Origin: Escherichia coli
GTDB taxonomy: Bacteria; Pseudomonadota; Gammaproteobacteria; Enterobacterales; Enterobacteriaceae
Assembly (NCBI RefSeq): GCF_003991155.1
Contig: NZ_CP031293.1
Direction: 5' to 3' (one strand)
DNA length: 64,000 nucleotides
Shown: in pieces, positions 1-64,000 of the stretch
How positions within the stretch are numbered: position 1 is the stretch's first letter
How the letters are laid out: the number at the start of each line of letters is the position of its first letter
Notes under the pieces: generated by a model
Database searches by the model: none
Told to the model about the DNA's origin: nothing
Seen by the model: only the letters and a program-made list of their open reading frames with translations
Made by a program: the position numbers and the translations under genes

Positions 1-4273
<4,273 letters not shown>

Positions 4274-4301
4274 TACAAATGTGATCACGGCTGCATTCTC
4301 T

Positions 4302-4705
<404 letters not shown>

Positions 4706-4706
4706 A

Positions 4707-6261
<1,555 letters not shown>

Positions 6262-6467
6262 TTAACATCTGTTGTTGTTTTGCACGGTTTTTGTCGGGTA
6301 TGGATTTGGCGATTGCTGCGCAAATGCACACTTTCAGGGCAACAACTGCCTGATTTTTGGGCAAGATAATTAACGTTTTCGTATAGTAACAGAGTGAAAG
6401 TATTTTAAATCAAGGGATTAGATTTATGCTTTAATCGCAAATTGCGATCTAAATCAAATTAATCAGT

Positions 6468-6496
6468 TAAAGATAACCGCAGCGGGGCCGACATAA
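6468..6496 (+). promoter_or_regulatory. Candidate sigma-28 (FliA) class 3 promoter for aer (taaagata-N11-gccgacataa)
   Basis: Match to TAAAGTTT-N11-GCCGATAA consensus about 50 bp upstream of aer start; aer is a known flagellar-regulon gene. Confidence 0.5.
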
Positions 6497-6543
6497 ACTC
6501 TGACAAGAAGTTAACAACCATATAACCTGCACAGGACGCGAAC

Positions 6544-8064
6544 ATGTCTTCTCATCCGTATGTCACCCAGCAAAATACCCCGCTGGCGGACGATACCACT
6601 CTGATGTCCACTACCGATCTGCAAAGCTATATCACTCATGCTAATGACACTTTTGTGCAGGTGAGCGGCTATACCTTGCAAGAGTTACAGGGGCAGCCGC
6701 ACAACATGGTGCGTCACCCGGATATGCCAAAAGCGGCGTTTGCGGATATGTGGTTCACCCTGAAAAAAGGGGAGCCCTGGAGCGGCATCGTGAAAAATCG
6801 CCGCAAAAATGGCGACCATTATTGGGTGCGGGCCAATGCGGTACCGATGGTGCGCGAGGGAAAAATCAGTGGCTATATGTCGATTCGTACCCGGGCGACG
6901 GATGAAGAGATCGCGGCGGTGGAGCCGCTGTACAAAGCGTTGAACGCCGGACGGACCAGTAAGCGTATTCATAAAGGCCTGGTGGTGCGTAAAGGCTGGC
7001 TGGGAAAACTGCCTTCATTACCGCTTCGCTGGCGGGCGCGTGGCGTGATGACCCTGATGTTTATCTTGCTGGCGGTCATGCTTTGGTTTGTTGCTGCCCC
7101 GGTGGTGACGTATATCCTCTGTGCGTTAGTGGTATTGTTGGCAAGCGCCTGTTTTGAATGGCAGATTGTCCGCCCGATAGAAAATGTCGCCCGTCAGGCA
7201 CTGAAGGTGGCGACCGGAGAGCGTAATAGTGTTGAGCATCTGAATCGCAGCGATGAGCTGGGGCTGACATTACGCGCGGTAGGGCAGCTTGGCCTGATGT
7301 GCCGTTGGCTAATTAACGATGTCTCAAGCCAGGTGTCCAGTGTCAGAAATGGCAGTGAGACGCTGGCGAAAGGCACCGATGAACTGAACGAACATACCCA
7401 GCAGACAGTTGATAACGTTCAGCAAACGGTGGCGACCATGAACCAAATGGCGGCGTCGGTGAAACAGAACTCTGCCACGGCGTCGGCTGCCGATAAACTT
7501 TCTATCACCGCCAGTAATGCGGCAGTGCAGGGCGGGGAGGCGATGACTACGGTGATCAAGACAATGGACGATATCGCCGACAGTACCCAGCGCATTGGCA
7601 CCATTACTTCGCTGATTAACGATATTGCGTTTCAGACCAATATCCTGGCCCTGAATGCGGCGGTGGAAGCGGCGCGAGCCGGCGAACAAGGCAAAGGTTT
7701 TGCAGTGGTGGCAGGGGAAGTGCGTCATTTAGCCAGCCGCAGCGCCAATGCCGCCAACGATATTCGCAAGCTGATTGATGCCAGTGCTGATAAAGTGCAA
7801 TCTGGTTCGCAGCAGGTACACGCCGCCGGACGGACGATGGAAGATATTGTGGCACAGGTAAAAAACGTCACCCAGTTGATAGCTCAGATTAGCCATTCAA
7901 CGCTGGAACAGGCCGATGGGCTTTCCAGCCTGACCCGTGCAGTGGATGAGCTTAATCTCATCACCCAGAAAAACGCCGAGTTAGTGGAAGAGAGTGCGCA
8001 GGTGTCGGCGATGGTGAAACACCGCGCCAGCCGACTGGAAGACGCGGTGACGGTGCTGCATTAA
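6544..8064 (+). CDS. aer: Aerotaxis receptor Aer (PAS-FAD sensor plus methyl-accepting signalling domain)
   Basis: 506 aa; N-terminal PAS, two TM helices, HAMP and MCP signalling domain. Confidence 0.9.
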
Positions 8065-8067
8065 TCG

Positions 8068-8165
8068 GTATGCCGGATCCGGCAGTTGGCGCACAATGCC
8101 TGATGCGATGCTGGCGCAGCTTATCAGGCCTACGGGGGGGTAGGGCACGCCACATCCGGCAATCG
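8068..8165. repeat. REP (repetitive extragenic palindromic) elements
   Basis: gccggatccggc... / gcctgatgcgatgctggcgcagcttatcaggcctac REP-type palindromes. Confidence 0.6.
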
Positions 8166-8169
8166 GTGA

Positions 8170-8793
8170 TTAATCCAGTTGCGTAATATCAAAAGCGGCG
8201 CGGTCGATCACCGCAATGATCTTTTTTACTTGTGCATCAGTGATATCGCTCTGGTTGACGCGTAAATCCAGCACCGCTTTAAAATTATCCAGCGCCCGCT
8301 TCATTTGCGGGTTCTGGCGCAGCGCAGCGCCAACGCAACGCGCTTTGATGCGTTCTTCAATCATCTCTACCTGTTCGCGGTTTTCTTCCAGCCACTGCGC
8401 GCCTTGTTCGGTCAGTGCAATCTGCTTCTTACCACCTTCCTCTTCGCGGATGGTAATCAGCGACTGCTCCTGCAGAAAATCCAGCGTTGGGTAGATGACG
8501 CCCGGGCTTGGGGTGTAATTCCCCTGGGTTAGATTCTCAATCGCTTTAATCAACTCGTAACCGTGGCTGTCATCGCGCGAGAGAATATCCAGAATCACCA
8601 GACGTAATTCACCGTGACCAAAGAAACGTTGCCGACGACCGCCGCCGCGACCGTGGCGACCACCGCAGCATTGACCGTGTTCATGCTGGTGACCGTGTCC
8701 GCAGTGCTCGTGTTCTGACTTCTCACCTTTGCAGCAGCCCTCATGGCGTGGCTGGCCTTCATGTTTACAACACCCTTCGTGATGATGGCTCAT
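8170..8793 (-). CDS. yqjI: PadR-family transcriptional repressor YqjI with His/Cys-rich N-terminal metal-binding region
   Basis: 207 aa, MSHHHEGCCKHEGQPRHEGCCKGEKSEHEHCGHGHQHEHGQCCGG... followed by PadR-like winged helix. Confidence 0.85.
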   Translation of the reverse strand: MSHHHEGCCKHEGQPRHEGCCKGEKSEHEHCGHGHQHEHGQCCGGRHGRGGGRRQRFFGHGELRLVILDILSRDDSHGYELIKAIENLTQGNYTPSPGVIYPTLDFLQEQSLITIREEEGGKKQIALTEQGAQWLEENREQVEMIEERIKARCVGAALRQNPQMKRALDNFKAVLDLRVNQSDITDAQVKKIIAVIDRAAFDITQLD

Positions 8794-8813
8794 ATCAGCC
8801 TCCTTTTGCTTAA

Positions 8814-8827
8814 TTAGATATATCTAA
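8814..8827. promoter_or_regulatory. Palindromic operator ttagatatatctaa in yqjI promoter (candidate YqjI autoregulatory site)
   Basis: Perfect 14-bp palindrome; near-identical second copy at 9044-9057. Confidence 0.55.
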
Positions 8828-8893
8828 TTTATATCTGATATGAGCACTCTTGCAAGAATAAAAATGATTTTTAAATGTGGACTCATCTCACAC

Positions 8894-8975
8894 GTAGGCC
8901 GGATAAGGCGTTCACGCCGCATCCGACATTGAGCAATAATGCTTGATAAGAGGTTGCGCGTCTTATCAGACTACA
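8894..8975. repeat. REP elements in yqjI-yqjH intergenic region
   Basis: gccggataaggcgttcacgccgcatccg... REP-type palindromes. Confidence 0.55.
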
Positions 8976-9004
8976 GATATATCAGTTCTACAAATCGCTT
9001 GCAT

Positions 9005-9031
9005 TTATCATGATTAACAATCATTATCATT
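9005..9031. promoter_or_regulatory. Fur-box-like sequence upstream of yqjH
   Basis: ttatcatgattaacaatcattatcatt resembles the gataatgataatcattatc Fur consensus. Confidence 0.5.
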
Positions 9032-9043
9032 TACGAAAATTAT

Positions 9044-9057
9044 TTAGATATATCTGA
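9044..9057. promoter_or_regulatory. Second operator palindrome ttagatatatctga just upstream of yqjH
   Basis: 13/14 match to the palindrome at 8814-8827. Confidence 0.55.
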
Positions 9058-9080
9058 TTACCATCACGAAGGCGATAACA

Positions 9081-9845
9081 ATGAATAACTCCCCCCGCTA
9101 CCCGCAGCGCGTTCGCAATGATCTGCGCTTCCGTGAACTGACTGTGTTACGCGTTGAGCGCATCAGCGCCGGTTTTCAGCGCATTGTCCTCGGCGGCGAG
9201 GCGCTGGACGGTTTTACGTCGCGCGGCTTTGACGATCACAGCAAACTCTTCTTTCCTCAACCTGACGCTCACTTTGTGCCGCCAACGGTAACGGAAGAGG
9301 GCATCGTCTGGCCGGAAGGACCACGCCCACCGTCGCGTGACTATACGCCGCTGTATGACGAACTACGCCATGAACTGGCGATCGATTTCTTTATTCACGA
9401 CGGTGGGGTCGCCAGCGGCTGGGCGATGCAGGCGAAACCGGGCGATAAACTTACGGTGGCAGGTCCGCGCGGTTCGCTGGTGGTGCCGGAAGATTACGCG
9501 TATCAGCTGTATGTCTGCGATGAATCCGGAATGCCGGCACTGCGCCGCCGCCTGGAAACGTTGAGCAAACTTGCCGTTAAACCGCAAGTTAGTGCGCTGG
9601 TTAGCGTGCGGGATAACGCCTGTCAGGATTATCTCGCGCACCTTGATGGTTTTAATATCGAATGGCTGGCACATGATGAGCAGGCGGTAGATGCGCGTCT
9701 GGCGCAGATGCAAATCCCTGCCGATGATTACTTCATCTGGATAACCGGCGAAGGCAAAGTCGTTAAGAATTTAAGCCGCCGCTTTGAAGCGGAACAGTAT
9801 GACCCACAGCGGGTACGTGCAGCGGCTTACTGGCACGCAAAGTAA
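9081..9845 (+). CDS. yqjH: NADPH-dependent ferric-siderophore reductase (siderophore-interacting protein family)
   Basis: 254 aa, FAD-binding ferredoxin-reductase-type fold; synteny. Confidence 0.85.
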   Translation: MNNSPRYPQRVRNDLRFRELTVLRVERISAGFQRIVLGGEALDGFTSRGFDDHSKLFFPQPDAHFVPPTVTEEGIVWPEGPRPPSRDYTPLYDELRHELAIDFFIHDGGVASGWAMQAKPGDKLTVAGPRGSLVVPEDYAYQLYVCDESGMPALRRRLETLSKLAVKPQVSALVSVRDNACQDYLAHLDGFNIEWLAHDEQAVDARLAQMQIPADDYFIWITGEGKVVKNLSRRFEAEQYDPQRVRAAAYWHAK

Positions 9846-9860
9846 CTGATATATAAAAAG

Positions 9861-9890
9861 AAAAAGGCTGACGATTTCTCGTCAGCCTTT
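9861..9890. terminator. Bidirectional rho-independent terminator between yqjH and ileX
   Basis: aaaaaggctgacg-atttctc-gtcagccttt hairpin flanked by A/T runs. Confidence 0.7.
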
Positions 9891-9898
9891 GCTATGTC

Positions 9899-9974
9899 TG
9901 GTGGCCCCTGCTGGACTTGAACCAGCGACCAAGCGATTATGAGTCGCCTGCTCTAACCACTGAGCTAAGGGGCC
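9899..9974 (-). tRNA. ileX: tRNA with CAU anticodon, consistent with tRNA-Ile2 (lysidine-modified)
   Basis: Reverse complement reads GGCCCCTTAGCTCAGTGGTTAGAGCAGGCGACTCATAATCGCTTGGTCGCTGGTTCAAGTCCAGCAGGGGCCACCA: cloverleaf, CAU anticodon, encoded CCA. Confidence 0.85.
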
Positions 9975-10098
9975 ATGGTAGAGGATTATAAAGTAACTCC
10001 GTGTCGCAATCCAGCCATTACCGCGCGCCTGCTGTTTTTATAAACAATGTATTTTCAATCCGTTATACTTTTCCTGGTGATGTTAGAAAGGAGTAAAT

Positions 10099-10605
10099 AT
10101 GGTTGAGGATATTTTGGCTCCAGGGTTACGGGTCGTGTTTTGCGGTATCAACCCTGGGCTTTCATCCGCCGGAACGGGTTTTCCCTTTGCTCATCCGGCA
10201 AATCGCTTCTGGAAGGTGATATATCAGGCCGGGTTTACCGACCGTCAGTTGAAGCCGCAGGAGGCACAGCATCTGCTGGATTATCGTTGTGGCGTCACCA
10301 AACTGGTAGACCGTCCAACGGTGCAAGCCAATGAAGTGTCAAAGCAGGAGCTGCACGCAGGCGGGCGTAAGCTAATTGAAAAAATAGAAGATTATCAGCC
10401 GCAGGCGTTGGCGATTCTGGGCAAACAAGCATATGAACAGGGATTCAGCCAGCGCGGTGCACAGTGGGGGAAACAAACGCTCACCATTGGTTCGACGCAG
10501 ATTTGGGTGCTGCCAAATCCCAGTGGTTTAAGTCGCGTTTCACTGGAGAAACTGGTTGAAGCGTATCGCGAGCTGGACCAGGCGCTGGTAGTGCGTGGGC
10601 GATAA
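10099..10605 (+). CDS. mug: G/U mismatch-specific DNA glycosylase
   Basis: 168 aa, ...[27 protein letters not shown]... UDG family 2 motif. Confidence 0.9.
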
Positions 10606-10612
10606 AAAACGC

Positions 10613-10625
10613 CACCGAAAAGGTG
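10613..10625. repeat. Left 13-bp target-site duplication (caccgaaaaggtg) of IS4 copy 2
   Basis: Identical 13-mer at 10613-10625 and 12052-12064. Confidence 0.85.
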
Positions 10626-12051
10626 TAATGCCAGTCAGTTAAGCAACTGACTGGCTCTTTTTCGGGGCTGTGGGGTATTTCCAGGGCCTCTCCTTTACCA
10701 CTCTCGGGAAGGCCCTTTCCCTTCTTGTCGGTAATTTCACAAGTTGTCCCATACTTGCAAGATCGCGCATCAGCTCCGGTATACGTCCCGGTGAAGCGCC
10801 CTGCAATGTCATCAGCATTCTCATCACCATTCCGCATGATTCTGAGAAACTCAGTTGATTCGGCCAGTAACCTTTCAGATGTTCCGCCATTTTAATCATC
10901 TGATATCTCACCAGATTATAAGCCAGTAAGACACCCCACAGCTCTTGCTCCACAAGCTCCGGTTTTTTACTTCTCAGCGTCAGCCTGCTCAGTTGCATCG
11001 TCTGTTTTATCTCCCTGTATCCCAGTTCGATTTCCCAGCGATGACTGTACAGATCCGCCATTTCTCCTCCGGGGAAGCGCATGGCGTCCGTCATCGACGT
11101 CAGCAGATGGCAGACTTTTCCTTTGCGCGTCACGGTCAGCAGGCGGGCTGTCACTTCATTTCCCAGTCCCGGCCACTTTTTTCGTGCCTGCGGGCTGGTT
11201 TTCAGCTTCACCAGATGATCGCCTTTACCCAGTTTTCTGATCTCTTCATATTGCGCTCCCTTTCTGAGAGGTATCATCCAGTGGCGGTGTTCTCCCGCCA
11301 GGCTCCAGGCATTTAACAGTCCCAGTGAGTAATAACCTTTATCCATTAACGTCAGAGTGTTATCGCCGGTTTGTTCTATAAGTTGCTCAGCAAGCTCATT
11401 TTCGCTGTTCTTCATCGTGCCGAAGGCTGCAGCCGTCAGCAGATGGCTGGTCAGTTCCATCTGGCAGACCATTTTGACCTGCGGGTAGAGCGCCGGGTTC
11501 CCGGCATGTGTCTGGCGGGGGAAGGCTGCATCGTTCTCTGGTGTATCCGGTGTGCGCCAGAACACACCATCGATGGCCAGCAAGGTCAGGCCGCACCAGT
11601 GCGGATGCGGCGTGGCGTTATGCCAGAGCTGCGCTGTTTTCGTGAACACGCGGCGGACAGCCTCACTTCCCAGGCGCTGGCGGGCCTGAATAACGGCACT
11701 GGGGGCAACGAAGGGGCGATTGCCCGGCAGCATGATGTCCAGGCGATTCACAATCTGGTGAAGAGGTTCTTTACGCTCAAGCGCCATGCCAACAATACAC
11801 CAGACCATCATTTCGAGGGGAAGACGGCGCTTGCGTAGCGTTACAGTACCTGATTCGGCAAGGCAACGAGAGATGAGTTCGGGGTCGAGGTAATCCCCCA
11901 GAGAAGTCAGTGGGTTACGCAGAGAATCGTAACGGGATACCAGATCAAGAGCCTGTCCAATGTGCATAAAAAAATCCGGAAACAAGTGAGCGTTTCCGGA
12001 TTCTTACACAGCCACTGGATCGGTCAACTGATCCTTAACTGATCGGCATTA
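10626..12051 (-). mobile_element. IS4 insertion sequence, copy 2 (1426 bp), same orientation as copy 1
   Basis: Identical to copy 1 except one nucleotide (copy 1 pos 2412 g vs copy 2 pos 11339 t); own 13-bp target-site duplication. Confidence 0.93.
10639..11967 (-). CDS. insG: IS4 transposase (442 aa)
   Basis: Same protein as copy 1 with Lys at ...TLTLMD[K]GYY... Confidence 0.9.
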
Positions 12052-12064
12052 CACCGAAAAGGTG
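12052..12064. repeat. Right 13-bp target-site duplication of IS4 copy 2
   Basis: caccgaaaaggtg. Confidence 0.85.
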
Positions 12065-12120
12065 GCGTTTGTGCAGAGGGACTAGTGCCGGGTGCGGCGT
12101 AACGCCTGATCCGGCCTACC
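12065..12120. repeat. REP-like palindrome immediately downstream of rpoD stop
   Basis: tgccgggtgcggcgtaacgcctgatccggcctac. Confidence 0.5.
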
Positions 12121-12122
12121 GA

Positions 12123-13964
12123 TTAATCGTCCAGGAAGCTACGCAGCACTTCAGAACGGCTCGGGTGACGCAGTTTGCGCAGCGCCTTCGCTTCGATCTG
12201 ACGGATACGTTCGCGGGTAACGTCGAACTGTTTACCCACTTCTTCCAGCGTGTGGTCGGTGTTCATATCGATACCGAAACGCATACGAAGAACTTTTGCT
12301 TCACGCGCGGTCAGGCCAGCCAGCACGTCGTGCGTTGCCGCACGCAGGCTTTCGGTGGTCGCAGAATCCAGCGGCAGCTCGAGGGTGGTATCCTCGATGA
12401 AATCCCCCAGATGCGAATCTTCATCATCACCGATCGGCGTTTCCATGGAGATTGGCTCTTTGGCGATCTTCAGCACTTTGCGGATCTTGTCTTCCGGCAT
12501 CAGCATACGTTCAGCCAGTTCTTCCGGCGTCGGTTCACGGCCCATCTCTTGCAGCATCTGGCGAGAAATACGGTTGAGTTTGTTGATAGTCTCAATCATA
12601 TGCACCGGAATACGGATGGTGCGCGCCTGATCCGCGATAGAACGGGTGATCGCCTGACGGATCCACCAGGTTGCGTAGGTGGAGAACTTGTAACCACGGC
12701 GGTATTCGAATTTATCAACCGCTTTCATCAGGCCGATGTTACCTTCCTGAATCAGGTCAAGGAACTGCAAGCCACGGTTGGTGTATTTCTTGGCGATAGA
12801 AATAACCAGACGTAAGTTCGCTTCAACCATCTCTTTCTTCGCACGGCGGGCTTTCGCTTCACCGATGGACATACGACGGTTGATATCTTTAACCTGCTCG
12901 ATGGTCAGGCCGGTTTCTTCTTCAATCTGCTGCAGTTTCTGCAGGGCGCGATGCACTTCTTCAGAGACATCGTGCAGTTTTTCCGACCACGGCTTGTTCA
13001 TCGCAATTGCCGCGTTGAACCAGGTATCGCTGGTTTCGTTGCCGGTAAACAGGGTAATGAAGTTTTTCTTCGGCATTTTGCACTGCTCAACGCAGAGCTT
13101 CATGATCAGACGTTCTTGCGTACGAACGCGGTCCATCATGACGCGCATGCTGTTGACCAGGTAGTCAAACTGCTTTGGCACCAGGCGGAACTGTTTGAAT
13201 ACTTCAGACAGTTTCAGGATCTCTTCCTGAGCGGCAGCGTGACTGCGACCTTTCGCTTTGATGGTGTCACGCGTTACAACGTACTGAGCGCGCAGTTCCG
13301 CAAATTTTTCGCGAGCCAGTTCCGGGTCGATGCTGTTGTCATCATCGGCGCTGTCGTCATCGCCATCTTCTTCGTCTTCATCTTCGTCATCGTCCAGATC
13401 TTCCTGGGAAAGCTCAGAACCGACGTGAGTGGCGGTAGGTGCCAGATCTTCTTCTGCGTTCGGGTCAACAAAGCCGGTGATCAGATCGGACAGACGCGCT
13501 TCTTCTGCTTCAACACGATCGTACTGTTCCAGCAGATAGGTGATCGCTTCCGGATATTCAGCAACGGAGCATTGAACCTGGTTGATCCCGTCTTCAATAC
13601 GCTTAGCGATGTCAATTTCGCCTTCGCGGGTCAACAGTTCAACGGTGCCCATTTCACGCATGTACATGCGTACCGGGTCAGTCGTGCGCCCGATTTCAGA
13701 TTCCACGCTGGAAAGCACCTGCGCGGCGGCTTCGGCAGCATCTTCGTCCGCGGTGTTTTCAGCCAGCATCAGATCATCGGCATCCGGTGCTTCTTCCATC
13801 ACCTGAATGCCCATGTCGTTGATCATTTGGATGATGTCTTCGATCTGATCTGAATCGACGATATCTTCCGGCAGATGGTCATTGACCTCGGCATAGGTCA
13901 GATAGCCTTGCTCCTTACCACGGGTGACAAGAAGTTTCAGCTGTGACTGCGGGTTTTGCTCCAT
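12123..13964 (-). CDS. rpoD: RNA polymerase sigma-70
   Basis: 613 aa, [36 protein letters not shown]..., acidic region 1.1 and 2.4/4.2 regions. Confidence 0.97.
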
Positions 13965-14158
13965 AAGACGGTATCCACACTTATTTCATGAGGTTGGTGT
14001 TGGGCGATTGACCCGATGTCCTTCAGCCGTTAACGCTGAAATCCAACGGTTGTTTACCGCCAACGATAATTACGAGGGCGTACTTATATATTTGCCGCTG
14101 CCTCTCAGTGCGGCTGTCGGGGGCTTCCCGATCGCTCTTCGGCACTTAAGCCGTTAAA

Positions 14159-15904
14159 TCACTTTTTCGCCAGCTCCTGGTTTAATGTCCAGAGCTCCAG
14201 GCGTTCTTCGTTGCTTAAACCATGCGTGCGCTCACGAGCGATTAACTCTTCCTGGCGCAGTTCAAGCAGCGAATCAAACATATGGTTGAGTGAGTCGGTG
14301 AAGGTTTGCTCAGCAATATTCTTATCTGCTATATCGTCCCACATCGACAGTTTTTCAAGGGTGGCAGCATTATTTGTACCACGATAGTGCTCTAAAAGTT
14401 GCCCGGTGGTCAGACCTGGCTGGGAGAGACAAGTGTTGACCAGTTCTCTGAATAAGCCAAGTCCAGGGAGCTTATTTTCATCCAGATTCTCAAGCGGCGG
14501 GACCAACGTCGCTAATTCTGGATTTTGCACCAGCAACCCTATAAGTATACGCATGGTCGTGCGTTTTAGCTGCGGAACAGGGCGAGAAACGCCGCTCTCT
14601 GCCGCTTTTGGCATTAATCGTTCAAGCTGGCTGTCATCAAGTATGCCTAATTTGTTGCCTAATTCCTGACGAAGATATATTCGCAGCGTTTCGCCCGGCA
14701 CTTGCGATATCAATGGCAGTGCCAGCGTACTCAAACGTGCGCGCCCGTCAGGGGTACTCAGATCAACTTGCGGCATCAGACTGTTAAACAGAAATGCGGA
14801 GAGTGGCATCGCCTGCTCCATCCGCGCTTCAAACGCTTCTTTACCTTCTTTTCGTACCAGCGTGTCAGGGTCTTCGCCATCAGGCAAAAACATAAAGCGT
14901 AGCTGACGACCGTCTGTCATGTAAGGCAGCGCCGTTTCCAGCGCTCGCCAGGCGGCATCGCGGCCTGCACGGTCGCCGTCATAACAGCAAATGACATTGT
15001 TGGTCGCGCGGAACAACAGTTGTATGTGATCGGCAGTGGTTGACGTACCTAACGACGCAACGGCGTAATTAATGCCGTATTGCGCCAGCGCCACCACGTC
15101 CATATAGCCTTCGACCACAAGCAGACGATTGGGTTCAGCGTTATCCTGCTGCGCTTCATAAAGACCGTAAAGCTGGCGGCCTTTATGGAAAATGTCCGTT
15201 TCCGGCGAGTTCAGGTATTTGGGGGTATCGTTGCCCAGCACGCGTCCGCCAAAACCAATCACCCGACCGCGTTTATCACGAATGGGGAACATCACCCGCT
15301 CGCGGAAACGGTCGTAACTGCGCCCCTGATCGTTAGTGACCAACATGCCCGCATCAATCAATGACTGGCGATTTTCTGGATTGCCACCAAACCGCTTCAG
15401 GACGTTGTCCCAGCCAGGGGGGGCAAAACCAATCGCAAAGCGGGCGATAACCTCGTGGCTTAATCCGCGTTTTTCCAGATACTGGCGCGCAGACGTGGCA
15501 ACAGGTTGCTGTAAAGATTGTTGGTAAAACGTATTCAGACCGTCCATCAACTGATAAAGCGTTTGTCGTTGATGGCGCTCGATCTGGCTGGGGCCGCTAC
15601 CTGCTTCAAATGGCACTTCAAGATTGTGCATTGCTGCCAGCTCTTCGACCGTTTCGACGAACTCAAGCTTGTCGTAGTTCATCAGGAAGTCGATCGCGTT
15701 GCCGTGCGCGCCACATCCAAAGCAGTGGTAAAACTGTTTCTCACCGTTAACGGTGAATGATGGGGTTTTCTCGTTGTGGAATGGACAACACGCGTGGAAA
15801 TTCTTGCCCTGCTTTTTCAGCTTCACACGGGCATCGATCAGATCGACGATGTCAGTGCGTGCCAGCAGATCATTAATGAATACGCGTGGGATTCGTCCAG
15901 CCAT
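14159..15904 (-). CDS. dnaG: DNA primase
   Basis: 581 aa, zinc-ribbon CCPFHNEKTPSF...HCFGCG and TOPRIM domain. Confidence 0.97.
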   Translation of the reverse strand: MAGRIPRVFINDLLARTDIVDLIDARVKLKKQGKNFHACCPFHNEKTPSFTVNGEKQFYHCFGCGAHGNAIDFLMNYDKLEFVETVEELAAMHNLEVPFEAGSGPSQIERHQRQTLYQLMDGLNTFYQQSLQQPVATSARQYLEKRGLSHEVIARFAIGFAPPGWDNVLKRFGGNPENRQSLIDAGMLVTNDQGRSYDRFRERVMFPIRDKRGRVIGFGGRVLGNDTPKYLNSPETDIFHKGRQLYGLYEAQQDNAEPNRLLVVEGYMDVVALAQYGINYAVASLGTSTTADHIQLLFRATNNVICCYDGDRAGRDAAWRALETALPYMTDGRQLRFMFLPDGEDPDTLVRKEGKEAFEARMEQAMPLSAFLFNSLMPQVDLSTPDGRARLSTLALPLISQVPGETLRIYLRQELGNKLGILDDSQLERLMPKAAESGVSRPVPQLKRTTMRILIGLLVQNPELATLVPPLENLDENKLPGLGLFRELVNTCLSQPGLTTGQLLEHYRGTNNAATLEKLSMWDDIADKNIAEQTFTDSLNHMFDSLLELRQEELIARERTHGLSNEERLELWTLNQELAKK

Positions 15905-16014
15905 AGGCCCCGATTTTTAGCAATTCATAAACGAAAATAAGCCGCGCATTCCTTTCGGAAGCACGGCCTTACAACTACAACTCGGTCTGATCGGAGAGCA
16001 ACGCTCTCGGGGAA

Positions 16015-16269
<255 letters not shown>

Positions 16270-16467
16270 TCAACGCCAGCTTATTTCAAAATGGTGCGGA
16301 ATTTTACTGCAATTGCTGCTGCTTTGTAAAGCACCGCGGCCTTTTTTGAAAGGGACTTTTATAAGGGTGAGGAGTATACACGAGGCTTTCTCCAGGGGCG
16401 AACAAAGTTTTACATCAACCCGCATTGGTCCTACACTGCGCGGTAATAAAGCGAGGTAAAACAAGTC

Positions 16468-17481
16468 ATGCGTGTACTGGGTATTGAAACTTCCTGCGAT
16501 GAAACCGGCATCGCCATTTACGACGATGAAAAAGGTTTGTTAGCCAACCAATTGTATAGTCAGGTGAAATTGCACGCTGACTACGGCGGCGTCGTGCCTG
16601 AACTGGCCTCCCGCGATCACGTGCGTAAAACCGTACCGTTGATCCAGGCGGCGCTGAAAGAGTCCGGTTTAACGGCAAAAGACATTGACGCCGTGGCCTA
16701 TACTGCAGGCCCTGGATTAGTCGGTGCGCTGTTGGTTGGCGCAACGGTCGGGCGTTCGCTGGCATTTGCCTGGGGCGTTCCGGCGATCCCGGTACACCAT
16801 ATGGAAGGGCATCTGTTAGCGCCGATGCTGGAAGATAACCCACCGGAATTTCCGTTTGTCGCGCTGCTGGTTTCCGGCGGTCATACGCAGTTAATCAGCG
16901 TGACTGGCATTGGTCAGTACGAGCTGCTCGGTGAGTCTATTGATGATGCCGCCGGTGAAGCGTTTGATAAAACCGCGAAGCTGCTGGGGCTGGATTATCC
17001 TGGCGGGCCATTACTGTCGAAAATGGCGGCTCAGGGTACTGCCGGGCGCTTTGTCTTCCCGCGCCCGATGACCGACCGTCCGGGGCTGGATTTCAGCTTT
17101 TCTGGTCTGAAAACCTTCGCGGCAAATACCATTCGTGATAACGGCACCGACGACCAGACGCGTGCTGATATCGCCCGCGCCTTTGAAGATGCGGTGGTCG
17201 ATACGTTGATGATTAAGTGTAAGCGAGCGCTGGATCAGACAGGCTTTAAGCGACTGGTAATGGCAGGCGGCGTGAGTGCTAACCGCACGTTACGGGCGAA
17301 GCTGGCTGAAATGATGAAAAAACGCCGTGGCGAAGTGTTCTACGCGCGTCCGGAATTTTGTACTGATAACGGCGCGATGATCGCCTATGCCGGAATGGTG
17401 CGGTTTAAAGCAGGCGCGACGGCGGATCTCGGCGTTAGCGTGCGTCCGCGCTGGCCGCTGGCAGAGTTACCGGCCGCGTAA
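16468..17481 (+). CDS. tsaD: tRNA N6-adenosine threonylcarbamoyltransferase (Kae1/YgjD family)
   Basis: 337 aa, [20 protein letters not shown]... Confidence 0.95.
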
Positions 17482-17484
17482 AAC

Positions 17485-17523
17485 TATTAGGTGCCGGAGA
17501 GTCACTTCCGGCACCGTCCTCAC
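17485..17523. terminator. Bidirectional terminator between convergent tsaD and ttdT
   Basis: gtgccggag-agtcac-ttccggcac hairpin. Confidence 0.6.
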
Positions 17524-18987
17524 TTAAAGCAACACCACGGGCATCCACAGTAAGCCGGTAATCACCAGCAACACGAGGAATATCAGCCCAAAAATCGCCC
17601 CCAGTCGCCAGTAATCCACCGTTGGCAGATAACCACTGCCGTAGTAAATCGGACTGGGTCCGGTGGCGTATGGTGTAAGAATGCTCCCCAGACCAATTGC
17701 CGCGCCAACCATCAGGCAGAATACCGGCAGCGGGATTTCCGGCATCGCCAGCGCGGCGGCAATCATCATCGGCGCGAGAGCGGAGGTATACGCCGTGGCG
17801 CTGGCGAAAAAGTAGCGCAGCAGATAAAAGACCACAATCAACGCCACCATCACTATCGTTGGCGAATAACCGCTTAAGCTGCCTGCTAACAGTTTGCCAA
17901 ACCAGCTAATAAAACCGGTGTTGTTGAGTCCGGTAGCGAGGGTGATAAGCGAGGCCAGCCAGAAGAAAACGTTCCACGCGGCTTTATTACTGACAATGTC
18001 GTCCCAACTGATAATGCGCAGAAGCAGCATCAGCGCCACCACGCTGTAACCGACCATCGCGGCATCGATATAATCACCGCCGAAAATCCACAGCACCAGC
18101 GCGCCTACCATCAGCCCCAGCATCCGTTTTTCACGCGAACAGAGCGGGCCCATTGCCTGCAGTTCCGTCTCTGCCCAGCGCGGCACCTGATCACCAGACT
18201 TCAGTACCGGCGGGTACAGCACGTAAGCCAGCCAGGGAACCAGCAGAACCAGTAAAATGCTGAGCGGCAACATCCCGAGGAACCAGTCGCCCCAGCTCAG
18301 CGTGGCGTGAGATGCGCTTTTCATCAGTCCAATTAACAGCAAATTTGGAGCCATCGCCGTCAGGAAAATGGCGCTGGTCACGCAGTCGGCAACAATCCCC
18401 ATCCACATGATGTACGAGCCAATGCTGCGCGAACTGCTGTCGTTTGGTTGTGATTGATAGAGCGGTGGCAGGTTACGGATGATGGGATAGATAATCCCCG
18501 CACCACGCGCCGAGTTGGACGGTGTTACAGGCGCGAGTATCAGCTCGGAGAACATCACTGCATAGCCGAGAAACAGCGTGCGATGCCCCATTTTTTTCAC
18601 CAGAATCAGCGCGATACGTCGCCCCAGCCCGGTTTTTTCATAGCCTGTGCCAAACATAAAGGCGGCGAAAATCAGCCAGATAACCGAATTAGAAAAACCA
18701 GAAACCGCCCAGGAGAGGGATTTGGCGGTGAACTTAAAACCTGGCTGGGCGAGCTGCTCCGGGCTGAACAGCAGCCAGGGAGAGAGAATGGCGATAATGG
18801 AGATACCCACCATCGCCACCACGGCACCCGGCACGGGTTCGAGGATCAGTCCAACGATCACGCCAGTAAAAACAGCAAAGTAGAGCCAGGTATGACTCTC
18901 CAGCCCTGCGGGAAGCGGAAGTAGAGCAATAATGGCGATGACCGCCAGCGGCGCAAGGTATCGCCACCATTCAGTGGAAGGTTTCAT
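17524..18987 (-). CDS. ttdT: Tartrate/succinate antiporter (DASS family)
   Basis: 487 aa polytopic membrane protein; synteny with ttdAB. Confidence 0.85.
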   Translation of the reverse strand: MKPSTEWWRYLAPLAVIAIIALLPLPAGLESHTWLYFAVFTGVIVGLILEPVPGAVVAMVGISIIAILSPWLLFSPEQLAQPGFKFTAKSLSWAVSGFSNSVIWLIFAAFMFGTGYEKTGLGRRIALILVKKMGHRTLFLGYAVMFSELILAPVTPSNSARGAGIIYPIIRNLPPLYQSQPNDSSSRSIGSYIMWMGIVADCVTSAIFLTAMAPNLLLIGLMKSASHATLSWGDWFLGMLPLSILLVLLVPWLAYVLYPPVLKSGDQVPRWAETELQAMGPLCSREKRMLGLMVGALVLWIFGGDYIDAAMVGYSVVALMLLLRIISWDDIVSNKAAWNVFFWLASLITLATGLNNTGFISWFGKLLAGSLSGYSPTIVMVALIVVFYLLRYFFASATAYTSALAPMMIAAALAMPEIPLPVFCLMVGAAIGLGSILTPYATGPSPIYYGSGYLPTVDYWRLGAIFGLIFLVLLVITGLLWMPVVLL

Positions 18988-19035
18988 CGTGTTATGCCTG
19001 CGAAAAAGGAGAGGGGGTGAGCCTCTCCGGGAGGG

Positions 19036-19641
19036 TTATTTGATGTAGTGGACGTGCTCGCAAATCTCTTCCACGATGGGATCGCGGCGTTCGGCGAACA
19101 GCTTTTTGTTTTCGGCTATCAGGTTGTTGCCGTGGGTATCAATAGAGACAATCAGCGGGCCGAACTCTTTGACCCGGCAGACCCACAGTGACTCCGGCAT
19201 CCCGAGTTCTGTCCAGTGCACCTCTTCAATCTCTTCCACCTGGGTTGCCGCCAGTACTGCGCAGCCTGCCGGGAAAATCACATGCAGCGCCTTGAATTTC
19301 TGGCAGCCTTCTTCGGTCAGCGGCCCCATTCCGCCTTTGCCGACCACCAGTTTCACGCCGGTCTGTTCGATAAATTCACGTTCAAAACTTTCCATACGCA
19401 TACTGGTTGTCGGGCCGACGGATACCATCTCCCATTTGTCGCCGTTTTTGCGCACGATGGGGCCAGCGTGGAAAATCGCTTTGCCGTTGAGATCGTAAGG
19501 GATCGGACGTTTGAGTTCGATCAAACGACGGTGACAAACGTCACGGCAGGTCACCAGCGTACCGGTCAGGTAGATCACATCGCCGACGCGAATATCTTGC
19601 AGATCTTCAGCTTTGATCGGGGTTGTCAGGATCTTTTTCAT
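19036..19641 (-). CDS. ttdB: L(+)-tartrate dehydratase beta subunit
   Basis: 201 aa fumarate-hydratase class I C-terminal-like. Confidence 0.88.
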
Positions 19642-20549
19642 AACGCGCTCCGGGTGTGAGACAGATTTTCAAAGGTGAGATCGGCATGAACCAGCAGTGT
19701 GCCGCGACGATGCGCCCAGCAGCCTGTAGAAACAGCAACGCCGATGGTTGACGGATGGCGGGCGGCAGATTCGATATGTACGCCCATCACTGAACTGTTG
19801 CCAGTCAGCCCTTGTGGACCAATCCCCAGACGGTTGAGTCCTTCTTCCAGGCGTAGCTCCAGCTCTGCCGCTTTTGGATTGGGATGGCGGCTGCCAATCG
19901 GGCGCAAAATGGCTTTTCGCGAGAGCACGGCGGCGGTTTCCACCGAGGTGGCGATGCCCACGCCCACCAGTACCGGTGGACAGGCGTTTACGGCGAGGGT
20001 GGAGATATTTTCGAAGACGAATTTCACTACGCCTTCGTAGCCTTCTGACGGCATTAACACTTTCGAGCGGCCTGGTAGCGTGCAGCCGCCGCCTGCCATG
20101 TAAACTTCGATTTCCGCATCGTCATTGTCGGGGATGATGTCCCAGGTGACCCACGGTACGCCGCTGCCGGTATTTTTGCCGGTGTTTACTTCGTCAAAAA
20201 TTTCTACCGCATTGTGACGCAGTGGCGCTTTGACGGTTGCCTCTTCCACGGCTTGTTTGAGTATGCTTTGCAGCTCGCCAAGCAGTGGGAAACGGGAACC
20301 GACCTTAACAAAAAACATGATTTCGCCGGTGTCCTGACAGGCAGGACGATTCAGGTCGATCGCTTTTTGCATGTTATCGAACATCGTGTGGTAGATGATT
20401 TTTCCCATCGACGATGTTTCGGCATCCTTTAGCTGTTTTAGTTTGTCCACCACGTCATCGGGCATTCGGGTAGAAATCATGGCGGTAAAGTTAGCGACAA
20501 TCTCCGTCAACTTATTCACTGCCTGTTGCTTATTACTTTCGCTCATCAT
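19638..20549 (-). CDS. ttdA: L(+)-tartrate dehydratase alpha subunit
   Basis: 303 aa; 4-bp overlap with ttdB start. Confidence 0.88.
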
Positions 20550-20755
20550 GGCAACTCCAGTTTATGTATTTGTCTGGAAAAATTCACCGCCACAAACTAC
20601 CACTAAAAATGTGGTTTTATATTTTTTGCCGCCGTGAATATGTAATTCACAGTTCGTGAATCAACGCGAAAATAAGAATGAATATTGCGCCAGAGCAGGG
20701 AATGGCAATGTTTTGCGAAATACACTGCGCTTATCACAACTGCGGATAATTAACG

Positions 20756-21688
20756 ATGCTGAATAGCTGGCCTTTAGCCAAAGATTTGCAGGTACTGGTA
20801 GAAATCGTCCACAGCGGGAGTTTTAGTGCTGCAGCGGCGACGCTTGGGCAGACGCCTGCATTTGTCACCAAGCGGATCCAAATCCTTGAAAATACGCTGG
20901 CAACAACGCTGCTGAACCGCTCCGCTCGCGGTGTGGCGCTGACTGAAAGTGGCCAACGTTGTTACGAGCATGCGCTGGAAATCCTCACCCAATATCAGCG
21001 ACTGGTCGATGACGTCACGCAAATCAAAACGCGCCCGGAGGGGATGATTCGTATTGGTTGCAGTTTTGGTTTTGGGCGCAGCCATATTGCGCCAGCCATT
21101 ACCGAACTGATGCGCAATTATCCTGAGTTACAGGTGCATTTTGAATTGTTCGATCGGCAAATTGATTTAGTGCAGGATAATATTGATCTGGATATTCGTA
21201 TTAATGACGAAATTCCTGATTATTATATTGCGCATCTGTTAACGAAAAATAAAAGAATATTATGCGCAGCACCTGAGTATCTGCAAAAATATCCGCAGCC
21301 ACAATCCTTACAGGAATTAAGTCGTCATGATTGTCTGGTGACCAAAGAGCGCGATATGACCCACGGAATATGGGAGTTGGGGAACGGTCAGGAGAAAAAA
21401 TCGGTGAAGGTAAGCGGGCATCTTTCCTCCAATAGCGGCGAGATAGTGTTGCAATGGGCGCTGGAGGGCAAAGGGATTATGTTGCGTTCCGAGTGGGATG
21501 TGTTGCCGTTTCTGGAGAGTGGCAAACTGGTGCGAGTATTGCCGGAGTATGCACAAAGCGCCAATATCTGGGCTGTTTACCGGGAGCCGCTCTATCGCAG
21601 CATGAAATTACGTGTCTGCGTGGAATTTCTGGCGGCATGGTGCCAGCAACGGCTGGGCAAGCCCGACGAAGGCTATCAGGTCATGTAA
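20756..21688 (+). CDS. ttdR: LysR-family activator of ttd operon
   Basis: 310 aa LysR helix-turn-helix plus substrate-binding domain, divergent from ttdA. Confidence 0.85.
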
Positions 21689-21700
21689 ATCCACCAGAAA

Positions 21701-22318
21701 TCACTCGGGATCCTTTTCGCGCTTTCTTTTGAATTTCGTCCAGATTTTTGTCTCCTGACGACGCCACAGACGCTGGATGTTGTCATGATGACGCAGCAGG
21801 ATCAGGCAAGAGAGCATCGAAACCGGGAAGGTGAATTGTGGCTTAAACCACCAGACATAAAACGGAGCAATCAGTGCACTGACAATCGCTCCCAGCGACG
21901 AGTAACCACTCAATAGCACGGTCAGTAACCAGGTTCCCGCCATTACTCCAGTGAGATCCCAGCCAATTGGTGCGATGGCACCAAAAGCGGTAGCAACGCC
22001 TTTTCCTCCTTTAAAACCGAAGAAAACGGGCCAGATGTGTCCAAGACAGGCGGCGATGGCAATTAAGCCTAGCCAGAAGGGGCTGACACCTAATTCATAC
22101 GCGCCCCAGACGGGCAACATTCCTTTCAGAACGTCGAAAATCAGTACTGCTACGGCTGCTCCCTTGCCACCGATACGTAACACATTGGTTGCGCCTGGAT
22201 TGCCGGAGCCGCTGGTTCGCGGATCGGGCAGCCCACACAAGCGGCAAACCAGAATGGCACTGGAAATGGAGCCGCAGAGGTACGCGATGAGGATCATTCC
22301 AGGCGCGATTGCACTCAT
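21701..22318 (-). CDS. plsY: Glycerol-3-phosphate acyltransferase PlsY
   Basis: 205 aa membrane protein [27 protein letters not shown]... Confidence 0.9.
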
Positions 22319-22422
22319 AAGCTGTTCCGTTTTGAAAATTCGTGTTCAACGATGAATCTGTGGATAATACGCACATTTCGCCGGAAGTGGTATCCGGTTA
22401 GCCAAAAAGCAGGCAGGACGTG

Positions 22423-22791
22423 ATGGATATTGTATTTATAGAGCAACTTTCGGTAATCACCACTATTGGTGTTTACGACTGGGAACAGACCATCGAACAG
22501 AAGTTAGTGTTCGATATCGAAATGGCGTGGGATAACCGTAAAGCGGCGAAAAGTGATGATGTGGCGGATTGCCTCAGTTACGCTGGCATTGCAGAAACGG
22601 TGGTCAGCCACGTCGAGGGGGCGCGTTTTGCGCTGGTGGAACGCGTGGCTGAAGAGGTGGCGGAGCTGCTGTTAGCACGCTTCAACTCGCCGTGGGTGCG
22701 TATCAAACTCAGCAAGCCAGGCGCAGTGGCGCGGGCGGCGAATGTTGGTGTCATCATTGAGCGTGGCAATAATCTGAAAGAAAATAATTAA
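22423..22791 (+). CDS. folB: Dihydroneopterin aldolase
   Basis: MDIVFIEQLSVITTIGVYDWEQTIEQKLVFDIEMAWD... Confidence 0.9.
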   Translation: MDIVFIEQLSVITTIGVYDWEQTIEQKLVFDIEMAWDNRKAAKSDDVADCLSYAGIAETVVSHVEGARFALVERVAEEVAELLLARFNSPWVRIKLSKPGAVARAANVGVIIERGNNLKENN

Positions 22792-22881
22792 TTTTACAGC
22801 TGTTAAACCAAACGGTTATAACCTGGTCATACTGCAGTAGTTCGGACAAGCGTTACATTTTTATAATTTAGGGGTTTATTG

Positions 22882-23703
22882 ATGAGCGATATGCACTCGC
22901 TGCTGATAGCGGCAATATTGGGTGTGGTCGAAGGATTGACAGAATTTCTGCCGGTATCCAGCACGGGCCATATGATTATTGTCGGTCACTTGTTGGGATT
23001 TGAGGGCGACACGGCGAAAACCTTTGAAGTCGTGATCCAGTTAGGATCAATTCTGGCGGTAGTAGTGATGTTCTGGCGGCGTCTGTTTGGCCTGATTGGC
23101 ATTCACTTTGGTCGTCCGCTGCAACACGAAGGAGAAAGCAAAGGCCGTTTAACGCTGATCCACATTCTGCTTGGCATGATCCCAGCGGTAGTATTGGGGC
23201 TGTTGTTCCACGACACGATTAAGTCGTTGTTTAATCCAATAAATGTGATGTATGCGCTGGTCGTTGGCGGTCTGTTGCTGATTGCCGCTGAATGCCTGAA
23301 GCCGAAAGAGCCGCGTGCGCCGGGTCTCGATGATATGACCTATCGTCAGGCGTTTATGATTGGCTGCTTCCAGTGTCTGGCGCTGTGGCCAGGTTTCTCC
23401 CGTTCCGGGGCGACCATTTCAGGTGGGATGCTGATGGGCGTGAGCCGTTACGCTGCTTCCGAGTTCTCGTTCCTGCTGGCGGTGCCGATGATGATGGGCG
23501 CAACGGCGCTCGATCTCTACAAAAGCTGGGGCTTCCTGACAACCGGCGATATCCCGATGTTTGCCGTTGGGTTTATCACCGCTTTTGTGGTGGCGCTGAT
23601 AGCGATTAAAACCTTCCTGCAATTGATTAAGCGCATTTCGTTTATCCCTTTCGCCATTTATCGCTTTATTGTGGCGGCTGCGGTGTATGTCGTGTTCTTT
23701 TGA
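22882..23703 (+). CDS. uppP: Undecaprenyl-diphosphate phosphatase
   Basis: 273 aa membrane protein [30 protein letters not shown]... Confidence 0.92.
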
Positions 23704-23783
23704 TTGAGGAATAGTGTCGGATATGACGCTTGTGCGTCTTATCCGACCTGGCCGGTGTTTGCAATAAATTGAAATTCAAGTGC

Positions 23784-25022
23784 TTAATCAGGCTTTGGAC
23801 AACGTTGTTCCTTCCAGCTGGCTACCGCCGCAATCCGCCGTCGGGTCAGCTCCTCGCGAATCTCCACACCTTTAAATCCCGCTTCAACGACGGCTTTTGT
23901 CGGCACTGACTGTGCCACTTCCCAGGCTTCGCGCAACCAGCGGCCTTGCGGGTAGTCGGCTGATTCAAAACCGGTTCTGCCGCGCACATCAGCCTCGCTG
24001 GTCAGCGCCAGTTGCTCGACACGCTGCGGTTTACGCCAGGCGTCGATGGAATCAAATAGTTTGACGATGGTTTTTGGGTTCAGCATTGGGAAGGTGTGGA
24101 TGAGATCGTGAAACTCAGCCACCAGTCTGGCTAAATCGCGAATTTCATTTGGCACGCGCAGACGCTGACAGAGTTGTTCCACTAACTTCACACCCGCCGG
24201 GCCATGACCATGATGACGCGGCCAAAGTTCTGGTGGCGTCAGTCCTTTACCGAGATCGTGGCATAACGTTGCGAAACGGACATCGACCTGCGGACTCAGC
24301 ATCGCCGCCATTGAGAGCGTCATTAAGGTATGAATACCCGTGTCGATTTCCGGATGCCACCTGGCAGGGGCCGGAACGCCAAACAGGGCGTCAATTTCCG
24401 GGAATAAAACGCGCAGTGCGCCGCAATCGCGCAGTACCTGGAAGAACACCTGGGGATTGCGGGTAGTGAGGGCGCTTTCCGTCTCTTTCCATACCCGTTC
24501 AGGCGTCAGGTGTTCCAGTTCACCCGCGTGGGTCATCTCGCGCATCAGCGCCAGAGTTTCATCGGCAATACGAAAACCGAGGTGGGCATAACGCGCAGCA
24601 AAACGCGCTACGCGCAACACGCGTAACGGATCTTCGCCAAAAGCGGGGGAAACATGGCGCAACAGACGATTTTGCAGATCGCCCAGACCGTTGTACGGGT
24701 CGATAATCTCGCCGTTATCGTCCTGGGCCAGCGCATTAATGGTCAGATCGCGACGCTTAAGATCATCTTCCAGCGTGACATCCGGTGCGGCATAGCAGGT
24801 AAAACCGGTGTAACCGGAACCGGATTTCCGTTCGGTACGTGCCAGTGCATACTCTTCATGCGTTTGCGGATGCAGAAACACAGGAAAATCGCGGCCTACC
24901 TGCTGGTAGCCCGCGTCGAGCATCTCCTGTGGCGTACTGCCGACCACCACCCAATCTCTGTCTTTGACCGGTAGCCCTAACAATGCATCCCGAACAGCAC
25001 CACCGACCAGATAAATCTTCAC
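23784..25022 (-). CDS. cca: tRNA CCA-adding nucleotidyltransferase with HD phosphohydrolase domain
   Basis: 412 aa [28 protein letters not shown]... Confidence 0.93.
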
Positions 25023-25085
25023 GCCATCATCCCTTCGTCAAATACACAATTCCTAATAATAAGACAGTGCAACGAAGAAGGCGAT

Positions 25086-25706
25086 TTAGTTCATCCAGCG
25101 ATCTTTGCGTTTGCGGCTTGGGATCAGGTGCGGCAGTACCAGACCGAGCAGCAAGCCAAGCCCCAGCACGCCGCCGCCATACATAAACCATTGCATGATG
25201 ATGGTGCGCTGTTTGTCATCCAGCTGTACGCTGGCGGCATCGACCTTTTTCTGCGCGACAATCAGCTCGTTTTTCAGTTTCTGATTTTCTTCTTTTAACC
25301 CGTTGATCACGCTGTCGCTCTGCGCCACTTTTTGCTGCATTTCTGCGGTGCGCTGATTCCAGGTGTTATCGATATTGGTGAGTTTATCGGTCAGGGTTTT
25401 GACCTGATTTTCCAGATCTGGCACACGGGAGCGCAGGCTTGGCTCAGTGCTAAGTTGTTTCAACGGGATCCAGGCGGTACGGCCAGAGCTGTCTTTCACC
25501 TGGGCATAATTGGTGTTGGCGTCAGTTTGTAATAAGGTCACTTCCTCGCCGGCGTTAACCGTGCCTACGAGGCGATAATGATCTCCCGGACCGCTACGGA
25601 CCCAGGTATTCAGTTCATCAGAAACATAGCGCGTTTCTTCAGCGTGTGAGACGGCAGTGGCGCTAAGTGCGAGTAAAGTTAATCCGATCAGGCGTAATTT
25701 TGGCAT
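25086..25706 (-). CDS. ygiM: SH3-domain signal-transduction membrane protein YgiM
   Basis: 206 aa, signal peptide, coiled coil, C-terminal TM segment. Confidence 0.8.
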   Translation of the reverse strand: MPKLRLIGLTLLALSATAVSHAEETRYVSDELNTWVRSGPGDHYRLVGTVNAGEEVTLLQTDANTNYAQVKDSSGRTAWIPLKQLSTEPSLRSRVPDLENQVKTLTDKLTNIDNTWNQRTAEMQQKVAQSDSVINGLKEENQKLKNELIVAQKKVDAASVQLDDKQRTIIMQWFMYGGGVLGLGLLLGLVLPHLIPSRKRKDRWMN

Positions 25707-25947
25707 CAGGCTGTCGTTATTGTCATGGAAAGTGGAACGATAGTAGTGGCATCAGTGTCGCTACGCAAAGCATTCGACATCAATCGGAATCCTCTGTGTC
25801 AGGTCTTGCCACTGCTTCAAACTTTTACGCCCGTCAAATTGCCCGTTGCATGGCAATTTGGCGCAAAATACTATCTACTGACAAAAAAGATCGCATTAAG
25901 TTCGCCGTTCATCGTCACTTATGTGACATAACCGATAAGTAAAGGCT

Positions 25948-27261
25948 ATGGCTCAGGAAATCGAATTAAAGTTTATTGTTAATCACAGTGCCGTTGAGGC
26001 GTTGCGTGACCATCTCAATACGCTGGGCGGCGAGCACCATGACCCCGTGCAGTTGCTGAATATTTACTACGAAACGCTGGATAACTGGCTGCGTGGGCAC
26101 GACATGGGCTTGCGTATTCGTGGCGAAAACGGTCGCTATGAGATGACCATGAAAGTTGCAGGAAGAGTGACAGGCGGCTTACACCAGCGCCCGGAATATA
26201 ACGTGGCTTTGAGCGAACCGACGCTCGACCTGGCGCAGTTACCGACGGAAGTCTGGCCGAACGGCGAATTGCCTGCCGATCTCGCTTCCCGCGTGCAGCC
26301 GCTGTTTAGCACCGATTTTTATCGCGAAAAGTGGCTGGTAGAGGTTGATGGTAGCCAAATTGAAATCGCCCTCGACCAGGGGGAAGTGAAAGCGGGTGAA
26401 TTTGCTGAACCTATCTGCGAGCTGGAACTGGAACTGCTTAGCGGCGACACGCGCGCGGTGCTGAAACTGGCGAACCAACTGGCGAACCAACTGGTATCGC
26501 AAACCGGATTACGCCAGGGCAGCCTGAGCAAAGCGGCGCGTGGCTATCATCTGGCGCAGGGCAATCCGGCGCGTGAAATCAAACCGACCACCATTTTACA
26601 TGTTGCGGCAAAAGCTGATGTCGAGCAGGGGCTGGAAGCGGCGCTCGAGCTGGCGTTAGCGCAATGGCAGTATCATGAAGAGCTGTGGGTACGCGGCAAC
26701 GATGCGGCGAAAGAGCAGGTGCTGGCAGCCATTGGCCTGGTCCGTCATACGCTGATGCTGTTCGGTGGCATTGTGCCGCGTAAAGCGAGCACTCACTTAC
26801 GTGATTTGCTGACCCAATGCGAAGCGACCATCGCTTCAGCGGTTTCTGCCGTGACGGCGGTCTATTCTACCGAAACGGCAATGGCGAAGCTGGCGTTGAC
26901 CGAATGGCTGGTAAGCAAAGCCTGGCAGCCGTTTTTAGATGCCAAAGCGCAGAGTAAAATGAGCGATTCCTTCAAACGCTTTGCCGATATCCATCTTTCC
27001 CGCCATGCCGCTGAACTGAAAAGCGTTTTCTGCCAGCCGTTGGGCGATCGCTACCGTGACCAGTTGCCACGCCTGACGCGTGATATTGACTCAATCCTGT
27101 TGCTGGCGGGTTACTACGATCCTGTCGTCGCGCAAGCCTGGCTGGAGAACTGGCAGGGGCTGCGTCACGCTATTGCGACCGGACAACGCATTGAAATTGA
27201 ACATTTCCGTAATGAGGCAAACAATCAGGAACCGTTCTGGTTGCACAGCGGAAAACGTTAA
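25948..27261 (+). CDS. ygiF: Inorganic triphosphatase (CYTH-CHAD protein) YgiF; contains an in-frame 12-bp tandem duplication (LANQ-LANQ)
   Basis: 437 aa [24 protein letters not shown]...; tandem ctggcgaaccaa x2 at 26467-26490. Confidence 0.85.
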
Positions 27262-27283
27262 TCAGGCAAGGATAAAATCGCTT

Positions 27284-30124
27284 ATGAAGCCGCTCTCTTC
27301 ACCGTTACAGCAGTACTGGCAGACCGTTGTTGAGCGGCTGCCAGAGCCTTTAGTCGAGGAATCACTTAGCGCACAGGCGAAGTCAGTACTTACTTTCAGT
27401 GATTTTGTGCAGGACAGCGTGATTGCGCATCCAGAGTGGCTGACGGAACTGGAAAGCCAACCGCCGCAGGCCGACGAATGGCAGCATTACTCTGCATGGT
27501 GGCAGGAGGCGCTCAGTAATGTGAGTGACGAAGCCGGGTTAATGCGCGAGCTGCGGCTATTCCGGCGGCGCATTATGGTGCGCATCGCCTGGGCGCAAAC
27601 GCTGGCATTGGTTACTGAAGAGAGCATTTTGCAGCAGCTCAGCCATCTGGCGGAGACGCTGATTGTTGCGGCGCGTGACTGGCTGTATGACGCCTGCTGC
27701 CGCGAATGGGGAACGCCGTGCAATGCGCAGGGCGAAGCGCAACCGCTGCTGATTTTAGGCATGGGTAAGCTGGGCGGTGGGGAGCTGAATTTCTCCTCAG
27801 ATATCGATCTGATTTTTGCCTGGCCGGAACATGGTTGTACCCAGGGCGGACGCCGGGAACTGGATAACGCGCAGTTTTTTACCCGCATGGGGCAGCGGCT
27901 GATTAAAGTGCTGGATCAACCAACGCAGGATGGCTTCGTCTATCGCGTGGATATGCGACTGCGTCCGTTTGGCGAAAGTGGCCCGCTGGTGCTGAGCTTT
28001 GCGGCACTGGAAGATTATTACCAGGAGCAGGGGCGCGACTGGGAGCGTTACGCGATGGTCAAGGCGCGGATTATGGGCGATAGCGAAGGCGTCTATGCTA
28101 ACGAGTTGCGTGCGATGCTGCGCCCGTTTGTTTTCCGTCGTTACATCGATTTCAGCGTGATTCAGTCGCTGCGCAACATGAAAGGGATGATTGCCCGTGA
28201 AGTGCGTCGGCGCGGTTTGACCGACAACATCAAACTTGGCGCGGGTGGCATTCGTGAAATTGAATTTATCGTCCAGGTATTCCAGCTTATTCGCGGCGGG
28301 CGCGAGCCGTCGCTGCAATCGCGCTCTTTACTGCCAACGCTCAGCGCTATTGCCGAGCTGCATCTGCTTTCTGAAAACGATGCTGAACAATTGCGAGTGG
28401 CGTATCTGTTCCTGCGGCGTCTGGAAAACCTGCTGCAAAGCATTAACGACGAACAAACCCAGACGCTTCCTTCTGATGAGCTTAACCGTGCGCGGCTGGC
28501 GTGGGCGATGGACTTTGCTGACTGGCAGCAACTGACTGGGGCGCTGACCGGACATATGACCAATGTGCGCCGGGTGTTTAATGAATTGATTGGCGACGAC
28601 GAAAGTGAAACTCAGGAAGAGTCGCTGTCGGAACAGTGGCGTGAGCTGTGGCAGGACGCGTTGCAGGAAGATGACACTACACCAGTGCTGGCGCATCTTA
28701 GCGAGGACGATCGCAAACAGGTGCTGACGCTGATTGCCGATTTCCGCAAAGAGCTGGATAAGCGCACCATCGGGCCACGCGGACGTCAGGTGCTCGACCA
28801 TCTGATGCCACATCTGCTAAGAGATGTCTGTACACGTGAAGACGCTGCTGTCACGCTGTCGCGCATTACGGCCTTGCTGGTGGGGATTGTTACCCGCACC
28901 ACCTATTTAGAATTGCTTAGTGAATTTCCTGCGGCGCTTAAGCATTTGATTTCTCTGTGTGCCGCATCGCCGATGATTGCCAGCCAGCTGGCGCGTTATC
29001 CGTTATTGCTGGATGAACTGCTCGATCCAAACACTCTCTACCAGCCGACGGCGACCGATGCTTACCGTGATGAGTTGCGCCAGTATTTGCTGCGCGTGCC
29101 GGAAGATGACGAAGAACAACAGCTTGAGGCGCTGCGTCAGTTCAAACAGGCGCAACTGTTACGCATTGCGGCAGCGGATATCGCCGGTACGCTGCCGGTA
29201 ATGAAAGTGAGCGATCACTTAACCTGGCTGGCGGAAGCCATGATTGACGCCGTTGTTCAGCAGGCGTGGGTTCAAATGGTGGCCCGCTACGGTAAGCCAA
29301 ATCACCTCAACGATCGCGAAGGCCGTGGTTTTGCGGTGGTCGGCTACGGCAAGCTGGGCGGCTGGGAGTTAGGCTACAGTTCCGATCTTGACCTTATCTT
29401 CCTCCATGATTGCCCAATGGATGCGATGACTGACGGCGAGCGGGAAATCGACGGGCGACAGTTTTATCTGCGTCTGGCGCAACGCATTATGCATCTGTTC
29501 AGTACGCGAACCTCTTCCGGCATTTTGTATGAAGTGGATGCTCGACTGCGTCCATCCGGGGCGGCGGGAATGCTGGTGACATCCGCAGAAGCATTTGCTG
29601 ATTATCAGAAAAACGAGGCCTGGACGTGGGAGCATCAGGCGCTGGTGCGTGCGCGTGTAGTGTACGGCGATCCGCAGCTCACCGCGCACTTTGACGCAGT
29701 ACGCCGGGAGATTATGACGCTGCCGCGCGAAGGCAAAACCCTGCAAACGGAAGTGCGGGAAATGCGCGAGAAAATGCGCGCTCATCTCGGCAATAAACAT
29801 CGCGATCGCTTTGATATCAAAGCCGATGAAGGCGGAATTACCGATATCGAATTTATTACCCAATATCTGGTGTTGCGCTACGCTCATGAAAAACCGAAGT
29901 TAACGCGCTGGTCAGACAACGTGCGTATTCTGGAGCTGCTGGCGCAAAACGACATTATGGAAGAGCAGGAAGCGATGGTGCTGACCCGTGCTTACACGAC
30001 GCTGCGCGATGAACTTCATCATCTGGCATTACAGGAATTGCCGGGCCATGTGTCGGAGGATTGCTTCACCGCAGAGCGTGATCTGGTGCGGGCAAGCTGG
30101 CAGAAGTGGCTGGTGGAAGAATGA
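27284..30124 (+). CDS. glnE: Glutamine synthetase adenylyltransferase / adenylyl-removing enzyme
   Basis: 946 aa from [22 protein letters not shown]; ORF track's 27080 start is an upstream over-extension overlapping ygiF. Confidence 0.93.
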
Positions 30125-30171
30125 AGTATGGTATTATCGCGCGCAAATTTTGAATCTCTCAGGAGACAGGA

Positions 30172-31605
30172 ATGAAAGTAACGCTGCCAGAGTTTGAACG
30201 TGCAGGAGTGATGGTGGTTGGTGATGTGATGCTGGATCGTTACTGGTACGGTCCCACCAGCCGTATCTCGCCGGAAGCGCCGGTGCCCGTGGTTAAAGTG
30301 AATACCATCGAAGAACGTCCGGGCGGCGCGGCTAACGTGGCGATGAATATCGCTTCTCTCGGTGCTAATGCACGCCTGGTCGGGTTGACGGGCATTGACG
30401 ATGCGGCGCGCGCGCTGAGTAAATCTCTGGCCGACGTCAACGTCAAATGCGACTTCGTTTCTGTACCGACGCATCCGACCATCACCAAATTACGGGTACT
30501 TTCCCGCAACCAACAGCTGATCCGTCTGGATTTTGAAGAAGGTTTCGAAGGGGTTGATCCGCAGCCGCTGCACGAGCGGATTAATCAGGCGCTGAGTTCG
30601 ATTGGCGCGCTGGTGCTCTCTGACTACGCCAAAGGTGCGCTGGCAAGCGTGCAGCAGATGATCCAACTGGCGCGTAAAGCGGGCGTTCCGGTGCTGATTG
30701 ATCCAAAAGGTACCGATTTTGAGCGCTACCGCGGCGCTACGCTGTTAACGCCGAATCTCTCGGAATTTGAAGCTGTTGTCGGTAAATGTAAGACCGAAGA
30801 AGAGATTGTTGAGCGCGGCATGAAACTGATTGCCGATTACGAACTCTCGGCTCTGTTAGTGACCCGTTCCGAACAGGGTATGTCGCTGCTGCAACCGGGT
30901 AAAGCGCCGCTGCATATGCCAACCCAGGCGCAGGAAGTGTATGACGTTACCGGTGCGGGCGACACGGTGATTGGCGTCCTGGCGGCAACGCTGGCAGCGG
31001 GTAATTCGCTGGAAGAAGCCTGTTTCTTTGCCAATGCGGCGGCTGGTGTGGTGGTCGGCAAACTGGGGACATCCACGGTTTCGCCGATCGAGCTGGAAAA
31101 CGCAGTACGTGGACGTGCAGATACCGGCTTTGGCGTGATGACCGAAGAGGAACTGAAGCTTGCTGTAGCGGCAGCGCGTAAACGCGGTGAAAAAGTGGTG
31201 ATGACCAATGGCGTCTTTGACATCCTGCACGCCGGACACGTCTCTTATCTGGCAAATGCCCGTAAACTGGGTGACCGTTTGATTGTCGCCGTCAACAGCG
31301 ATGCCTCCACCAAACGGCTGAAAGGGGATTCCCGCCCCGTTAACCCGCTCGAACAGCGTATGATTGTGCTGGGCGCACTGGAAGCGGTCGACTGGGTGGT
31401 GTCGTTTGAAGAAGACACGCCGCAGCGCTTGATCGCCGGGATCCTGCCAGACCTGCTGGTGAAAGGCGGCGATTATAAACCAGAAGAGATTGCCGGGAGT
31501 AAAGAAGTCTGGGCCAATGGTGGCGAAGTGCTGGTGCTCAACTTTGAAGACGGTTGCTCGACCACTAACATTATCAAGAAGATCCAACAGGATAAAAAAG
31601 GCTAA
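30172..31605 (+). CDS. hldE: Bifunctional D-beta-D-heptose 7-phosphate kinase / heptose 1-phosphate adenylyltransferase
   Basis: 477 aa [27 protein letters not shown]... Confidence 0.95.
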
Positions 31606-31694
31606 CCGGAAAGCGCTTCACAGTTCTCGCGTTGTGCCGGATAGACCTATTGACGCTGTTGTTTTTTCAACCTAAAGTAAAGGAACAAGGGTAA

Positions 31695-31830
31695 GGGAGG
31701 ATTTCTCCCCCCTCTGATGAGTTGTTAGTAAGTCGGGAAACTTAACAGTAACAACACAACCAGTATGATGACGAACTTCATCATAACCCTTTCCTTCTAT
31801 AAGGCCCCTTCCTCGGGAGGGGCTTTCCCG
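31695..31830 (+). ncRNA. sib: Sib-type antisense RNA (type I antitoxin) overlapping the ibs toxin ORF; ends at hairpin gcccct-tcctcggg-aggggc + ttt
   Basis: Fully antisense to the 19-codon ibs ORF; terminator-like hairpin at 31806-31825; location between hldE and yqiK matches the known sibD/sibE locus; exact ends not determinable by eye. Confidence 0.5.
31725..31784 (-). CDS. ibs: Ibs-family type I toxin, 19-aa hydrophobic peptide MMKFVIILVVLLLLSFPTY
   Basis: Manual translation of minus strand; ATG-ATG start, 19 hydrophobic codons, TAA stop; too short for the ORF track. Confidence 0.75.
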   Translation of the reverse strand: MMKFVIILVVLLLLSFPTY

Positions 31831-32023
31831 TTTCAGCCCCTTGCTGACTCCCCGATTGTTGATGAGCGCCGGACTCCGCGCAACGCTTTCCCAGAGGCAG
31901 TTTTGCCTTCCCCGAGCAGTCACGCAAAACGCTGCAACAGCCTGATCATTTGCACCTTTTTGCGGAACGCAGATATAAAAAATCCCCGGCTTTTTGGGCC
32001 AGGGATTATTCATAGAAGAGGGT

Positions 32024-33685
32024 TTACTCTGTTTTTTCTTCGACGGGAGTTGTTGAGGTTAAGGGGGAAGTCAATGCCGCCAGTGAGCCGCCTGAAACGC
32101 CAATTTCATTGAGCAAGGAGTCAATCAGTGGTGCCTGTGTGCGGTAAGAGAGTGCGGCTGATAATGCTTGTTCCGCCAGGTTTCCGCCCCCCACATTACC
32201 CGTGTTTGCATCCCCCGCAATACCACCACGATTCAGACCATCGACCTGAATAATCTTGATACCGTCAATGGACTTCATTGGTTCCACGGATTTCTCAATT
32301 ACCGCAGGTAGCGCCTGCAACAAGGCCAGTTTGAATTTAAGGCTGGTTTGTTCGTCAGAAAGTACGTTGATAGCATCGTTCAGCGCACGTTGTGCTTCTG
32401 CTTCCGCCAGGCCTTTTTTACGCGTAGCTTCGGCTAACTCAACGATCGCCGCCGCCTGCATCTCTGCGGCTTCTTTTTCTGCTTTCGCCCGCACGGTCAG
32501 TTCAACCGCTTTGGTTTCTGCATCCTGTGCTGCGGCAATCAGCGCCACCTGCTTGGCACGATCGGCTTCTGCGGTCTGGCGAGTGGTTTCAACGTTTTGT
32601 TGGGCGCTTACTGCTTCTGCGAGTGCAAGGTTAGCACGCGCTTCTGCCTGGGACTGTTGTTCCGATTTGGCGGCAATAGCGATCGATTTCGTCTGGTTAG
32701 CGATTTCGGTGACCTGCTGCTGTTCGATTTCTTTAATGCGAACTTCACGTTCAGCTTCAACTTTTCTGGAACGGACGGCCTGTTCGCGGTCGATTTCTGT
32801 TTCCTGAATCTGTCGTTCAGCCAGAATTCGCGTCTGCTCTGCTTCACGACGACGTTCAGCTTCAAAAGCCGCAATTTTCGCATTCTGCTCAGCGGTACGG
32901 GTTTTAACCTGCTGCTCCTGCTCAAGCGTCATAAACGCTTCTTGCTGTTCAATCTCCAGCTTGCGCGAAAGCGCATCACGGTTTTTCTCACGCACCGCAA
33001 CTTCTACATCCTGTTCAACTTCGTTACGTTCGCGACGACGGCGCTCCGTCTCCTGCGTCAGCTTGGTTAAACCTTCGGCGTCAAAGGCGTTGTTAGGATT
33101 GAAATGTTCTTTCGACGTCTGGTTAAAGTTGGTAAGTGAAACGCTTTCCAGTTCCAGGCCGTTTTTTGACAGATCTTCAGCAACGGTATTTTGTACGCCC
33201 TGCACGAAGTTCTCGCGGGTATCCTGTAACTCATGCATGGTCATTTGCGCAGCTGTTGCACGGAGGGCATCGACAAATTTATCTTCAACCAGCATACGTA
33301 AGTCTTCAGGCGACAGGGTGCGTTGCCCCAGCGTCTGGGCGGCGGTGGCAATACCTTCCACTGACGGTTTTACCCGCACAAAGAAAGCGACAACGACATC
33401 GACGCGCATACGATCTTTCGTAATCAGGCTATCAATGGTTGAGCGGCTGACTTCCAGCTTCAGAGTATTCATATTGATGGGGATTATTTCATGAAAGATC
33501 GGCATCACGATTGCGCCACCGCTCATTACCACTTTTTGCCCACCTAAACCAGTACGAACAAAAGCTTGCTCTGCCGAAGCGCGACGATAGAGCCTGGCGA
33601 AAATAATTCCAATAATAAACAGAATGCATACGGCAATAATCGCGGTAAACATCCAGGAGGGCACAGAATTAACAATATCATCCAT
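32024..33685 (-). CDS. yqiK: Flotillin/band-7 (SPFH) family inner-membrane protein with long E/A/Q-rich coiled coil
   Basis: 553 aa; N-terminal TM, SPFH domain, low-complexity charged repeats. Confidence 0.88.
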   Translation of the reverse strand: MDDIVNSVPSWMFTAIIAVCILFIIGIIFARLYRRASAEQAFVRTGLGGQKVVMSGGAIVMPIFHEIIPINMNTLKLEVSRSTIDSLITKDRMRVDVVVAFFVRVKPSVEGIATAAQTLGQRTLSPEDLRMLVEDKFVDALRATAAQMTMHELQDTRENFVQGVQNTVAEDLSKNGLELESVSLTNFNQTSKEHFNPNNAFDAEGLTKLTQETERRRRERNEVEQDVEVAVREKNRDALSRKLEIEQQEAFMTLEQEQQVKTRTAEQNAKIAAFEAERRREAEQTRILAERQIQETEIDREQAVRSRKVEAEREVRIKEIEQQQVTEIANQTKSIAIAAKSEQQSQAEARANLALAEAVSAQQNVETTRQTAEADRAKQVALIAAAQDAETKAVELTVRAKAEKEAAEMQAAAIVELAEATRKKGLAEAEAQRALNDAINVLSDEQTSLKFKLALLQALPAVIEKSVEPMKSIDGIKIIQVDGLNRGGIAGDANTGNVGGGNLAEQALSAALSYRTQAPLIDSLLNEIGVSGGSLAALTSPLTSTTPVEEKTE

Positions 33686-33711
33686 TATTAAATTTCCTTT
33701 TGATTAATAAA

Positions 33712-34341
33712 TTACAATATTTGGGGCCAGGGATTGTTTTCCGCCAAATATCGAGTTGCAGAAAGTCGGCAAATAATTAACACTTTGTCTCCTTTAGTGA
33801 AAATTTTTCCTTCTTCAGGCTCCAGTAGTAAATAATGTATTTGGCCAAATTGATCGGTGAGTTTTCCTTCGCAGGGATTACCTGAAGTGGCTTGATGACC
33901 GGTAATTAACGCCATGCTACCAATATATTCTTCTTCTGTAATAGCTGAACTATGGTCGCGTGGAATCCAGGGCGCAACTATTTTACCGGTATAATGCACC
34001 GCAATAATCGTAAACAGTAAACTGACAGGAACCACGAACAGGTTCGACAGTGGTGATTGCCAGACCATGATGCAGGCATGCTGCAACAGGATGCCAATAA
34101 GACCAAAAAAACCAGCCAGTAAGCAGAGAACGACGAGAGCTGGCAATCTTCCAATATTGAGATAATGAAGTGCCTGGCTAATATGACCTGTGGTTATAGA
34201 ATCATAATGGTCAAGATGTGCATCAAGAGCACCGGAGAGCATGTGACCGCAGATAAGCGCAAAAATTTCTAACAGGCCGATCAACAGTACAAAGGAAATA
34301 GCGAAAAGATAAGGGGTGTTATAGTCGGCGAATAAAATCAT
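33712..34341 (-). CDS. yqiJ: NfeD-like inner-membrane protein partner of YqiK
   Basis: 209 aa polytopic membrane protein with C-terminal OB-like segment; operon with yqiK. Confidence 0.85.
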
Positions 34342-34609
34342 ATATCACTCCAATGTCCATTTAGTGACGCAATATTTACTTTGTAATAGTTTCCTTGCTT
34401 ACATTTATCTGTGTTAATAATAACACAGGTTAGAGAAGTTCTGGAAGAGAAAGTCTTTTAATATGGTTTTTTATTTTTCACTAAAAAGTGTGATCGGGGA
34501 CAATATATTTACGCACGTTATGTTTAAAGGCACTACACTGATTGGGGAATACTGAAATCAGAAAAAGCATATGGCCTTAAAAGGTATGCGATAACCGGAG
34601 GATGTGCTT

Positions 34610-34810
34610 ATGGATCATAGTCTTAATTCTTTAAATAATTTCGATTTCCTGGCGCGTAGTTTTGCCAGAATGCACGCAGAAGGTCGCCCGGTCGATATTC
34701 TGGCCGTTACTGGTAACATGGATGAAGAACATAGAACCTGGTTTTGCGCACGTTATGCCTGGTATTGTCAACAGATGATGCAGGCAAGAGAGCTGGAGTT
34801 AGAGCACTGA
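34610..34810 (+). CDS. glgS: Small surface-composition regulator GlgS (66 aa)
   Basis: [66 protein letters not shown]. Confidence 0.9.
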
Positions 34811-34852
34811 TATAACGGGCCTGATGGCCCGTTTTAGTGTTTGTATTAGATA

Positions 34853-35917
34853 CTAGTTATAGGTGATTTTCAGGATTACGTCTTTACTAAACGGTCCCTC
34901 AACAACCGTTTCTGCCGGGTTCGCACTCAGTTCTGCCCTGAATGGTGCGGTGACCGAAGGCGCACTAGACGATGAAAAAGAAGCAAATTGTGAGAAGCGG
35001 TTAAATTCCGTTGCTGTTCCATCGTTATGAAATATCTTCAATAGCAGACCATTACCTATATCCAGATGGCTATAATCACTCAAAATATCCGTAGTGAAAA
35101 AACTCCCTAAAATATTAAACTGCTCAGTACAGGCCGCACCCGGATCTTTGGTCATGACTACGCTAAACGTCTCACTCACGCTGGTATTTTTAATTGTTCG
35201 GGAATTTATTTTACCAAAGTCGACAACGCCATCAGCTGGTTCCAGATCAACATTAACAAAGCAGTCAAGGACATGAATGTTATTTAATCCGCGAATCCTG
35301 AAGGTCAGATTTTTATCTACTTCTATAGCACCTGCTCCGCTCATACCTTTAAATTCAAGTGTTATATATTCGTCAGGTAATACAAGTTTTTTATTTACTT
35401 TATTGGCATTTTTAGCTAGCTTAATATATAGCTGCACTCGTACTGGAAAAGTTACTGATAATTGCGGTTCAGGACCGCCACTACAGACTGCGGGCTTTTT
35501 GTAGCCATTCCCGAAGGTTCCGGCTCCTTTTATATCAATACATACAGGTGCTGCAATAGGTAGTGGAGATGTAGAATCATAATCAACCCCATTATAAGTT
35601 ACACCGAAAGTATAAGAGTTTTGATTATAAAAGTCTTGACCTGATGCTAACAACATCATTATATTTGCCCATGCAGATGGGGATTCTTCTCCTGGAGATG
35701 GGCCTGGTAGTGCATTATTACAGAAAACATTCATAAAATATTCACTGCTTTGCCAGATTTTATCACCTTTTTTACCATCGCTGGGGATAGAGATTCTTGG
35801 TACGTAACCAATGACAACGGTATTTCCACCTTCATGTTCAGCATAGCAGTCCATTGCCCATGCAGGTAATGAACTAAAACCCATAAAAAAAGTAATAACA
35901 ATTAACAAGTAGCGCAT
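34853..35917 (-). CDS. yqiI: Fimbrial adhesin-like protein (chaperone-usher tip subunit)
   Basis: 354 aa with signal peptide; last gene of usher operon; low GC. Confidence 0.8.
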   Translation of the reverse strand: MRYLLIVITFFMGFSSLPAWAMDCYAEHEGGNTVVIGYVPRISIPSDGKKGDKIWQSSEYFMNVFCNNALPGPSPGEESPSAWANIMMLLASGQDFYNQNSYTFGVTYNGVDYDSTSPLPIAAPVCIDIKGAGTFGNGYKKPAVCSGGPEPQLSVTFPVRVQLYIKLAKNANKVNKKLVLPDEYITLEFKGMSGAGAIEVDKNLTFRIRGLNNIHVLDCFVNVDLEPADGVVDFGKINSRTIKNTSVSETFSVVMTKDPGAACTEQFNILGSFFTTDILSDYSHLDIGNGLLLKIFHNDGTATEFNRFSQFASFSSSSAPSVTAPFRAELSANPAETVVEGPFSKDVILKITYN

Positions 35918-35918
35918 A

Positions 35919-36668
35919 TTATTGATCTCGGTTGGCTACAGAAATATTACAAATGTTATTTACTACAGGGCAGTTTATTTCATAAAAACTTAATCCACCA
36001 AAGTCATTGATATAACCCACCTGAAAAGTTGACGGAACATTTTTAAACTGCGTATTTGCATAGCTAAAAGGGGTTACCATTAAGCTTTGCGTTTGTGGTA
36101 ACATCGTTACCCCATTTGTTCCGATATAACCCAGCGTAACGTGATAAGGCATCTTATTGTTAAAGCGGATCGAACCGTCATTTCTACGAATGATTTCAAC
36201 TTTTTCGTAAGTCATTACCCCATCGTCTTCTAATTCAATGGCTTTTGGCCGCCAGAATAGTTTCAATGCGTGCTGCATAGTGACTTGCATCACATTTTTT
36301 TTATCTGTTTTGGGCGGTATTTCTCGCACGTTAAAATAGAAGAGCGTTTCTCTGTCTTTAGGAAGTTGAGCAATTTTTTCCTGAGTTATCATTCTTATTT
36401 GAATTTGCTCACTGGGATTTAAACGCACCATTGGAGGAACAGTGACAATAAAGTCACGCGATTTATTGCCTTTCGTATCTTCTATCCATGTTTGGGCCAG
36501 ATAGGGCAGGTTTTTACTTTGATTAGTAAGTTTTAATGCTTCGCCTTTATCTGACTCATTCATTATGATACGGGTACGATCCGGGATGATGGCACCCCAG
36601 GCAATGCTGCTCATACAGGAGAGTAATACTCCTGCTGCAATGATATTCTTTGTATTTAAGTAGCGCAT
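35919..36668 (-). CDS. yqiH: Periplasmic fimbrial chaperone (PapD-like)
   Basis: About 249 aa, signal peptide, PapD-like fold; ORF track start at 36677. Confidence 0.82.
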   Translation of the reverse strand: MRYLNTKNIIAAGVLLSCMSSIAWGAIIPDRTRIIMNESDKGEALKLTNQSKNLPYLAQTWIEDTKGNKSRDFIVTVPPMVRLNPSEQIQIRMITQEKIAQLPKDRETLFYFNVREIPPKTDKKNVMQVTMQHALKLFWRPKAIELEDDGVMTYEKVEIIRRNDGSIRFNNKMPYHVTLGYIGTNGVTMLPQTQSLMVTPFSYANTQFKNVPSTFQVGYINDFGGLSFYEINCPVVNNICNISVANRDQ

Positions 36669-36683
36669 TAGTTTCATCCTGAA

Positions 36684-39197
36684 TTAATTTTGGCTAATAC
36701 ACGGTAAAATAGCCGTTCCGGTGGTTAAGTTGCTGCTATTGGGTGGTTGAATAAAACAAGATTTGTCACCCCAGCGTAAAGCAAGTTTGTTATCATCCTG
36801 AATGCCGTTGAGGTATACAAAGCCGCCATCAGCAACCAGTCCTAATTCTTTGTGGCTGGTTTCATCTTTTACGCTAATCCCCAGTGGTGGATGACTACCA
36901 TCTGCCAGGCGAATAACCCCTATGATTTGGTAGCCCTTGCGGGTATCAAGTTTGGCGTAGCCAATAGCACCCTCGGTTAAGGTGGTGGTGATAACCGAGT
37001 TTTCGATATCCACATTTTCTGGCAGATTTCGGGTATCAACACTTAATGATGTTGTTATGTAACTGCTGACTGATGGAATAACTCCGATGCCATACCGATT
37101 AGTTACCGCGCGTTTATTGTTCAACGGAATATCTTCAGTGCCGTCTGCGTCGATCATAAAACGCGAGTCAGCACTACCGCTATAGTCGTGGAAAGCGGCA
37201 CCGTGGCGAGTCGCAGTGAATGAACCATTCCAACTGGCATTCAGAGAATAATAACTGTCTCGCTGTGATGTACCGGAGAGGTAGAGTCGACCGTTCTCGG
37301 TATTATGCTGATAACTGGCGCGTAGTGACGCTTTCATATCTTTGAATTCATCATTGTCGCCTGAAGCAGAAACGCTCCAGGAATTATTTCGATCGGAAGA
37401 GTCATACCACGAAGCAGTATGCGAAATCTCATTATCCTGATTTCGTTGCATACCATAGCTCAATGTTCTACTAGTTCCCCAGGGAATCGAAATATTTAGG
37501 TACAGTTGATCCTGGTTGTCTTCTTCCCAGTTTATTCGGCTAAATGTTAGAGAAGTGGAGACGTTTTTTAATGGCCCGATATCAAAATCGCGGCTAAGTG
37601 ATAATGAATAATTCACATTACTGCTGGCGTCCCAGTAAGTATTACGAGCCAAACTTACGTATGTATTTAACCTTAATGATTCAAGATACTGGTTAAACGT
37701 GACAATATAACTCTCTTTTTCATTCTGATAATTCGTGTAATGGTTAGTGTCATTGATATATTCATTCATTGTCACAAAGTTTTTATCAGAGAAACGGTAA
37801 CCAGCGAAAGTGAGCTGGCTACCGGTAGATTCAAAACGTTTTGAATAGTTAGCGCGGTAGCTATAACCCGTTTCTTTATCCTGATTATGCAACTGAGCAT
37901 CAGATCGTGTGACATCAAAAGATAATGAACCTAATGAGTTAAGGTTAAAACCAACGCCGGCAGCCAGAGATTGATAATCACGGTTTGTTAAAACTGAACC
38001 ACCATACAGGGATACATTGTTCAGCCACCCCCATGAGAATTCACCAGTCCAGAAGAAGGGTTGTTGTAAGGAATCACCACCAACGCTGGTCGGTTTACCC
38101 ATAGCAGTGGTGTAGCGAATCTGCCCTTTACGCGTCAGATAAGGAATACTATTAGATGCAACTTGCCATTGCGTAACGCGTCCGTCCTCTTCTTCAACCT
38201 TGACGTCAAGTTGCCCCTGTAATGTATTGAATAAATTGGTAATAGCAAATGGGCCTGGAGGAACATTTTCTTGATAAATAATACGGTTGTTCTGTGAGAC
38301 AGTGACCTTTGCATTCGTTTGTGCGACACCCGTGATTTGCGGTGCGTAACCACGTAGGTCTGGCGGTAACATATTCTCATCGCTTTTCAACGAAATGCCA
38401 GAAAAATGGAAAGAGTCGAAAATAGAGGATTCAGTATCGTATTGACCTATAGTTAGTTTTGCATTCATTGCTGGGATTGGGCGAAACAAATAAATACGCG
38501 GAAAATCCAGGTTGGTCGCCTGGCTTTTGCCATTGTTAAATGACTGATCGTACTGGTAATCAGTACGCAGGCGCCAGGCCCCAAGATTAACCCCAGCCTG
38601 CCCATAGGAACTTATATTTTGCGAATTATCGCCCTGATGTGGTGCATAATGAGAGGCATATAAATTGTAGTCAAGAAATGCCCCAGCAATACCATGATTC
38701 CAAAGTTCAGGAGGCGTCCAGTTTGCATCTTTGTATTTTAACCATGCCTGAGGTGCAGATATGGATAATTGCATTTTCCCTTTATCGAGATAAGTTGTAA
38801 TTTGTTTTTCTTTTTCGATAGGGTAACAACCATCGATCAGGTTTTGCTGAGTTTTTTCAATAAATTCATCAGTAAATCCTAATAATGTTAATTGCTCTGG
38901 TGTCACGCAAACTGCAGTTTGGTTATCAATTAATACCCATTGGAGGTCAAGGTGGATTGGCGTCCTCTTATTATTAATCAGAGTGCTTAGTGAATATTTG
39001 CCGACGGGTAATTGGCCATCAGTTTCAAATTGGGAAAGGTTAACGTTTTCACGATCTTCGGCTTCGATTAAATCTTTGTTGAATTCAACGGCATAAGCTG
39101 ACGCACAACCAATGATGATAACGGATAATGAACAATAAATATTTTTAATCAATTCGCTTATTGTGGTTAATTTTAATTTTTTATACATCTGATCCAC
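36684..39197 (-). CDS. yqiG: Outer-membrane fimbrial usher, intact reading frame
   Basis: 837-aa uninterrupted ORF with usher-type beta-barrel sequence; exact start uncertain. Confidence 0.85.
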   Translation of the reverse strand: MDQMYKKLKLTTISELIKNIYCSLSVIIIGCASAYAVEFNKDLIEAEDRENVNLSQFETDGQLPVGKYSLSTLINNKRTPIHLDLQWVLIDNQTAVCVTPEQLTLLGFTDEFIEKTQQNLIDGCYPIEKEKQITTYLDKGKMQLSISAPQAWLKYKDANWTPPELWNHGIAGAFLDYNLYASHYAPHQGDNSQNISSYGQAGVNLGAWRLRTDYQYDQSFNNGKSQATNLDFPRIYLFRPIPAMNAKLTIGQYDTESSIFDSFHFSGISLKSDENMLPPDLRGYAPQITGVAQTNAKVTVSQNNRIIYQENVPPGPFAITNLFNTLQGQLDVKVEEEDGRVTQWQVASNSIPYLTRKGQIRYTTAMGKPTSVGGDSLQQPFFWTGEFSWGWLNNVSLYGGSVLTNRDYQSLAAGVGFNLNSLGSLSFDVTRSDAQLHNQDKETGYSYRANYSKRFESTGSQLTFAGYRFSDKNFVTMNEYINDTNHYTNYQNEKESYIVTFNQYLESLRLNTYVSLARNTYWDASSNVNYSLSLSRDFDIGPLKNVSTSLTFSRINWEEDNQDQLYLNISIPWGTSRTLSYGMQRNQDNEISHTASWYDSSDRNNSWSVSASGDNDEFKDMKASLRASYQHNTENGRLYLSGTSQRDSYYSLNASWNGSFTATRHGAAFHDYSGSADSRFMIDADGTEDIPLNNKRAVTNRYGIGVIPSVSSYITTSLSVDTRNLPENVDIENSVITTTLTEGAIGYAKLDTRKGYQIIGVIRLADGSHPPLGISVKDETSHKELGLVADGGFVYLNGIQDDNKLALRWGDKSCFIQPPNSSNLTTGTAILPCISQN

Positions 39198-39247
39198 TTA
39201 TCATTAATCCGTTAATGATGTGGCCGGGCGAACCCGGCCAAATGCGA

Positions 39248-39799
39248 TTACTCGTAAGCAATCTTGTAGTCAGCCTGAGCGTAAACGTTGCCCGGGGTGG
39301 CATCTTTGCTTGGGGATTCCATACGAGCTTTGAAATTCAGTTCCTGATAGCTGTTGGTATTGTTGAACGTAATTACTACCGGAGTACCTAAAGTTACTTC
39401 GCCGCTCTGGCTGTCCAGAATACGTACGCCAACGCCAGTGGCGCCGCCGATTTCAGTTTCTTTGGTATTTTTCAGAAGATCAGACTGACCCGTCATGGTA
39501 TTTGCTGTAGTGAAAGTAACCTTCGCTTTTGAATAAGTAGTTCCACCCTGACTCAGCATGCAGTCCTGCAGGTGAATAGTGAAAGGTTCAGCCAAAGATT
39601 TCTGATCGCTTTTCAGTACGGTATCTGCTACTTCACCCAGATTTACAGTTAAATCTTCGTCACCTGGTTTAATAGAACATGGAGCAGAGATAACTTCACC
39701 TTTAAATTTAACAATACCGTGACCTTCATCAGCAAACACGTTATTGGAAAGAATCATTGCTACGCCAGCAACAAGAAGTGACTTTTTAAAAGCGGACAT
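39248..39799 (-). CDS. ygiL: Fimbrial major subunit-like protein
   Basis: 183 aa, signal peptide, fimbrial subunit C-terminal beta-strand. Confidence 0.82.
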   Translation of the reverse strand: MSAFKKSLLVAGVAMILSNNVFADEGHGIVKFKGEVISAPCSIKPGDEDLTVNLGEVADTVLKSDQKSLAEPFTIHLQDCMLSQGGTTYSKAKVTFTTANTMTGQSDLLKNTKETEIGGATGVGVRILDSQSGEVTLGTPVVITFNNTNSYQELNFKARMESPSKDATPGNVYAQADYKIAYE

Positions 39800-40082
39800 A
39801 ATATTCCTTTATATAAAGATAAGTAGAAAAGAGAATGATTAGTAACTGTTATTTAAGGACTGCTAATCATTGAAATATGATATTTTATTTTGTGTTTTTT
39901 ATAAAATTAGTTTATCTAAATATCGATTAAGTAAAACTTAAAAAATACATTGCAATTATACTTTCAATTGTACTCATTCATTTTTGTGATGGTTTTCTGA
40001 ATGGGATTACGCGATAAGGTAATAGAAAGCACTATAAATTAGAGGATTAATTCATAATTTACAGTGCATTAAAGACGAATGT

Positions 40083-40373
40083 TTACAGCGTTGGGGGGAG
40101 AGTCTCTGGATCTGGCTGCTTTTTGATCTCAGTACTGCGATTTTCCAGTTCGCTGATTCTTTGTTCAAGCAGCGCCAGTTTTTCACGAGTCCGTAACAGG
40201 ACTTGCGTTTGGACGTCGAACTCTTCACGGCTTACAAGGTCGAGGCGCGTCAGCTGCGCTTGTAGGGTTTGGCGGATTTTTTTCTCCACATCTTCCCCGA
40301 ACTCCCTGATTCCTTTAGGCATTGATTCGTGAACCTGGCGAGCGATTTGCTCAATTTTTTTCGGGTCAATCAT
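40083..40373 (-). CDS. ubiK: Ubiquinone biosynthesis accessory factor UbiK (BMFP family coiled-coil protein)
   Basis: 96 aa from [21 protein letters not shown]...; ORF track start 40433 is an upstream extension. Confidence 0.85.
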
Positions 40374-40494
40374 TGTAGTTTCCCTGTACTGATAGGTGTT
40401 GAGTGCCATTGTAGTGCGATAAGGGTAAGTCATAAACCAGAATTATGTGAAGCTATGCGTTGCTGCCGCTAATCATTAGCGTTATAGTGAATCC

Positions 40495-40700
40495 GCTTAT
40501 TCTCAGGGCGGGGCGAAATTCCCCACCGGCGGTAAATCAACTCAGTTGAAAGCCCGCGAGCGCTTTGGGTGCGAACTCAAAGGACAGCAGATCCGGTGTA
40601 ATTCCGGGGCCGACGGTTAGAGTCCGGATGGGAGAGAGTAACGATTCTGTCGGGCATGGACCCGCTCACGTTATTTTGGCTATATGCCGCCACTCCTAAG
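40495..40700 (+). promoter_or_regulatory. FMN riboswitch (RFN element) in ribB leader
   Basis: Conserved RFN core ...agggcggggcgaaattccccaccggcggtaaatcaactcagttgaaagcccgcgagcgctttgggtgcgaactcaaaggacagcagatccggtgtaattccggggccgacggttagagtccggatgggagagagtaacg... upstream of ribB. Confidence 0.85.
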
Positions 40701-40746
40701 ACTGCCCTGATTCTGGTAACCATAATTTTAGTGAGGTTTTTTTACC

Positions 40747-41400
40747 ATGAATCAGACGCTACTTTCCTCTTTTGGTACGCCTTTCGAACGTGTTGAAAAT
40801 GCACTGGCTGCGCTGCGTGAAGGACGCGGTGTAATGGTGCTTGATGATGAAGACCGTGAAAACGAAGGTGATATGATCTTCCCGGCAGAAACCATGACTG
40901 TTGAGCAGATGGCGCTGACCATTCGCCACGGTAGCGGTATTGTTTGCCTGTGCATTACTGAAGATCGCCGTAAACAACTCGATCTGCCAATGATGGTAGA
41001 AAATAACACCAGCGCCTATGGCACCGGTTTTACCGTGACCATTGAAGCAGCTGAAGGTGTGACTACCGGTGTTTCTGCCGCTGACCGTATTACGACCGTT
41101 CGCGCAGCGATTGCCGATGGCGCAAAACCGTCAGATCTGAATCGTCCTGGCCACGTTTTCCCACTTCGCGCTCAGGCAGGTGGTGTACTGACGCGTGGCG
41201 GTCATACTGAAGCAACTATTGATCTGATGACGCTGGCAGGCTTTAAACCGGCTGGTGTACTGTGTGAGCTGACTAATGACGATGGCACGATGGCGCGTGC
41301 ACCAGAGTGTATTGAGTTTGCCAATAAACACAATATGGCGCTCGTGACTATTGAAGACCTGGTGGCATACCGTCAGGCACATGAGCGTAAAGCCAGCTGA
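40747..41400 (+). CDS. ribB: 3,4-dihydroxy-2-butanone 4-phosphate synthase
   Basis: 217 aa [42 protein letters not shown]... Confidence 0.95.
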
Positions 41401-41430
41401 AAACCGCTGCTTAATTTACTGCCTTAATCA

Positions 41431-41462
41431 AGAAACCGAAGTTGTAGCAGGCTTCGGTTTTT
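41431..41462 (+). terminator. Rho-independent terminator of ribB
   Basis: gaaaccgaag-ttgtagcagg-cttcggttt followed by ttatttttc. Confidence 0.75.
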
Positions 41463-41661
41463 ATTTTTCCCTGCTATGCAAGATGTTAATTCCGCTTCTC
41501 TTTCTATGAGAAAATTTCATTAATATCAGGCATTCTTTTTCATTATGATCAAAATCATATAATTGTTCCGTTATTATGCGACCATATGAATATATCCGAA
41601 AAAGGATATGTGAAATTTATACGCTAAATGTTTAGTATTGTTAAATATTAAGGGTAAAAGG

Positions 41662-41832
41662 ATGTTTATCGCCTGGTACTGGATTGTATTGATTGCTCTG
41701 GTTGTGGTGGGTTATTTCCTGCATTTGAAACGTTATTGTCGGGCGTTTCGCCAGGACAGAGACGCACTGCTTGAAGCGCGGAACAAATACTTAAACAGTA
41801 CGAGAGAAGAGACAGCCGAAAAGGTAGAATAA
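41662..41832 (+). CDS. Small single-pass membrane protein (56 aa from ATG; track version starts at upstream TTG 41638); identity not confidently recalled
   Basis: MFIAWYWIVLIALVVVGYFLHLKRYCRAFRQDRDALLEARNKYLNSTREETAEKVE: one hydrophobic helix plus charged tail; weak SD; lies in ribB-zupT spacer. Confidence 0.45.
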   Translation: MFIAWYWIVLIALVVVGYFLHLKRYCRAFRQDRDALLEARNKYLNSTREETAEKVE

Positions 41833-41889
41833 GGCTTTCGTGAAGCTGGCAGAAGTTGTCCATGCGCTGGACAACTTCTGATGTTGTTT

Positions 41890-42663
41890 TTAACCAATTC
41901 CCGCCGTTTGTAGCAGCACTAAACTGAATCCCATCACTGACATTCCACATAGTACGCCATAGCTGGGGTTATTATTAGGGTCAATCTCTTTGGCGAGCGG
42001 CATTAATTCATCAACCGAGAGCGCCACCATAATTCCTGCAACCGCCGCCATGATTGCCGCCATGACCACCGGGGAAATCATGCTACCGAGGATTAACCAC
42101 GCCAGCACACCACCAAGAATTTCTGCTAGTCCAGAAATTCCCGCCCACAGAATCGCGGTGCGTTTAGACCCCGTTGCCGCATAAACCGGGCCTGCCACTG
42201 CCAGACCTTCAGGGATATTGTGCAACGCGACGGCCAGTGCGATGCCAAATCCCAGCTCCAGGTTGCTGCTCGCCGTGACAAAGGTGGCAATCCCTTCCGG
42301 GAAGTTATGCAGACTGATGCCGAGAGTGAGCAGAATGGCTGTGCGCTTGATCGATTTTGGCAACGGCTGCACCGATTTTTGCATTAAATCCTGCGGATGA
42401 GCATGTGGCAACATGCGGTCCAGGCCAAAATAGCCAAGCAGACCGAAGATAAACATTCCATAACCCAACACAGGCGACATTCCTTCAGCTGCTAGTGCGG
42501 CAGGAAGCATTTCCATTAATGAGATGAGCAACATGATCCCCGCCGCAAAACCTAGCGAAAACGCCAGTAAGCGGTTCGAGGGTTTTTGCCCGAGAACGCC
42601 GAGAAACGCGCCAATAAACGTGGCTGCCCCCGCCAGTATGGTCAGAATGAGAGGTACTGACAT
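41890..42663 (-). CDS. zupT: ZIP-family zinc transporter
   Basis: 257 aa from [20 protein letters not shown]... Confidence 0.9.
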
Positions 42664-42778
42664 CGACAACTCCTTATAAATCTTCACCTTCAGGCAGATC
42701 GTCAAAATAACTGATGATCATCATCATTGTTATCCGGGTTCTTACTCCGCCGAACAAGCGTATTGTGAGGATATCAAA

Positions 42779-43594
42779 ATGACACCTTTAGTTAAGGATA
42801 TCATCATGTCTTCAACACGTATGCCAGCATTGTTTTTAGGTCACGGTAGTCCGATGAACGTGCTGGAAGATAATTTGTATACCCGCAGCTGGCAGAAGTT
42901 GGGGATGACATTGCCACGCCCGCAAGCGATTGTGGTGGTTTCGGCTCACTGGTTTACCCGTGGAACAGGAGTGACCGCGATGGAGACGCCGCCCACGATT
43001 CATGACTTTGGTGGCTTCCCGCAGGCGCTGTACGATACGCATTATCCTGCTCCGGGTTCGCCTGCGCTGGCACAGCGTCTGGTTGAGCTGTTAGCGCCGA
43101 TCCCGGTGACGCTGGATAAAGAAGCCTGGGGCTTTGACCACGGCTCGTGGGGCGTGCTGATTAAGATGTATCCTGACGCTGATATCCCGATGGTGCAGTT
43201 GAGTATCGACAGTAGCAAACCTGCCGCCTGGCATTTCGAAATGGGGCGCAAACTGGCAGCGCTGCGAGATGAAGGAATAATGTTGGTCGCCAGCGGTAAC
43301 GTGGTGCATAACCTGCGCACAGTGAAGTGGCACGGTGATAGTTCACCGTATCCGTGGGCGACGTCGTTTAATGAGTATGTGAAAGCGAATCTGACGTGGC
43401 AAGGGCCAGTGGAACAACATCCTCTGGTGAATTACCTCGACCATGAAGGTGGCACGTTATCGAACCCAACGCCAGAGCATTATTTGCCGTTGTTGTATGT
43501 GTTAGGTGCGTGGGATGGGCAGGAGCCAATTACCATTCCGGTTGAGGGTATAGAAATGGGCAGCCTGAGTATGCTGTCGGTGCAGATAGGCTAA
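42779..43594 (+). CDS. ygiD: Extradiol ring-cleavage dioxygenase class III (DOPA-dioxygenase-like) YgiD; true start may be the internal Met at 42806
   Basis: ...MPALFLGHGSPMNVLEDN...SAHW...HN motifs of LigB-type dioxygenase. Confidence 0.85.
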   Translation: MTPLVKDIIMSSTRMPALFLGHGSPMNVLEDNLYTRSWQKLGMTLPRPQAIVVVSAHWFTRGTGVTAMETPPTIHDFGGFPQALYDTHYPAPGSPALAQRLVELLAPIPVTLDKEAWGFDHGSWGVLIKMYPDADIPMVQLSIDSSKPAAWHFEMGRKLAALRDEGIMLVASGNVVHNLRTVKWHGDSSPYPWATSFNEYVKANLTWQGPVEQHPLVNYLDHEGGTLSNPTPEHYLPLLYVLGAWDGQEPITIPVEGIEMGSLSMLSVQIG

Positions 43595-43631
43595 CAATTA
43601 CCGGATGGCGAGTGCCATCCGGTATCGTGGC

Positions 43632-44792
43632 TTATTCAACAAAAATATGTGGATAAAACCGAGACATATCCTGGGTGATCAATGCACGGTCTTCACGAAT
43701 GCCAATTCCGGCGGGTTGATCGTTCACCAGCCAGCTACCAATCAGCATATAGCTGTCGCCGAATTTCGGTAACGGGTGGAATTGCTGAACAATCATCCCT
43801 TCTTCGCCATACGGACCTTCCGCTGCTTCAATGGTTTTGCCGTTCTCAATGATCGACACGTTTGCGCCTTCACGGGAGAAGATCGGTTTAACCACATATT
43901 TTTCCATTTGCGGATGATCATCTTCCGCAAAATAAGCGGGCAGCAGGTTCGGGTGATTCGGGAACATCTCCCACAGTAGCGGTAGAAGTGCCTTGTTGGA
44001 GATAATGCTCTTCCACGCCGGTTCCAGCCAGCGTACGCCTGCATCCTCCAGCTTGGTTGAGAACATCTCACGCAACATAAATTCCCACGGATACAGTTTG
44101 AACAGGTTGGAAATTACCTGATCCTGTAAATCCGTGAACTGACCTTTTTCACCTAACCCGATATCATCGATGTAGAGGAACTCAGTAGCAATTTCAGCTT
44201 CCGTTGCGCAGTCCTGCAAATACTGAATGGTTCCGCGATCTTCCACCGTGTCGCGACAGCAGGTGAGATGCAGCAACTGGAAGCCATACTGTTCACGCAG
44301 CTCAACGAAGCGATCGATCAGTTTTTCTTGCAGACTGTTAAACTGGTCGCTGCCCTCCGGCAAGTTACCGGCGTTAAGCTGATCTTCCAGCCAGATCCAC
44401 TGAAAGAACGCCGCCTCGTATAGTGACGTTGGCGTATCGGCGTTATTTTCCAGAAGTTTAGGTTCACCAGTGCCATCCCACGCCAGATCAAGACGCGAAT
44501 AAAGCGATGGCTGGTGCGTCAGCCATGACTGGCGCACAAAACTCCAGGTGTGTTTTGGAATGCGGAATTTGGTCATCAGCTCATCGCTGGCGATCACTTT
44601 TTCCACCACTTTCAGGCACATCTGGTGCAGTTCGGCGGTGACTTCTTCCAGCTTTTCAACCTGGGCGAGGGTCAACTTGTAGTAAGCATCTTCACACCAG
44701 TACGGCTCGCCGTACATGGTGTGAAAATTGAAACCGTATTCGTGGGCTTTCTCACGCCAGTCCGGGCGCTCGGTAATACTGACTCTTTCCAT
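43632..44792 (-). CDS. ygiC: Glutathionylspermidine-synthase-like ATP-grasp protein
   Basis: 386 aa [32 protein letters not shown]... Confidence 0.85.
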
Positions 44793-44797
44793 CGGTA

Positions 44798-45469
44798 TCA
44801 GCCACCCATTGAACGAGAAGAGGTACCGGTTGCACTACGCTGCATAGTGCTTTGTTTGGCAACAGATTCACCAAAACCGCCACGGGTAACGGTAGTGGTG
44901 GTCGCCGGTTTTGGTGCCATTGCCGTCTTCGGTACGGTCATGGTGCGGCCTGGCTGGGCTGCGCCATAGTTTTTACCCGTCGCGTCGGTATATTTACCGT
45001 AAGCCGGACTGGCTGGGTTTTTCGAGGAGAACAGCGGCTGCTGTGCAAATCCCGCGCCGCCGCCCATCAGACGCCCCATCATGTAACCGGCCATCAGCGG
45101 CATCCAGAAACTCCCGCTGGATTGCTGGGCCTGCGCCTGGTTTTCTGGTGCCATGCCAGCCTGGGCTGGTGCCTGCTGGCACTGACCTTCACCAAATTCA
45201 GCAACACAGTCTTCACGGGTGGCGTATTTCGGCGCAGTACGTTCGGCTTCTTTCAGCGCATTGTTGTACGCGGTGGTACATTCGGCGCTTTTGCCTGGGT
45301 TTGCAGCTGAACAGTCGTCAGCATTTTGATAGAGAGACACTGTTTCATCACTCTTTTCACAGCCAGCCAGCATAAAAACAGTGGCAACCGCGAGAGCGAC
45401 TGGTGTCAGATGGCGTGCGCTCCAGTTTTTGCGGAACGATGCGTGGCGTATGGATTTTGTCCGTTTCAT
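44798..45469 (-). CDS. ygiB: DUF1190 family lipoprotein-like protein YgiB
   Basis: 223 aa from [16 protein letters not shown]...; operon with tolC. Confidence 0.8.
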
Positions 45470-45616
45470 TTTTGTCTTCCGGGACCAGTGGTAAATACCC
45501 ATCAGAATAGAGGATGGCTGGTCGAAATTGAAGCGAGAAGGGGGAAGAATGCGGCAGATAACCCGTATCTTTACGTTGCCTTACGTTCAGACGGGGCCGA
45601 AGCCCCGTCGTCGTCA

Positions 45617-47098
45617 TCAGTTACGGAAAGGGTTATGACCGTTACTGGTGGTAGTGCGTGCGGATGTTTGCTGAACGACTGGTGCCGGGCTATCAGGCGC
45701 ATAACCATCAGCAATAGCATTCTGTTCCGGCGTTTGCGGTGCAACGTTTTCCGGATTAGTGGAAACCGGTTTGCTCAGCGCATTGTTCAGTGCCAGCAGA
45801 TCCTGCTCGTTCAACGTACCCAGAGCTGACTTAATATTCAGCTGATTAATCAGGTAGTTATAACGCGCATTCGCCAGCTCTTGCTTGGCGTTGTACAACG
45901 TGGTGGTCGCATCCAACACATCAACAATGGTACGCGTACCGACCGAGTAGCCCGCTTCCATCGCGTCTAATGAGCTTTGAGCGGAAACTACGGCTTGTTT
46001 GTAGGCGTTAATGCTACTGATAGATGCATTAATGTTGTTGAAGGAGGAACGCACGGTCTGCACGACGCTACGATGGGCACTTTCCAGTTGCTCGCTGGCA
46101 CCGACAAAGTTGTACTGTGCCTGTTTCACCTGCGAGTTAACCATTCCGCCCTGATAAATCGGCAGCGAGAAGCTCAGGCCAACTTTGTTCTGGCCCATAT
46201 TGCTATCGTCATACTGGGTACCAGCGGCACCACGGGTTTTCGAACCGCTATAAGAGGTGTCAGAAATCCCGGTAGAAGCCGTTAAATCCAGAGTCGGTAA
46301 GTGACCATCCTGCGCCTGGCGAATTTGCTCGCGCGCCAGGTCCTGGCTCAAGCGTGCCTGTAACAGCGACAGGTTGCGTTTTTCGGCTTCTTTCAGCAGC
46401 GCGTTAACCGGCTGTGGTTTGTCGGTTTTAAAGTTTTCGACATTCAGCGCAGCCAGTTCCGGATAGTAGTTACCGGTGATCTGGCGCAGCTGCTCTACCG
46501 CGTTATCAAGGTTATTACGTGCGGTCACTTCGTTCGCCAGCACGGTATCGTACTGTGCGCGGGCGTTCTGCACGTCGGTGATCGCTACCAGGCCCACGTT
46601 AAAACGTTGGGTGGTTTGATCTAATTGACGGTAGATCGCTTCTTTTTGTGCCTGTGTATAGGAAAGAACGTCAATAGCATTCAACACGTTGAAATAAGCG
46701 GTCGCGGTGTTGAGGATCAAGGTTTGCTGATCGGTCTGATACGTGACGTCCTGAATCCCTGCTGCTTTTTCCTGCAGCGTTAACGCACGCCATTTCGACA
46801 TATCAAAAATGGATTGAGTTAACTGCAAGGACGCACTGGTCGCGTTAGAGTTGATGCCGTTCGCGTCGCGGTAGCCGTTGCTATAGGTGTAATCTGCACC
46901 TAAACCTAGCTGTGGCAGTAATGGACTGCGCGCTTCATTAATTTTTTCAAAGGCAGCATCACGATCGGCGGCAGACTTACGCAATTCCGGGTTACTAAGG
47001 CGTGCTTGCTGATAAACTTGCATCAGGTTCTCGGCCTGGCTCAACGAACTGAACCCAGAAAGGCTCAGGCCGATAAGAATGGGGAGCAATTTCTTCAT
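45617..47098 (-). CDS. tolC: Outer-membrane efflux channel TolC
   Basis: 493 aa from MKKLLPILIGLSLSGFSSLSQAENLMQVYQQARLSNPELRKS... Confidence 0.97.
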   Translation of the reverse strand: MKKLLPILIGLSLSGFSSLSQAENLMQVYQQARLSNPELRKSAADRDAAFEKINEARSPLLPQLGLGADYTYSNGYRDANGINSNATSASLQLTQSIFDMSKWRALTLQEKAAGIQDVTYQTDQQTLILNTATAYFNVLNAIDVLSYTQAQKEAIYRQLDQTTQRFNVGLVAITDVQNARAQYDTVLANEVTARNNLDNAVEQLRQITGNYYPELAALNVENFKTDKPQPVNALLKEAEKRNLSLLQARLSQDLAREQIRQAQDGHLPTLDLTASTGISDTSYSGSKTRGAAGTQYDDSNMGQNKVGLSFSLPIYQGGMVNSQVKQAQYNFVGASEQLESAHRSVVQTVRSSFNNINASISSINAYKQAVVSAQSSLDAMEAGYSVGTRTIVDVLDATTTLYNAKQELANARYNYLINQLNIKSALGTLNEQDLLALNNALSKPVSTNPENVAPQTPEQNAIADGYAPDSPAPVVQQTSARTTTSNGHNPFRN

Positions 47099-47302
47099 TT
47101 GCATTCCTTGTGGTGAAGCAGTATTTAGCGCGATCAAACTGTAAAATTATTGCGGATTCTAGCAGAAGCCGCTACCGCAAAAGGTTGGCGTTACGTGCCA
47201 TAGGGCGTTAATGTGCCTCAATTTAACACATGACTGCTCAAACGGCAGTCAAACGTCGCTGAAATTCACATTTAATTCACTATTAGTGCCAGGACATTAA
47301 CA

Positions 47303-47932
47303 ATGCTTAAGCCAGACAACCTGCCCGTTACATTTGGCAAAAACGATGTAGAAATTATTGCACGAGAAACACTTTATCGCGGCTTTTTTTCATTAGATCT
47401 TTATAGATTTCGTCATCGTCTATTCAACGGGCAAATGAGTCATGAGGTGCGGCGGGAAATTTTTGAGCGCGGTCACGCCGCAGTCTTGCTACCCTTTGAC
47501 CCAGTGCGTGATGAAGTTGTGCTGATTGAGCAGATTCGGATTGCCGCGTACGACACCAGCGAAACCCCTTGGCTACTGGAGATGGTTGCCGGGATGATTG
47601 AAGAGGGTGAAAGTGTGGAAGATGTTGCCCGTCGCGAAGCGATTGAAGAGGCGGGACTGATAGTCAAACGGACCAAACCGGTGTTAAGTTTCCTGGCAAG
47701 CCCGGGGGGCACCAGTGAGCGTTCGTCAATTATGGTGGGCGAAGTGGACGCCACGACCGCAAGCGGTATTCACGGTCTGGCTGATGAAAACGAAGATATT
47801 CGCGTTCATGTGGTAAGCCGGGAACAGGCATACCAGTGGGTAGAAGAGGGGAAAATCGACAACGCAGCGTCGGTCATCGCTTTGCAATGGCTGCAGCTGC
47901 ATCATCAAGCGTTAAAAAATGAGTGGGCATAA
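47303..47932 (+). CDS. nudF: ADP-ribose pyrophosphatase (Nudix)
   Basis: 209 aa, Nudix box ...[22 protein letters not shown]... Confidence 0.93.
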
Positions 47933-48355
47933 ATGAAGCGTTACACACCTGACTTTCCTGAAATGATGCGCCTGTGCGAGATGAACTTTTCACAATTGCG
48001 CCGTTTGTTACCGCGCAATGACGCACCCGGCGAAACTGTAAGCTATCAGGTGGCAAACGCACAATATCGGCTGACGATTGTGGAATCGACCCGATACACT
48101 ACCCTGGTGACAATAGAACAGACTGCGCCCGCGATCAGTTACTGGAGCCTTCCGTCAATGACGGTGCGTCTGTATCATGACGCGATGGTGGCTGAAGTGT
48201 GTTCAAGCCAGCAGATTTTTCGCTTCAAAGCGCGGTATGATTATCCTAATAAAAAGTTGCATCAACGCGACGAAAAGCATCAAATTAATCAGTTTTTAGC
48301 GGACTGGTTGCGATACTGTTTAGCACATGGAGCGATGGCGATTCCGGTTTATTAG
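47933..48355 (+). CDS. yqiB: DUF1249 protein YqiB
   Basis: 140 aa; start overlaps nudF stop; conserved operon. Confidence 0.8.
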
Positions 48356-48379
48356 CGTCGTGAAACCTAAGGACACCAT

Positions 48380-49207
48380 TTGGAAAGCCTGTTAACCCTT
48401 CCTCTGGCTGGTGAGGCCAGAGTCAGGATTTTACAAATTACCGACACTCACCTGTTTGCACAAAAGCACGAAGCCCTGTTAGGGGTAAACACCTGGGAGA
48501 GTTACCAGGCGGTGCTGGAGGCGATTCGGCCACACCAGCACGAATTCGACCTGATTGTCGCGACAGGTGATTTAGCGCAGGATCAATCCTCTGCGGCCTA
48601 TCAGCATTTCGCTGAAGGCATCGCAAGTTTTCGTGCGCCCTGCGTCTGGCTGCCGGGCAACCACGATTTCCAGCCCGCGATGTACAGCGCGTTACAGGAT
48701 GCGGGTATCTCCCCGGCGAAGCGCGTGTTTATTGGTGAGCAATGGCAAATCCTGTTGCTGGATAGCCAGGTGTTTGGCGTGCCGCACGGTGAGCTGAGCG
48801 AGTTTCAGCTTGAGTGGCTGGAACGTAAACTGGCCGATGCGCCAGAACGCCATACGTTGCTGCTGCTGCATCATCATCCGCTACCTGCGGGTTGTAGTTG
48901 GCTCGATCAACACAGTCTGCGTAACGCGGGCGAACTGGATACCGTGCTGGCGAAGTTTCCGCACGTCAAATACTTGCTGTGCGGTCATATTCATCAGGAG
49001 CTGGATCTCGACTGGAATGGTCGCCGCCTGCTGGCAACGCCGTCGACCTGTGTGCAGTTTAAGCCGCACTGTTCCAACTTTACGCTGGATACCATCGCGC
49101 CCGGCTGGCGTACTCTCGAGTTACATGCTGATGGCACGCTGACCACCGAGGTGCATCGCCTGGCGGACACACGTTTCCAACCTGATACCGCTTCAGAAGG
49201 CTACTGA
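48380..49207 (+). CDS. cpdA: 3',5'-cyclic AMP phosphodiesterase (metallophosphoesterase)
   Basis: 275 aa, ...ATGDLAQD...GNHD... metallophosphatase motifs. Confidence 0.92.
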
Positions 49208-49788
49208 TGTCTACGCTTCTTTATTTACACGGTTTCAACAGCTCGCCGCGCTCTGCAAAAGCGAGCTTGTTAAAAAACTGGCTGGCGGAACATCACCCTG
49301 ACGTTGAGATGATCATTCCGCAGTTGCCGCCGTATCCTTCCGACGCGGCAGAGCTGCTGGAATCCATTGTCCTGGAACATGGCGGTGATTCGCTGGGTAT
49401 TGTCGGTTCGTCACTGGGGGGATATTACGCCACCTGGTTGTCACAATGTTTTATGCTGCCCGCAGTGGTGGTAAACCCGGCGGTGCGCCCGTTTGAACTG
49501 CTGACGGACTATCTCGGTCAGAACGAGAACCCCTACACCGGGCAGCAATATGTGCTAGAGTCACGCCATATTTACGATCTTAAAGTCATGCAGATTGACC
49601 CGCTGGAAGCGCCGGATTTGATCTGGCTGCTGCAACAGACGGGAGATGAAGTGCTGGATTACCGCCAGGCGGTGGCGTACTACGCTTCCTGCCGCCAGAC
49701 TGTCATAGAAGGCGGCAACCACGCATTCACGGGCTTCGAAGATTATTTCAACCCGATCGTCGATTTTCTTGGTCTGCACCATCTCTGA
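49207..49788 (+). CDS. yqiA: Esterase YqiA (alpha/beta hydrolase)
   Basis: 193 aa [19 protein letters not shown]..., GSSLGG nucleophile elbow. Confidence 0.88.
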
Positions 49789-49813
49789 CGATCAACTCGA
49801 ATTACTAACTTAA

Positions 49814-51709
<1,896 letters not shown>

Positions 51710-51756
51710 AGGAAAGAACATTGCCCGGTCAGGATGGCCGGGCAAACAAGGCAGGA

Positions 51757-52071
51757 TTAAATCCCTGGCTGCAGAATACGGATATTCATCTCCAGCACGT
51801 CACCTTTTACGGCTTCGCTATACGCCTTCATGTGCGGGGTTTGCAGATGCGCTTCAAGATGCGCGATGCTTTCCCACTGCTCAATCATCACGATAGAATC
51901 CGGTGCCATAGACTGGAAACTCACGCCAGCTGCGCAATCCACCATTGGCGCATAGCCGTGGCAACCTTCTTCTTTCAGTACGGTTGGAACGATTTTAGCA
52001 AACTGATCCAATACCGCCTGACGGTGATGTTGACCAGGACGAGTACGGATTTCTGCGATTACGGTAAGCAT
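51757..52071 (-). CDS. ygiN: Quinol monooxygenase (ABM domain)
   Basis: 104 aa MLTVIAEIRTRPGQHHRQAVLDQFAKIVPTVLKEEGCHGY... Confidence 0.9.
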   Translation of the reverse strand: MLTVIAEIRTRPGQHHRQAVLDQFAKIVPTVLKEEGCHGYAPMVDCAAGVSFQSMAPDSIVMIEQWESIAHLEAHLQTPHMKAYSEAVKGDVLEMNIRILQPGI

Positions 52072-52101
52072 GGTTAACTCCTTCTAAAGCCTGAGCTCTA
52101 G

Positions 52102-52683
52102 TTAACCAAAAATTTCCACAAGATGCTTGCGATATTCTTCAGTATAGCGGGGAACATCAGGCATTTTTATCACGTCATTAGCGATAAATGTCGGCAGCGG
52201 TTCCATACCGAGGAATTGGTTTGCTTTATGGAACGGCAGATACACACCGTCAACGCCAACGCCGTGGAAGAACTGATCTTTTTCGGTGAAGGCTTCCATT
52301 GGTGCGTTCCAGGTCAGAGAAAGCATATATTTTTTGCCCTGTACCAGGCCGCCGGAACCGTATTTTTTCGACGGATCTTTGCGGGTACGACCATCGCTGG
52401 CATACAGCGTCCCGTGACCTTCGGTGAATACATCATCAATGTATTTTTTCACTGTCCACGGCGCGCCCATCCACCAGCCTGGCATCTGCCAGATCACCAC
52501 ATCAGCCCAGAGAAAGTTTTGTACTTCCGCTTTGACATCGTAGTCGCTGTCGGCGCGAACGATGCGGACATCATGCCCAAGGTCGCGCAGTGTGCCATCC
52601 GCGACTTCGGTCAGGGTGTCGTTCAGTTGACCATTGGAGTGGGCGAATTTTTTCGCGCCGTTGATAATCAGGATGTTGCTCAT
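52102..52683 (-). CDS. mdaB: NADPH:quinone oxidoreductase MdaB
   Basis: 193 aa MSNILIINGAKKFAHSNGQLNDTL... Confidence 0.93.
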   Translation of the reverse strand: MSNILIINGAKKFAHSNGQLNDTLTEVADGTLRDLGHDVRIVRADSDYDVKAEVQNFLWADVVIWQMPGWWMGAPWTVKKYIDDVFTEGHGTLYASDGRTRKDPSKKYGSGGLVQGKKYMLSLTWNAPMEAFTEKDQFFHGVGVDGVYLPFHKANQFLGMEPLPTFIANDVIKMPDVPRYTEEYRKHLVEIFG

Positions 52684-53001
52684 TTTTTAACCTCAAGGTG
52701 AGACGTTTGCCGACTATAGTACGTCACAGAGCGGTACGGTGAAATTAGCAAAATGTGCAAAGTCTTTTGCGAATTTAGCAAAAGTCTGATCTTACTCTGA
52801 CTCACCGATGCAGGATAAATATTTTCTGAAAATGACAATACTGATAGCCATTCCTCATAATTCTTACTCGCACCGGAATAATTTACACGTTTGGTTCGGT
52901 TTTTTTGGGGATTGAAAATATGGCTTTGAATAAGTAAAAGATGAAAGTATCAACGTGTCATGTTGATAATTATAAATGGATTTTTATGAGCGTACTGATA
53001 T

Positions 53002-53334
53002 ATGTTAAAGCAGAAAATTAAAACAATATTTGAAGCATTGCTATATATAATGCTTACTTATTGGTTAATAGATTCTTTTTTTGCTTTCAATAAGTATGAC
53101 TGGATGCTTGAGTCGGGAGGAAATATTTGCAGTATACCTTCCGTTTCAGGCGAAGATCGTATATTGCAAGCAATGATTGCAGCATTTTTTCTTCTTACGC
53201 CACTTATTGTTCTTATCTTAAGAAAACTCTTTATGCGGGAAATGTTCGAGTTTTGGGTATATGTATTCTCGCTCGGTATTTGTCTGGTTTGTGGTTGGTG
53301 GCTTTTTTGGGGACGGTTTATATTTTGCTATTAG
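53002..53334 (+). CDS. ygiZ: Small inner-membrane protein YgiZ, in an AT-rich islet
   Basis: 110 aa, 3 predicted TM helices; locally low GC. Confidence 0.75.
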   Translation: MLKQKIKTIFEALLYIMLTYWLIDSFFAFNKYDWMLESGGNICSIPSVSGEDRILQAMIAAFFLLTPLIVLILRKLFMREMFEFWVYVFSLGICLVCGWWLFWGRFIFCY

Positions 53335-53379
53335 TAAAATCTATGAGAGTCGTTTTAACGGCTCTCATAGACAGAGAAG

Positions 53380-54729
53380 TTACCAGCTTACCTTCGCCTC
53401 AAATCCACCTTGTTCCGCATTCCCAAATTCAACATTCATGCCATGCAATTTGGCGATTCGCTGGACAATCGATAGCCCAAGCCCGCTGCCGGTAGCGGTT
53501 TGTCCGGGTGGGCGATAGAAGCGTTCGCCAATTCGCGCCAGTGCCTCTGGTGTCACACCGGGGCCGTTATCCCTCACGATGAAATTATCAGCATTCAGCG
53601 TGACGTCTACCACGCTGCCCTGTGGACTGTAGCGCACGGCGTTATCCAGCAAATTTCGCACCAACAAACTTAGCAATAGCGGTTGCCCGGTGCGTTTGAT
53701 GCTGTGGGCATTGAGTGTCAGTCGCACGTCAATTTTCGCCTGCTGCGCCGTGTGGTAAATATCCATCACCGACGATTGCAGGAGATCTTCAAGCGGGATC
53801 TCCGCGACGTCCTGAAGGTTATCCAGTGAGTCCAGCCGCGATAGCGTGAGCAGTTGATCAACCAGACGAGTAGCGCGATCGATCCCGGAATGTAATTGGA
53901 GCAGTGCTTTTTTCCGCGCCTGCGGATCATCGTCAGAGAGCTGCGCAACTTCGGTTTGCACTTTCAGCGCCGTTAACGGGCTACGAAGTTCGTGAGCTGC
54001 GTCGGAGGTAAAGCGTCGTTCACGAACCATCATCGCATGTGTGCGGGCGAACAGTTGATTTAGCGACTCAACCAGTGGCCGCACTTCGCTGGGTACGCCA
54101 GTCGCGTTTAGTGGTTTTTCCGAGTCAGGGTCACGCATACGTAGTGCCAGCGCCAGTTTGTTCAGCGGCGCGAGTTCACGACCCAGTAGTACCATCATGA
54201 TGATTAACATAATCGGCAGTGCGACCAGCCACGGGATCAATTGCCCGGCAACAATCGCCAGCGCCATGTCTTCACGGTATTCCCATTCCTGGCCAACAAC
54301 GATGCGATATTTGCCATCAGGTGAGGTCATCCAGACAAAACGCCAAGGATCGTCTTCACCGACCAGTTGCCCGTCAGCAAAACCTTCCCGTTGATAGCTA
54401 TAGGGAATATCTTCTCCGTTATCGCCATCATTAAGGACCATTCTGCCGTCGTGGGTAAAGATGGCAAAGGTCAGCGCATCGTCATCAACATGACCGTGTT
54501 TTAATCTATTTGGCGTCTGTGCCATGCGATCCGCCGCGTTGATTTCGTTGAGATCGAGCGTACTTAACCGCTTGGCAAACAGCATCAGTTGGGTGTCGAA
54601 CAATTCATCGACGTTATCCGTTGTTTGTTTCCAGGCGACAAAGCTGGAAAGCAGCCAGGTCACCGAGGCCAGAATTAAAAAGATTAGCGTCAGCCTGACG
54701 CGCAGACTAAGACGTTGGGTAAATTTCAT
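53380..54729 (-). CDS. qseC: Quorum-sensing sensor histidine kinase QseC
   Basis: 449 aa; two TM helices, HisKA (..HELRSPL..) and HATPase domains. Confidence 0.93.
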
Positions 54730-55385
54730 TTCTCACCTAATGTGTAACCAATACCATGCACGGTACGAATAAAATCACTACCGAGTTTGCGTCGCAGATG
54801 ATGCACATGCACTTCAACGGCATTACTGGTGACCTCTTCGTCCCAGGTATACAGTTTCTCTTCAATCAGTTTGCGCGGCAGTACCCGACCAGCGTTACGC
54901 ATCAGTAATTCCAGCAGGGCAAATTCTTTTGGTTTCAGTGTTAAGGGTTCGCCAGCCAGCGTGGCGATACGTTTGCCGGGGTCGAGCATGACGTTACCGT
55001 GGCGCAGCTCGTTGCTGGCCTGGCCGTTGGTTCGGCGCATCAGAGCTTCCAGCCTGGCGGCGACTTCTATCAACGCAAAAGGTTTACACAGATAATCGTC
55101 AGCTCCCAGACGCAGCCCTTCTACACGTTCCGCCAGCGCATCGCGCGCGGTCAGGATCAGTACCGGCTCACGCTGACCTTTTTCTCGCCATTCGCGCAAA
55201 ATATCGCGACCATCCATGCCTGGTAAGGTTAAATCCAGGATCACCGCATCATAAGGTGCGCTATAAAGCGCCTCTTTTCCCTGACGACCTTGTGTAAACC
55301 AGTCGACGCTAAAACCCATTTTACTAAGGCCCGTTTTGATGCCGTCGCCAATCAGCATGTCATCTTCTATCAGTAAAATTCGCAT
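54726..55385 (-). CDS. qseB: Response regulator QseB (OmpR family)
   Basis: 219 aa [20 protein letters not shown]...; 4-bp overlap with qseC. Confidence 0.93.
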
Positions 55386-55536
55386 TTTTTCATCCCTGCG
55401 ATAACCGTATTTGCTGCCAGTAAACCGTGTTGTAACGCGCTCTGTACAGCACTAAATTTTATTTTTTTCCCTTAAGAAGTTGTTAAGGACTATCTTGTTA
55501 AATGCTCGGAAACAGACATTAAAGGGAGTAATAAAC

Positions 55537-55929
55537 ATGAAAAAATTCGCAGCAGTAATCGCAGTAATGGCCCTGTGCAGCGCACCGGTGATGGCAGCAG
55601 AGCAGGGCGGTTTTTCTGGCCCATCGGCAACGCAAAGTCAGGCCGGAGGATTCCAGGGGCCGAACGGCAGCGTAACGACTGTAGAAAGCGCAAAATCCCT
55701 GCGTGACGACACCTGGGTAACCCTGCGCGGCAATATCGTTGAACGCATCTCTGACGATCTCTACGTGTTCAAAGATGCCAGCGGTACTATCAATGTTGAT
55801 ATCGACCACAAACGCTGGAACGGCGTGACGGTGACGCCGAAAGATACGGTTGAGATTCAGGGTGAAGTCGATAAAGACTGGAATTCTGTTGAAATTGACG
55901 TCAAACAGATCCGCAAAGTAAATCCGTAA
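55537..55929 (+). CDS. ygiW: Periplasmic BOF/OB-fold stress protein YgiW (VisP)
   Basis: 130 aa from MKKFAAVIAVMALCSAPVMA...; divergent from qseBC. Confidence 0.85.
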   Translation: MKKFAAVIAVMALCSAPVMAAEQGGFSGPSATQSQAGGFQGPNGSVTTVESAKSLRDDTWVTLRGNIVERISDDLYVFKDASGTINVDIDHKRWNGVTVTPKDTVEIQGEVDKDWNSVEIDVKQIRKVNP

Positions 55930-55981
55930 TTGTTACCGCTCCCGGGACGCGTTCCCGGGAATAATTTCGCAGGGAGGCAAA

Positions 55982-56464
55982 ATGACAAACCTGACACTGG
56001 ATGTAAACATTATCGATTTCCCATCAATACCTGTGGCGATGTTGCCGCACCGCTGTAGCCCTGAATTGCTCAACTACAGCGTGGCGAAATTTATCATGTG
56101 GCGTAAAGAGACGGGGCTTTCTCCTGTTAACCAAAGCCAGACTTTTGGCGTCGCCTGGGACGACCCTGCCACCACCGCACCGGAAGCGTTTCGCTTTGAT
56201 ATCTGCGGCAGCGTTAGCGAACCGATTCCCGATAATCGTTATGGTGTGAGCAATGGTGAACTTACCGGTGGACGTTATGCCGTGGCCCGCCACGTTGGCG
56301 AGCTGGACGATATTTCACACACGGTATGGGGCATCATTCGCCACTGGCTGCCTGCAAGCGGCGAGAAAATGCGTAAAGCACCGATTCTGTTTCACTACAC
56401 CAATCTTGCCGAAGGGGTGACAGAGCAGCGACTGGAAACGGATGTTTATGTGCCGTTGGCGTGA
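55982..56464 (+). CDS. ygiV: GyrI-like small-molecule-binding domain protein YgiV
   Basis: 160 aa; position between ygiW and mqsR. Confidence 0.8.
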   Translation: MTNLTLDVNIIDFPSIPVAMLPHRCSPELLNYSVAKFIMWRKETGLSPVNQSQTFGVAWDDPATTAPEAFRFDICGSVSEPIPDNRYGVSNGELTGGRYAVARHVGELDDISHTVWGIIRHWLPASGEKMRKAPILFHYTNLAEGVTEQRLETDVYVPLA

Positions 56465-56594
56465 TGCCTGACTCCAGCTTCCCTTATAAATTCCTGCTTC
56501 AAACTGGCGCTACTAATGCGCCACTTTCTTATATGGTCAATCACTTTCCTTAAAGAATACGTTTTGTGTGGTCACTATCTCCGTACATCTAACT

Positions 56595-56640
56595 AACCTT
56601 TTAGGTGCTTTTTCATTGCTGTAATTAACCTTTTAGGTTA
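56595..56640 (+). promoter_or_regulatory. Two MqsA operator palindromes (aaccttttaggt, taaccttttaggtta) in mqsRA promoter
   Basis: Two copies of ACCT-N4-AGGT palindrome 20 bp apart, 30-75 bp upstream of mqsR. Confidence 0.8.
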
Positions 56641-56668
56641 TAACTAAAGTAACAGGGAGGCGGGGGTT

Positions 56669-56965
56669 ATGGAAAAACGCACACCACATACACGTTTGAG
56701 TCAGGTTAAAAAACTTGTCAATGCCGGGCAAGTTCGTACAACACGTAGTGCCCTGTTAAATGCAGATGAGTTAGGTTTGGATTTTGATGGTATGTGTAAT
56801 GTTATCATTGGATTATCAGAGAGCGACTTTTATAAAAGCATGACCACCTACTCTGATCATACTATCTGGCAGGATGTTTACAGACCCAGGCTTGTTACAG
56901 GCCAGGTTTATCTTAAAATTACGGTAATTCATGACGTACTGATCGTCTCGTTTAAGGAGAAGTAA
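56669..56965 (+). CDS. mqsR: mRNA interferase toxin MqsR
   Basis: 98 aa MEKRTPHTRLSQVKKLVNAGQVRTTRSALLNADELGLDFDGM... Confidence 0.93.
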   Translation: MEKRTPHTRLSQVKKLVNAGQVRTTRSALLNADELGLDFDGMCNVIIGLSESDFYKSMTTYSDHTIWQDVYRPRLVTGQVYLKITVIHDVLIVSFKEK

Positions 56966-56966
56966 T

Positions 56967-57362
56967 ATGAAATGTCCGGTTTGCCACCAGGGAGAAATGG
57001 TTTCTGGCATTAAAGATATTCCATACACCTTCCGTGGACGAAAAACAGTATTGAAAGGTATCCACGGTTTATATTGTGTCCATTGCGAAGAGAGCATCAT
57101 GAATAAAGAAGAGTCAGATGCTTTCATGGCGCAAGTAAAGGCATTTCGGGCTTCGGTGAATGCCGAAACAGTGGCACCTGAATTTATAGTGAAGGTTCGA
57201 AAAAAGCTCTCTCTTACCCAAAAAGAGGCAAGCGAAATTTTTGGGGGAGGTGTAAATGCGTTTTCGCGTTACGAAAAAGGCAATGCCCAACCTCATCCTT
57301 CCACAATCAAACTTTTACGTGTTCTGGATAAGCATCCAGAACTATTGAATGAAATCCGTTAA
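56967..57362 (+). CDS. mqsA: Antitoxin / helix-turn-helix regulator MqsA (zinc-ribbon N-terminus)
   Basis: 131 aa MKCPVCHQGEMVSGIKDIPYTFRGRKTVLKGIHGLYCVHCEES... Confidence 0.93.
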   Translation: MKCPVCHQGEMVSGIKDIPYTFRGRKTVLKGIHGLYCVHCEESIMNKEESDAFMAQVKAFRASVNAETVAPEFIVKVRKKLSLTQKEASEIFGGGVNAFSRYEKGNAQPHPSTIKLLRVLDKHPELLNEIR

Positions 57363-57494
57363 TTAATGGAAAAGCGGGGGCAACTCGCTTTTTTCTTTAC
57401 CGGAGTGTGAGCCAAATCACTCGCGATAAGTTTGAGCGAACAATGCCACAGGCGTATTGTTGTTGGGCTTATAATTTCTCCGGTAAGGAATACC

Positions 57495-59102
57495 ATGTAT
57501 ACGCGAAATTTATTATGGCTGGTCAGCCTGGTAAGTGCGGCTCCTCTCTACGCTGCTGACGTTCCCGCCAACACACCGCTCGCCCCGCAACAAGTCTTTC
57601 GTTACAACAATCATAGCGACCCAGGTACGCTCGACCCGCAAAAGGTGGAGGAGAATACTGCCGCGCAGATTGTGCTGGATCTGTTTGAAGGTCTGGTATG
57701 GATGGACGGTGAAGGCCAGGTGCAGCCCGCTCAGGCTGAACGCTGGGAGATACTGGACGGCGGCAAGCGCTATATTTTCCATCTGCGTAGCGGTTTGCAG
57801 TGGTCCGACGGTCAGCCTCTGACGGCAGAGGATTTTGTCCTCGGCTGGCAGCGCGCGGTTGACCCGAAAACGGCAAGCCCTTTTGCTGGCTATCTGGCAC
57901 AGGCGCACATTAACAATGCCGCAGCTATTGTTGCGGGTAAAGCAGATGTTACATCGCTGGGTGTCAAAGCGACGGATGATCGTACTCTTGAAGTTACGCT
58001 TGAGCAGCCGGTTCCTTGGTTCACGACGATGCTCGCCTGGCCGACGCTGTTCCCGGTTCCTCATCATGTCATCGCTAAACATGGCGATAGCTGGAGTAAG
58101 CCAGAGAACATGGTTTACAACGGTGCCTTTGTGCTTGATCAGTGGGTAGTTAACGAAAAGATTACTGCACGCAAAAATCCAAAGTACCGCGATGCGCAAC
58201 ATACAGTATTGCAACAGGTTGAGTATCTGGCGCTAGATAATTCGGTCACCGGCTATAACCGCTATCGCGCGGGAGAGGTCGATCTCACCTGGGTTCCGGC
58301 GCAGCAAATTCCCGCCATTGAAAAATCACTGCCTGGCGAGCTACGAATTATTCCGCGTCTGAACAGCGAATATTACAACTTCAACCTTGAGAAACCGCCA
58401 TTTAACGATGTGCGAGTGCGTCGGGCGCTATATCTTACGGTTGATCGACAGCTTATTGCGCAAAAGGTACTGGGGTTGAGAACGCCCGCAACCACGCTGA
58501 CGCCGCCAGAGGTAAAAGGCTTTAGCGCGACGACGTTCGATGAACTGCAAAAGCCAATGAGTGAGCGCGTCGCGATGGCAAAAGCCTTGCTGAAACAGGC
58601 GGGATACGACGCCTCTCATCCGCTACGCTTTGAGCTGTTCTACAACAAGTACGATCTGCATGAAAAGACCGCGATAGCGTTGTCTTCCGAATGGAAAAAA
58701 TGGCTGGGTGCACAGGTGACGCTGCGCACAATGGAGTGGAAAACCTATCTTGATGCCCGACGAGCCGGTGATTTCATGCTGTCTCGGCAGTCGTGGGATG
58801 CGACGTACAATGATGCTTCCAGCTTCCTGAACACGCTCAAAAGCGATAGTGAAGAAAACGTCGGTCACTGGAAAAATGCGCAGTATGACGCCTTACTAAA
58901 CCAGGCCACGCAGATCACTGATGCGACAAAGCGTAATGCGTTGTATCAGCAGGCAGAAGTGATCATCAACCAACAGGCACCGCTGATTCCTATCTACTAT
59001 CAGCCGTTAATCAAACTGCTTAAACCCTACGTTGGCGGTTTTCCGCTGCATAATCCCCAGGATTATGTCTACAGCAAAGAGTTGTATATCAAGGCACATT
59101 GA
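57495..59102 (+). CDS. ygiS: Periplasmic solute-binding protein (family 5, oligopeptide-binding-like) YgiS
   Basis: 535 aa from MYTRNLLWLVSLVSAAPLYA; ORF track start at 57432 is an extension. Confidence 0.85.
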   Translation: MYTRNLLWLVSLVSAAPLYAADVPANTPLAPQQVFRYNNHSDPGTLDPQKVEENTAAQIVLDLFEGLVWMDGEGQVQPAQAERWEILDGGKRYIFHLRSGLQWSDGQPLTAEDFVLGWQRAVDPKTASPFAGYLAQAHINNAAAIVAGKADVTSLGVKATDDRTLEVTLEQPVPWFTTMLAWPTLFPVPHHVIAKHGDSWSKPENMVYNGAFVLDQWVVNEKITARKNPKYRDAQHTVLQQVEYLALDNSVTGYNRYRAGEVDLTWVPAQQIPAIEKSLPGELRIIPRLNSEYYNFNLEKPPFNDVRVRRALYLTVDRQLIAQKVLGLRTPATTLTPPEVKGFSATTFDELQKPMSERVAMAKALLKQAGYDASHPLRFELFYNKYDLHEKTAIALSSEWKKWLGAQVTLRTMEWKTYLDARRAGDFMLSRQSWDATYNDASSFLNTLKSDSEENVGHWKNAQYDALLNQATQITDATKRNALYQQAEVIINQQAPLIPIYYQPLIKLLKPYVGGFPLHNPQDYVYSKELYIKAH

Positions 59103-59239
59103 TGCCTTTATCGCCGTCGGAGCACGTCCGGCGGCGCTATTCACGCTGATCTCCTGTGACTCGACGCGGCAGATAATGTAGTATCTCCGGCAATATTGCC
59201 CCTTTGAAGGCTGGCGAATAAGTTGAGGAATCAGAATTA

Positions 59240-61498
59240 ATGAGCGATATGGCAGAGCGCCTTGCGCTACATGAATTTACGGAAAACGCCTACTTAAACT
59301 ACTCCATGTACGTGATCATGGACCGTGCGTTGCCGTTTATTGGTGATGGTCTGAAACCTGTTCAGCGCCGCATTGTGTATGCGATGTCTGAACTGGGCCT
59401 GAATGCCAGCGCCAAATTTAAAAAATCGGCCCGTACCGTCGGTGACGTACTGGGTAAATACCATCCGCACGGCGATATCGCCTGTTATGAAGCGATGGTC
59501 CTGATGGCGCAACCGTTCTCTTACCGTTATCCGCTGGTTGATGGTCAGGGGAACTGGGGCGCGCCGGACGATCCGAAATCGTTCGCGGCAATGCGTTACA
59601 CCGAATCCCGGTTGTCGAAATATTCCGAGCTGCTATTGAGCGAGCTGGGGCAGGGGACGGCTGACTGGGTGCCAAACTTCGACGGCACTTTGCAGGAGCC
59701 GAAAATGCTACCTGCCCGTCTGCCAAACATTTTGCTTAACGGCACCACCGGTATTGCCGTCGGCATGGCGACCGATATTCCACCGCATAACCTGCGTGAA
59801 GTGGCTCAGGCGGCAATCGCATTAATCGACCAGCCGAAAACCACGCTCGATCAGCTGCTGGATATCGTGCAGGGGCCGGATTATCCGACTGAAGCGGAAA
59901 TTATCACTTCGCGCGCCGAGATCCGTAAAATCTACGAGAACGGACGTGGTTCAGTGCGTATGCGCGCGGTGTGGAAGAAAGAAGATGGCGCGGTGGTTAT
60001 CAGCGCATTGCCGCATCAGGTTTCAGGTGCGCGCGTACTGGAGCAAATTGCTGCGCAAATGCGCAACAAAAAGCTGCCGATGGTTGACGATCTGCGCGAT
60101 GAATCTGACCACGAGAACCCGACCCGCCTGGTGATTGTGCCGCGTTCCAACCGCGTGGATATGGATCAGGTGATGAACCACCTCTTCGCTACCACCGATC
60201 TGGAAAAGAGCTATCGTATTAACCTTAATATGATCGGTCTGGATGGTCGTCCGGCGGTGAAAAACCTGCTGGAAATCCTCTCCGAATGGCTGGTGTTCCG
60301 CCGCGATACCGTGCGCCGCCGACTGAACTATCGTCTGGAGAAAGTCCTCAAGCGCCTGCATATCCTCGAAGGTTTGCTGGTGGCGTTTCTCAATATCGAC
60401 GAAGTGATTGAGATCATTCGTAATGAAGATGAACCGAAACCGGCGCTGATGTCGCGGTTTGGCCTTACGGAAACCCAGGCGGAAGCGATCCTCGAACTGA
60501 AACTGCGTCATCTTGCCAAACTGGAAGAGATGAAGATTCGCGGTGAGCAGAGTGAACTGGAAAAAGAGCGCGACCAGTTGCAGGGCATTTTGGCTTCCGA
60601 GCGTAAAATGAATAACCTGCTGAAGAAAGAACTGCAGGCAGACGCGCAAGCCTACGGTGACGATCGTCGTTCGCCGTTGCAGGAACGCGAAGAAGCGAAA
60701 GCGATGAGCGAGCACGACATGCTGCCGTCTGAACCTGTCACCATTGTGCTGTCGCAGATGGGCTGGGTACGCAGCGCTAAAGGCCATGATATCGACGCGC
60801 CGGGCCTGAATTATAAAGCGGGTGATAGCTTCAAAGCGGCGGTGAAAGGTAAGAGCAACCAACCGGTAGTGTTTGTTGATTCCACCGGTCGTAGCTATGC
60901 CATTGACCCGATTACGCTGCCGTCGGCGCGTGGTCAGGGCGAGCCGCTCACCGGCAAATTAACGTTGCCGCCTGGGGCGACCGTTGACCATATGCTGATG
61001 GAAAGCGACGATCAGAAACTGCTGATGGCTTCCGATGCGGGTTACGGTTTCGTCTGCACCTTTAACGATCTGGTGGCGCGTAACCGTGCAGGTAAGGCTT
61101 TGATCACCTTACCGGAAAATGCCCATGTTATGCCGCCGGTGGTGATTGAAGATGCTTCCGATATGCTGCTGGCAATCACTCAGGCAGGCCGTATGTTGAT
61201 GTTCCCGGTAAGTGATCTGCCGCAGCTGTCGAAGGGCAAAGGCAACAAGATTATCAACATTCCATCGGCAGAAGCCGCGCGTGGAGAAGATGGTCTGGCG
61301 CAATTGTACGTTCTGCCGCCGCAAAGCACGCTGACCATTCATGTTGGGAAACGCAAAATTAAACTGCGCCCGGAAGAGTTACAGAAAGTCACTGGCGAAC
61401 GTGGACGCCGCGGTACGTTGATGCGCGGTTTGCAGCGTATCGATCGTGTTGAGATCGACTCTCCTCGCCGTGCCAGCAGCGGTGATAGCGAAGAGTAA
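59240..61498 (+). CDS. parC: DNA topoisomerase IV subunit A
   Basis: 752 aa [32 protein letters not shown]... Confidence 0.97.
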
Positions 61499-61731
61499 TA
61501 TGCCGGGGAGGGCGCTGTTTCCTCCCGCTTGCAAGGAACGCCGGATGAAACGTTAAGTCGTCATCCGGCAGCGTATTCAACCCCCGGAAACGATAAAAAT
61601 TCCCTTGAAACCGTTGTTTATTCATGCGTTGCGATTAACAATACGCTTTTCCAGAGAGCGGCTTTTAACAATGCCCTAACCTGATTTCAGGTGACGTACA
61701 ATGCCAGTCTCTCAGACCTTCAGAGGGTGTT

Positions 61732-62469
61732 ATGCTATATATCTTTCGTCTTATTATTACCGTGATTTACAGCATCTTAGTCTGTGTATTCGGCTCCATT
61801 TACTGCCTTTTCAGCCCGCGTAACCCGAAACATGTGGCCACCTTTGGGCATATGTTTGGCCGTCTTGCGCCGCTGTTTGGCCTGAAAGTTGAGTGCCGTA
61901 AACCTACAGACGCTGAAAGCTACGGCAATGCTATCTATATCGCTAACCACCAGAACAACTATGACATGGTGACAGCATCGAACATCGTGCAACCGCCGAC
62001 GGTGACGGTAGGTAAAAAGAGCTTGCTGTGGATCCCCTTCTTCGGGCAGTTGTACTGGTTAACCGGCAACTTATTGATCGACAGAAACAATCGCACTAAA
62101 GCTCACGGCACCATTGCGGAAGTAGTGAATCACTTCAAAAAACGCCGTATTTCCATCTGGATGTTCCCGGAAGGAACCCGCAGCCGTGGTCGCGGCCTGC
62201 TACCGTTCAAGACTGGAGCATTTCACGCGGCAATTGCGGCGGGCGTCCCGATTATTCCCGTGTGCGTCTCTACAACTTCGAATAAGATTAATCTTAATCG
62301 ACTGCACAACGGTCTGGTGATTGTCGAAATGCTGCCGCCAATTGACGTCAGTCAGTATGGCAAAGATCAGGTTCGTGAGCTGGCTGCCCATTGTCGTTCG
62401 ATAATGGAACAAAAAATCGCCGAGCTCGATAAAGAAGTCGCAGAACGCGAAGCCGCCGGAAAAGTTTAA
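61732..62469 (+). CDS. plsC: 1-acyl-sn-glycerol-3-phosphate acyltransferase
   Basis: 245 aa, NHQNNYD and FPEGTR acyltransferase motifs. Confidence 0.95.
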   Translation: MLYIFRLIITVIYSILVCVFGSIYCLFSPRNPKHVATFGHMFGRLAPLFGLKVECRKPTDAESYGNAIYIANHQNNYDMVTASNIVQPPTVTVGKKSLLWIPFFGQLYWLTGNLLIDRNNRTKAHGTIAEVVNHFKKRRISIWMFPEGTRSRGRGLLPFKTGAFHAAIAAGVPIIPVCVSTTSNKINLNRLHNGLVIVEMLPPIDVSQYGKDQVRELAAHCRSIMEQKIAELDKEVAEREAAGKV

Positions 62470-62543
62470 GTCGGCAATCTGTATTTTTGCGGGGAACACT
62501 TTCCTGCACGGTATTACTTTAGCCAGTTTTACATGGAGCAAAT

Positions 62544-63956
62544 ATGTCACTCAGTCGGCGTCAGTTCATTCAGGCATCGGGGATTGCACTTTGTGCAGGC
62601 GCTGTTCCCCTGAAGGCCAGCGCAGCCGGGCAACAGCAACCGCTACCCGTTCCGCCGCTACTTGAATCTCGCCGTGGGCAACCGCTGTTTATGACTGTAC
62701 AACGTGCGCACTGGTCATTTACGCCAGGGACACGCGCGTCGGTCTGGGGAATCAATGGTCGTTACCTGGGGCCGACTATCCGCGTCTGGAAGGGCGACGA
62801 TGTTAAGCTTATTTACAGCAACCGCCTGACAGAAAATGTCTCAATGACGGTGGCCGGGCTACAGGTACCAGGCCCGCTGATGGGCGGTCCGGCACGGATG
62901 ATGTCGCCAAACGCTGACTGGGCACCCGTACTGCCCATTCGCCAGAACGCAGCTACTCTGTGGTATCACGCCAATACTCCCAACCGCACGGCTCAGCAGG
63001 TCTATAACGGCCTTGCCGGAATGTGGCTGGTGGAAGATGAAGTCAGCAAGTCGCTGCCTATCCCCAACCATTATGGTGTGGATGATTTTCCGGTCATTAT
63101 CCAGGATAAACGGCTGGATAACTTTGGTACGCCAGAATACAACGAACCGGGAAGCGGCGGCTTTGTTGGTGATACGCTGCTGGTTAACGGTGTACAAAGC
63201 CCGTACGTTGAAGTCTCGCGTGGCTGGGTGCGCTTGCGACTGCTGAACGCGTCGAACTCTCGTCGCTATCAACTACAGATGAACGATGGTCGCCCGTTAC
63301 ATGTGATTTCTGGCGATCAGGGATTCCTGCCTGCTCCTGTATCGGTGAAGCAACTTTCGCTGGCACCGGGCGAGCGCCGCGAGATTCTGGTGGATATGAG
63401 CAACGGCGATGAAGTGTCGATCACCTGTGGCGAAGCGGCGAGCATTGTTGATCGTATTCGTGGCTTCTTTGAGCCATCCAGTATTCTGGTTTCTACCCTG
63501 GTGCTAACGCTGCGCCCAACCGGCCTTCTGCCGCTGGTCACAGACAGTCTTCCGATGCGCTTGCTGCCAACTGAAATCATGGCTGGTTCGCCAATTCGCA
63601 GTCGCGATATCAGTCTGGGTGATGACCCGGGTATTAATGGACAGCTGTGGGACGTCAACCGTATTGATGTCACCGCGCAGCAAGGAACGTGGGAACGCTG
63701 GACGGTACGCGCGGACGAGCCGCAAGCGTTCCATATTGAAGGCGTAATGTTCCAGATCCGTAACGTGAATGGCGCGATGCCGTTCCCGGAAGACAGAGGC
63801 TGGAAAGATACCGTTTGGGTTGACGGACAAGTGGAGCTGCTTGTTTATTTCGGTCAGCCTTCCTGGGCGCACTTCCCGTTCTACTTCAACAGTCAGACGC
63901 TGGAAATGGCGGACCGTGGCTCGATTGGGCAACTGTTGGTCAATCCGGTACCGTAA
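62544..63956 (+). CDS. ftsP: Cell division protein FtsP (SufI), multicopper-oxidase fold with Tat signal
   Basis: 470 aa MSLSRRQFIQASGIALCAGAVPLKASA... twin-arginine signal. Confidence 0.93.
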   Translation: MSLSRRQFIQASGIALCAGAVPLKASAAGQQQPLPVPPLLESRRGQPLFMTVQRAHWSFTPGTRASVWGINGRYLGPTIRVWKGDDVKLIYSNRLTENVSMTVAGLQVPGPLMGGPARMMSPNADWAPVLPIRQNAATLWYHANTPNRTAQQVYNGLAGMWLVEDEVSKSLPIPNHYGVDDFPVIIQDKRLDNFGTPEYNEPGSGGFVGDTLLVNGVQSPYVEVSRGWVRLRLLNASNSRRYQLQMNDGRPLHVISGDQGFLPAPVSVKQLSLAPGERREILVDMSNGDEVSITCGEAASIVDRIRGFFEPSSILVSTLVLTLRPTGLLPLVTDSLPMRLLPTEIMAGSPIRSRDISLGDDPGINGQLWDVNRIDVTAQQGTWERWTVRADEPQAFHIEGVMFQIRNVNGAMPFPEDRGWKDTVWVDGQVELLVYFGQPSWAHFPFYFNSQTLEMADRGSIGQLLVNPVP

Positions 63957-64000
63957 TCTTCATACTCGCCCGAGGAGGGCGAGTATGGAATACCTTTCGA

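What the first reader, a model, noticed from the sequence alone, without database searches (positions are those of the whole stretch)
8170..9080. yqjI-yqjH divergent control region: twin palindromic operators, Fur-box-like site, and a His/Cys-rich metal-sensing N-terminus
Two copies of ttagatatatctaa-type palindromes (8814-8827, 9044-9057) flank a REP-containing spacer and a Fur-like box at 9005-9031. YqjI begins MSHHHEGCCKHEG...HEHCGHGHQHEHGQCCGG, a plausible metal-binding region. This matches the described nickel and iron responsive regulation of yqjH, and the architecture is readable directly from the sequence.
Basis: partly seen in the sequence, partly recalled or inferred. Interest (0 to 1): 0.2.

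Follow-up and report, generated by a model that had tools for sequence, protein, structure and literature searches.

The report
Known nfeR–nfeF nickel/iron control region

Summary
The window is E. coli chromosome. ORF 8170-8793(-) is NfeR/YqjI, 99% identical to K-12 b3071, with a PadR domain. ORF 9081-9845(+) is NfeF/YqjH, a SIP-type ferric reductase.

TTAGATATATCTAA sits exactly at 8814-8827, and a one-mismatch copy sits at 9044-9057. No shuffle of 100 produced a match at one mismatch or fewer. A Fur box lies at 9010-9034, and the spacer holds a two-REP BIME at 8894-8974.

Comparison of 23 loci from six enterobacterial genera shows both operators, the Fur core and two -35 hexamers as conserved islands (0.85-0.93). 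The spacer is far less conserved (0.45). GATATATC occurs 48 times in these intergenic regions and never in 118 kb of flanks.

- The nfeR-proximal site is an 18-nt perfect palindrome plus an 11-bp-phased extra half-site.
- A third, poorly conserved core copy lies at 8974-8985.
- The REPs are Escherichia-specific.

The one mildly new point concerns the His/Cys tail. It is hypervariable among orthologues (12-93 aa, 0-10 Cys) and almost absent in Enterobacter, although the operators are conserved there.

Verdict: already known, low interest.

The parts
8170..8793 (-). nfeR (yqjI) coding sequence, 207 aa, PadR-family repressor
   Evidence: ORF. Pfam PadR, E 2.5e-15, residues 67-136. 99% identical to K-12 b3071. 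RefSeq annotation as nfeR.
8629..8793 (-). Codons 1-55: His/Cys/Gly/Glu-rich N-terminal tail (12 His, 7 Cys), the presumed metal-sensing module
   Evidence: Composition. The tail is hypervariable among orthologues. Its role in nickel sensing comes from the literature: PMC7981267 and Blahut 2018 from memory.
8386..8595 (-). Codons 67-136: PadR winged-helix DNA-binding domain
   Evidence: Pfam PF03551. The domain is almost invariant across six genera.
8812..8829 (.). NfeR operator near nfeR ('site II'): 18-nt perfect palindrome AATTAGATATATCTAATT. It overlaps the inferred nfeR -10 by two bases (8828-8829) and covers the predicted transcription start.
   Evidence: Mean conservation 0.93, with 13 of 18 columns invariant across genera. 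Invariant within Escherichia.
8830..8839 (.). Extra half-site TATATCTGAT, 11 bp (one helical turn) from the right half of the palindrome. It extends site II into the nfeR -10/spacer.
   Evidence: Direct-repeat family D1. Conservation 0.93, with 8 of 10 columns invariant. Enterobacter carries three such units in tandem.
8828..8833 (-). Inferred nfeR -10 (TATAAA on the minus strand, 16-nt spacer)
   Evidence: Read directly from the sequence. The simple scanner missed it because its rules require T at position 6. This is an inference with no transcription-start data.
8850..8855 (-). Inferred nfeR -35 (TTGCAA)
   Evidence: A conserved GCAAG island lies in the cross-genus alignment. Inference.
8894..8974 (.). 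BIME: two REP elements in inverted orientation (GTAGGCCGGATAAGGCG...CATCCGAC and the reverse complement of GTAGTCTGATAAGACGCGCAACCTCTTATCA)
   Evidence: At least 40 copies per genome. Rfam naRNA4/REP325 model matched over its full length. Arm matches. Absent outside Escherichia, and the second REP is polymorphic within E. coli.
8974..8985 (.). Third copy of the operator core (cAGATATATCag), of doubtful function
   Evidence: It is mutated in K-12 (AGACATATC) and in strain SCPM (AGATGTTTC). Cross-genus conservation is only 0.55.
8999..9004 (+). Inferred nfeF -35 (TTGCAT)
   Evidence: CTTGCA is conserved in all genera, with conservation 0.91. Inference.
9010..9034 (.). Fur box cluster overlapping the inferred nfeF -10 (CATTAT, 9022-9027) and the promoter spacer
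   Evidence: 14/19 and 13/19 matches to the Fur consensus, among the top five in the window. 9018-9032 is invariant in 11 sequences from 5 genera. A published information-theory model gives 19.9 bits centred at -59, which is 9022.
9044..9057 (.). NfeR operator near nfeF ('site I'): TTAGATATATCTGA, about +9 to +24 relative to the inferred nfeF start
   Evidence: Conservation 0.89. Identical in K-12. One E. coli strain has the perfect palindrome TTAGATATATCTAA here.
9081..9845 (+). nfeF (yqjH), NADPH-dependent ferric-chelate/siderophore reductase
   Evidence: Pfam FAD_binding_9 (E 1.8e-36) and SIP (E 1.6e-25). RefSeq annotation.

Best explanation
The region is the E. coli nfeR(yqjI)-nfeF(yqjH) divergent control region, wired as a two-input repressor switch.

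NfeR is a PadR-type winged-helix repressor. It binds AGATA|TATCT-type inverted repeats placed just downstream of the -10 of each of two back-to-back sigma-70 promoters. Site II (8812-8839, a palindrome plus a phased half-site) covers the nfeR -10/start region, so NfeR represses its own gene. Site I (9044-9057) sits at about +9 to +24 of nfeF.

Fur-Fe(II) independently binds the cluster at 9010-9034, which overlaps the nfeF -10 and spacer. nfeF is therefore off when iron is sufficient.

Nickel bound by the His/Cys-rich N-terminal tail of NfeR lowers its DNA affinity and de-represses both genes. As a result, the ferric-siderophore reductase is made when iron is short or when nickel interferes with iron use.

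The roughly 200-bp spacer, with its BIME, is a lineage-specific filler rather than part of the conserved logic.

Shown here: the sequence elements, their non-random occurrence, single-copy status, identity with K-12, synteny and cross-genus constraint.
Taken from the literature: repression by NfeR, relief by nickel and Fur control.
Inferred: the exact promoter hexamers and start sites, and hence the operator positions relative to +1.
For: - Gene identities.
- Palindromes are non-random: no shuffle of 100 gave a match at one mismatch or fewer. GATATATC occurs 3 times in the 287-bp intergenic region against 0.54 expected in the whole 64 kb.
- Operators and the Fur box are identical to K-12, and all K-12 differences fall in the spacer.
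- 23 loci from Escherichia, Citrobacter, Enterobacter, Lelliottia, Superficieibacter and Raoultella all keep the divergent nfeR/nfeF pair. All keep one GATATATC-centred site next to each gene: 48 occurrences in 4.6 kb of intergenic DNA against 0 in 117.7 kb of flanks.
- Conservation profile: site II 0.93, half-site 0.93, Fur core 0.91, site I 0.89, -35 hexamers 0.85-0.91, spacer 0.45.
- The NfeR DNA-binding domain is nearly invariant, matching the invariant operator core.
- The operator segments are single-copy in 5,422 of 5,426 E. coli genomes.
- Fur: consensus scores and the published 19.9-bit, 8-site cluster at -59.
- Function from papers read here: NfeR represses nfeF and nickel relieves it; a Klebsiella nfeR deletion raises nfeF 85-fold (PMC7981267). 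Nickel induces nfeR, and nfeF belongs to the Fur regulon (PMC9508795; PMC9501238).
- The titles of Wang 2011 and Wang 2014, seen in reference lists, state Fur plus YqjI control and communicating YqjI binding sites in this intergenic region.
Against: - No binding data could be generated or read here. The two primary footprinting papers (PMC3019823, PMC4135662) are not held. The assignment of the palindromes to NfeR therefore rests on conservation, position and my recollection of those papers.
- Promoter hexamers are inferred. The generic scanner proposed a different, poorly conserved nfeF promoter, TTAACA-18-AATTAT at 9014-9043.
- Genomic SELEX found PepA binding in this same spacer (PMC8249747), so another protein also recognises something here.
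- The distance between the two operators varies from 96 to 230 bp with no conserved helical phase. This sits awkwardly with a strict looping model.
- Orthologues with conserved operators often lack every Cys of the tail. The nickel step may therefore not generalise beyond Escherichia, Citrobacter and Salmonella.
Confidence: 0.93

Rival explanations
1. The twin palindromes are the terminal inverted repeats of a miniature mobile element that carried the REP-containing spacer into this intergenic region. They are not operators.
For: The two copies are both direct and inverted repeats of each other (22-nt arms, 86% complementary, 206 nt apart, I1). They bracket a BIME, which is itself a dispersed repeat.
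Against: Both palindrome-bearing segments are single-copy in 5,422 of 5,426 E. coli genomes. They are present at the same positions relative to the two start codons in genera that have no REP at all and a spacer of only about 97 bp. There is no flanking target-site duplication. The core is invariant while the enclosed DNA is the least conserved part.
Confidence: 0.01
2. The conserved AT-rich palindromes are primarily sites for a different DNA-binding protein (PepA, IHF/HU or extended Fur polymerisation). NfeR acts elsewhere or indirectly.
For: PepA genomic SELEX gave its only peak in the nfeF/nfeR spacer (PMC8249747). The published Fur model finds 8 sites over 106 bp here. The operators themselves score 11-12/19 against the Fur consensus.
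Against: The sites co-occur strictly with nfeR in all 23 loci and nowhere in the flanks. One copy sits on nfeR's own promoter, as expected for an autoregulator. The inverted-repeat form fits a dimeric winged-helix PadR protein, whose recognition domain is invariant. From memory, published footprints place YqjI on these repeats. PepA or Fur binding in the region does not exclude NfeR binding.
Confidence: 0.04
3. The palindromes and the Fur-like box are chance features of an AT-rich intergenic region.
For: At 3 mismatches the 14-mer is not significantly enriched in the window (3 found against 1.25 expected; 19 of 100 shuffles reach 3). AT-rich promoters often resemble Fur boxes.
Against: At one mismatch or fewer, no shuffle of 100 gives any match. 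The elements are invariant across six genera while neighbouring bases drift. There are 48 occurrences of the core in intergenic DNA and 0 in flanks.
Confidence: 0.005

Closest known systems
E. coli K-12 yqjH-yqjI (nfeF-nfeR) intergenic region as described by Wang, Wu & Outten 2011 (J Bacteriol 193:563) and Wang et al. 2014 (J Bacteriol 196:3199)
   Same: It is the same locus. NfeR is 99% identical. The intergenic length is the same at 287 bp. Both operators, the Fur box and both inferred promoters are base-for-base identical.
   Different: There are about 20 substitutions, all in the spacer/BIME and in the third core copy: window AGATATATC against K-12 AGACATATC. This strain also carries an IS4 between mug and rpoD that K-12 lacks, which is unrelated to the control region.
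PadR-family repressors (B. subtilis PadR, L. lactis LmrR, Rv3488 and others)
   Same: It has an N-terminal-type winged helix-turn-helix (Pfam PF03551; PDB relatives 9qbc, 3l9f and 4esb by sequence). It recognises an inverted repeat, is autoregulatory, and controls an adjacent gene.
   Different: NfeR carries a His/Cys-rich metal-binding tail ahead of the PadR domain and (from the literature) responds to a metal rather than to phenolic acids or drugs. Its operator is a contiguous AGATA|TATCT palindrome with extra phased half-sites. No NfeR structure is in the PDB.
Other E. coli nickel sensors (NikR, RcnR)
   Same: They also give nickel-dependent changes in DNA binding that control transcription. 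This rests on established knowledge and was not tested here.
   Different: The folds are unrelated (ribbon-helix-helix for NikR, four-helix bundle CsoR-like for RcnR). Those proteins control nickel import and export, whereas NfeR links nickel to an iron-reduction enzyme.
Canonical Fur-repressed promoters (fepA-fes, entC, fhuA and others)
   Same: Overlapping Fur hexamer arrays lie over the -10 and spacer. The strength (19.9 bits) is comparable to mntH and fhuA in the same published table.
   Different: A second, gene-specific repressor operator lies immediately downstream, giving a two-signal gate.
BIME / REP325-type repeats (Rfam naRNA4, RF02564)
   Same: The spacer 8897-8972 aligns to the full 77-nt model and recurs at least 40 times per genome.
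   Different: The score is below the family's gathering threshold (53.3 against 59.5 bits). It is a single unit rather than the tandem REP325 array. There is no evidence it is expressed as an RNA.

Membership tests
NfeR/YqjI-NfeF/YqjH regulatory module of E. coli | The regulator is a PadR-family protein orthologous to K-12 b3071 | tested here: met
   Pfam PadR, E 2.5e-15. 205/207 identical to b3071.
NfeR/YqjI-NfeF/YqjH regulatory module of E. coli | A divergently transcribed neighbour encodes a SIP-type FAD ferric reductase | tested here: met
   FAD_binding_9 and SIP domains. Divergent synteny is kept in 23 of 23 loci.
NfeR/YqjI-NfeF/YqjH regulatory module of E. coli | Two inverted-repeat operator sites, one at each promoter | tested here: met
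   Sequences are present, identical to K-12 and conserved across genera.
NfeR/YqjI-NfeF/YqjH regulatory module of E. coli | NfeR physically binds those sites and nickel releases it | not testable with these tools
   Secondary literature only (PMC7981267). The primary papers are not held.
NfeR/YqjI-NfeF/YqjH regulatory module of E. coli | Cys/His-rich N-terminal metal-binding tail | tested here: met
   12 His and 7 Cys in 55 residues. Among close orthologues this feature is not universal: 57 of 117 have no Cys.
Fur box / Fur regulon promoter | Match to the 19-bp consensus as overlapping, 3- or 6-bp-offset sites over the promoter | tested here: met
   14/19, 13/19 and 12/19 at 9016, 9010 and 9006. 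A published model gives 19.9 bits and 8 sites, centred at -59.
Fur box / Fur regulon promoter | Iron- and Fur-dependent transcription | not testable with these tools
   Stated in PMC9501238 and PMC9508795, citing McHugh 2003 and Wang 2011.
REP/BIME dispersed repeats | Imperfect GC-rich palindrome of about 35 nt beginning GTAG, present in many intergenic copies, often paired in inverted orientation | tested here: met
   Arms found. At least 40 places per genome. Full-length naRNA4/REP325 model alignment.
MITE / mobile element with terminal inverted repeats | Multiple genomic copies of the TIR-bounded unit | tested here: not met
   The operator segments occur once per genome.

The most novel reading that the evidence does not exclude
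The repressor-operator core of the NfeR system is ancient and rigid. The wHTH, the GATATATC operators, the Fur box and the promoters are near-invariant across at least six genera.

The supposed nickel sensor, by contrast, is a fast-evolving low-complexity add-on. The tail ranges from 12 to 93 residues, 0 to 24 His and 0 to 10 Cys. It grows by tandem HEGCCKGEGHxH repeats in Citrobacter and is essentially absent (MRHEHEGGGRRQ) in Enterobacter and Leclercia.

If cysteines are required for the nickel response, as reported for E. coli (from memory), then nickel sensing is a derived trait of the Escherichia/Citrobacter/Salmonella branch. The Cys-free orthologues, including the Klebsiella/Raoultella type, would answer to another signal or act as plain autoregulated repressors.

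A corollary concerns the control region. The ancestral form looks like the compact Enterobacter layout of about 144 bp, with three phased half-site units. In Escherichia, spacer and BIME insertion split it, leaving the third core copy at 8974-8985 as a decaying remnant.
Probability: 0.3. Interest if true: 0.3.

Novelty: already known. Interest (0 to 1): 0.1.

Why it matters
For genome annotation it matters little. The locus, its regulators and its logic were published in 2011-2018 and are in RefSeq and RegulonDB-type resources.

The comparative results give independent, sequence-only support for which bases are functional: both operators, the extra half-site, the Fur core and two -35 hexamers. 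They also show that the REP/BIME spacer is dispensable filler.

The one point that could interest a metalloregulation specialist is the tail. The Cys-rich sensor is not a conserved property of NfeR orthologues. This bears on whether 'nickel-responsive' is the right functional label outside Escherichia. It might also help explain why a Klebsiella nfeR mutant showed strong nfeF de-repression but no nickel phenotype (PMC7981267).

Tried and rejected
- Primary papers. I tried to read Wang 2011 (PMC3019823), Wang 2014 (PMC4135662 and its DOI) and Blahut 2018 (DOI). None is held. Searches for reviews describing the footprints found nothing useful.
- Generic promoter scan. It returned TTCACG-18-AATAAT, which lies inside the REP, and TTAACA-18-AATTAT. 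I rejected both as main promoters because their hexamers are not conserved, whereas TTGCAT/CATTAT and TTGCAA/TATAAA are.
- Third core copy (8974-8985) as a third operator. It is not conserved in K-12 or strain SCPM, and only a loose TATATCA half-site at variable spacing is seen in other genera. I left it as doubtful.
- 11-nt perfect inverted repeat 8788-8798/8835-8845 around site II. It is not co-centred with the palindrome, it would not be co-transcribed given the inferred start, and changes in E. albertii and CFSAN004176 are not compensatory. I treated it as incidental or as additional ATATC half-sites.
- Helical phasing between the operators as evidence for looping. Distances of 96-97, 166, 172-175, 183, 217-219 and 230 bp show no common phase. 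Within Escherichia, the two spacer haplotypes differ by 11 bp in the alignment, with inter-site distances of 217-219 and 230 bp.
- MITE hypothesis. Rejected because the operator segments are single-copy.
- IS621 seen in two best-matching genomes. It lies between aer and nfeR, not in the control region.
- Rfam scan. It found no known sRNA or riboswitch in the region apart from REP-derived naRNA4-like hits and the tRNA.

Full report
WHAT IS THERE

The window is E. coli chromosome. The stretch 6.5-14 kb reads as follows:
- aer (6544-8064, +)
- nfeR/yqjI (8170-8793, -)
- a 287-bp intergenic region (8794-9080)
- nfeF/yqjH (9081-9845, +)
- tRNA ileX (9899-9974, -)
- mug (10099-10605, +)
- an IS4 element
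- rpoD

The same 2.1 kb is found at 80% coverage or more in 5,422 of 5,426 complete E. coli genomes, annotated nfeR and nfeF. NfeR here is 205/207 identical to K-12 b3071 and carries a PadR winged-helix domain at residues 67-136. NfeF carries the FAD_binding_9 and SIP domains of siderophore-interacting ferric reductases.

CHECK OF THE OBSERVATION

Palindromes. TTAGATATATCTAA is at 8814-8827 exactly as stated, and it is the centre of an 18-nt perfect palindrome (8812-8829). The second copy at 9044-9057 is TTAGATATATCTGA, one base off. At one mismatch or fewer these are the only matches in 64 kb, and none of 100 dinucleotide-preserving shuffles produced any. At three mismatches the pattern is not significant, so the signal lies in the near-exact pair.

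Fur box. The Fur-like box is real but best placed at 9010-9034. It gives 14/19 and 13/19 matches to GATAATGATAATCATTATC at 6-bp offset, within the top five 19-mers of the window. A published information-theory scan of K-12 lists yqjH with a 19.9-bit site, 8 sites over 106 bp, centred at -59 from the ATG (PMC2189734). Position -59 is window position 9022.

Spacer. The segment 8888-8975 recurs at least 40 times per genome. It aligns over the full length of the REP325-derived Rfam model naRNA4, though below the gathering score. It is a pair of inverted REPs, a BIME.

N-terminus. The quoted N-terminus is correct. The 55 residues before RFFGHG hold 12 His and 7 Cys.

- Immediately right of the nfeR-proximal palindrome lies TATATCTGAT (8830-8839). 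It repeats the right half-site 11 bp, or one helical turn, further on (family D1).
- A third exact copy of the core AGATATATC lies at 8975-8983.
- Two conserved hexamer pairs fit sigma-70 promoters. TTGCAT (8999-9004), a 17-nt spacer and CATTAT (9022-9027) fit nfeF. On the other strand, TTGCAA (8855-8850), a 16-nt spacer and TATAAA (8833-8828) fit nfeR.
- With these promoters, the Fur cluster covers the nfeF -10 and spacer, and site I sits at about +9 to +24 of nfeF. Site II runs from the nfeR -10/spacer (the half-site) across the nfeR start (the palindrome). These promoter assignments are inferences from conservation, not from mapped 5' ends.

COMPARATIVE TEST

One scan of species-representative genomes with NfeR returned 23 loci from Escherichia, Citrobacter, Enterobacter, Lelliottia, Superficieibacter and Raoultella. 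All keep nfeF divergent from nfeR. Intergenic length ranges from 130 to 276 bp in these loci, against 287 bp in the window and in K-12.

In every locus one GATATATC-centred site sits next to each gene. There are 48 occurrences in 4.6 kb of intergenic DNA and none in 117.7 kb of flanks.

In an 11-sequence, five-genus alignment the mean column conservation is as follows:
- site II palindrome: 0.93
- adjacent half-site: 0.93
- Fur core: 0.91 (9018-9032 invariant)
- site I: 0.89
- the two -35 hexamers: 0.85-0.91
- spacer: 0.45
- third core copy: 0.55

Within Escherichia, including the most divergent E. coli sampled, the operators and a 42-bp block running from 8991 through the nfeF -35 and the Fur box to 9032 are invariant. 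The spacer exists as two haplotypes that differ by an 11-bp indel and many substitutions. K-12 differs from the window only in the spacer and in the third core copy.

REPs are absent outside Escherichia. Enterobacter has a compact region of about 144 bp with three phased half-site units and only 97 bp between the operator centres. The operator-bearing segments are single-copy in E. coli, which removes the mobile-element reading.

MECHANISM

The best-supported account is the published one.
- NfeR represses nfeF and itself through the two inverted-repeat sites.
- Fur-Fe(II) independently represses nfeF through the box over its -10.
- Nickel bound by the N-terminal tail releases NfeR.

Statements read here:
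- NfeR represses nfeF, excess nickel relieves this, and a Klebsiella nfeR deletion raises nfeF 85-fold (PMC7981267).
- Nickel induces nfeR, and nfeF is in the Fur regulon (PMC9508795; PMC9501238).

From memory, not verified here:
- Wang 2011 footprinted YqjI on inverted repeats in both promoters.
- Wang 2014 reported an extended footprint at the yqjI-proximal site, interdependence of the two sites, sensitivity to spacer deletions and dispensability of the REPs.
- Blahut 2018 tied the nickel response to N-terminal cysteines.

My anatomy agrees with each of these. The extra phased half-site would explain an extended footprint at site II, and the lack of REP conservation fits their dispensability.

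One caveat concerns any looping model. Inter-operator distance varies from 96 to 230 bp with no common helical phase.

Another protein, PepA, gave its sole genomic-SELEX peak in this spacer (PMC8249747). This does not conflict with NfeR binding, but it is unexplained.

COMPARISON WITH WHAT IS KNOWN, AND NOVELTY

This is not a relative of the known system. It is the known system, with identical functional elements. The novelty class is 'already known'. No NfeR structure exists in the PDB; only distant PadR relatives are there.

ONE SIDE RESULT WORTH RECORDING

I searched the conserved core against 5.8 billion proteins. Among the 120 best cluster representatives the tail spans 12-93 residues, 0-24 His and 0-10 Cys. 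Of the 117 with the RFFGHG landmark, 57 have no Cys at all and 35 have a tail of 20 residues or fewer.

- Cys-rich tails occur in Escherichia, Citrobacter (with tandem HEGCCKGEGHxH expansions) and Salmonella.
- His-only tails occur in Raoultella, Leclercia and Lelliottia.
- Enterobacter has essentially none.

Operators, the Fur box and the DNA-binding domain are conserved in all of them. This suggests, but does not show, that nickel sensing through cysteines is a lineage-specific elaboration of an older autoregulated repressor.

VERDICT

The mechanism is known. Interest is low (0.1). The residual novel reading, a lineage-specific sensor tail on an invariant repressor-operator core, has a probability of about 0.3 and modest interest.

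Noticed in passing
window 8629-8793 (-); loci L003-L025; proteins P0001-P0120: The N-terminal His/Cys tail of NfeR is hypervariable among close orthologues: 12-93 aa, 0-24 His and 0-10 Cys. Citrobacter shows tandem HEGCCKGEGHxH expansions, and the tail is almost absent in Enterobacter. The PadR core and the operators stay near-invariant.
   Followed up: yes
window 10639-11985 (-): An IS4-family transposase (448-aa ORF, NCBIfam transpos_IS4_1, E 9e-91) is inserted between mug and rpoD. K-12 has these genes adjacent, with only a 78-bp gap. The same insertion is annotated as IS4 in several other E. coli genomes.
   Followed up: partly
L001 825-1805 (NZ_CP054388.1), corresponding to window about 8065-8169: In at least two otherwise identical E. 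coli genomes an IS621 (IS110 family) sits in the REP-containing gap between aer and nfeR. This suggests, by position only, insertion into the REP there. The insertion junctions were not examined.
   Followed up: partly
window 8071-8130 and 8897-8972: Both REP clusters flanking nfeR give sub-threshold full-length hits to Rfam naRNA4 (RF02564, REP325-derived nucleoid-associated RNA), at 42.9 and 53.3 bits against a gathering score of 59.5.
   Followed up: no
window 8788-8798 and 8835-8845: An 11-nt perfect inverted repeat, GCTCATATCAG / CTGATATGAGC, brackets the nfeR-proximal operator and overlaps the nfeR start codon. It is not co-centred with the palindrome, and no compensatory changes appear in relatives.
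   Followed up: partly
window 8857-8990; alignment A3: The E. coli population carries two spacer haplotypes, with or without the second REP. They differ by an 11-bp indel (about one helical turn) and many substitutions. Only about 1,270 of 5,491 matching records have a best match of 95% identity or more to this window's spacer version.
   Followed up: partly
window 8794-9080 (literature): Genomic SELEX reported the aminopeptidase/DNA-binding protein PepA binding only to the nfeF/nfeR spacer in the whole K-12 genome (PMC8249747). No PepA site was identified here.
   Followed up: no
window 9899-9974 (-): ARAGORN calls this tRNA as tRNA-Met (anticodon CAT). RefSeq annotates the same gene as ileX, tRNA-Ile(CAU), the lysidine-modified isoleucine tRNA. 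This is a known limitation of anticodon-based calling.
   Followed up: no
P0001; window 8595-8762 (-): A database protein (P0001, 219 aa) is a frameshift version of NfeR. Its N-terminus is the alternative-frame ORF MKASHAMRAAAKVRSQNTS... that is also open in the window. Some Citrobacter entries (P0008, P0009) show the same kind of out-of-frame tail. This suggests that the repetitive tail-coding DNA is prone to indels or sequencing errors.
   Followed up: no
L028 (E. coli GPEC1054), aligned to window 9044-9057: One E. coli strain has G changed to A in the nfeF-proximal operator. This makes it the perfect palindrome TTAGATATATCTAA, identical to the nfeR-proximal core.
   Followed up: no

Follow-up and report, generated by a model that had tools for sequence, protein, structure and literature searches.

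IS4 at the rpoD/mug hairpin of Escherichia coli: a recurrent insertion into a terminator-like site, with run-on transcription probably stopped inside the element

The genes mug and rpoD converge on an intergenic spacer that, in the window analysed here (a 64,000-nt stretch of Escherichia coli contig NZ_CP031293.1), carries an insertion sequence within a hairpin of intrinsic-terminator form. The question that this locus raises is where transcription from the two genes now ends. The original prediction was that rpoD transcripts would read into the element in the transposase-sense direction and mug transcripts into its other end. Rather, we propose, with a probability of about 0.75, that this is an ordinary IS4 cut-and-paste insertion into a preferred terminator-like site and that IS4's own hairpins stop most of the run-on.

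IS4 splits the hairpin between mug and rpoD

The element on which the intact genes mug (+) and rpoD (-) converge (Table 1) is IS4 (IS4 family, IS4 subgroup) by every feature tested. Its ends, TAATGCCAGTCAGTTAAG and TAATGCCGATCAGTTAAG, are imperfect 18-bp terminal inverted repeats that match at 16 of 18 positions, and 5 of its 1426 nt depart from the IS4 annotated in K-12 MG1655. Its single ORF encodes a transposase that differs from InsG at 2 of 442 aa and matches the Pfam families Nterm_IS4 (7.6e-33) and DDE_Tnp_1 (1.1e-31). These results bear out the identity and boundaries originally assigned to the element. The target-site duplication is 13 bp long at rpoD/mug, and 12 bp long both at copy 1 of IS4 in the window and at the K-12 copy. 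Strain 1517k is 100% identical across the IS4-bearing rpoD/mug locus, yet it has no IS4 at the place of copy 1 and carries an IS621 not found in the window; copy 1 has no 100% match among the complete genomes. For the transposase ORF, the ORF finder gave a longer TTG start at 11985, which was not used. Rfam returned no family for either of the hairpins inside IS4 that are described below; what it did return was tRNA-Ile, a spurious plastid match opposite that tRNA and a weak REP-related match between the native hairpin and the rpoD stop codon.

Table 1. Features of the mug-IS4-rpoD locus, with positions numbered along the window.
Feature	Position	Strand	Basis
mug CDS (G/U mismatch DNA glycosylase), intact	10099..10605 (stop TAA 10603-10605)	+	ORF list; RefSeq annotation of identical locus
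Left part of split hairpin: 5' arm AAACGCCACC (10607-10616), loop GAAAA, GGTG of 3' arm	10607..10625		Sequence, reconstruction, folding
Target-site duplication copy 1, CACCGAAAAGGTG, 13 bp	10613..10625		Direct-repeat search
IS4, 1426 bp (IRR 10626-10643, IRL 12034-12051)	10626..12051	-	Repeats and K-12 IS4 comparison
IRR-end inward terminator: 11-bp stem GCCAGTCAGTT/AACTGACTGGC, loop AAGC, then TCTTTTT	10630..10663 (hairpin 10630-10655)	+	Terminator scan; folding; K-12 Term-seq
IS4 transposase gene, 442 aa, ATG at 11967	10639..11967	-	ORF list; K-12 comparison; Pfam domains
IRL-side hairpin and U-tract just before the transposase ATG; predicted terminator / SD-sequestering	11968..12005	-	Inverted repeat; folding; IS4 relatives
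Transposase promoter-like site: -35 TTGACC (12027-12022), extended -10 TG-N-AAGAAT (12005-12000)	12000..12027	-	Promoter scan; relatives' sequences
Target-site duplication copy 2, CACCGAAAAGGTG	12052..12064		Direct-repeat search
Split hairpin 3' arm GGTGGCGTTT, 1.4 kb away from the 5' arm after insertion	12061..12070		Sequence
REP-like palindromic element between hairpin and rpoD stop codon	12064..12116	-	Rfam naRNA4 (REP-derived), weak match of 28.2 bits, under gathering score; also by eye
rpoD CDS (sigma-70), intact	12123..13964	-	ORF list; RefSeq annotation of identical locus

Removal of IS4 together with one copy of the duplication restores AAACGCCACC-GAAAA-GGTGGCGTTT, the same hairpin as at the K-12 MG1655 site. 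The joined flanks, which read GATAAAAAACGCCACCGAAAAGGTGGCGTTTGTGCAG, differ from K-12 MG1655 by 8 SNPs over 862 nt with none in the hairpin, and the reconstructed empty site is 100% identical to that of strain 2016C-3878 over all 862 nt. Read in the rpoD sense, the restored RNA forms a stem of 10 bp closed by a 5-nt loop and trailed by U6, the complement of the A6 run at 10604-10609, at an energy of -16.5 kcal/mol and a z of -5.5 relative to shuffled sequences; read in the mug sense, it has just UUUGUG as its tail. The native hairpin thus has the form of an intrinsic terminator, a GC-rich stem-loop followed by a U-tract, in the rpoD sense. Reconstruction and folding confirm the earlier claims that joining the flanks restores a 10-bp-stem hairpin and that the 13-bp duplication is exactly its tip (4 bp of stem, the 5-nt loop and 4 bp of stem). 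We take this hairpin to be the rpoD operon terminator, as in the older literature. No 3' end is called at 32149xx/32150xx in the curated K-12 Term-seq lists, which are thresholded and make this a weak negative (PMC7815308), so the assignment of the hairpin as a working rpoD terminator draws on its sequence form and on that older literature.

The insertion does destroy the native hairpin. As the original prediction had it, only a 4-bp stem is kept at each junction and the arms are separated by the element. It could be argued that the CACC/GGTG stem left at each junction still terminates rpoD or mug transcripts. The residual hairpins, however, have energies of -7.7 and -5.9 kcal/mol (z = -1.2 and -1.7), no different from those of shuffled sequences, and the stems are followed by UAAUGCC with no U-tract at either junction. 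Termination at the residual stems was rejected on the basis of these shuffle-like energies, and we consider it exceedingly improbable.

A recurrent insertion site and the IS4 target rule

The rpoD/mug hairpin is a recurrent hot spot for IS4 in E. coli. Among 5,425 complete E. coli genomes with the locus, the site is uninterrupted in 5,349 (empty-site query coverage of at least 80%), while IS4 is present in the orientation of the window in 38 genomes (full-length single-piece alignments) and inverted in another 38. Since 5,425 less 5,349 is exactly these 76 carriers, every interruption of the spacer in the collection is IS4. Nine carriers compared at single-base level showed the same junctions and the same 13-bp duplication whichever way IS4 was oriented. 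The finding of two orientations at the same base pair calls for a minimum of two independent insertions. The spread of flank haplotypes suggests more than two: the flanks of the nine sampled carriers are 1-65 SNPs apart over ~2.6 kb, with IS4 copies that are 0-6 SNPs apart. For instance, fS54a and CFSAN029787 differ by 1 flank SNP yet have IS4 in opposite orientations with 6 SNPs between the IS4 copies. No paper on IS4 at rpoD/mug was found in the searchable literature.

Near-identical IS4 copies (0-6 SNPs) and the existence of clonal carriers such as N779 and N780 could also point to a single ancestral insertion, from which all 76 carriers would derive by descent or recombination with no hot spot involved. 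This explanation is very improbable given the 38 versus 38 orientations at the same base pair, the near-identical flanks that carry opposite orientations and different IS4 alleles, the flank haplotypes that lie up to 65 SNPs apart, and the fact that no other element interrupts the site. It was rejected on the presence of both orientations and on the flank haplotypes.

Repeated insertion at the tip of a hairpin follows a rule that is visible at other IS4 copies. An exact-match scan of metagenome contigs for the right-end tip of IS4 yielded 120 loci that reduce to 72 distinct flanks, with 20,000 random positions as controls. Read outward from the element, these IRR-side flanks have C at position 1 (87%) and position 4 (76%) and T at positions 16-21 (54-88%). 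Of the 72 flanks, 61 (85%, versus 13% among controls) carry a T-run at a distance of 16-21 nt from the end of the element. In 49 (68%, versus 9.8%) there is a palindromic tip, with 3 bp or more pairing inside the first 9-14 nt, and 42 flanks have the two features together (versus 1.3% of controls). The same consensus is found in 36 distinct IRL-side flanks read outward, 16 of which came from a genome scan of Kosakonia oryziphila. The IS4 target is two-fold symmetric, consisting of an A-run, ~3 nt, the duplicated C-N-N-C...G-N-N-G, ~3 nt and a T-run, which is how a bidirectional intrinsic terminator is built. The coincidence of duplication and hairpin tip had been singled out as notable in itself; across the 72 IRR-side and 36 IRL-side flanks it is instead the rule of IS4 target choice.

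The rpoD/mug target reads AAAAAA-CGCCACCGAAAAGGTGGCG-TTT, with its A-run and T-run ~20 bp apart. A target consensus of AAA-N20-TTT was reportedly given for IS4 by Mayaux et al. in 1984, and both the resident K-12 IS4 copy and the rpoD/mug site fit it. The rpoD/mug hairpin fits the IS4 consensus on both strands, in agreement with the 38:38 split, and because of this fit it is hit repeatedly and in either orientation. We suggest that the IS4 transposase would pick a two-fold symmetric A-run/GC-rich palindrome/T-run, the tip of the palindrome becoming the 11-13 bp duplication, and that recognition is presumably of double-stranded DNA by a symmetric transposase dimer. Three relatives of IS4, namely a 96% variant, ISAeme15 (38% protein identity) and a Ralstonia element (37%), are also found in the tips of A-run/hairpin/T-run sites. 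A 2008 review noted the striking conservation of the target arms in the IS4 subgroup, and the word "terminator" is absent from it (PMC2266710).

Inward hairpins at both IS4 ends and the fate of run-on transcripts

On the mug side, the inward hairpin at the IRR end starts 4 nt inside IS4, has an energy of -18.7 kcal/mol (z = -4.6) and was found by the terminator scanner. Adams et al. (2021), in their curated Term-seq data for K-12, give 4502127(+) as an RNA 3' end labelled 'antisense insG'; the file, with one tab for each of three growth conditions, has three entries for it (PMC7815308 supplementary file 1). Counted from the start of the K-12 IS4 at 4502090, this position is IS4 nucleotide 38 and corresponds to window position 10663, at the end of the T-run; the printed sequence puts it on the C after TTTTT. 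The IRR hairpin therefore has the properties expected of a terminator, including an in vivo 3' end, which was measured in K-12, where this IS4 end is identical. A Rho-termination region at 4502176(+), antisense to insG, lies 49 nt past the 3' end of the hairpin, at window ~10712 (PMC7815308 supplementary file 2). Besides IS4, the 96% variant and ISVvu2 have the IRR hairpin and the three most distant of five relatives lack it, so it is not a conserved trait of the subgroup.

On the rpoD side, the core stem of the IRL hairpin pairs AAUCCGGAAAC (12002-11992) with GUUUCCGGAUU (11983-11973), with the loop segment GCUCACUU and U7 at 11974-11968. Direct folding gives a stem of 11-15 bp followed by U7, at -18.8 kcal/mol (z = -6.0), and both inward hairpins (-18.7 and -18.8 kcal/mol) are as stable as the native hairpin that IS4 has split (-16.5 kcal/mol). 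The IRL hairpin escaped the consensus terminator scan, probably because an upstream A-rich run can pair with the U-tract and use it up. The 3' arm of the hairpin also buries the weak GGA ribosome-binding site ahead of the transposase ATG. A promoter scan of the transposase strand found a sole promoter-like site, whose -10 overlaps the 5' arm of the hairpin, and its consensus predicts a transposase transcript that would start near 11993 and lack this arm; one start-site dataset that was searched has no entry for insG. In K-12, where no transcription is known to enter at this end, the Term-seq lists hold no 3' end at 45034xx/45035xx, the position of the IRL hairpin, and the lists of Rho regions hold none on the transposase-sense strand near IRL (PMC7815308).

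A hairpin and T-run that abut the start codon were found in four of five relatives: the 96% variant, ISVvu2 (50%), ISAeme15 (38%) and an E. coli plasmid element (39%). All four share a layout of TTGA(C/A/T)C, a -10-like hexamer abutting the hairpin, the T-run and the start codon. The stem has one sequence change in the 96% variant and is different in ISVvu2, ISAeme15 and the plasmid element. Differences among the stems include AAAC/GUUU versus AACC/GGUU, and two of the stems are unrelated in sequence. The inverted repeat itself makes the hairpin and T-run of the Ralstonia element (37%), well upstream of the start codon. At the level of sequence, the conserved layout supports a functional role for the IRL hairpin.

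Under our proposal, the inward hairpin and T-run that lie ~4-80 nt inside each IS4 end would take over from the native hairpin. Transcripts in the mug sense would stop at ~10663, 38 nt into IS4, with Rho as a backup, and transcripts in the rpoD sense would stop in U7 at ~11968-11974, ~80 nt into IS4 and before the transposase ATG. The rpoD 3' UTR would thereby grow from ~80 to ~150 nt and the mug 3' UTR from ~35 to ~58 nt. Transcripts from the transposase promoter would lack the 5' arm and escape the hairpin, while transcripts arriving from rpoD would fold the complete hairpin, which would either terminate them or sequester their GGA ribosome-binding site. Termination at the IRL hairpin is a prediction. 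Run-on probably stops ~40-80 nt inside IS4, some read-through past the IS4 hairpins is likely, and we infer a small net effect on rpoD and mug.

How far this departs from the original prediction of read-through can be seen from what bears on it. That rpoD transcripts run through IS4 and raise transposase expression, with mug transcripts entering the other end as antisense RNA, would be in keeping with a disrupted native hairpin whose residual 4-bp stems are shuffle-like and have no U-tracts, and with the absence of a 3' end at the IRL hairpin from the K-12 Term-seq lists. The split of the native hairpin, on which the prediction was founded, stands. Unhindered read-through is nevertheless quite unlikely, as a strong inward hairpin with a T-run is present at both IS4 ends: the mug-side hairpin gives an in vivo 3' end in K-12, the IRL hairpin is followed by U7 and also covers the GGA before the ATG with its 3' arm, and an equivalent hairpin before the start codon occurs in 4 of 5 relatives.

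We also considered that Rho, acting on untranslated or antisense RNA inside IS4, and not the hairpins, is mainly responsible for stopping the read-through. The K-12 Rho region at 4502176(+) agrees with this idea, but the discrete 3' end at the T-run before it has the form of an intrinsic terminator, and no Rho region lies near IRL on the transposase-sense strand. Rho as the main agent therefore seems rather unlikely to us, and it is more likely to act as a backup for the fraction of transcripts that escape the hairpins.

Significance and comparison with known systems

The IS4 copy at rpoD/mug is a new and well-populated instance of the known site specificity of IS4. Its effect on the locus is most likely minor, with rpoD and mug intact and their 3' UTRs gaining a few tens of nucleotides. 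In practice, the long-known symmetric consensus of IS4 is a preference for intrinsic terminators, combined with an element that carries terminators of its own. For annotators, IS4 is accordingly to be expected where convergent genes end, and its presence there need not be read as a loss of termination. The presence or absence of IS4 at rpoD/mug, together with its orientation, is a possible cheap marker for strain typing, and IS4 would make a compact system in which to examine how a 30-bp symmetric target is read by a DDE transposase.

More broadly, we hypothesize that members of the IS4 subgroup specialise in finding bidirectional intrinsic terminators and carry a substitute to the site, in the form of a terminator placed in the left-end transposase promoter and, in IS4, an additional inward terminator at the right end. 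We give this generalisation an even chance of being correct. If true, insertion would be nearly neutral for the flanking genes while the transposase is kept insulated, and the repeated occupancy of terminators such as rpoD/mug in either orientation would be explained. No statement that the IS4 subgroup seeks and replaces terminators was found in the searchable literature.

The closest comparison is with the classical IS4 sites, which are the K-12 chromosomal site, galT and the pheST attenuator. They involve the same element and, as at rpoD/mug, a duplication of 11-13 bp that lies midway between an A-run and a T-run, whereas occupancy at rpoD/mug was measured here across genomes (76 of 5,425) and covers both orientations. 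A search for IS4 together with the pheS attenuator gave no match in the searchable literature.

Fold-back inhibition in IS10 and IS50 resembles the arrangement in IS4 in that a structure near the transposase start forms solely in transcripts that come from outside the element. IS10 and IS50 start their own transposase transcripts inside the 5' arm of this structure or beyond it, as IS4 is predicted to do, and this insulates the transposase from neighbouring genes. The block in IS10 and IS50 is translational, while the IS4 hairpin, with its U7, also has the look of an intrinsic terminator; the literature searched yielded no such experiment for IS4. In IS200, a rho-independent terminator hairpin at the left end stops impinging transcription. 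IS200 and IS4 thus share an end-proximal hairpin, but IS200 has the unrelated HUH transposase of the IS200/IS605 family and a different choice of target.

Other mobile elements likewise use intergenic, palindromic, low-cost sites downstream of genes, such as IS1397, ISKpn1, IS621 and ISRm22 in REP elements and the class C group II introns that insert after terminators. ISRm22 is itself a member of the IS4 family, and all of its copies lie in REP elements (PMC1525189). These palindrome-targeting elements differ in how they recognise their sites, and IS4 is set apart by entering the tip of the hairpin symmetrically and in either orientation.

The rpoD/mug site and its surroundings

We searched the curated 3'-end lists of the Term-seq study of E. 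coli K-12 MG1655 (PMC7815308) across K-12 positions 3214900-3215000, the counterpart of the rpoD/mug site reconstructed from the window, and no 3' end was listed at the rpoD/mug hairpin in this interval. The same lists contain a strong 3' end at K-12 position 3211076, between rpsU and dnaG. RNA features near the site include a REP-like palindrome and the tRNA gene ileX (see table); a 'Plastid-ycf2' match on the strand opposite ileX was rejected as spurious.

In two of the genomes that carry IS4 at this site inverted relative to the window copy, mug is annotated as shortened (strain ST95-32) or frameshifted (strain RMDEC465). In both strains the change lies inside the coding sequence, away from the IS junction.

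Window positions 10200-12500 are 100% identical to strain 1517k (NZ_CP054388.1). Comparison of window positions 1-9000 with the same genome revealed that 1517k has an IS621 element between aer and nfeR, which the window lacks there, and does not have IS4 copy 1, so the window comes from a strain other than 1517k.

Neighbouring RNA features and IS4 copy 1, in window coordinates
Feature	Position	Strand	Remarks
IS4 copy 1	1699-3124		flanks 1687-1698 and 3125-3160
tRNA-Ile (ileX)	9899-9974	minus	upstream of mug
REP-like palindrome	12064-12116	minus	between rpoD stop and hairpin; weak Rfam naRNA4 match

IS4 copy 1 in the ebgR-ebgA spacer

IS4 copy 1 is located in the ebgR-ebgA spacer and is flanked by a 12-bp duplication, CAGCACTGTCCG; there is a single nucleotide difference between its sequence and that of copy 2. 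Directly after ebgR is a hairpin with a 12-bp stem (3128-3160), and the element lies between this hairpin and its T-run, leaving the hairpin whole but separated from its tail. Copy 1 was found in the same orientation in only 3 complete genomes (98.7-98.9% identity).

IS4 in other genomes and metagenomes

Five metagenome contigs (L144, L120, L043, L074 and L132) harbor a full-length IS4 with no duplication common to the left and right flanks; L144, for instance, has the K-12 site on its left but a different site on its right. Such mismatched flanks could have arisen if IS4 copies recombined with one another, or could be chimeras produced during assembly. A 265-bp contig in the Methylobacterium mesophilicum NBRC 15688 assembly joins the IS4 left end to the exact flank of the resident K-12 IS4 site, and looks like E. 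coli K-12 contamination. Finally, the exact 30-nt IS4 left end was identified on 16 contigs of Kosakonia oryziphila REICA_142, in most cases where the retrieved stretch ends or close to that point. Most of the IS4 flanks in this genome have the same A-run and hairpin-tip target, and the element seems to have multiplied in this member of the enterobacteria.

Follow-up and report, generated by a model that had tools for sequence, protein, structure and literature searches.

A four-residue in-frame duplication in the YgiF tunnel domain, a probable near-neutral lineage marker of Escherichia coli ST457 and close relatives

How does the inorganic triphosphatase gene ygiF come to encode four residues more in one stretch of Escherichia coli DNA than in K-12, and what does the difference mean for the enzyme and for the lineages that carry it? 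The window, that is, the whole 64-kb stretch of DNA analysed here, contains a ygiF gene for a 437-aa protein, against 1,302 bp and 433 aa in K-12. An earlier note on this DNA had attributed the extra residues to a perfect tandem duplication of slipped-strand type in the CHAD-domain part of the protein and had proposed it as a strain marker. The features concerned are the following.

25948-27261, plus strand: ygiF open reading frame, 437 aa plus stop, inorganic triphosphatase (open reading frame listing, Pfam, match to PDB 5a60 and annotation of carrier genomes).
26465-26494, plus strand: complete array, AACTGGCGAACC x 2.5, period 12, perfect (Tandem Repeats Finder score 60; alignment with non-carrier alleles).
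26467-26490, plus strand: in-frame register as reported, ctggcgaaccaa x 2, encoding L174-A-N-Q177 and L178-A-N-Q181 (sequence and translation numbering).
26477-26482, plus strand: middle copy of the AACTGG microhomology, with outer copies at 26465-26470 and 26489-26494 (allele alignment).

Direct reading of the DNA confirms ctggcgaaccaa twice in perfect tandem at 26467-26490. For the array 26465-26494, Tandem Repeats Finder gives a period of 12, 2.5 copies, 100% matches and 0% indels, and the copies lie head to tail, perfect and with zero bases between them. The duplication preserves the reading frame, and codon counting from the start ATG (25948) puts LANQLANQ at residues 174-181; at the protein level the change is from LANQ to LANQLANQ, within what reads K-L-A-N-Q-L-V-S-Q in the unduplicated form. 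This array is the sole perfect tandem duplication with a period of 9-30 in the 64-kb window. Random sequence of that length should contain about 0.004 perfect 12-bp duplications, and about 1e-6 with the 18 matched positions seen here. Another potential slippage substrate, a perfect 6-bp repeat (CTGGAA x 2.5), is present 30 bp upstream at 26422-26436. It encodes an E-L-E-L-E-L strand bearing the metal ligands Glu-160 and Glu-162, and the residues that it specifies, E158-L163, are invariant across the orthologue alignment.

The architecture of the protein is that of K-12 YgiF, with which it is collinear over its full length. Pfam recognises an N-terminal tunnel domain (PF01928, CYTH) at residues 3-200 (E=3.1e-37, 128.6 bits, cutoff 23.2) and a C-terminal CHAD domain (PF05235) at residues 231-415 (E=1.9e-22, 80.8 bits, cutoff 25.6). 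The genomic context is also alike, the gene order ygiM-ygiF-glnE-hldE being the same as in annotated genomes. What distinguishes the window allele from the K-12 protein is the presence of four extra residues, a second LANQ, following residue 177. Alignment with PDB entries 5A60/5A61 runs end to end (E=1.8e-285) with one 4-residue gap, at the duplication site, in agreement with the length difference of 437 versus 433 aa given in the earlier note. The window protein also differs from the PDB YgiF by eight substitutions (query positions 44, 131, 134, 136, 233, 268, 336-338 and 370), and the gene differs from K-12 ygiF at 41 nucleotides.

The crystal structure places the TTM domain at residues 1-200, a linker at 201-220 and the CHAD domain, with its four-helix bundles, at 221-433 (Martinez et al. 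2015, PMC4641920). By both the Pfam and the published boundaries, residues 174-181 therefore lie in the TTM/CYTH domain and outside CHAD, which begins at residue 231 (Pfam) or 221 (PMC4641920). The CHAD location given in the earlier note is thus ruled out. The duplication begins 12 residues past Glu-162. Metal binding in YgiF involves Glu-4, Glu-6, Glu-160 and Glu-162, and Arg-56 is catalytically important (PMC4641920). These five residues are invariant in the orthologue alignment and all are kept in the 437-aa translation; their K-12 numbering is unchanged because the insertion is downstream of the whole E4-E162 stretch.

Alleles without the duplication provide a view of the site before the event. 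In E7-1N7, MS 21-1, UPEC 536 and K-12 it reads AACTGGCGAACCAACTGG, i.e. AACTGG-CGAACC-AACTGG, and the carriers differ from these four aligned non-carriers at the site by only one additional AACTGGCGAACC unit. The array at 26465-26494 corresponds to this ancestral 18 bp plus one additional 12-bp unit. In an alignment of the window and three carriers with the four non-carriers the gap is a clean 12 bp, and at least 15 bp on each side of the array are free of any other change. The ancestral 6-bp direct repeat has, in all four non-carriers, a spacing of exactly 12 bp, which is the length of the duplicated unit. Slipped-strand mispairing between short direct repeats is a classic route to small in-frame indels, as at the lacI hot spots. 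The ygiF duplication resembles classic cases in its perfect head-to-tail copy and in the equality between unit length and the spacing of the earlier 6-bp direct repeat. It differs from hot spots of the lacI type in being a fixed one-off, recurrence not having been seen among 5,425 genomes. We infer slippage from this repeat anatomy; the assignment in the earlier note to a slipped-strand type of indel is consistent with the 6-bp direct repeat, 12 bp apart, in all alleles that lack the duplication.

The distribution of the duplication was surveyed with a 123-bp query centred on the repeat, searched against 5,425 complete E. coli genomes. Carriers, matching at 100% over 123 bp, number 47 (0.9%). 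The 95-99% identity band of this search was empty, the remaining genomes matching at 95% or less owing to the 12-bp gap; there is therefore no other haplotype with an independent duplication among the 5,425 genomes. With the whole gene as query, 46 of the 47 carriers are identical across 1,314 bp and one (21AR0303) has 1 SNP. The matches at 99% or more over the gene are the 47 carriers alone, with neither revertants nor three-copy alleles of the carrier haplotype in this collection. All 47 have exactly two full copies, so that copy number does not vary among these close relatives. The closest allele without the duplication is 98.2% identical, which corresponds to 12 SNPs and the gap. The exact 437-aa protein occurs on at least 1,000 contigs in a public protein collection, and among the sources of the carriers are humans, animals (cattle, poultry, pigs, sheep, dogs, cats, mink and wild birds) and water (rivers and wastewater). 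As side observations from the same collection, one ygiF match is on a plasmid record and not on a chromosome, and a ygiF match is absent altogether from one of 5,426 genomes.

A 12-kb flank query returned the 47 carriers as its 47 best matches, and these fall into three flank groups.

Group a, 36 genomes: identity to the window about 100% across 12 kb, no difference; ST457 (MRY15-117, MRY15-131).
Group b, 8 genomes: 99.3% identical, upstream block differing from ttdR to cca; ST1722 (TCM3e1) and ST12280 (CE-O153H30).
Group c, 3 genomes: 98.9% identical, with an extra segment of ~375 bp, differing from the 3' part of glnE onward; ST457 (CREC-544).

Published sequence types cover five of the 47 carriers. 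MRY15-117 and MRY15-131 were typed as ST457 (PMC5430464), as was CREC-544 (PMC5884925), which serves as the ST457 reference in another study (PMC9860340). TCM3e1 was typed as ST1722, O11:H25 (PMC8801394), and CE-O153H30 belongs to phylogroup F and ST12280 (PMC11963381). The window itself most likely comes from the ST457 lineage, since it is 100% identical over 12 kb to MRY15-117 and MRY15-131, which are among 33 exact matches. A core of about 4 kb with zero SNPs (approximately 25-29 kb of the window), comprising ygiM, ygiF and the 5' part of glnE, is common to the three groups, and the annotated ygiF product is WP_000046247.1 in all of them. SNP mapping indicates that they are separated by recombination-sized blocks on either side of ygiF. 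Such a pattern is the signature of a mutation that happened once, on a single haplotype whose flanks recombined afterwards. The allele may have reached the ST1722/ST12280 group either by descent or by recombination. The earlier proposal of a strain marker holds in the sense of a usable lineage marker (47 of 5,425 genomes, one haplotype); the duplication marks a clade that spans several sequence types and not a single strain.

The surroundings of ygiF form a recombination mosaic, in which group b departs from the window between about 16 and 25 kb and group c from about 29 kb onward (interval ~29000-34800). Farther along, between 40 and 52 kb (40143-51705), the window shows a divergence of about 2% from each of the three comparison genomes, the ST457 genome CREC-544 among them. 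In the three group-c carriers, the ~375-bp segment, located in the ibsE-yqiK interval, contains an extra copy of an Ibs-family type I toxin (11602-11661 of the CREC-544 locus). K-12 also has an extra Ibs copy there (11670-11729 of its locus), whereas only one ibsE is present in the window and in groups a and b.

Several other features of the window were recorded. Two near-identical insertion elements of ~1,426 bp, at 1698-~3124 and 10625-~12051, encode an IS4-family transposase (open reading frame 1712-3058, minus strand; NCBIfam NF033592, E=7e-90). Over their first 714 bp the two copies agree completely; beyond that point at least one base differs. One copy interrupts ebgA and the other lies between mug and rpoD, an interval occupied elsewhere by a NADAR-family gene or by nothing; both are absent from CE-O153H30, CREC-544 and MS 21-1. 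In a four-gene chaperone-usher fimbrial operon (34853-39799, minus strand), genes for chaperone, usher and fimbrial-like subunit (PRK09733) accompany a 354-aa open reading frame without an NCBIfam match. The operon is carried in a ~5.3-kb glgS-ubiK segment that is missing from three 50-kb comparison loci, including that of the ST457 genome CREC-544, and its position is one that we take to be that of ygiL-yqiGHI in K-12. Finally, an imperfect hexamer repeat (TCGTCA x 6.8, 77% matches) at 13354-13394 lies inside rpoD on the minus strand, as located by alignment to one of the three comparison loci (L008), and presumably encodes an acidic stretch.

The likely effect of the duplication on the protein can be considered from conservation and from structure prediction. 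After the last beta-strand of the tunnel domain comes a short helix, and the four residues are located where this helix ends on its C-terminal side. Positions L172, L174, A175 and L178 do not vary among the aligned orthologues, K173 and V179 hardly do so, and the L172/L174/A175/L178 stripe is the buried face of this helix. The helix at the point of insertion is thus not unconstrained. Its Leu-Ala-polar-polar pattern is repeated by the inserted LANQ, which, with ~1.1 turns for four residues, would roughly preserve the hydrophobic stripe.

Modelled with AF2, a 433-aa allele from E. coli (mean pLDDT 90.7) shows a strand at 152-165, a helix at 169-178, a loop at 179-183, a strand at 184-186 and a helix at 191-199. 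The model of the 437-aa allele (mean pLDDT 84.8, pTM 0.84) shows a continuous helix at 168-186, a strand at 188-190 and a helix at 195-202, a comparison which is suggestive only, AF2 being no validated predictor of indel effects. Superposed on 5A60, the 437-aa model gives TM scores of 0.93/0.95 and an rmsd of 2.2 A, and other TTM structures match as well. According to these models the insertion would be absorbed by lengthening of the helix into the former loop, with downstream elements remaining in register and the fold and catalytic residues kept. In 10-residue blocks over 171-200, pLDDT is 82/71/75 for the 437-aa allele and 92/81/91 for the 433-aa control. This local drop may reflect real strain, or just the gaps in every other row of the alignment.

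The Mg2+/Mn2+-dependent hydrolysis of tripolyphosphate is documented for the 433-aa K-12 protein only (PMC3440374, PMC4641920). The share of YgiF in the total PPPase activity of E. coli extracts is only marginal in vitro (PMC3440374), which suggests a weak constraint on the protein. As far as the models indicate, the 437-aa allele is most likely functional and near-neutral.

Alternative explanations concern the reality of the duplication, its polarity, its frequency and its function. Since some technologies miscall short tandem repeats, the duplication could in principle have been produced by sequencing or assembly of the window; against this, the identical sequence recurs in 47 complete genomes, which were produced in different laboratories and countries and on different platforms, including PacBio for MRY15-117 and MRY15-131 (PMC5430464) and nanopore R10.4.1 for CE-O153H30 (PMC11963381), and the exact protein is found on at least 1,000 contigs. 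With 47 independent complete genomes in agreement, an artefact is almost certainly not involved and was rejected. The reverse polarity, with the double motif ancestral and the 433-aa form a deletion product, has in its favour that slippage deletes as readily as it duplicates and that the two states are one unit apart. A set of 130 YgiF orthologue and allele sequences was retrieved, from Citrobacter, Salmonella, Enterobacter, Kosakonia, Leclercia, Silvania, Intestinirhabdus and others. Among these, 118 are 433 aa long, LANQLANQ is present in the query alone, and the extractable orthologue regions have a single L-A-x-x followed by L-V/L-x-x. A reference YgiF with a double LANQ, which would have spoken against the earlier note, was sought in K-12, PDB, the orthologues of other genera and the remaining 5,378 E. 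coli genomes, all of which have the single motif. The two-copy state is best read as derived, because the orthologues of other genera, at least five of them, are 433 aa long with a single motif. The double motif is, moreover, found on a single tight haplotype only, which 0.9% of the E. coli genomes carry, and an ancestral double motif would demand the identical deletion in virtually all other lineages and genera. The outgroups rule out such a history for practical purposes. Scarcely more credible is the proposal that slippage recurs here as at a hot spot, or that the repeat is phase-variable (a contingency locus) with frequent changes in copy number. Two perfect 12-bp copies and a half copy do form a better slippage substrate than the ancestral sequence, and essentially all E. 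coli have the ancestral microhomology; but every carrier has one ygiF haplotype, and no independent gains, revertants or three-copy alleles occur among the 5,425 genomes. Furthermore, the 12-bp unit is a multiple of 3 within a coding region, so that a change in copy number cannot switch the frame and the reading frame stays open. Recurrence and contingency were rejected on the basis of the single haplotype and the lack of copy-number variation.

The last alternative is a functional role. The longer helix might alter opening and closing of the tunnel, substrate preference or TTM-CHAD coupling, and might have been selected in the ST457-related clade. The allele has remained intact, without frameshifts or reversion, through at least three sequence types and many hosts; the insertion is 12 residues beyond the metal ligands E160/E162, in a helix with invariant hydrophobic positions, and AF2 confidence is lower locally at the insertion. 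In addition, TTM tunnels must open for substrate binding, and CHAD enhances YgiF activity (PMC4641920; bioRxiv 10.1101/567040). However, there is no sign of selection: the event is a single one, the 5,378 other genomes being devoid of parallel duplications, and a neutral marker would be equally expected to persist in a clonal lineage. All catalytic residues and the predicted fold are kept, YgiF is marginal to cellular PPPase activity (PMC3440374), and a connection between ygiF and ST457 is absent from the literature searched. We therefore consider a functionally meaningful duplication very unlikely. A little more doubtful still is the particular form in which extension of the helix (168-186) changes tunnel opening or the communication of TTM with the polyphosphate-binding CHAD domain, so that short-chain polyphosphatase activity is altered and the allele retained by selection in the ST457-related clade, a multi-host lineage that is spreading globally.

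The account that we prefer, and hold to be very probable as a whole, is that of one slippage event on a phylogroup F haplotype, later spread and a near-neutral lineage marker. In an ancestor belonging to E. coli phylogroup F, a single slippage event during replication, between two AACTGG hexamers 12 bp apart, would have duplicated AACTGGCGAACC in ygiF, one time and on one haplotype of the gene. By descent, and possibly by local homologous recombination too, this allele would then have been passed to ST457 and to related sequence types such as ST1722 and ST12280. The four residues would lengthen the helix by about one turn, leaving a functional enzyme and an allele that is neutral or nearly so.

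At the sequence level the 437-aa protein is not new. RefSeq WP_000046247.1 ("MULTISPECIES: inorganic triphosphatase [Escherichia]") is the product in carrier genomes whose ygiF is identical to that of the window (0 SNPs), UniProt A0A1M0CWA3_ECOLX is an exact-sequence match, and the window protein shows no difference from either. The allele is thus already catalogued, and nothing about the gene, its enzyme family or the mechanism of mutation is unfamiliar. No paper on a YgiF length variant, or on ygiF together with ST457, was found in the literature searched. The marker has apparently not been pointed out before, which makes this a matter of curation and not of discovery.

The duplication is a real, ordinary lineage marker and probably a near-neutral one. 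Its biological weight is small, as befits a single in-frame indel, probably near-neutral, in a non-essential enzyme. Its practical use is as a presence/absence marker for ST457 and its close phylogroup F relatives (ST1722, ST12280), the 12-bp size difference being scorable by PCR or by k-mer search with the 30-mer AACTGGCGAACCAACTGGCGAACCAACTGG. ST457 is a multidrug-resistant lineage found in humans, livestock, pets, wildlife and wastewater. The locus also provides a clean textbook case of microhomology-mediated duplication, in which the ancestral substrate is still visible in every other genome, and a natural four-residue helix-extension variant of use for the study of TTM tunnel dynamics.

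Follow-up and report, generated by a model that had tools for sequence, protein, structure and literature searches.

The hldE and yqiK genes of E. coli flank, in the 64-kb stretch of DNA analysed here (hereafter the window), a spacer of 418 bp measured from the hldE stop (31605) to the yqiK stop (32024). This spacer holds one ibs ORF and one match to the Sib RNA family, both within a single 357-bp repeat unit, and on the yqiK side the unit is followed by normal yqiK-proximal flank (Table 1). The intrinsic terminator of yqiK also lies within the repeat unit and is found in both units of K-12, so that two-unit genomes such as this one have another copy lying between their modules.

Table 1. Features of the hldE-yqiK spacer and its flanking genes, in window positions
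Feature	Position	Strand	Basis and remarks
hldE, 477-aa ORF	30172-31605	+	Stop is the start of the spacer; annotated hldE (WP_000869178.1) in the genome with the identical spacer
Repeat unit, 357 bp, core and tail	31650-32006		Alignment to K-12 E and D units
sib promoter, -35 TTGACG (31650-31655), 17-nt spacer, -10 TAAAGT (31673-31678)	31650-31678	+	Promoter scan, 9/12
SibE RNA, 144 nt, +1 = A, seven bases after the -10 box	31685-31828	+	Ends placed by homology with K-12 sibE
ibs mRNA, about 162 nt, 64-nt 5' UTR	31687-31848	-	Ends placed by homology with ibsD
ibsE CDS	31725-31784	-	Translation; Pfam Ibs_toxin; RefSeq protein WP_001387082.1 = ibsE
TRD1 equivalent (SibC +46 to +68), antisense to the ibs ORF	31730-31752	+	Transferred from PMC2943612; approximate, SibC being 141 nt
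TRD2 equivalent (SibC +99 to +115), antisense to the ibs translation-initiation region	31783-31799	+	Transferred from PMC2943612; approximate
Shine-Dalgarno region, purine-rich, AAGGAAAGGG	31787-31796	-	Read from the sequence; ends 2 nt upstream of the ATG
Sib terminal hairpin, 11-bp GC-rich stem (31801-31811/31816-31826), 4-nt loop	31801-31826	+	RNA fold; followed by TTTCCCGTTT
Putative ibs promoter, -35 TTGCGC (31883-31878), 17-nt spacer, -10 AACAAT (31860-31855)	31855-31883	-	Placed from the mapped ibsD +1
yqiK intrinsic terminator, 10-bp stem followed by TTTTATATCT	31981-32007	-	Terminator scan; within the repeat unit
yqiK, 553-aa ORF	32024-33685	-	Right flank; annotated yqiK, flotillin family protein

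An earlier, sequence-only reading of this DNA had placed an Ibs toxin gene on the minus strand at 31784-31725, and the ORF translates as claimed: ATG-ATG start, 19 codons giving the peptide MMKFVIILVVLLLLSFPTY, and a TAA stop. Searched against Pfam with one in-frame upstream residue as padding (the input minimum being 20 aa), the peptide matched PF13956 Ibs_toxin over profile positions 1-19 of 19 (44.5 bits versus a cutoff of 27, E = 1.3e-11), and this full-profile match rules out a chance ORF; an NCBIfam scan of the Ibs peptide reported no family. At 19 aa, MMKFVIILVVLLLLSFPTY agrees with the 18-19 highly hydrophobic residues that characterize Ibs peptides (PMC2943612). WP_001387082.1 is a common IbsE allele (F4), which is present in many genomes and also occupies the E position where two units occur, for instance in O104:H4 2011C-3493 and LS45. 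The same reading described the gene as missed by the ORF track, which is correct in that 19 aa falls under the 20-aa floor of that list, but RefSeq does annotate ibsE in the identical spacer of E. coli 2016C-3878.

On the opposite strand, the antisense Sib RNA that had been proposed was recovered by the covariance-model search suggested along with it, as a full-length match to Rfam RF00113 SIB_RNA at 31650-31799 (+) (142.2 bits versus a gathering score of 56, E = 2e-29, model positions 1-147 of 147), which is the sole SIB_RNA match in the 64-kb window. The sib promoter coincides with model positions 1-29, the model itself starting with UUGACA, and its -35 box is invariant in the 25 units of our panel. 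The K-12 MG1655 annotation gives sibE a length of 144 nt, its start lying 40 nt past the ibsE stop and its end 44 nt past the ibsE start, and because the alignment of the window with the K-12 E unit shows zero indels over the sib stretch, SibE could be mapped to 31685-31828 (+), with the annotated K-12 3' end falling at 31828. The mapped RNA folds into a Sib-like shape with internal hairpins (-51.8 kcal/mol, z = -3.6 compared to shuffles), closed by a predicted stem of 31687-31692 with 31786-31791. A terminator-like hairpin had been noted at 31806-31825; it is real, but the interval given was the GC-rich centre of an 11-bp stem that extends over 31801-31826. A simple terminator scan does not call this hairpin since the T tract following it, TTTCCCGTTT, is weak and interrupted. 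In antisense, SibE spans the whole ibs CDS (31725-31784, minus strand) together with the Shine-Dalgarno region (31787-31796), and the stretches equivalent to TRD1 and TRD2 are intact, the former being identical to the K-12 E unit and 5 positions off the D unit. At the level of sequence, the plus strand carries the attributes of a Sib, namely its own sigma-70 promoter, a terminal hairpin and an RNA of about 140 nt. A further sigma-70-like site (TTAACA-16-TATGAT, 10/12) was seen at 31742-31769 (+), inside sib and on the Sib strand; an RNA begun there would be about 50 nt long and limited to the ibs initiation region and the terminator. Because the site overlaps ibs codons, its conservation is uninformative.

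The ends of the ibs mRNA were placed with the help of ibsD, for which the transcription start was mapped by primer extension and a 163-nt transcript was used (Han et al., 2010; PMC2943612). The oligos marking the +1 and the 3' end of that transcript (PMC2943612) map to 31848 and 31687, giving an overlap of 142 nt between Sib and the ibs mRNA. The mRNA has a predicted fold of -61.1 kcal/mol (z = -3.4) in which the Shine-Dalgarno region is paired with the mRNA 3' end, and the same region is covered by the TRD2-equivalent part of Sib. We regard the ibs promoter as putative because it matches only 8/12 of the consensus, which is under the scan threshold of 9/12, and it was not called by the promoter scan; among 25 units from 18 genomes, its -10 box is invariant and its -35 box varies in one of six columns. 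In the unit tail, upstream of the putative ibs promoter, we also observed an inverted repeat (31923-31937 and 31950-31964) with 15-nt arms, 87% complementarity and a 12-nt loop. Unpublished transcription-factor sites upstream of ibs promoters are mentioned by Han et al. (PMC2943612).

Comparison with K-12 confirmed the arrangement of two tandem modules described for that strain, where a 794-bp hldE-yqiK spacer consists of two units of about 376 bp, sibE/ibsE at hldE and sibD/ibsD at yqiK, with ibsE and ibsD lying 375 bp apart and each inside its own sib gene. The 357-bp unit and a linker of about 19 nt make up a period of 375-377 bp, which occurs twice in K-12, and the window spacer is 376 bp shorter than that of K-12, which is exactly one repeat period. 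The single ibs ORF that had been counted in the 418-bp spacer held up: no second ibs ORF appeared when the spacer was aligned to the K-12 sibD-sibE region, the check proposed at the time, and no second unit or remnant was found in the spacer by a permissive Rfam search (E up to 10) or by repeat, ORF and motif searches. Nor does the spacer hold the inter-unit linker or the internal direct repeat expected of a two-module sibE-sibD array. The permissive search gave just one extra Sib match, on the other strand of this locus, which at 29.9 bits falls below threshold. A 16-mer motif match at 45625 with 2 mismatches is no more than expected by chance. Elsewhere in the window, we observed an FMN riboswitch (Rfam RF00050) at 40495-40643 (+), with 120.9 bits versus a gathering score of 66.2, which also occurs in the locus of Escherichia sp. 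E1V33 (L024, 8110-8258) at a comparable distance from the sib units, as well as a tRNA gene at 9899-9974 (-) with anticodon CAT, called tRNA-Met by ARAGORN (putative subtype) and scoring 73 bits in Rfam.

A single unit could in principle be produced by the assembly itself, as tandem repeats can collapse in short-read assemblies and two 376-bp units might have been merged into one. The chance of this is next to negligible, since the 418-bp spacer is found at 100% identity in a complete RefSeq genome and one-unit spacers occur in more than 1,100 complete genomes. Moreover, the K-12 E and D units differ by about 9% (33 of about 357 positions), so that a collapse is unlikely and would leave a mosaic consensus, whereas the window core is identical to E units elsewhere. 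The module also appears to be whole. None of its elements (both promoters, Shine-Dalgarno region, ORF, both transcript ends and terminator) is broken or shifted relative to K-12, and the matches to the two family models are full-length. The 181-bp core recurs unchanged in several unrelated genomes, one with two units among them, and the peptide is the allele WP_001387082.1 common to many genomes. We therefore find it extremely unlikely that the unit is a non-functional pseudo-module decaying after a rearrangement, although the ibs promoter is weak by consensus and chromosomal type I loci are said to degenerate sometimes in the introduction of Fozo et al. (2010; PMC2887945).

In K-12 the E and D units can be told apart at 13 sites within the stretch corresponding to 31650-31800, and at 12 of these the window is E-type, the exception being one D-type position in the -10 box. 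The window core groups with the position-1 units of K-12, O104:H4, O145 and LS45 and with unit 1 of E. albertii, and over 31650-31830 (181 bp) it matches the E units of strains 3385, Dog168, A13 and LS45 without a single mismatch. In hldE-proximal synteny, E-type diagnostic sites, E-clade membership and RefSeq name, the window module is thus the orthologue of sibE/ibsE and not of sibD/ibsD.

For the direction of the change, species-representative genomes were scanned for the conserved Sib 5' core, and each of the five loci obtained lies in the hldE-yqiK spacer. Two units occur in E. albertii; the hldE-side unit encodes MMKFVIILIVLLLLSFPTY and clusters with E of E. coli, and the yqiK-side unit encodes MMKLVIILIVLLLVSFAAY and clusters with D. 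Escherichia sp. E1V33 likewise has two units in this spacer. Because E. albertii carries an E-D pair in the same order, the E/D duplication is older than the divergence of E. coli from E. albertii, and the lone E unit of the window is consequently a derived loss. Across a panel of 18 loci, the 181-bp cores formed deep clades, labelled here by the peptide C-terminus, E with SFPTY, D with SFAAY or SFATY, Q with SFQAY and an H-like clade with SFHAY. Two-unit genomes of the panel combine E-D, D-Q or Q-H, and single-unit genomes have E, D or Q; since the retained cores differ among the latter, the one-unit state arose more than once. D-Q pairs were seen in CB8671 and BUCT2930 and Q-H pairs in JSWP006 and Escherichia sp. 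E1V33, and the K-12 IbsD protein (WP_001387081.1) can occupy the hldE-proximal position.

These observations bear on the opposite polarity, in which the one-unit spacer would be ancestral and the sibD-sibE pair of K-12 a later tandem duplication, with nothing lost in the window. Such an order of events could be argued from the tail of the window unit, which is not clearly D-derived, most of the unit being position-1-like, and from the divergent 'E. coli' species representative SCPM-O-B-8794, which also has a single E unit. However, E. albertii has an E-clade unit at hldE and a D-clade unit at yqiK, in K-12 order, so that the E/D split is older than E. coli, and this largely refutes an ancestral single copy. 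The E and D cores differ at about 16-17 of 181 positions, compared to only 0-5 between the window core and any E unit, and one ancestral unit leaves the E, D or Q cores among single-unit genomes unexplained. We consider an ancestral one-unit state very unlikely.

How a unit can be lost is seen in strain OkiPb01709 (NZ_AP042659.1, L007, 701-1117), whose single unit differs from K-12 by 3 mismatches when read as an E-to-D chimera, compared to 18 as pure E and 21 as pure D. It has a K-12-type E unit from promoter to terminator followed by the tail of a D unit, and the crossover lies in the equivalent of 31804-31841, a stretch that is identical in both units and serves as Sib terminator on one strand and as part of the ibs 5' UTR on the other. 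This chimera shows unequal crossover directly. By the same route, the sibD/ibsD unit, which is present in K-12 and E. albertii, would have been lost from the window through unequal homologous recombination between tandem units of about 376 bp. The earlier proposal of copy-number variation through recombination between tandem repeats is in line with the one missing period, the E-D pair of E. albertii and the OkiPb01709 chimera, and for the window we infer that the loss came about by unequal crossover in its own lineage. When the window was compared as a chimera with seven two-unit genomes, the best parent was O145, with 7 mismatches as a chimera and 10 as pure position 1; no crossover point was placed in the window, the gain from 10 to 7 mismatches being too small.

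The window core and the hldE-side flank are identical to position 1 of LS45, and the tail and the yqiK side match other single-unit genomes, including some with D-type cores, so the window arrangement may be an in-situ deletion or a homologous import of an already single-unit allele. LS45 itself is a two-unit E. coli with a different tail and a different yqiK allele. The 44-bp hldE-side flank (31606-31649) differs from E. albertii at 3 of 44 positions, compared to 10 of 44 for K-12, and among 5,428 records that match the window spacer, only 49 do so with an identity of 99% or more. The spacer is a boundary between old haplotypes.

Taking together the intact module, its E-type identity and the absence of a second unit, we hold with high confidence that the region is an intact sibE/ibsE type I toxin-antitoxin module, that it is the sole module of the hldE-yqiK spacer, and that sibD/ibsD has been lost, most likely by unequal recombination.

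The frequency of this state was estimated in complete E. coli genomes. A 130-nt query over the K-12 E|D junction was covered by at least 80% in 4,276 of 5,426 genomes, and about 1,140 further genomes matched only its left half; this count slightly overestimates two-unit genomes, since non-collinear pieces are joined, as in one hit (H101) that is a single-unit genome. The census was therefore repeated with 60-nt linker-only queries for two linker variants, which found the K-12-type linker in 3,929 genomes and the second type in 159. Between about 1,140 and 1,340 of the 5,426 complete genomes (21-25%) are thus in the one-unit state, a figure that counts genomes in a biased collection rather than independent events and that rests on the two known linker variants, so that rare linker types would count as single-unit. 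In agreement with this range, 8 of 40 evenly spaced rows were single-unit. The one-unit state is a common polymorphism of E. coli and not unusual. The 60-nt linker was located at 3,944 places in 3,929 genomes, and about 15 genomes probably have the linker twice, with three units in the spacer. One strain, E. coli EC0900 (NZ_CP158187.1, L020, 1551-2675), is without both the sib/ibs module and yqiK; an IS903B transposase directly follows hldE and is adjoined by a truncated FimD/PapC-like gene, an IS-associated deletion or rearrangement.

A broader reading, which we put forward tentatively and think has less than an even chance of being right by some distance, is that the hldE-yqiK spacer is a small cassette array in which at least four module types (E, D, Q and H) predating E. 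coli are shuffled and pruned by unequal crossover and allelic recombination. The window would then be an E-only outcome on an unusual, E. albertii-like flank haplotype. Should selection maintain the types, for instance as toxin/antitoxin specificities that do not cross-react, the spacer would be a natural system for the diversification of cognate antisense specificity. No published description of a locus-level type structure of this spacer was found in the literature searched, the founding paper (Fozo et al., 2008) lying outside that scope.

The function of such modules has been studied in K-12, where Sib RNAs are abundant small RNAs of about 140 nt that are constitutively expressed, repress their cognate ibs genes and span the whole cognate ibs ORF and its initiation region (PMC2943612). 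Ibs peptides, of 18-19 hydrophobic residues, are described as harming the cell envelope when overproduced (as cited in PMC2943612). Only cognate pairs show repression, which begins at two recognition domains that act independently, TRD1 opposite the ORF and TRD2 opposite the initiation region, from which pairing spreads until the duplex is cut by RNase III (PMC2943612). By analogy, the minus strand of the window would give rise to an ibs mRNA of about 162 nt (31848 to 31687) encoding IbsE, a 19-residue hydrophobic membrane toxin, and the plus strand to the 144-nt antisense SibE (31685 to 31828), the promoter of which is constitutive in K-12. SibE is perfectly complementary to the entire ORF and the ribosome-binding region of the ibs mRNA, and would make first contact through two exposed segments, TRD1 in the ORF and TRD2 over the initiation region, before pairing along the mRNA. 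This pairing would block translation and expose the duplex to RNase III, so that the toxin would not be made. Expression, toxicity, repression mechanism and transcript ends of the window module are in this way presumed to be as in the K-12 experiments.

Much of what is described here is in keeping with earlier work. The module is known and already annotated, and its copy-number state is a common polymorphism. It has been published that ORF callers routinely overlook ibs genes and that ibs-sib loci occur as tandem duplicates in a single intergenic region (PMC2887945, PMC2943612). The number of Ibs varies by strain and species, with 6 in EDL933, 3 to 7 in Shigella, 2 in Salmonella and 5 in K-12 (PMC2887945, PMC2943612), and the ibs genes show lineage-specific duplications and some losses (PMC2887945). 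The comparative results alone are mildly new: how often the one-unit state occurs, that it is derived and recurrent, and which old module types are shuffled at the spacer. The finding has little import beyond annotation: a 19-codon toxin gene and its antisense RNA, overlooked by mechanical ORF lists, are present and intact, and the strain has one Sib/Ibs module fewer than K-12. Since the one-unit state is frequent, derived and associated with different retained units, sibD/ibsD (or sibE/ibsE) is dispensable in nature, and studies that use sibD as a model, for example of NAD capping, should not assume the gene to be present in every E. coli.

One close counterpart is ibsE of E. coli 2016C-3878 (NZ_CP029747.1, BEN53_RS18960, WP_001387082.1), where the 418-bp spacer is 100% identical, the flanking genes are alike and no spacer difference was detected; in that record ibsE is annotated, whereas the Sib RNA carries no annotation. 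The sibE/ibsE module of K-12 MG1655 (b4611/b4666) resembles the window module in its position downstream of hldE, its orientation and the spacing of its parts. The two peptides are identical in 18 of 19 residues, the difference being L4F through one base at 31773, and the units differ at 5 of 181 positions in the core and 10 of about 176 in the tail. In K-12, sibE/ibsE is followed by the sibD/ibsD unit, whereas in the window the module is directly followed by yqiK.

The sibD/ibsD module of K-12 (b4447/b4664), which is the unit absent from the window, is like the window unit in family, architecture and length. However, K-12 IbsD differs from the window peptide at 5 of 19 residues and the 181-bp cores show 17 differences, which cluster in the TRD1 and TRD2 regions that set cognate specificity (PMC2943612). 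A more distant parallel is offered by the ldr/rdl and EHEC z3289/z3290 families, in which a small hydrophobic toxin is also paired with an antisense RNA and duplicated in one intergenic region, tandem or single depending on the strain (PMC2887945), while their sequences and loci are unrelated to sib/ibs.

Follow-up and report, generated by a model that had tools for sequence, protein, structure and literature searches.

The window, by which we mean the whole stretch of 64,000 nucleotides of Escherichia coli DNA analysed here, carries on its minus strand four intact open reading frames in the order ygiL, yqiG, yqiH and yqiI, located between ubiK (yqiC) and glgS and collinear with the corresponding region of MG1655 and of annotated wild strains (Table 1). 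Profile searches identified in this cluster the components of a chaperone-usher operon: a three-domain usher, a PapD-like chaperone and an adjacent pilin subunit. YqiG is tiled from end to end by Pfam PapC_N (residues 38–180, E value of 5.7e-31), Usher (198–750, 1.4e-190, profile positions 3–549 of 549) and PapC_C (762–814, 9e-12), and YqiH (maximal ORF in the ORF listing, 35919–36677) contains both Ig-like domains (PapD_N, 1.3e-35; PapD_C, 1.2e-7). YgiL is recognized by Pfam Fimbrial (1.9e-21) and by the NCBIfam equivalog model NF007276, with 384 bits versus a cutoff of 189. Residues 22–218 of YqiI match PDB 9rwe_A (2e-120), a structure for which we found no describing publication in a literature search, and the C-terminal 136 residues match Pfam Fimbrial (positions 19–151 of 151) with 23 bits, below the cutoff of 25.6 bits (E value of 1e-4). 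YqiI is therefore a putative two-domain tip adhesin, with a receptor-binding domain at residues ∼22–218 and a pilin domain at residues ∼219–354.

Table 1. Features of the ygiL-yqiGHI locus, in window coordinates.
Feature	Position	Strand	Basis or detail
Whole variable block, 5,301 bp	34842..40142	.	Alignment with the empty locus of FDAARGOS_497
yqiI, putative two-domain tip adhesin, 354 aa	34853..35917	-	PDB match and weak Pfam Fimbrial match
Antisense intragenic promoter in yqiI, TTGACC-18-TATATT	35636..35665	+	Consensus scan, 10/12 matches
yqiH, periplasmic PapD-like chaperone, 249 aa	35919..36668	-	Pfam PapD_N and PapD_C
yqiG, outer-membrane usher, 834 aa from the annotated ATG	36684..39188	-	ORF and Pfam
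Unoccupied IS2 target site, GTTAT on the coding strand, yqiG codons 23-24	39118..39122	-	MG1655 alignment
Two stem-loops in the ygiL-yqiG spacer	39200..39240	-	GGCCGGG-uucg-CCCGGCC, then an AU-rich hairpin
ygiL, putative major fimbrial subunit, 183 aa	39248..39799	-	ORF, Pfam Fimbrial and NF007276
ubiK-ygiL intergenic region, presumed promoter and regulatory sites	39800..40082	-	23.7% GC; promoter role inferred

An earlier note on this DNA had described an uninterrupted usher ORF of 837 codons, which corresponds exactly to the maximal ORF (36684–39197) read from the first GTG. The annotated start is the ATG at 39188, three codons downstream of the GTG at 39197, and the resulting protein of 834 residues shows 100% identity to WP_000277103.1, an entry that RefSeq annotates as an intact usher. 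A hidden frameshift or truncation in yqiG could be ruled out on this ground, and because the reading frame is continuous and the three Pfam domains span the whole usher. The usher had been said to follow ygiL directly; the two genes are separated by a spacer of 59 nt with two hairpins. The predicted fold of this spacer RNA has an energy of -22.9 kcal/mol (z = -3.3 versus shuffled sequences), and we infer that the stem-loops may attenuate transcription or stabilize the mRNA, thereby setting the ratio of subunit to usher. A consensus scan of the ubiK-ygiL intergenic region returned one weak sigma-70-like match (39905–39877). The antisense promoter sequence within yqiI matches an oligonucleotide of Warman et al. 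2020 (PMC7229825), 'yqiI 2.2', which was studied as a spurious promoter repressed by H-NS; yqiI itself was treated in that work as a horizontally acquired, H-NS-silenced gene.

Comparison with K-12 placed the usher gene in context. The earlier note had placed in MG1655 an IS2 at the ygiL/yqiG boundary that makes yqiG a pseudogene. The locus does contain IS2I (1,331 bp) in MG1655, where yqiG is a two-fragment pseudogene in the RefSeq annotation, but the element is not at the boundary: it lies 71 nt inside yqiG, at codon 24 in the signal peptide, flanked by a GTTAT target duplication, and W3110 has the same insertion. Alignment to MG1655 revealed neither IS2 nor the GTTAT duplication in the window yqiG, that is, neither of the two features (IS2 after nt 71 and the duplication) that define the K-12 IS2::yqiG pseudogene allele. 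When IS2 is spliced out of MG1655 yqiG, the encoded protein is 100% identical to the window YqiG, the two SNPs that distinguish the genes (at 38028 and 37944) both being synonymous. YgiL and YqiH are likewise identical to the MG1655 proteins, and YqiI differs by two substitutions, Y79S and A186T. Upstream of the IS2 site the DNA is 99.97% identical to MG1655, and the aligned block downstream of it, reaching through yqiK, contains 118 mismatches. As the IS2 is absent, and because of these mismatches, the single SIB RNA (versus two in MG1655) and the two IS4 copies that set the window apart from MG1655, the DNA comes from neither MG1655 nor W3110, as had been proposed.

We are highly confident that the window operon is the intact wild-type allele of the K-12-type Yqi-like chaperone-usher operon ygiL-yqiG-yqiH-yqiI. 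The K-12 operon (b3043, b3046-b3048), assigned to the Yqi-like type by Wurpel et al. (2013), has the same locus and gene order, and the position between ubiK and glgS together with the full amino acid identity of YqiG to its IS2-spliced MG1655 counterpart places the window operon in that type; K-12 derivatives (MG1655, W3110 and others) differ by the 1,331-bp IS2I and the 5-bp duplication. The earlier suggestion that the operon may be functional is thus justified at the gene level, because all four genes are intact. An intact Yqi-like operon is nevertheless ordinary, and both the K-12 IS2::yqiG allele and the split between Yqi and Yqi-like types are already in the literature; the entry in Archer et al. 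2011 (PMC3032704) reads 'ygiL-yqiGHI, pi, K-12: IS2::yqiG; W, B, Crooks: +'. That listing, along with StdB as the top NCBIfam match, is consistent with placement in the pi clade (Nuccio & Baumler). The Salmonella Std system provides the best named NCBIfam models (usher StdB, 695 bits; chaperone StdC, 151 bits), but both fall far short of the equivalog cutoffs (1,289 and 370 bits), which makes the Std proteins relatives rather than orthologues.

To see how the locus varies, we scored the state of the IS2 site and the overall coverage of the operon in 5,426 complete E. coli genomes. The exact K-12 IS2 junction was present in 367 of them, and every example seen was a K-12 derivative. The site was uninterrupted in 2,906 genomes, which is about half of the survey and corresponds to 2,906 of the 3,276 genomes carrying that operon segment, and the operon was missing from ∼2,150 (about 40%). 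Other lineages have insertions of their own: an IS interrupts yqiG in TA8571 and ET490 (at about nt 1557 and nt 1953), an IS lies downstream of a frameshifted yqiI in ECONIH4, IS903B is found in the operon of ES11 and ECO3183, and ISKpn26 in that of CT29. As these non-K-12 insertions are at other positions, the K-12 site could be ruled out as an IS2 hotspot in unrelated lineages. Such recurrent hits on the operon would fit a function that is selected for weakly or intermittently.

The low GC content that had been noted at 34.8–39.8 kb, and taken to suggest horizontal origin, was evident on measurement (41.1% for 34853–39799 versus 51.9% elsewhere in the window), and the GC3 of the block genes (0.32–0.39) is far under the window background. 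The low-GC zone is wider than noted, spanning roughly 33.5–40.1 kb and including yqiJ and glgS, two genes found in all strains examined. In operon-free strains, 72 bp replaces the block and ubiK abuts glgS; the left junction of the block is inside ubiK (after codon 77), and the glgS terminator hairpin marks the right one. We found no direct repeats exceeding 7 bp on its two sides, its gene content is limited to the four fimbrial genes with no integrase or mobility gene, and no tRNA is adjacent to it, the sole tRNA of the window being at 9902–9974. The block therefore shows the atypical composition and the presence/absence polymorphism of a classical genomic island, but not the integrase, tRNA att site and direct repeats. 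The simplest reading, supported by the compositional drop and by the sharp replacement of the block by 72 bp where ubiK abuts glgS, is that the block was of foreign origin at some earlier time.

A different reading, for which we see a substantial chance, though less than an even one, is that the block is ancestral to phylogroups A/B1/D/E and not recently acquired, the empty state having arisen by replacement or deletion. The lack of integrase, tRNA and flanking repeats would fit this history, as would the empty locus itself: its 72 bp are unique sequence, including an alternative 3' end of ubiK, so that neither state of the locus is a simple insertion into or deletion from the other. Moreover, Wurpel et al. 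(PMC3559732) assigned the Yqi-like type to these phylogroups as clade-specific rather than sporadic, and the operon-bearing genomes of our survey fall into two identity bands (at least 99% and 95–99%) typical of vertically inherited core-like DNA. The composition of the block, so far below the window background, argues against it, and so does the mosaic structure of the window. The best match of positions 1–25000 is strain 1517k, which is devoid of the yqi operon, and positions 25001–50000 are 100% identical to many wild isolates, for example 2016C-3878 and AR Bank #0349. With its first 25 kb closest to an operon-free strain, the window shows that homologous recombination of the flanks carries the block from one lineage to another.

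By analogy with characterized chaperone-usher systems, YqiH would cap the subunits in the periplasm and hand them to the YqiG usher pore, and YqiG would polymerize YgiL into a fibre with the two-domain adhesin YqiI at its tip. K-12 laboratory strains are unable to assemble this fimbria because IS2 splits yqiG within the signal-peptide codons; the window strain retains full coding capacity because the insertion either never occurred or was precisely lost. Like other AT-rich accessory fimbrial operons, the operon is probably silenced by H-NS in laboratory conditions and may be expressed only in particular niches. In the literature searched, we found no published receptor or phenotype for the K-12-type (Yqi-like) fimbria.

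We consider it rather unlikely that the operon, although its genes look intact, is cryptic, i.e. an effectively non-functional, decaying remnant that is never, or hardly ever, expressed, with the K-12 IS2 as one instance of continuing neutral loss. The independent insertions at differing positions in other lineages, the internal stop that we found in yqiH of ET490, the absence of the operon from about 40% of genomes and the presence of a known H-NS-repressed spurious promoter in its AT-rich DNA can all be explained in this way. However, 2,906 of the 3,276 segment-bearing genomes have no interruption at the IS2 site close to the yqiG start, both SNPs between the window and MG1655 yqiG are synonymous, and Yqi-like transcripts have been detected in STEC, at higher levels in HUS-associated strains (PMC6033998). 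In addition, the structure of the N-terminal domain of the adhesin has been solved, and the protein therefore folds.

A related operon occupies a neighbouring locus in other strains. The ExPEC fimbria Yqi, or ExPEC adhesin I (EA/I) (Antao et al. 2009; 'Ygi' of Spurbeck et al. 2011), is likewise AT-rich and encodes a subunit, usher, chaperone and adhesin, carries a hairpin of its own, unlike that of the window, in the subunit-usher spacer, occurs mainly in phylogroup B2 and reportedly excludes, and is excluded by, the Yqi-like type. The yqiD-ribB spacer of the window has no fimbrial cluster and is collinear with that of MG1655, which also lacks one. On a speculative note, to which we attach a low probability, the Yqi-like (ubiK/glgS) and ExPEC Yqi (yqiD/ribB) blocks that flank ribB-ubiK might be alternative cassettes swapped by recombination of shared flanks. 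The Yqi-like block would then bring its own ubiK 3' end, so that differing UbiK C-termini (96 and 99 aa) would be strictly linked to the fimbrial type; a distinct receptor specificity of the intact Yqi-like fimbria would be selected in non-B2 lineages, and the recurrent IS knock-outs would reflect niche-specific counter-selection, not neutral decay.

That the window operon is itself this virulence fimbria of APEC and UPEC is extremely improbable and was ruled out despite the common yqi gene names, the matching four-gene layout and recognizable homology, since the ExPEC cluster lies between yqiD and ribB (in Nissle) and not between ubiK and glgS, the proteins are only 38–59% identical (usher 55%, chaperone 51%, major subunit 59%, adhesin 38%), Antao et al. 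2009 describe K-12 as lacking their cluster, and Wurpel et al. treat Yqi (B2) and Yqi-like as distinct types (PMC3559732). The published adhesion, lung-colonization and glycan-binding data belong to ExPEC Yqi/EA-I and not to the Yqi-like operon.

The window thus derives from a wild, non-K-12 E. coli that keeps the full coding capacity for a 'cryptic' fimbria that K-12 cannot make. At the ygiL-yqiGHI locus it is K-12 that is the exception, and the main value of this finding is in correct annotation: the Yqi-like operon should not be equated with ExPEC Yqi/EA-I, and functional data obtained for the latter should not be carried over to the former.

The genes ygiL, yqiG, yqiH and yqiI form four consecutive minus-strand ORFs in the ORF table covering 33-42.5 kb. 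The 837-codon usher ORF reported in the earlier note is indeed continuous and retains all three usher domains, with the Usher match spanning profile positions 3-549 of 549 (Pfam); 837 codons is the maximal ORF, and the annotated ATG at 39188 yields 834 aa. The subunit ORF scores above the NCBIfam cutoff as a YgiL equivalog. yqiG follows ygiL as its adjacent gene on the same strand, though not directly, as had been stated, but after a 59-nt spacer. The domain content points to a minimal chaperone-usher machine, in which the chaperone YqiH would stabilise subunits via donor-strand complementation, the usher YqiG would polymerise YgiL by donor-strand exchange and YqiI would form the fimbrial tip. 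Full-length YqiI had no match in a Pfam scan of the four ORFs; the solved chain 9rwe_A ('Fimbrial protein') matches residues 22-218 (E 2e-120, ~90% identity), three more related structure entries match less strongly, and the last 136 residues produce a Pfam Fimbrial hit near the threshold. The 9rwe_A and C-terminal matches are consistent with YqiI being a two-domain adhesin.

Features of the fimbrial locus and of the rest of the window.
Feature	Position	Strand	Description
ygiL	39248-39799	minus	fimbrial subunit; ORF 183 aa; Pfam Fimbrial E 1.9e-21
yqiG	36684-39197	minus	complete usher; ORF 837 aa from GTG; PapC_N, Usher, PapC_C
yqiH	35919-36677	minus	PapD-like chaperone; ORF 252 aa; both PapD domains by Pfam
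yqiI	34853-35917	minus	ORF 354 aa
GTTAT (IS2 site)	39118-39122		single copy
Promoter-like site	35636-35665	plus	antisense in yqiI; TTGACC-18-TATATT
Variable block	34842-40142		5,301 bp
ubiK	40083-40373	minus	block junction at 40142/40143
SIB RNA/Ibs toxin module	31650-31799	plus	between hldE and yqiK
FMN riboswitch	40495-40643	plus	upstream of ribB; Rfam RF00050, 120.9 bits
IS4, first copy	~1699-3124		transposase ORF 448 aa, minus strand
IS4, second copy	~10626-12051		transposase ORF 448 aa, minus strand

In MG1655, yqiG (b3046) is annotated as a pseudogene of two fragments divided by 'insertion sequence:IS2I' (3186096-3187426), as the earlier note stated, and W3110 carries the same IS2. The element had been placed at the ygiL/yqiG boundary; its site is instead 71 nt inside yqiG, in signal-peptide codons 23-24 (between …SLSVIIIGCASAYA and VEF). 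The window-MG1655 alignment consists of two blocks meeting exactly at the IS2I point, and the GTTAT found once in the window is duplicated either side of IS2I in MG1655. When IS2 and one GTTAT copy are removed from the MG1655 gene, its translation is identical to that of the window YqiG, the only two nucleotide differences in yqiG (38028 and 37944) being synonymous; a hidden yqiG frameshift and an MG1655 locus without IS2 are both excluded. YgiL and YqiH are identical to their MG1655 counterparts, YqiI differs by Y79S and A186T, and the usher is 100% identical to WP_000277103.1, an annotated intact usher from a clinical isolate.

A probe of 200 bp with the IS2 site at its centre matched 3,276 of 5,426 complete E. 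coli genomes; 2,906 of them have the site unbroken, and in ~364 it is divided between two places. A probe across the K-12 yqiG/IS2 junction was fully covered in 367 of the 5,426, and the matches listed are K-12 derivatives (e.g. ER1709, a CV601 derivative and 'K-12'). An intact site is therefore the usual condition, with the IS2 allele marking the K-12 lineage. In unrelated wild strains, the Yqi-like operon has been disrupted independently, and at differing sites, by elements of the IS2/IS3 family, IS903B and ISKpn26: an IS3-family element lies ~1,557 nt into yqiG in TA8571 and another ~1,953 nt into yqiG in ET490, where yqiH additionally contains an internal stop; IS2 lies downstream of a frameshifted yqiI in ECONIH4; IS903B disrupts the operon in ES11 and ECO3183, and ISKpn26 does so in CT29. 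In AR13438 (genome match H123), the match is ~1.3 kb longer than the query and the annotation divides the usher into two parts.

When yqiG was used in a sensitive DNA search, 998 further records appeared whose usher is only ~65% identical, among them APEC strains and derivatives of Nissle 1917; Nissle carries the cluster of this usher between yqiD and ribB, at a distance of two genes from the K-12-type site. Protein identity between the window and the ExPEC type is 55% for the usher, 51% for the chaperone, 59% for the major subunit and 38% for the adhesin. The different locus and the 38-59% identities rule out the ExPEC Yqi/EA-I cluster and make the window operon Yqi-like, in line with the absence of yqi/EA-I from K-12 (Antao et al., 2009; PMC2771359) and with the description of 'Yqi' (B2) and 'Yqi-like' (A, B1, D, E) fimbriae as closely related, mutually exclusive and located at different loci (Wurpel et al., 2013; PMC3559732). 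The chicken-lung colonisation and glycan-binding data belong to the ExPEC Yqi type, not to the Yqi-like operon.

GC content is 41.1% in the operon versus 51.9% across the remainder of the window (direct counts), GC3 is 0.32-0.39 for the four fimbrial genes and the ubiK-ygiL intergenic region has 23.7% GC; the low GC noted at 34.8-39.8 kb is thus confirmed, although the composition profile gives a slightly wider zone (~33.5-40.1 kb). The operon is absent from ~2,150 genomes, and ubiK directly adjoins glgS in the operon-free FDAARGOS_497, 1517k and Nissle; alignment with the empty locus of FDAARGOS_497 places 72 bp there instead of the variable block. The right junction of this block is the glgS terminator hairpin; the left one falls inside ubiK, after codon 77, so that UbiK has 96 aa in five of five operon-bearing strains examined and 99 aa, ending …ELEARNNSVADLQSPPAIPPIDKAE, in three of three operon-free ones, with differing tails of ~20 residues. 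Across these eight strains, the form of the UbiK C-terminus seems to follow whether the fimbrial block is present. A classical mobile island is ruled out, as a search of the block for an integrase, an adjacent tRNA and flanking repeats >7 bp found none. Since both states contain sequence of their own, the two do not differ by a simple insertion or deletion. The horizontal origin proposed from low GC is nevertheless supported by the GC drop together with the presence/absence polymorphism, the block being replaced by 72 bp elsewhere.

Upstream of the IS2 site (window 39118-45213) the sequence is 99.97% identical to MG1655, against an average of 98.4% in the aligned block downstream of it, with mismatches clustered at 31.0-33.5 kb (yqiK and neighbours) and only five within 34.8-39.1 kb, a distribution that suggests a recombination breakpoint near yqiJ/yqiK. 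The window has one SIB module versus two in MG1655 (sibD/ibsD and sibE/ibsE), which explains ~400 alignment differences at 31.5-32 kb. Positions 1-25000 best match strain 1517k, itself without the yqi operon, and the window is therefore a mosaic. The two IS4 copies share the same orientation, differ by one base and are separated by 8,927 bp; they bracket ebgR-ygjH-patA-aer-nfeR-nfeF-tRNA-mug; one lies between ebgA and ebgR and the other between mug and rpoD, each with its target duplication (CAGCACTGTCCG; CACCGAAAAGGTG). MG1655 is not known to carry an IS at either site. The FMN riboswitch is expected at its locus.

The ygiL-yqiG spacer folds as two hairpins (-22.9 kcal/mol, z = -3.3), which, by analogy with other fimbrial operons, may set the subunit:usher ratio; the ExPEC-type operon also has a hairpin in this spacer, but a different one. 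Upstream of ygiL there is only a weak promoter-like match. The strongest such site in the region, near-consensus, lies within yqiI and coincides with 'yqiI 2.2', an intragenic promoter studied as H-NS-repressed in a horizontally acquired gene (Warman et al., 2020; PMC7229825), and transcription of the Yqi-like type has been observed in STEC (PMC6033998). Judged by its sequence, the operon is thus genetically competent, though probably silent in standard culture.

The K-12 IS2::yqiG allele was already known from the RefSeq pseudogene and from a 2011 table ('ygiL-yqiGHI, pi; W +; K-12 IS2::yqiG; B +; Crooks +'; Archer et al., 2011; PMC3032704), as was the split between Yqi and Yqi-like from 2013. 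In agreement with this published picture throughout, the intact operon here represents a known operon in its common wild-type form.

Follow-up and report, generated by a model that had tools for sequence, protein, structure and literature searches.

Organization of the yqiD locus

The window analyzed here is a 64,000-nucleotide stretch of Escherichia coli DNA (contig NZ_CP031293.1). An open reading frame of its + strand, which ends with the stop codon TAA at 41830–41832, is positioned between ribB (40747–41400, + strand) and zupT (41890–42663, − strand). The latter is annotated as the gene of a ZIP-family metal importer and is convergent with the reading frame. Read from TTG 41638, the frame contains 64 codons; read from ATG 41662, it contains 56. 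The upstream neighbor ribB is preceded by an FMN riboswitch (40495–40643, Rfam match) and followed on the + strand by an intrinsic terminator consisting of a 13-bp stem and a T run (41431–41470, with the hairpin at 41431–41462), which was identified by a terminator scan. The Rfam model STnc240 has a weak, sub-threshold match over 41399–41469, in the region of the ribB terminator; the Rfam scan returned nothing credible at the yqiD locus itself. The distance from ribB to the 56-codon frame is 262 nucleotides, and both are on the same strand. The original prediction placed the reading frame in an AT-rich spacer behind the ribB terminator, which agrees with the GC content of 28–39% of the DNA separating ribB and zupT; however, the spacer spans 489 bp between the stop codons of ribB and zupT, not 440 bp. 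A second intrinsic terminator from the same scan, with the 13-bp stem CAGAAGTTGTCCA/TGGACAACTTCTG and a T-rich run (41850–41890, hairpin 41850–41880, + strand), is located between the stop codons of the 56-codon frame and zupT. A hairpin at this position is kept, with differing sequences, in most loci from Escherichia, Citrobacter, and Salmonella, and it is missing where the two stop codons are about 20–40 nucleotides apart.

The segment 41400–41900 is 100% identical to the genome of E. coli K-12 MG1655, in which positions 3183381–3183551 are annotated as yqiD (b4756, YP_009518818.1). The RefSeq annotation of the window contains the same coding sequence at 41662–41832 (+ strand), with 56 codons and the TAA stop. 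The translation of 41662–41829, MFIAWYWIVLIALVVVGYFLHLKRYCRAFRQDRDALLEARNKYLNSTREETAEKVE, is the 56-residue sequence of WP_000469266.1 and YP_009518818.1, as annotated and published. It is therefore virtually certain that the reading frame is the known gene yqiD. A megablast search with 41400–41900 found the K-12-type allele in 4,432 of 5,426 complete E. coli genomes and a divergent allele in about 950 more. In all the records listed for the K-12-type allele (~4,430 genomes), the label under the match is 'protein YqiD'. The number of yqiD places per genome has a median of one and reaches two at most. The name 'YqiD' in a paper about tail anchors (PMC5525287) does not denote this gene; its sole occurrence there is in a remark of a reviewer, beside ElaB, and it looks like a slip for another protein.

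Translation of yqiD and position of its start codon

YqiD is translated from ATG 41662 into 56 residues. VanOrsdel 2018 (PMC6001520) introduced a chromosomal SPA tag into the yqiD reading frame and detected YqiD-SPA by immunoblot, found the frame positive in tetracycline-inhibited ribosome profiling, and gave the same 56-residue sequence and coordinates. Ribosome profiling with initiation-site mapping and epitope tagging, both of which had been proposed as checks on the frame, were thus already in print with positive outcomes. The description of the frame as unassigned was mistaken, since its gene has an annotation and its product has a published immunoblot and ribosome profile (PMC6001520).

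The Shine-Dalgarno sequence AAGGG at 41650–41654 is located seven nucleotides before the ATG of yqiD (7–8 nucleotides across loci). It is of modest strength, in line with the weak ribosome-binding site originally predicted, and is conserved. Together with the upstream elements TGTTTA-N4-TGTTAA (41629–41644), it forms a leader block of invariant and near-invariant alignment columns (41629–41654, + strand). The DNA between TTG 41638 and ATG 41662 is highly conserved, yet it contains an A4/A5 length polymorphism and other single-nucleotide indels. The leader block is conserved irrespective of its frame relative to the coding sequence, which indicates a non-coding signal. Therefore, the conserved bases upstream of the ATG are a translation-initiation or regulatory signal, and they are not coding. 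The possibility that TGTTTA-N4-TGTTAA is a direct repeat recognized by PhoP or ArcA was rejected, because its period is 10 bp and that of both regulators is 11 bp.

ATG 41662, not TTG 41638, is the conserved and annotated start of yqiD. A 64-residue product initiated at the TTG (MLNIKGKR-MFIAW...) is very improbable. In K-12, the TTG is in frame with the coding sequence. Of 32 loci, three from Escherichia (the window, L002, and L032, an E. coli variant) have an in-frame TTG at this position, and 18, all from Citrobacter, have an in-frame ATG there. However, in 12 of the 32 loci, including those of other E. coli, Escherichia spp., and Salmonella, a single-nucleotide indel puts the upstream TTG or ATG out of frame, or there is no in-frame start. 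In addition, the extra stretch contains the conserved AAGGG that serves the ATG, and both RefSeq and the tagging study (PMC6001520) use the 56-residue form. Of the predicted range of 56–64 codons, the shorter form is thus conserved and annotated, and the longer one is unsupported.

A small palindrome, ATATCC-GAAAAA-GGATAT (41592–41609, + strand), is located at the transcript start predicted below and could form a hairpin at the 5′ terminus. For this hand-drawn 6-bp hairpin, 75% of the cells are paired and three of the six pairs are changed on both sides, which is weak covariation support. RNAalifold predicted no consensus structure for the 5′ leader of yqiD.

Predicted structure and topology of YqiD

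Codons 2–22 of yqiD (41665–41727, + strand) encode the single predicted transmembrane helix, FIAWYWIVLIALVVVGYFLHL, with the conserved residues W-Y-W at its predicted periplasmic N-terminal end. The helix is followed by a conserved basic juxtamembrane segment, H-x-KRYC-x-AFRQDRDALLEARNK, encoded by codons 21–42 (41722–41787, + strand), which is predicted to be cytoplasmic, and by a variable charged tail encoded by codons 43–56 (41788–41829, + strand). The translation contains the single hydrophobic helix and the charged tail that had been read from the DNA, with the helix at residues 2–20 or 2–22. Residues 21–42 include seven positive and three negative charges, and residues 43–56 include two and four, respectively. 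Seven lysines and arginines are found within 20 residues after the helix, and the N-terminus has almost no extramembrane residues, so the positive-inside rule points to an N-out/C-in orientation. YqiD is therefore very probably a single-pass protein of the inner membrane with its C-terminus in the cytoplasm, as predicted from its sequence. AlphaFold2, provided with a 22-sequence family alignment, predicted residues 3–55 as one continuous helix with moderate confidence (mean pLDDT of 73) and the highest pLDDT over residues 11–20 in the membrane segment. We infer that the C-terminal part of YqiD may continue as an amphipathic helix.

Eleven residues are invariant in the 22-sequence alignment, among them R24, C26, A28, R30, D32, R33, D34, and A35 of the basic segment. 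The most distant homologues lack Cys26. In the membrane helix, W5 is invariant in the family alignment, and Y6 and W7 are invariant except in the Phytobacter/Kosakonia group.

When YqiD and 13 relatives were compared with Pfam and NCBIfam, all matches were sub-threshold and driven by the hydrophobic helix. The best Pfam match (DUF2621, DUF4381, or DUF6526) reached 19.8 bits, below the cut-off of 27.7, and NCBIfam NF038143 scored 18.2 on YqiD against a cut-off of 50. Sequence and profile searches of the PDB found no chain matching YqiD. Several YqiD orthologues from Salmonella and Citrobacter are named 'DUF4051 domain-containing protein' by NCBI and UniRef. The Pfam copy that was searched does not include a DUF4051 model, and 14 members of the family gave no match to it. 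The DUF4051 label carries no functional information about YqiD.

Conservation of yqiD and selection on its product

The YqiD family is narrow. The 108 relatives obtained by a protein search belong to Escherichia, Citrobacter, and Salmonella or are unnamed metagenomic sequences, and only 22 clusters were identified when 1.84 billion cluster representatives were searched with a profile. A scan of one genome per species detected 30 yqiD loci in the genera Escherichia, Citrobacter, Salmonella, Intestinirhabdus, Enterobacter (sp. kpr-6), Phytobacter, and Kosakonia. In all 30, the reading frame is intact (56–70 codons) and zupT is convergent just downstream; ribB is located at most 2.5 kb upstream of yqiD in 17 of them. 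Among the loci fetched from other genomes, the frame is intact in 35 of 35, and zupT adjoins it in 33 of 35. Two distant homologues with about 45–50% identity retain the gene order hldE-ubiK-ribB-yqiD-zupT-ygiD, and another distant homologue is positioned between assT and ygiC, without an adjacent zupT. The total length of the protein varies from 56 to 74 residues across homologues because of differences in the tail.

Selection on the coding sequence was evaluated by Nei-Gojobori estimates, with the yqiD sequence of the window as the reference. Codons 1–42 have dN of 0.05–0.13 and dS from 0.8 to more than 2, often saturated, in comparisons with Citrobacter and Salmonella. The corresponding dN/dS is about 0.03–0.1, and it reaches 0.24 in comparisons with the more distant Kosakonia and Phytobacter. 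By contrast, codons 43–56 have dN of 0.8–1.9 in comparisons with other genera, which is about equal to the saturated dS. Therefore, selection acts on the helix and the KRYC-x-AFRQDRDALLEARNK segment and not on the tail.

These values, together with the intact frame in 35 of 35 loci, supply the conservation and dN/dS check that had been suggested for the reading frame, and they support coding. The frame had been described as either a genuine small protein or a chance product of the spacer. The immunoblot and ribosome profiling (PMC6001520), conservation, and dN/dS establish the former. A chance frame, neither translated nor under selection, would match the shortness of yqiD, its position in DNA with 28–39% GC, and the lack of a Pfam or NCBIfam family above threshold; however, it is refuted by the published evidence of translation (PMC6001520), by dN/dS of 0.03–0.24 at saturated dS over codons 1–42, and by an intact, syntenic frame across seven genera, and its probability is close to nil.

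Candidate FNR-activated promoter of yqiD

An alignment of the 160 nucleotides that precede the yqiD ATG in 21 loci contains three conserved blocks amid diverged DNA: a palindrome, an extended −10-like element TGC-x-A-x-x-AT, and the leader with the Shine-Dalgarno sequence. The near-invariant palindrome ATGAT-N4-ATCAT (ATGATCAAAATCAT, 41545–41558, without strand) is a candidate FNR box on the basis of its conservation, its PWM score, and its coincidence with ChIP peaks. It has the context TATGATC(A/G)AAATCAT in the alignment and is centered at 41551.5, which is 110.5 nucleotides upstream of the ATG. The palindrome is positioned 108.5–111.5 nucleotides from the ATG in 29 of 29 loci (the window and 28 from Escherichia, Citrobacter, Salmonella, and Intestinirhabdus). 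It is missing from the Phytobacter/Kosakonia group and from two more distant homologues, which have a different conserved upstream motif, CTACTTATAAAGTGGTA. Eight of ten positions of the palindrome agree with the FNR consensus TTGAT-N4-ATCAA, including an intact TGAT-N4-ATCA core. A symmetrised PWM derived from 62 other ChIP-bound FNR sites (Myers 2013, Table S6, PMC3688515) assigns the palindrome 12.4 bits, which is the second-highest score on both strands of the 64-kb window and at the low end of the range of 11.0–21.0 bits of the training sites. The bare motif TGAT-N4-ATCA occurs five times in the window, against 1.1 expected. Boxes of Fur, Zur, and NikR were rejected as identities of the palindrome, since its spacing is wrong for the consensus of each of them.

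Binding of FNR to this region has been reported in vivo. Myers 2013 (PMC3688515) reported an FNR peak at U00096.2 3181647, described as "5′ of zupT/ribB" (Table S5) and called by four of four ChIP-seq and ChIP-chip algorithms. The same study (PMC3688515) reported a sigma70 ChIP-seq peak at 3181649, "end of zupT/ribB" (Table S2), with values of 1002 in anaerobic and 395 in aerobic cells (adjusted p = 7e-83). The target at the zupT/ribB FNR peak was given as 'Unknown' (Table S9, PMC3688515). The gene yqiD was without annotation when that FNR experiment was performed. The site listed by Myers 2013 for this peak (U00096.2 3181683, Table S6, PMC3688515), TTGATCATAATGAA, corresponds to 41539–41552 on the − strand of the window. 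It shares eight bases with the conserved palindrome, scores 10.95 bits with the PWM used here, and is present only in K-12-type Escherichia alleles and not in other genera. Its sequence was used as the anchor for converting the ChIP coordinates to those of the window. The FNR and sigma70 peaks convert to about 41586–41588, where they coincide with the predicted −10 element, ~75 nucleotides before the yqiD ATG.

The candidate extended −10 element TGcGACCAT (41577–41585, + strand) has its TG, the A at −11, and the AT at −8/−7 conserved in the 21-sequence alignment. Its end at 41585 predicts a transcription start at about 41592–41594, and a start at 41592–41593 places the center of the palindrome at −40.5/−41.5; the spacing of −41.5 follows from a start that was itself positioned from the predicted extended −10. 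With the start site so predicted, the spacing would be that of a class II FNR promoter. The promoters of this class (narG, dmsA, and nirB-type) have TTGAT-N4-ATCAA near −41.5, and the yqiD palindrome keeps its TGAT-N4-ATCA core, although the outer positions are swapped to A...T instead of T...A. Further features shared with class II FNR promoters are the occupancy by FNR in vivo, the higher occupancy by sigma70 without oxygen, and, as a prediction, an extended −10 with a weak or absent −35. The position of the box, the extended −10, and the ChIP peaks therefore form an arrangement consistent with an FNR-activated promoter of yqiD. On the basis of conservation and the published ChIP data, yqiD probably has its own promoter of this kind.

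YqiD-SPA was visible in aerated LB cultures when expressed from the native locus (PMC6001520), so FNR is not strictly required and there is basal expression. A 2026 paper lists yqiD among genes with NAD-capped RNAs, which is compatible with a start at A. The yqiD promoter insert of a GFP reporter in a 2025 preprint corresponds to 41462–41692, from the ribB terminator to codon 11 of yqiD. The supplementary text of a Cappable-seq study has no entry at the coordinates expected for the yqiD start, and the supplements of an ArcA ChIP paper do not mention zupT or ribB. The probable assignment of the FNR and sigma70 peaks to the yqiD promoter was not found in the searchable literature.

Proposed function of YqiD and alternative explanations

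The combined evidence can be arranged into a mechanism in which yqiD would be transcribed from its own sigma70 extended −10 promoter, apart from the ribB transcript, and transcription would end at the hairpin 41850–41880. FNR would activate the promoter from the ATGAT-N4-ATCAT box ~41 bp upstream of the start, in class II geometry; therefore, YqiD would be present at a basal level in air and at a higher level when oxygen is scarce. The protein would be inserted into the inner membrane by its helix of residues 2–22, with a minimal N-terminus in the periplasm and the C-terminus in the cytoplasm. The helix and the conserved juxtamembrane segment may bind a larger membrane protein and thereby change its activity or stability.

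With fewer than 60 residues and a single predicted transmembrane helix, YqiD has the size and topology of the small modulators of membrane proteins. The pairs AcrZ-AcrB, MgtS-MgtA/PitA, MgrB-PhoQ, and MntS-MntP include small proteins of ~30–60 residues that have one transmembrane helix, stress- or condition-specific transcription, and no enzymatic domain. YqiD resembles AcrZ, MgtS, MgrB, and MntS in its size, predicted single helix, probable condition-specific transcription, and lack of an enzymatic domain; however, it has no sequence similarity to them, and a mode of action like theirs would be an analogy rather than membership in a group. The cytochrome bd oxidases also have small single-helix subunits, CydX, AppX, and CydH (YnhF), which are preferentially made at low oxygen. 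Each of these subunits is encoded within or next to the operon of its complex and is visible in solved structures, unlike YqiD, which is not in an operon and matches no PDB chain. By analogy with AcrZ, MgtS, MgrB, and CydX, the chances are about even that YqiD is a modulator of a larger membrane protein. The explanation as a whole, in which yqiD encodes an FNR-activated inner-membrane modulator made under low oxygen, is somewhat favored.

The position of yqiD next to ribB could alternatively mean that yqiD is cotranscribed with ribB as a distal gene, under the control of the FMN riboswitch at 40495–40643, and that its product has a role in riboflavin metabolism. The two genes are on the same strand with yqiD 262 nucleotides downstream, and they adjoin each other in most loci. 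However, ribB is followed by a strong terminator, and a separate sigma70 ChIP peak is positioned before yqiD. Furthermore, in ~950 of the 5,426 E. coli genomes (~18%), ribB and yqiD are separated by a chaperone-usher fimbrial operon of four genes, which is encoded on the opposite strand, and in E. whittamii and E. albertii the ygiL-like subunit gene of the fimbrial operon is directly upstream of yqiD. In the genomes with the fimbrial operon, the palindrome, the −10 element, and the leader stay attached to yqiD. The terminator and the fimbrial operon, beside which yqiD retains its upstream block, argue against a riboswitch-controlled distal gene of ribB, which is accordingly improbable. Less probable again, and highly unlikely, is that YqiD is a hydrophobic peptide similar to type I toxins, or that the locus functions mainly as an RNA, for example as an antisense to the 3′ end of zupT. 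A small hydrophobic peptide would suit the former, and in several species the stop codons of yqiD and zupT are separated by ~20–40 nucleotides without a hairpin, so the two transcripts must overlap there. By contrast, the locus is single-copy (a median of one place per genome), syntenic, and vertically conserved, neither an antisense small RNA nor a match to an Rfam small RNA family was found at it, selection acts on the amino-acid sequence, and tagged YqiD accumulates from the native locus with no toxicity reported (PMC6001520).

A more specific version of the modulator hypothesis would have YqiD act on ZupT and thereby tune the import of Zn2+, Fe2+, and Co2+ at low oxygen. The tail-to-tail adjacency of yqiD and zupT in 33 of 35 loci, including those of homologues with only about 45–50% identity, is in agreement with such a role, as are the conserved His21 and Cys26 at the predicted boundary of the membrane and cytoplasm. 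Parallels for such control of metal import would be the activation of the ferrous iron importer feoABC by FNR and the tuning of metal transporters by small proteins such as MntS and MgtS. However, the convergent yqiD and zupT are not co-transcribed, one homologue is located between assT and ygiC without zupT beside it, and Cys26 is not conserved in distant members of the family. Moreover, ZIP-family zupT has a considerably wider distribution than yqiD, which is confined to a few genera and the family of which comprises only 22 clusters. A specific modulation of ZupT is therefore unlikely. If the orphan FNR peak marks the yqiD promoter, YqiD induced under anaerobic conditions might bind ZupT or another inner-membrane transporter and adjust the import of divalent metals when oxygen disappears; this combined reading is likewise unlikely. 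Were it true, it would assign a function to an uncharacterized small protein and extend the FNR regulon by a post-translational arm.

As a gene discovery, yqiD is of no consequence; its annotation and experimental confirmation have been on record since 2018. The evidence that it is coding is now explicit with respect to its start codon, the region under selection, and the limits of the family. The FNR and sigma70 peak that was left without a target in 2013 is positioned on a deeply conserved FNR-like box before yqiD, which provides a concrete and cheap hypothesis that YqiD is made at low oxygen. Low oxygen would also be a starting condition for finding the function of YqiD, a step that has been the main obstacle for most small membrane proteins of E. 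coli.

Divergent allele of yqiD in E. coli

Approximately 950 of the 5,426 complete genomes of E. coli carry a very divergent allele of yqiD, the 56-codon small membrane-protein gene located at 41662–41832 (+) in the window, and it is annotated merely as a "hypothetical protein". The loci considered for this observation (L033, NZ_CP148423.1 228000–243000; L032; and L041) were compared with positions 41400–41900 of the window and with L042. Over codons 1–42, the divergent allele differs from the K-12 type, which is that of MG1655 and of the window, with a dS of about 1.4, and its tail has been replaced. Despite the divergence of yqiD, the flanking ZupT protein is identical. Genomes with the divergent allele contain a fimbrial operon resembling ygiL/yqiGHI between ribB and yqiD. 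In K-12, such an operon is located between ubiK and glgS, and the YgiL-like subunits from the two positions share 59% identity. The genomes of E. whittamii and E. albertii have the same fimbrial-operon arrangement as E. coli with the divergent allele; however, their yqiD is K-12-like.

In strain FCI23 (L040, NZ_CM172721.1 766582–772727), an IS1 element has removed a portion of the fimbrial operon as well as the variant yqiD promoter and the 5′ portion of the gene. At least one clinical isolate can therefore do without yqiD.

Leader of yqiD and FNR-like sites

Exactly at the predicted start of the yqiD transcript lies a palindrome, ATATCC-GAAAAA-GGATAT (41592–41609), which can be drawn as a small hairpin. 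Some of its changes across genera are compensatory, with 75% of cells paired and three of the six pairs changed on both sides; RNAalifold predicted no structure. It could be a stabilizing 5′ hairpin or a second operator. Further downstream in the leader, just 5′ of the Shine-Dalgarno sequence, is a near-invariant direct repeat, TGTTTA-GTAT-TGTTAA (41629–41644). The repeat does not fit a PhoP or ArcA box, because its period is 10 bp, whereas that of those boxes is 11 bp. Neither zupT nor ribB is mentioned in the supplementary material of the ArcA ChIP paper.

Additional FNR-like sites are present in the window. Between the divergently transcribed zupT and ygiD, the promoter region has TGAT-N4-ATCA matches that overlap one another (TGATGATCATCATCA, 42712–42726); there, ATGATCATCATCAT at 42714 scores 9.9 bits with the FNR weight matrix. 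The top match of the whole window, with 15.3 bits, is TTGAGTTCGATCAA at 19511–19524.

3′ ends of ribB, yqiD and zupT

The segment 41399–41469, which runs from the stop codon of ribB through its 3′ UTR and terminator, resembles the Rfam family of STnc240, a candidate sRNA of Salmonella, but scores below threshold (29 bits relative to a gathering score of 55). It may be a 3′UTR-derived RNA.

In several Citrobacter species, Intestinirhabdus, Enterobacter sp. kpr-6, Phytobacter, and Kosakonia, the stop codons of yqiD and zupT are about 20–40 nucleotides apart, without a terminator hairpin (L009, L017, L022, L025, and L027–L031; positions ~2670–2740 in each locus). Therefore, the 3′ ends of the convergent mRNAs must overlap in these loci. 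In a single database protein, the 125-residue metagenomic P0118, a YqiD-like C-terminus follows the first ~70 residues of ZupT. Because zupT and yqiD are convergent, this fusion most likely arose from an error in assembly or gene calling.

Upstream motif of distant homologues

The distant homologues of yqiD (L029–L031, L034, and L036) lack the FNR-like palindrome and instead share another conserved motif, (TTG)CTACTTATAAAGTGGTA, positioned about 60–70 nucleotides 5′ of the gene, which suggests that the regulation of yqiD differs in this clade.
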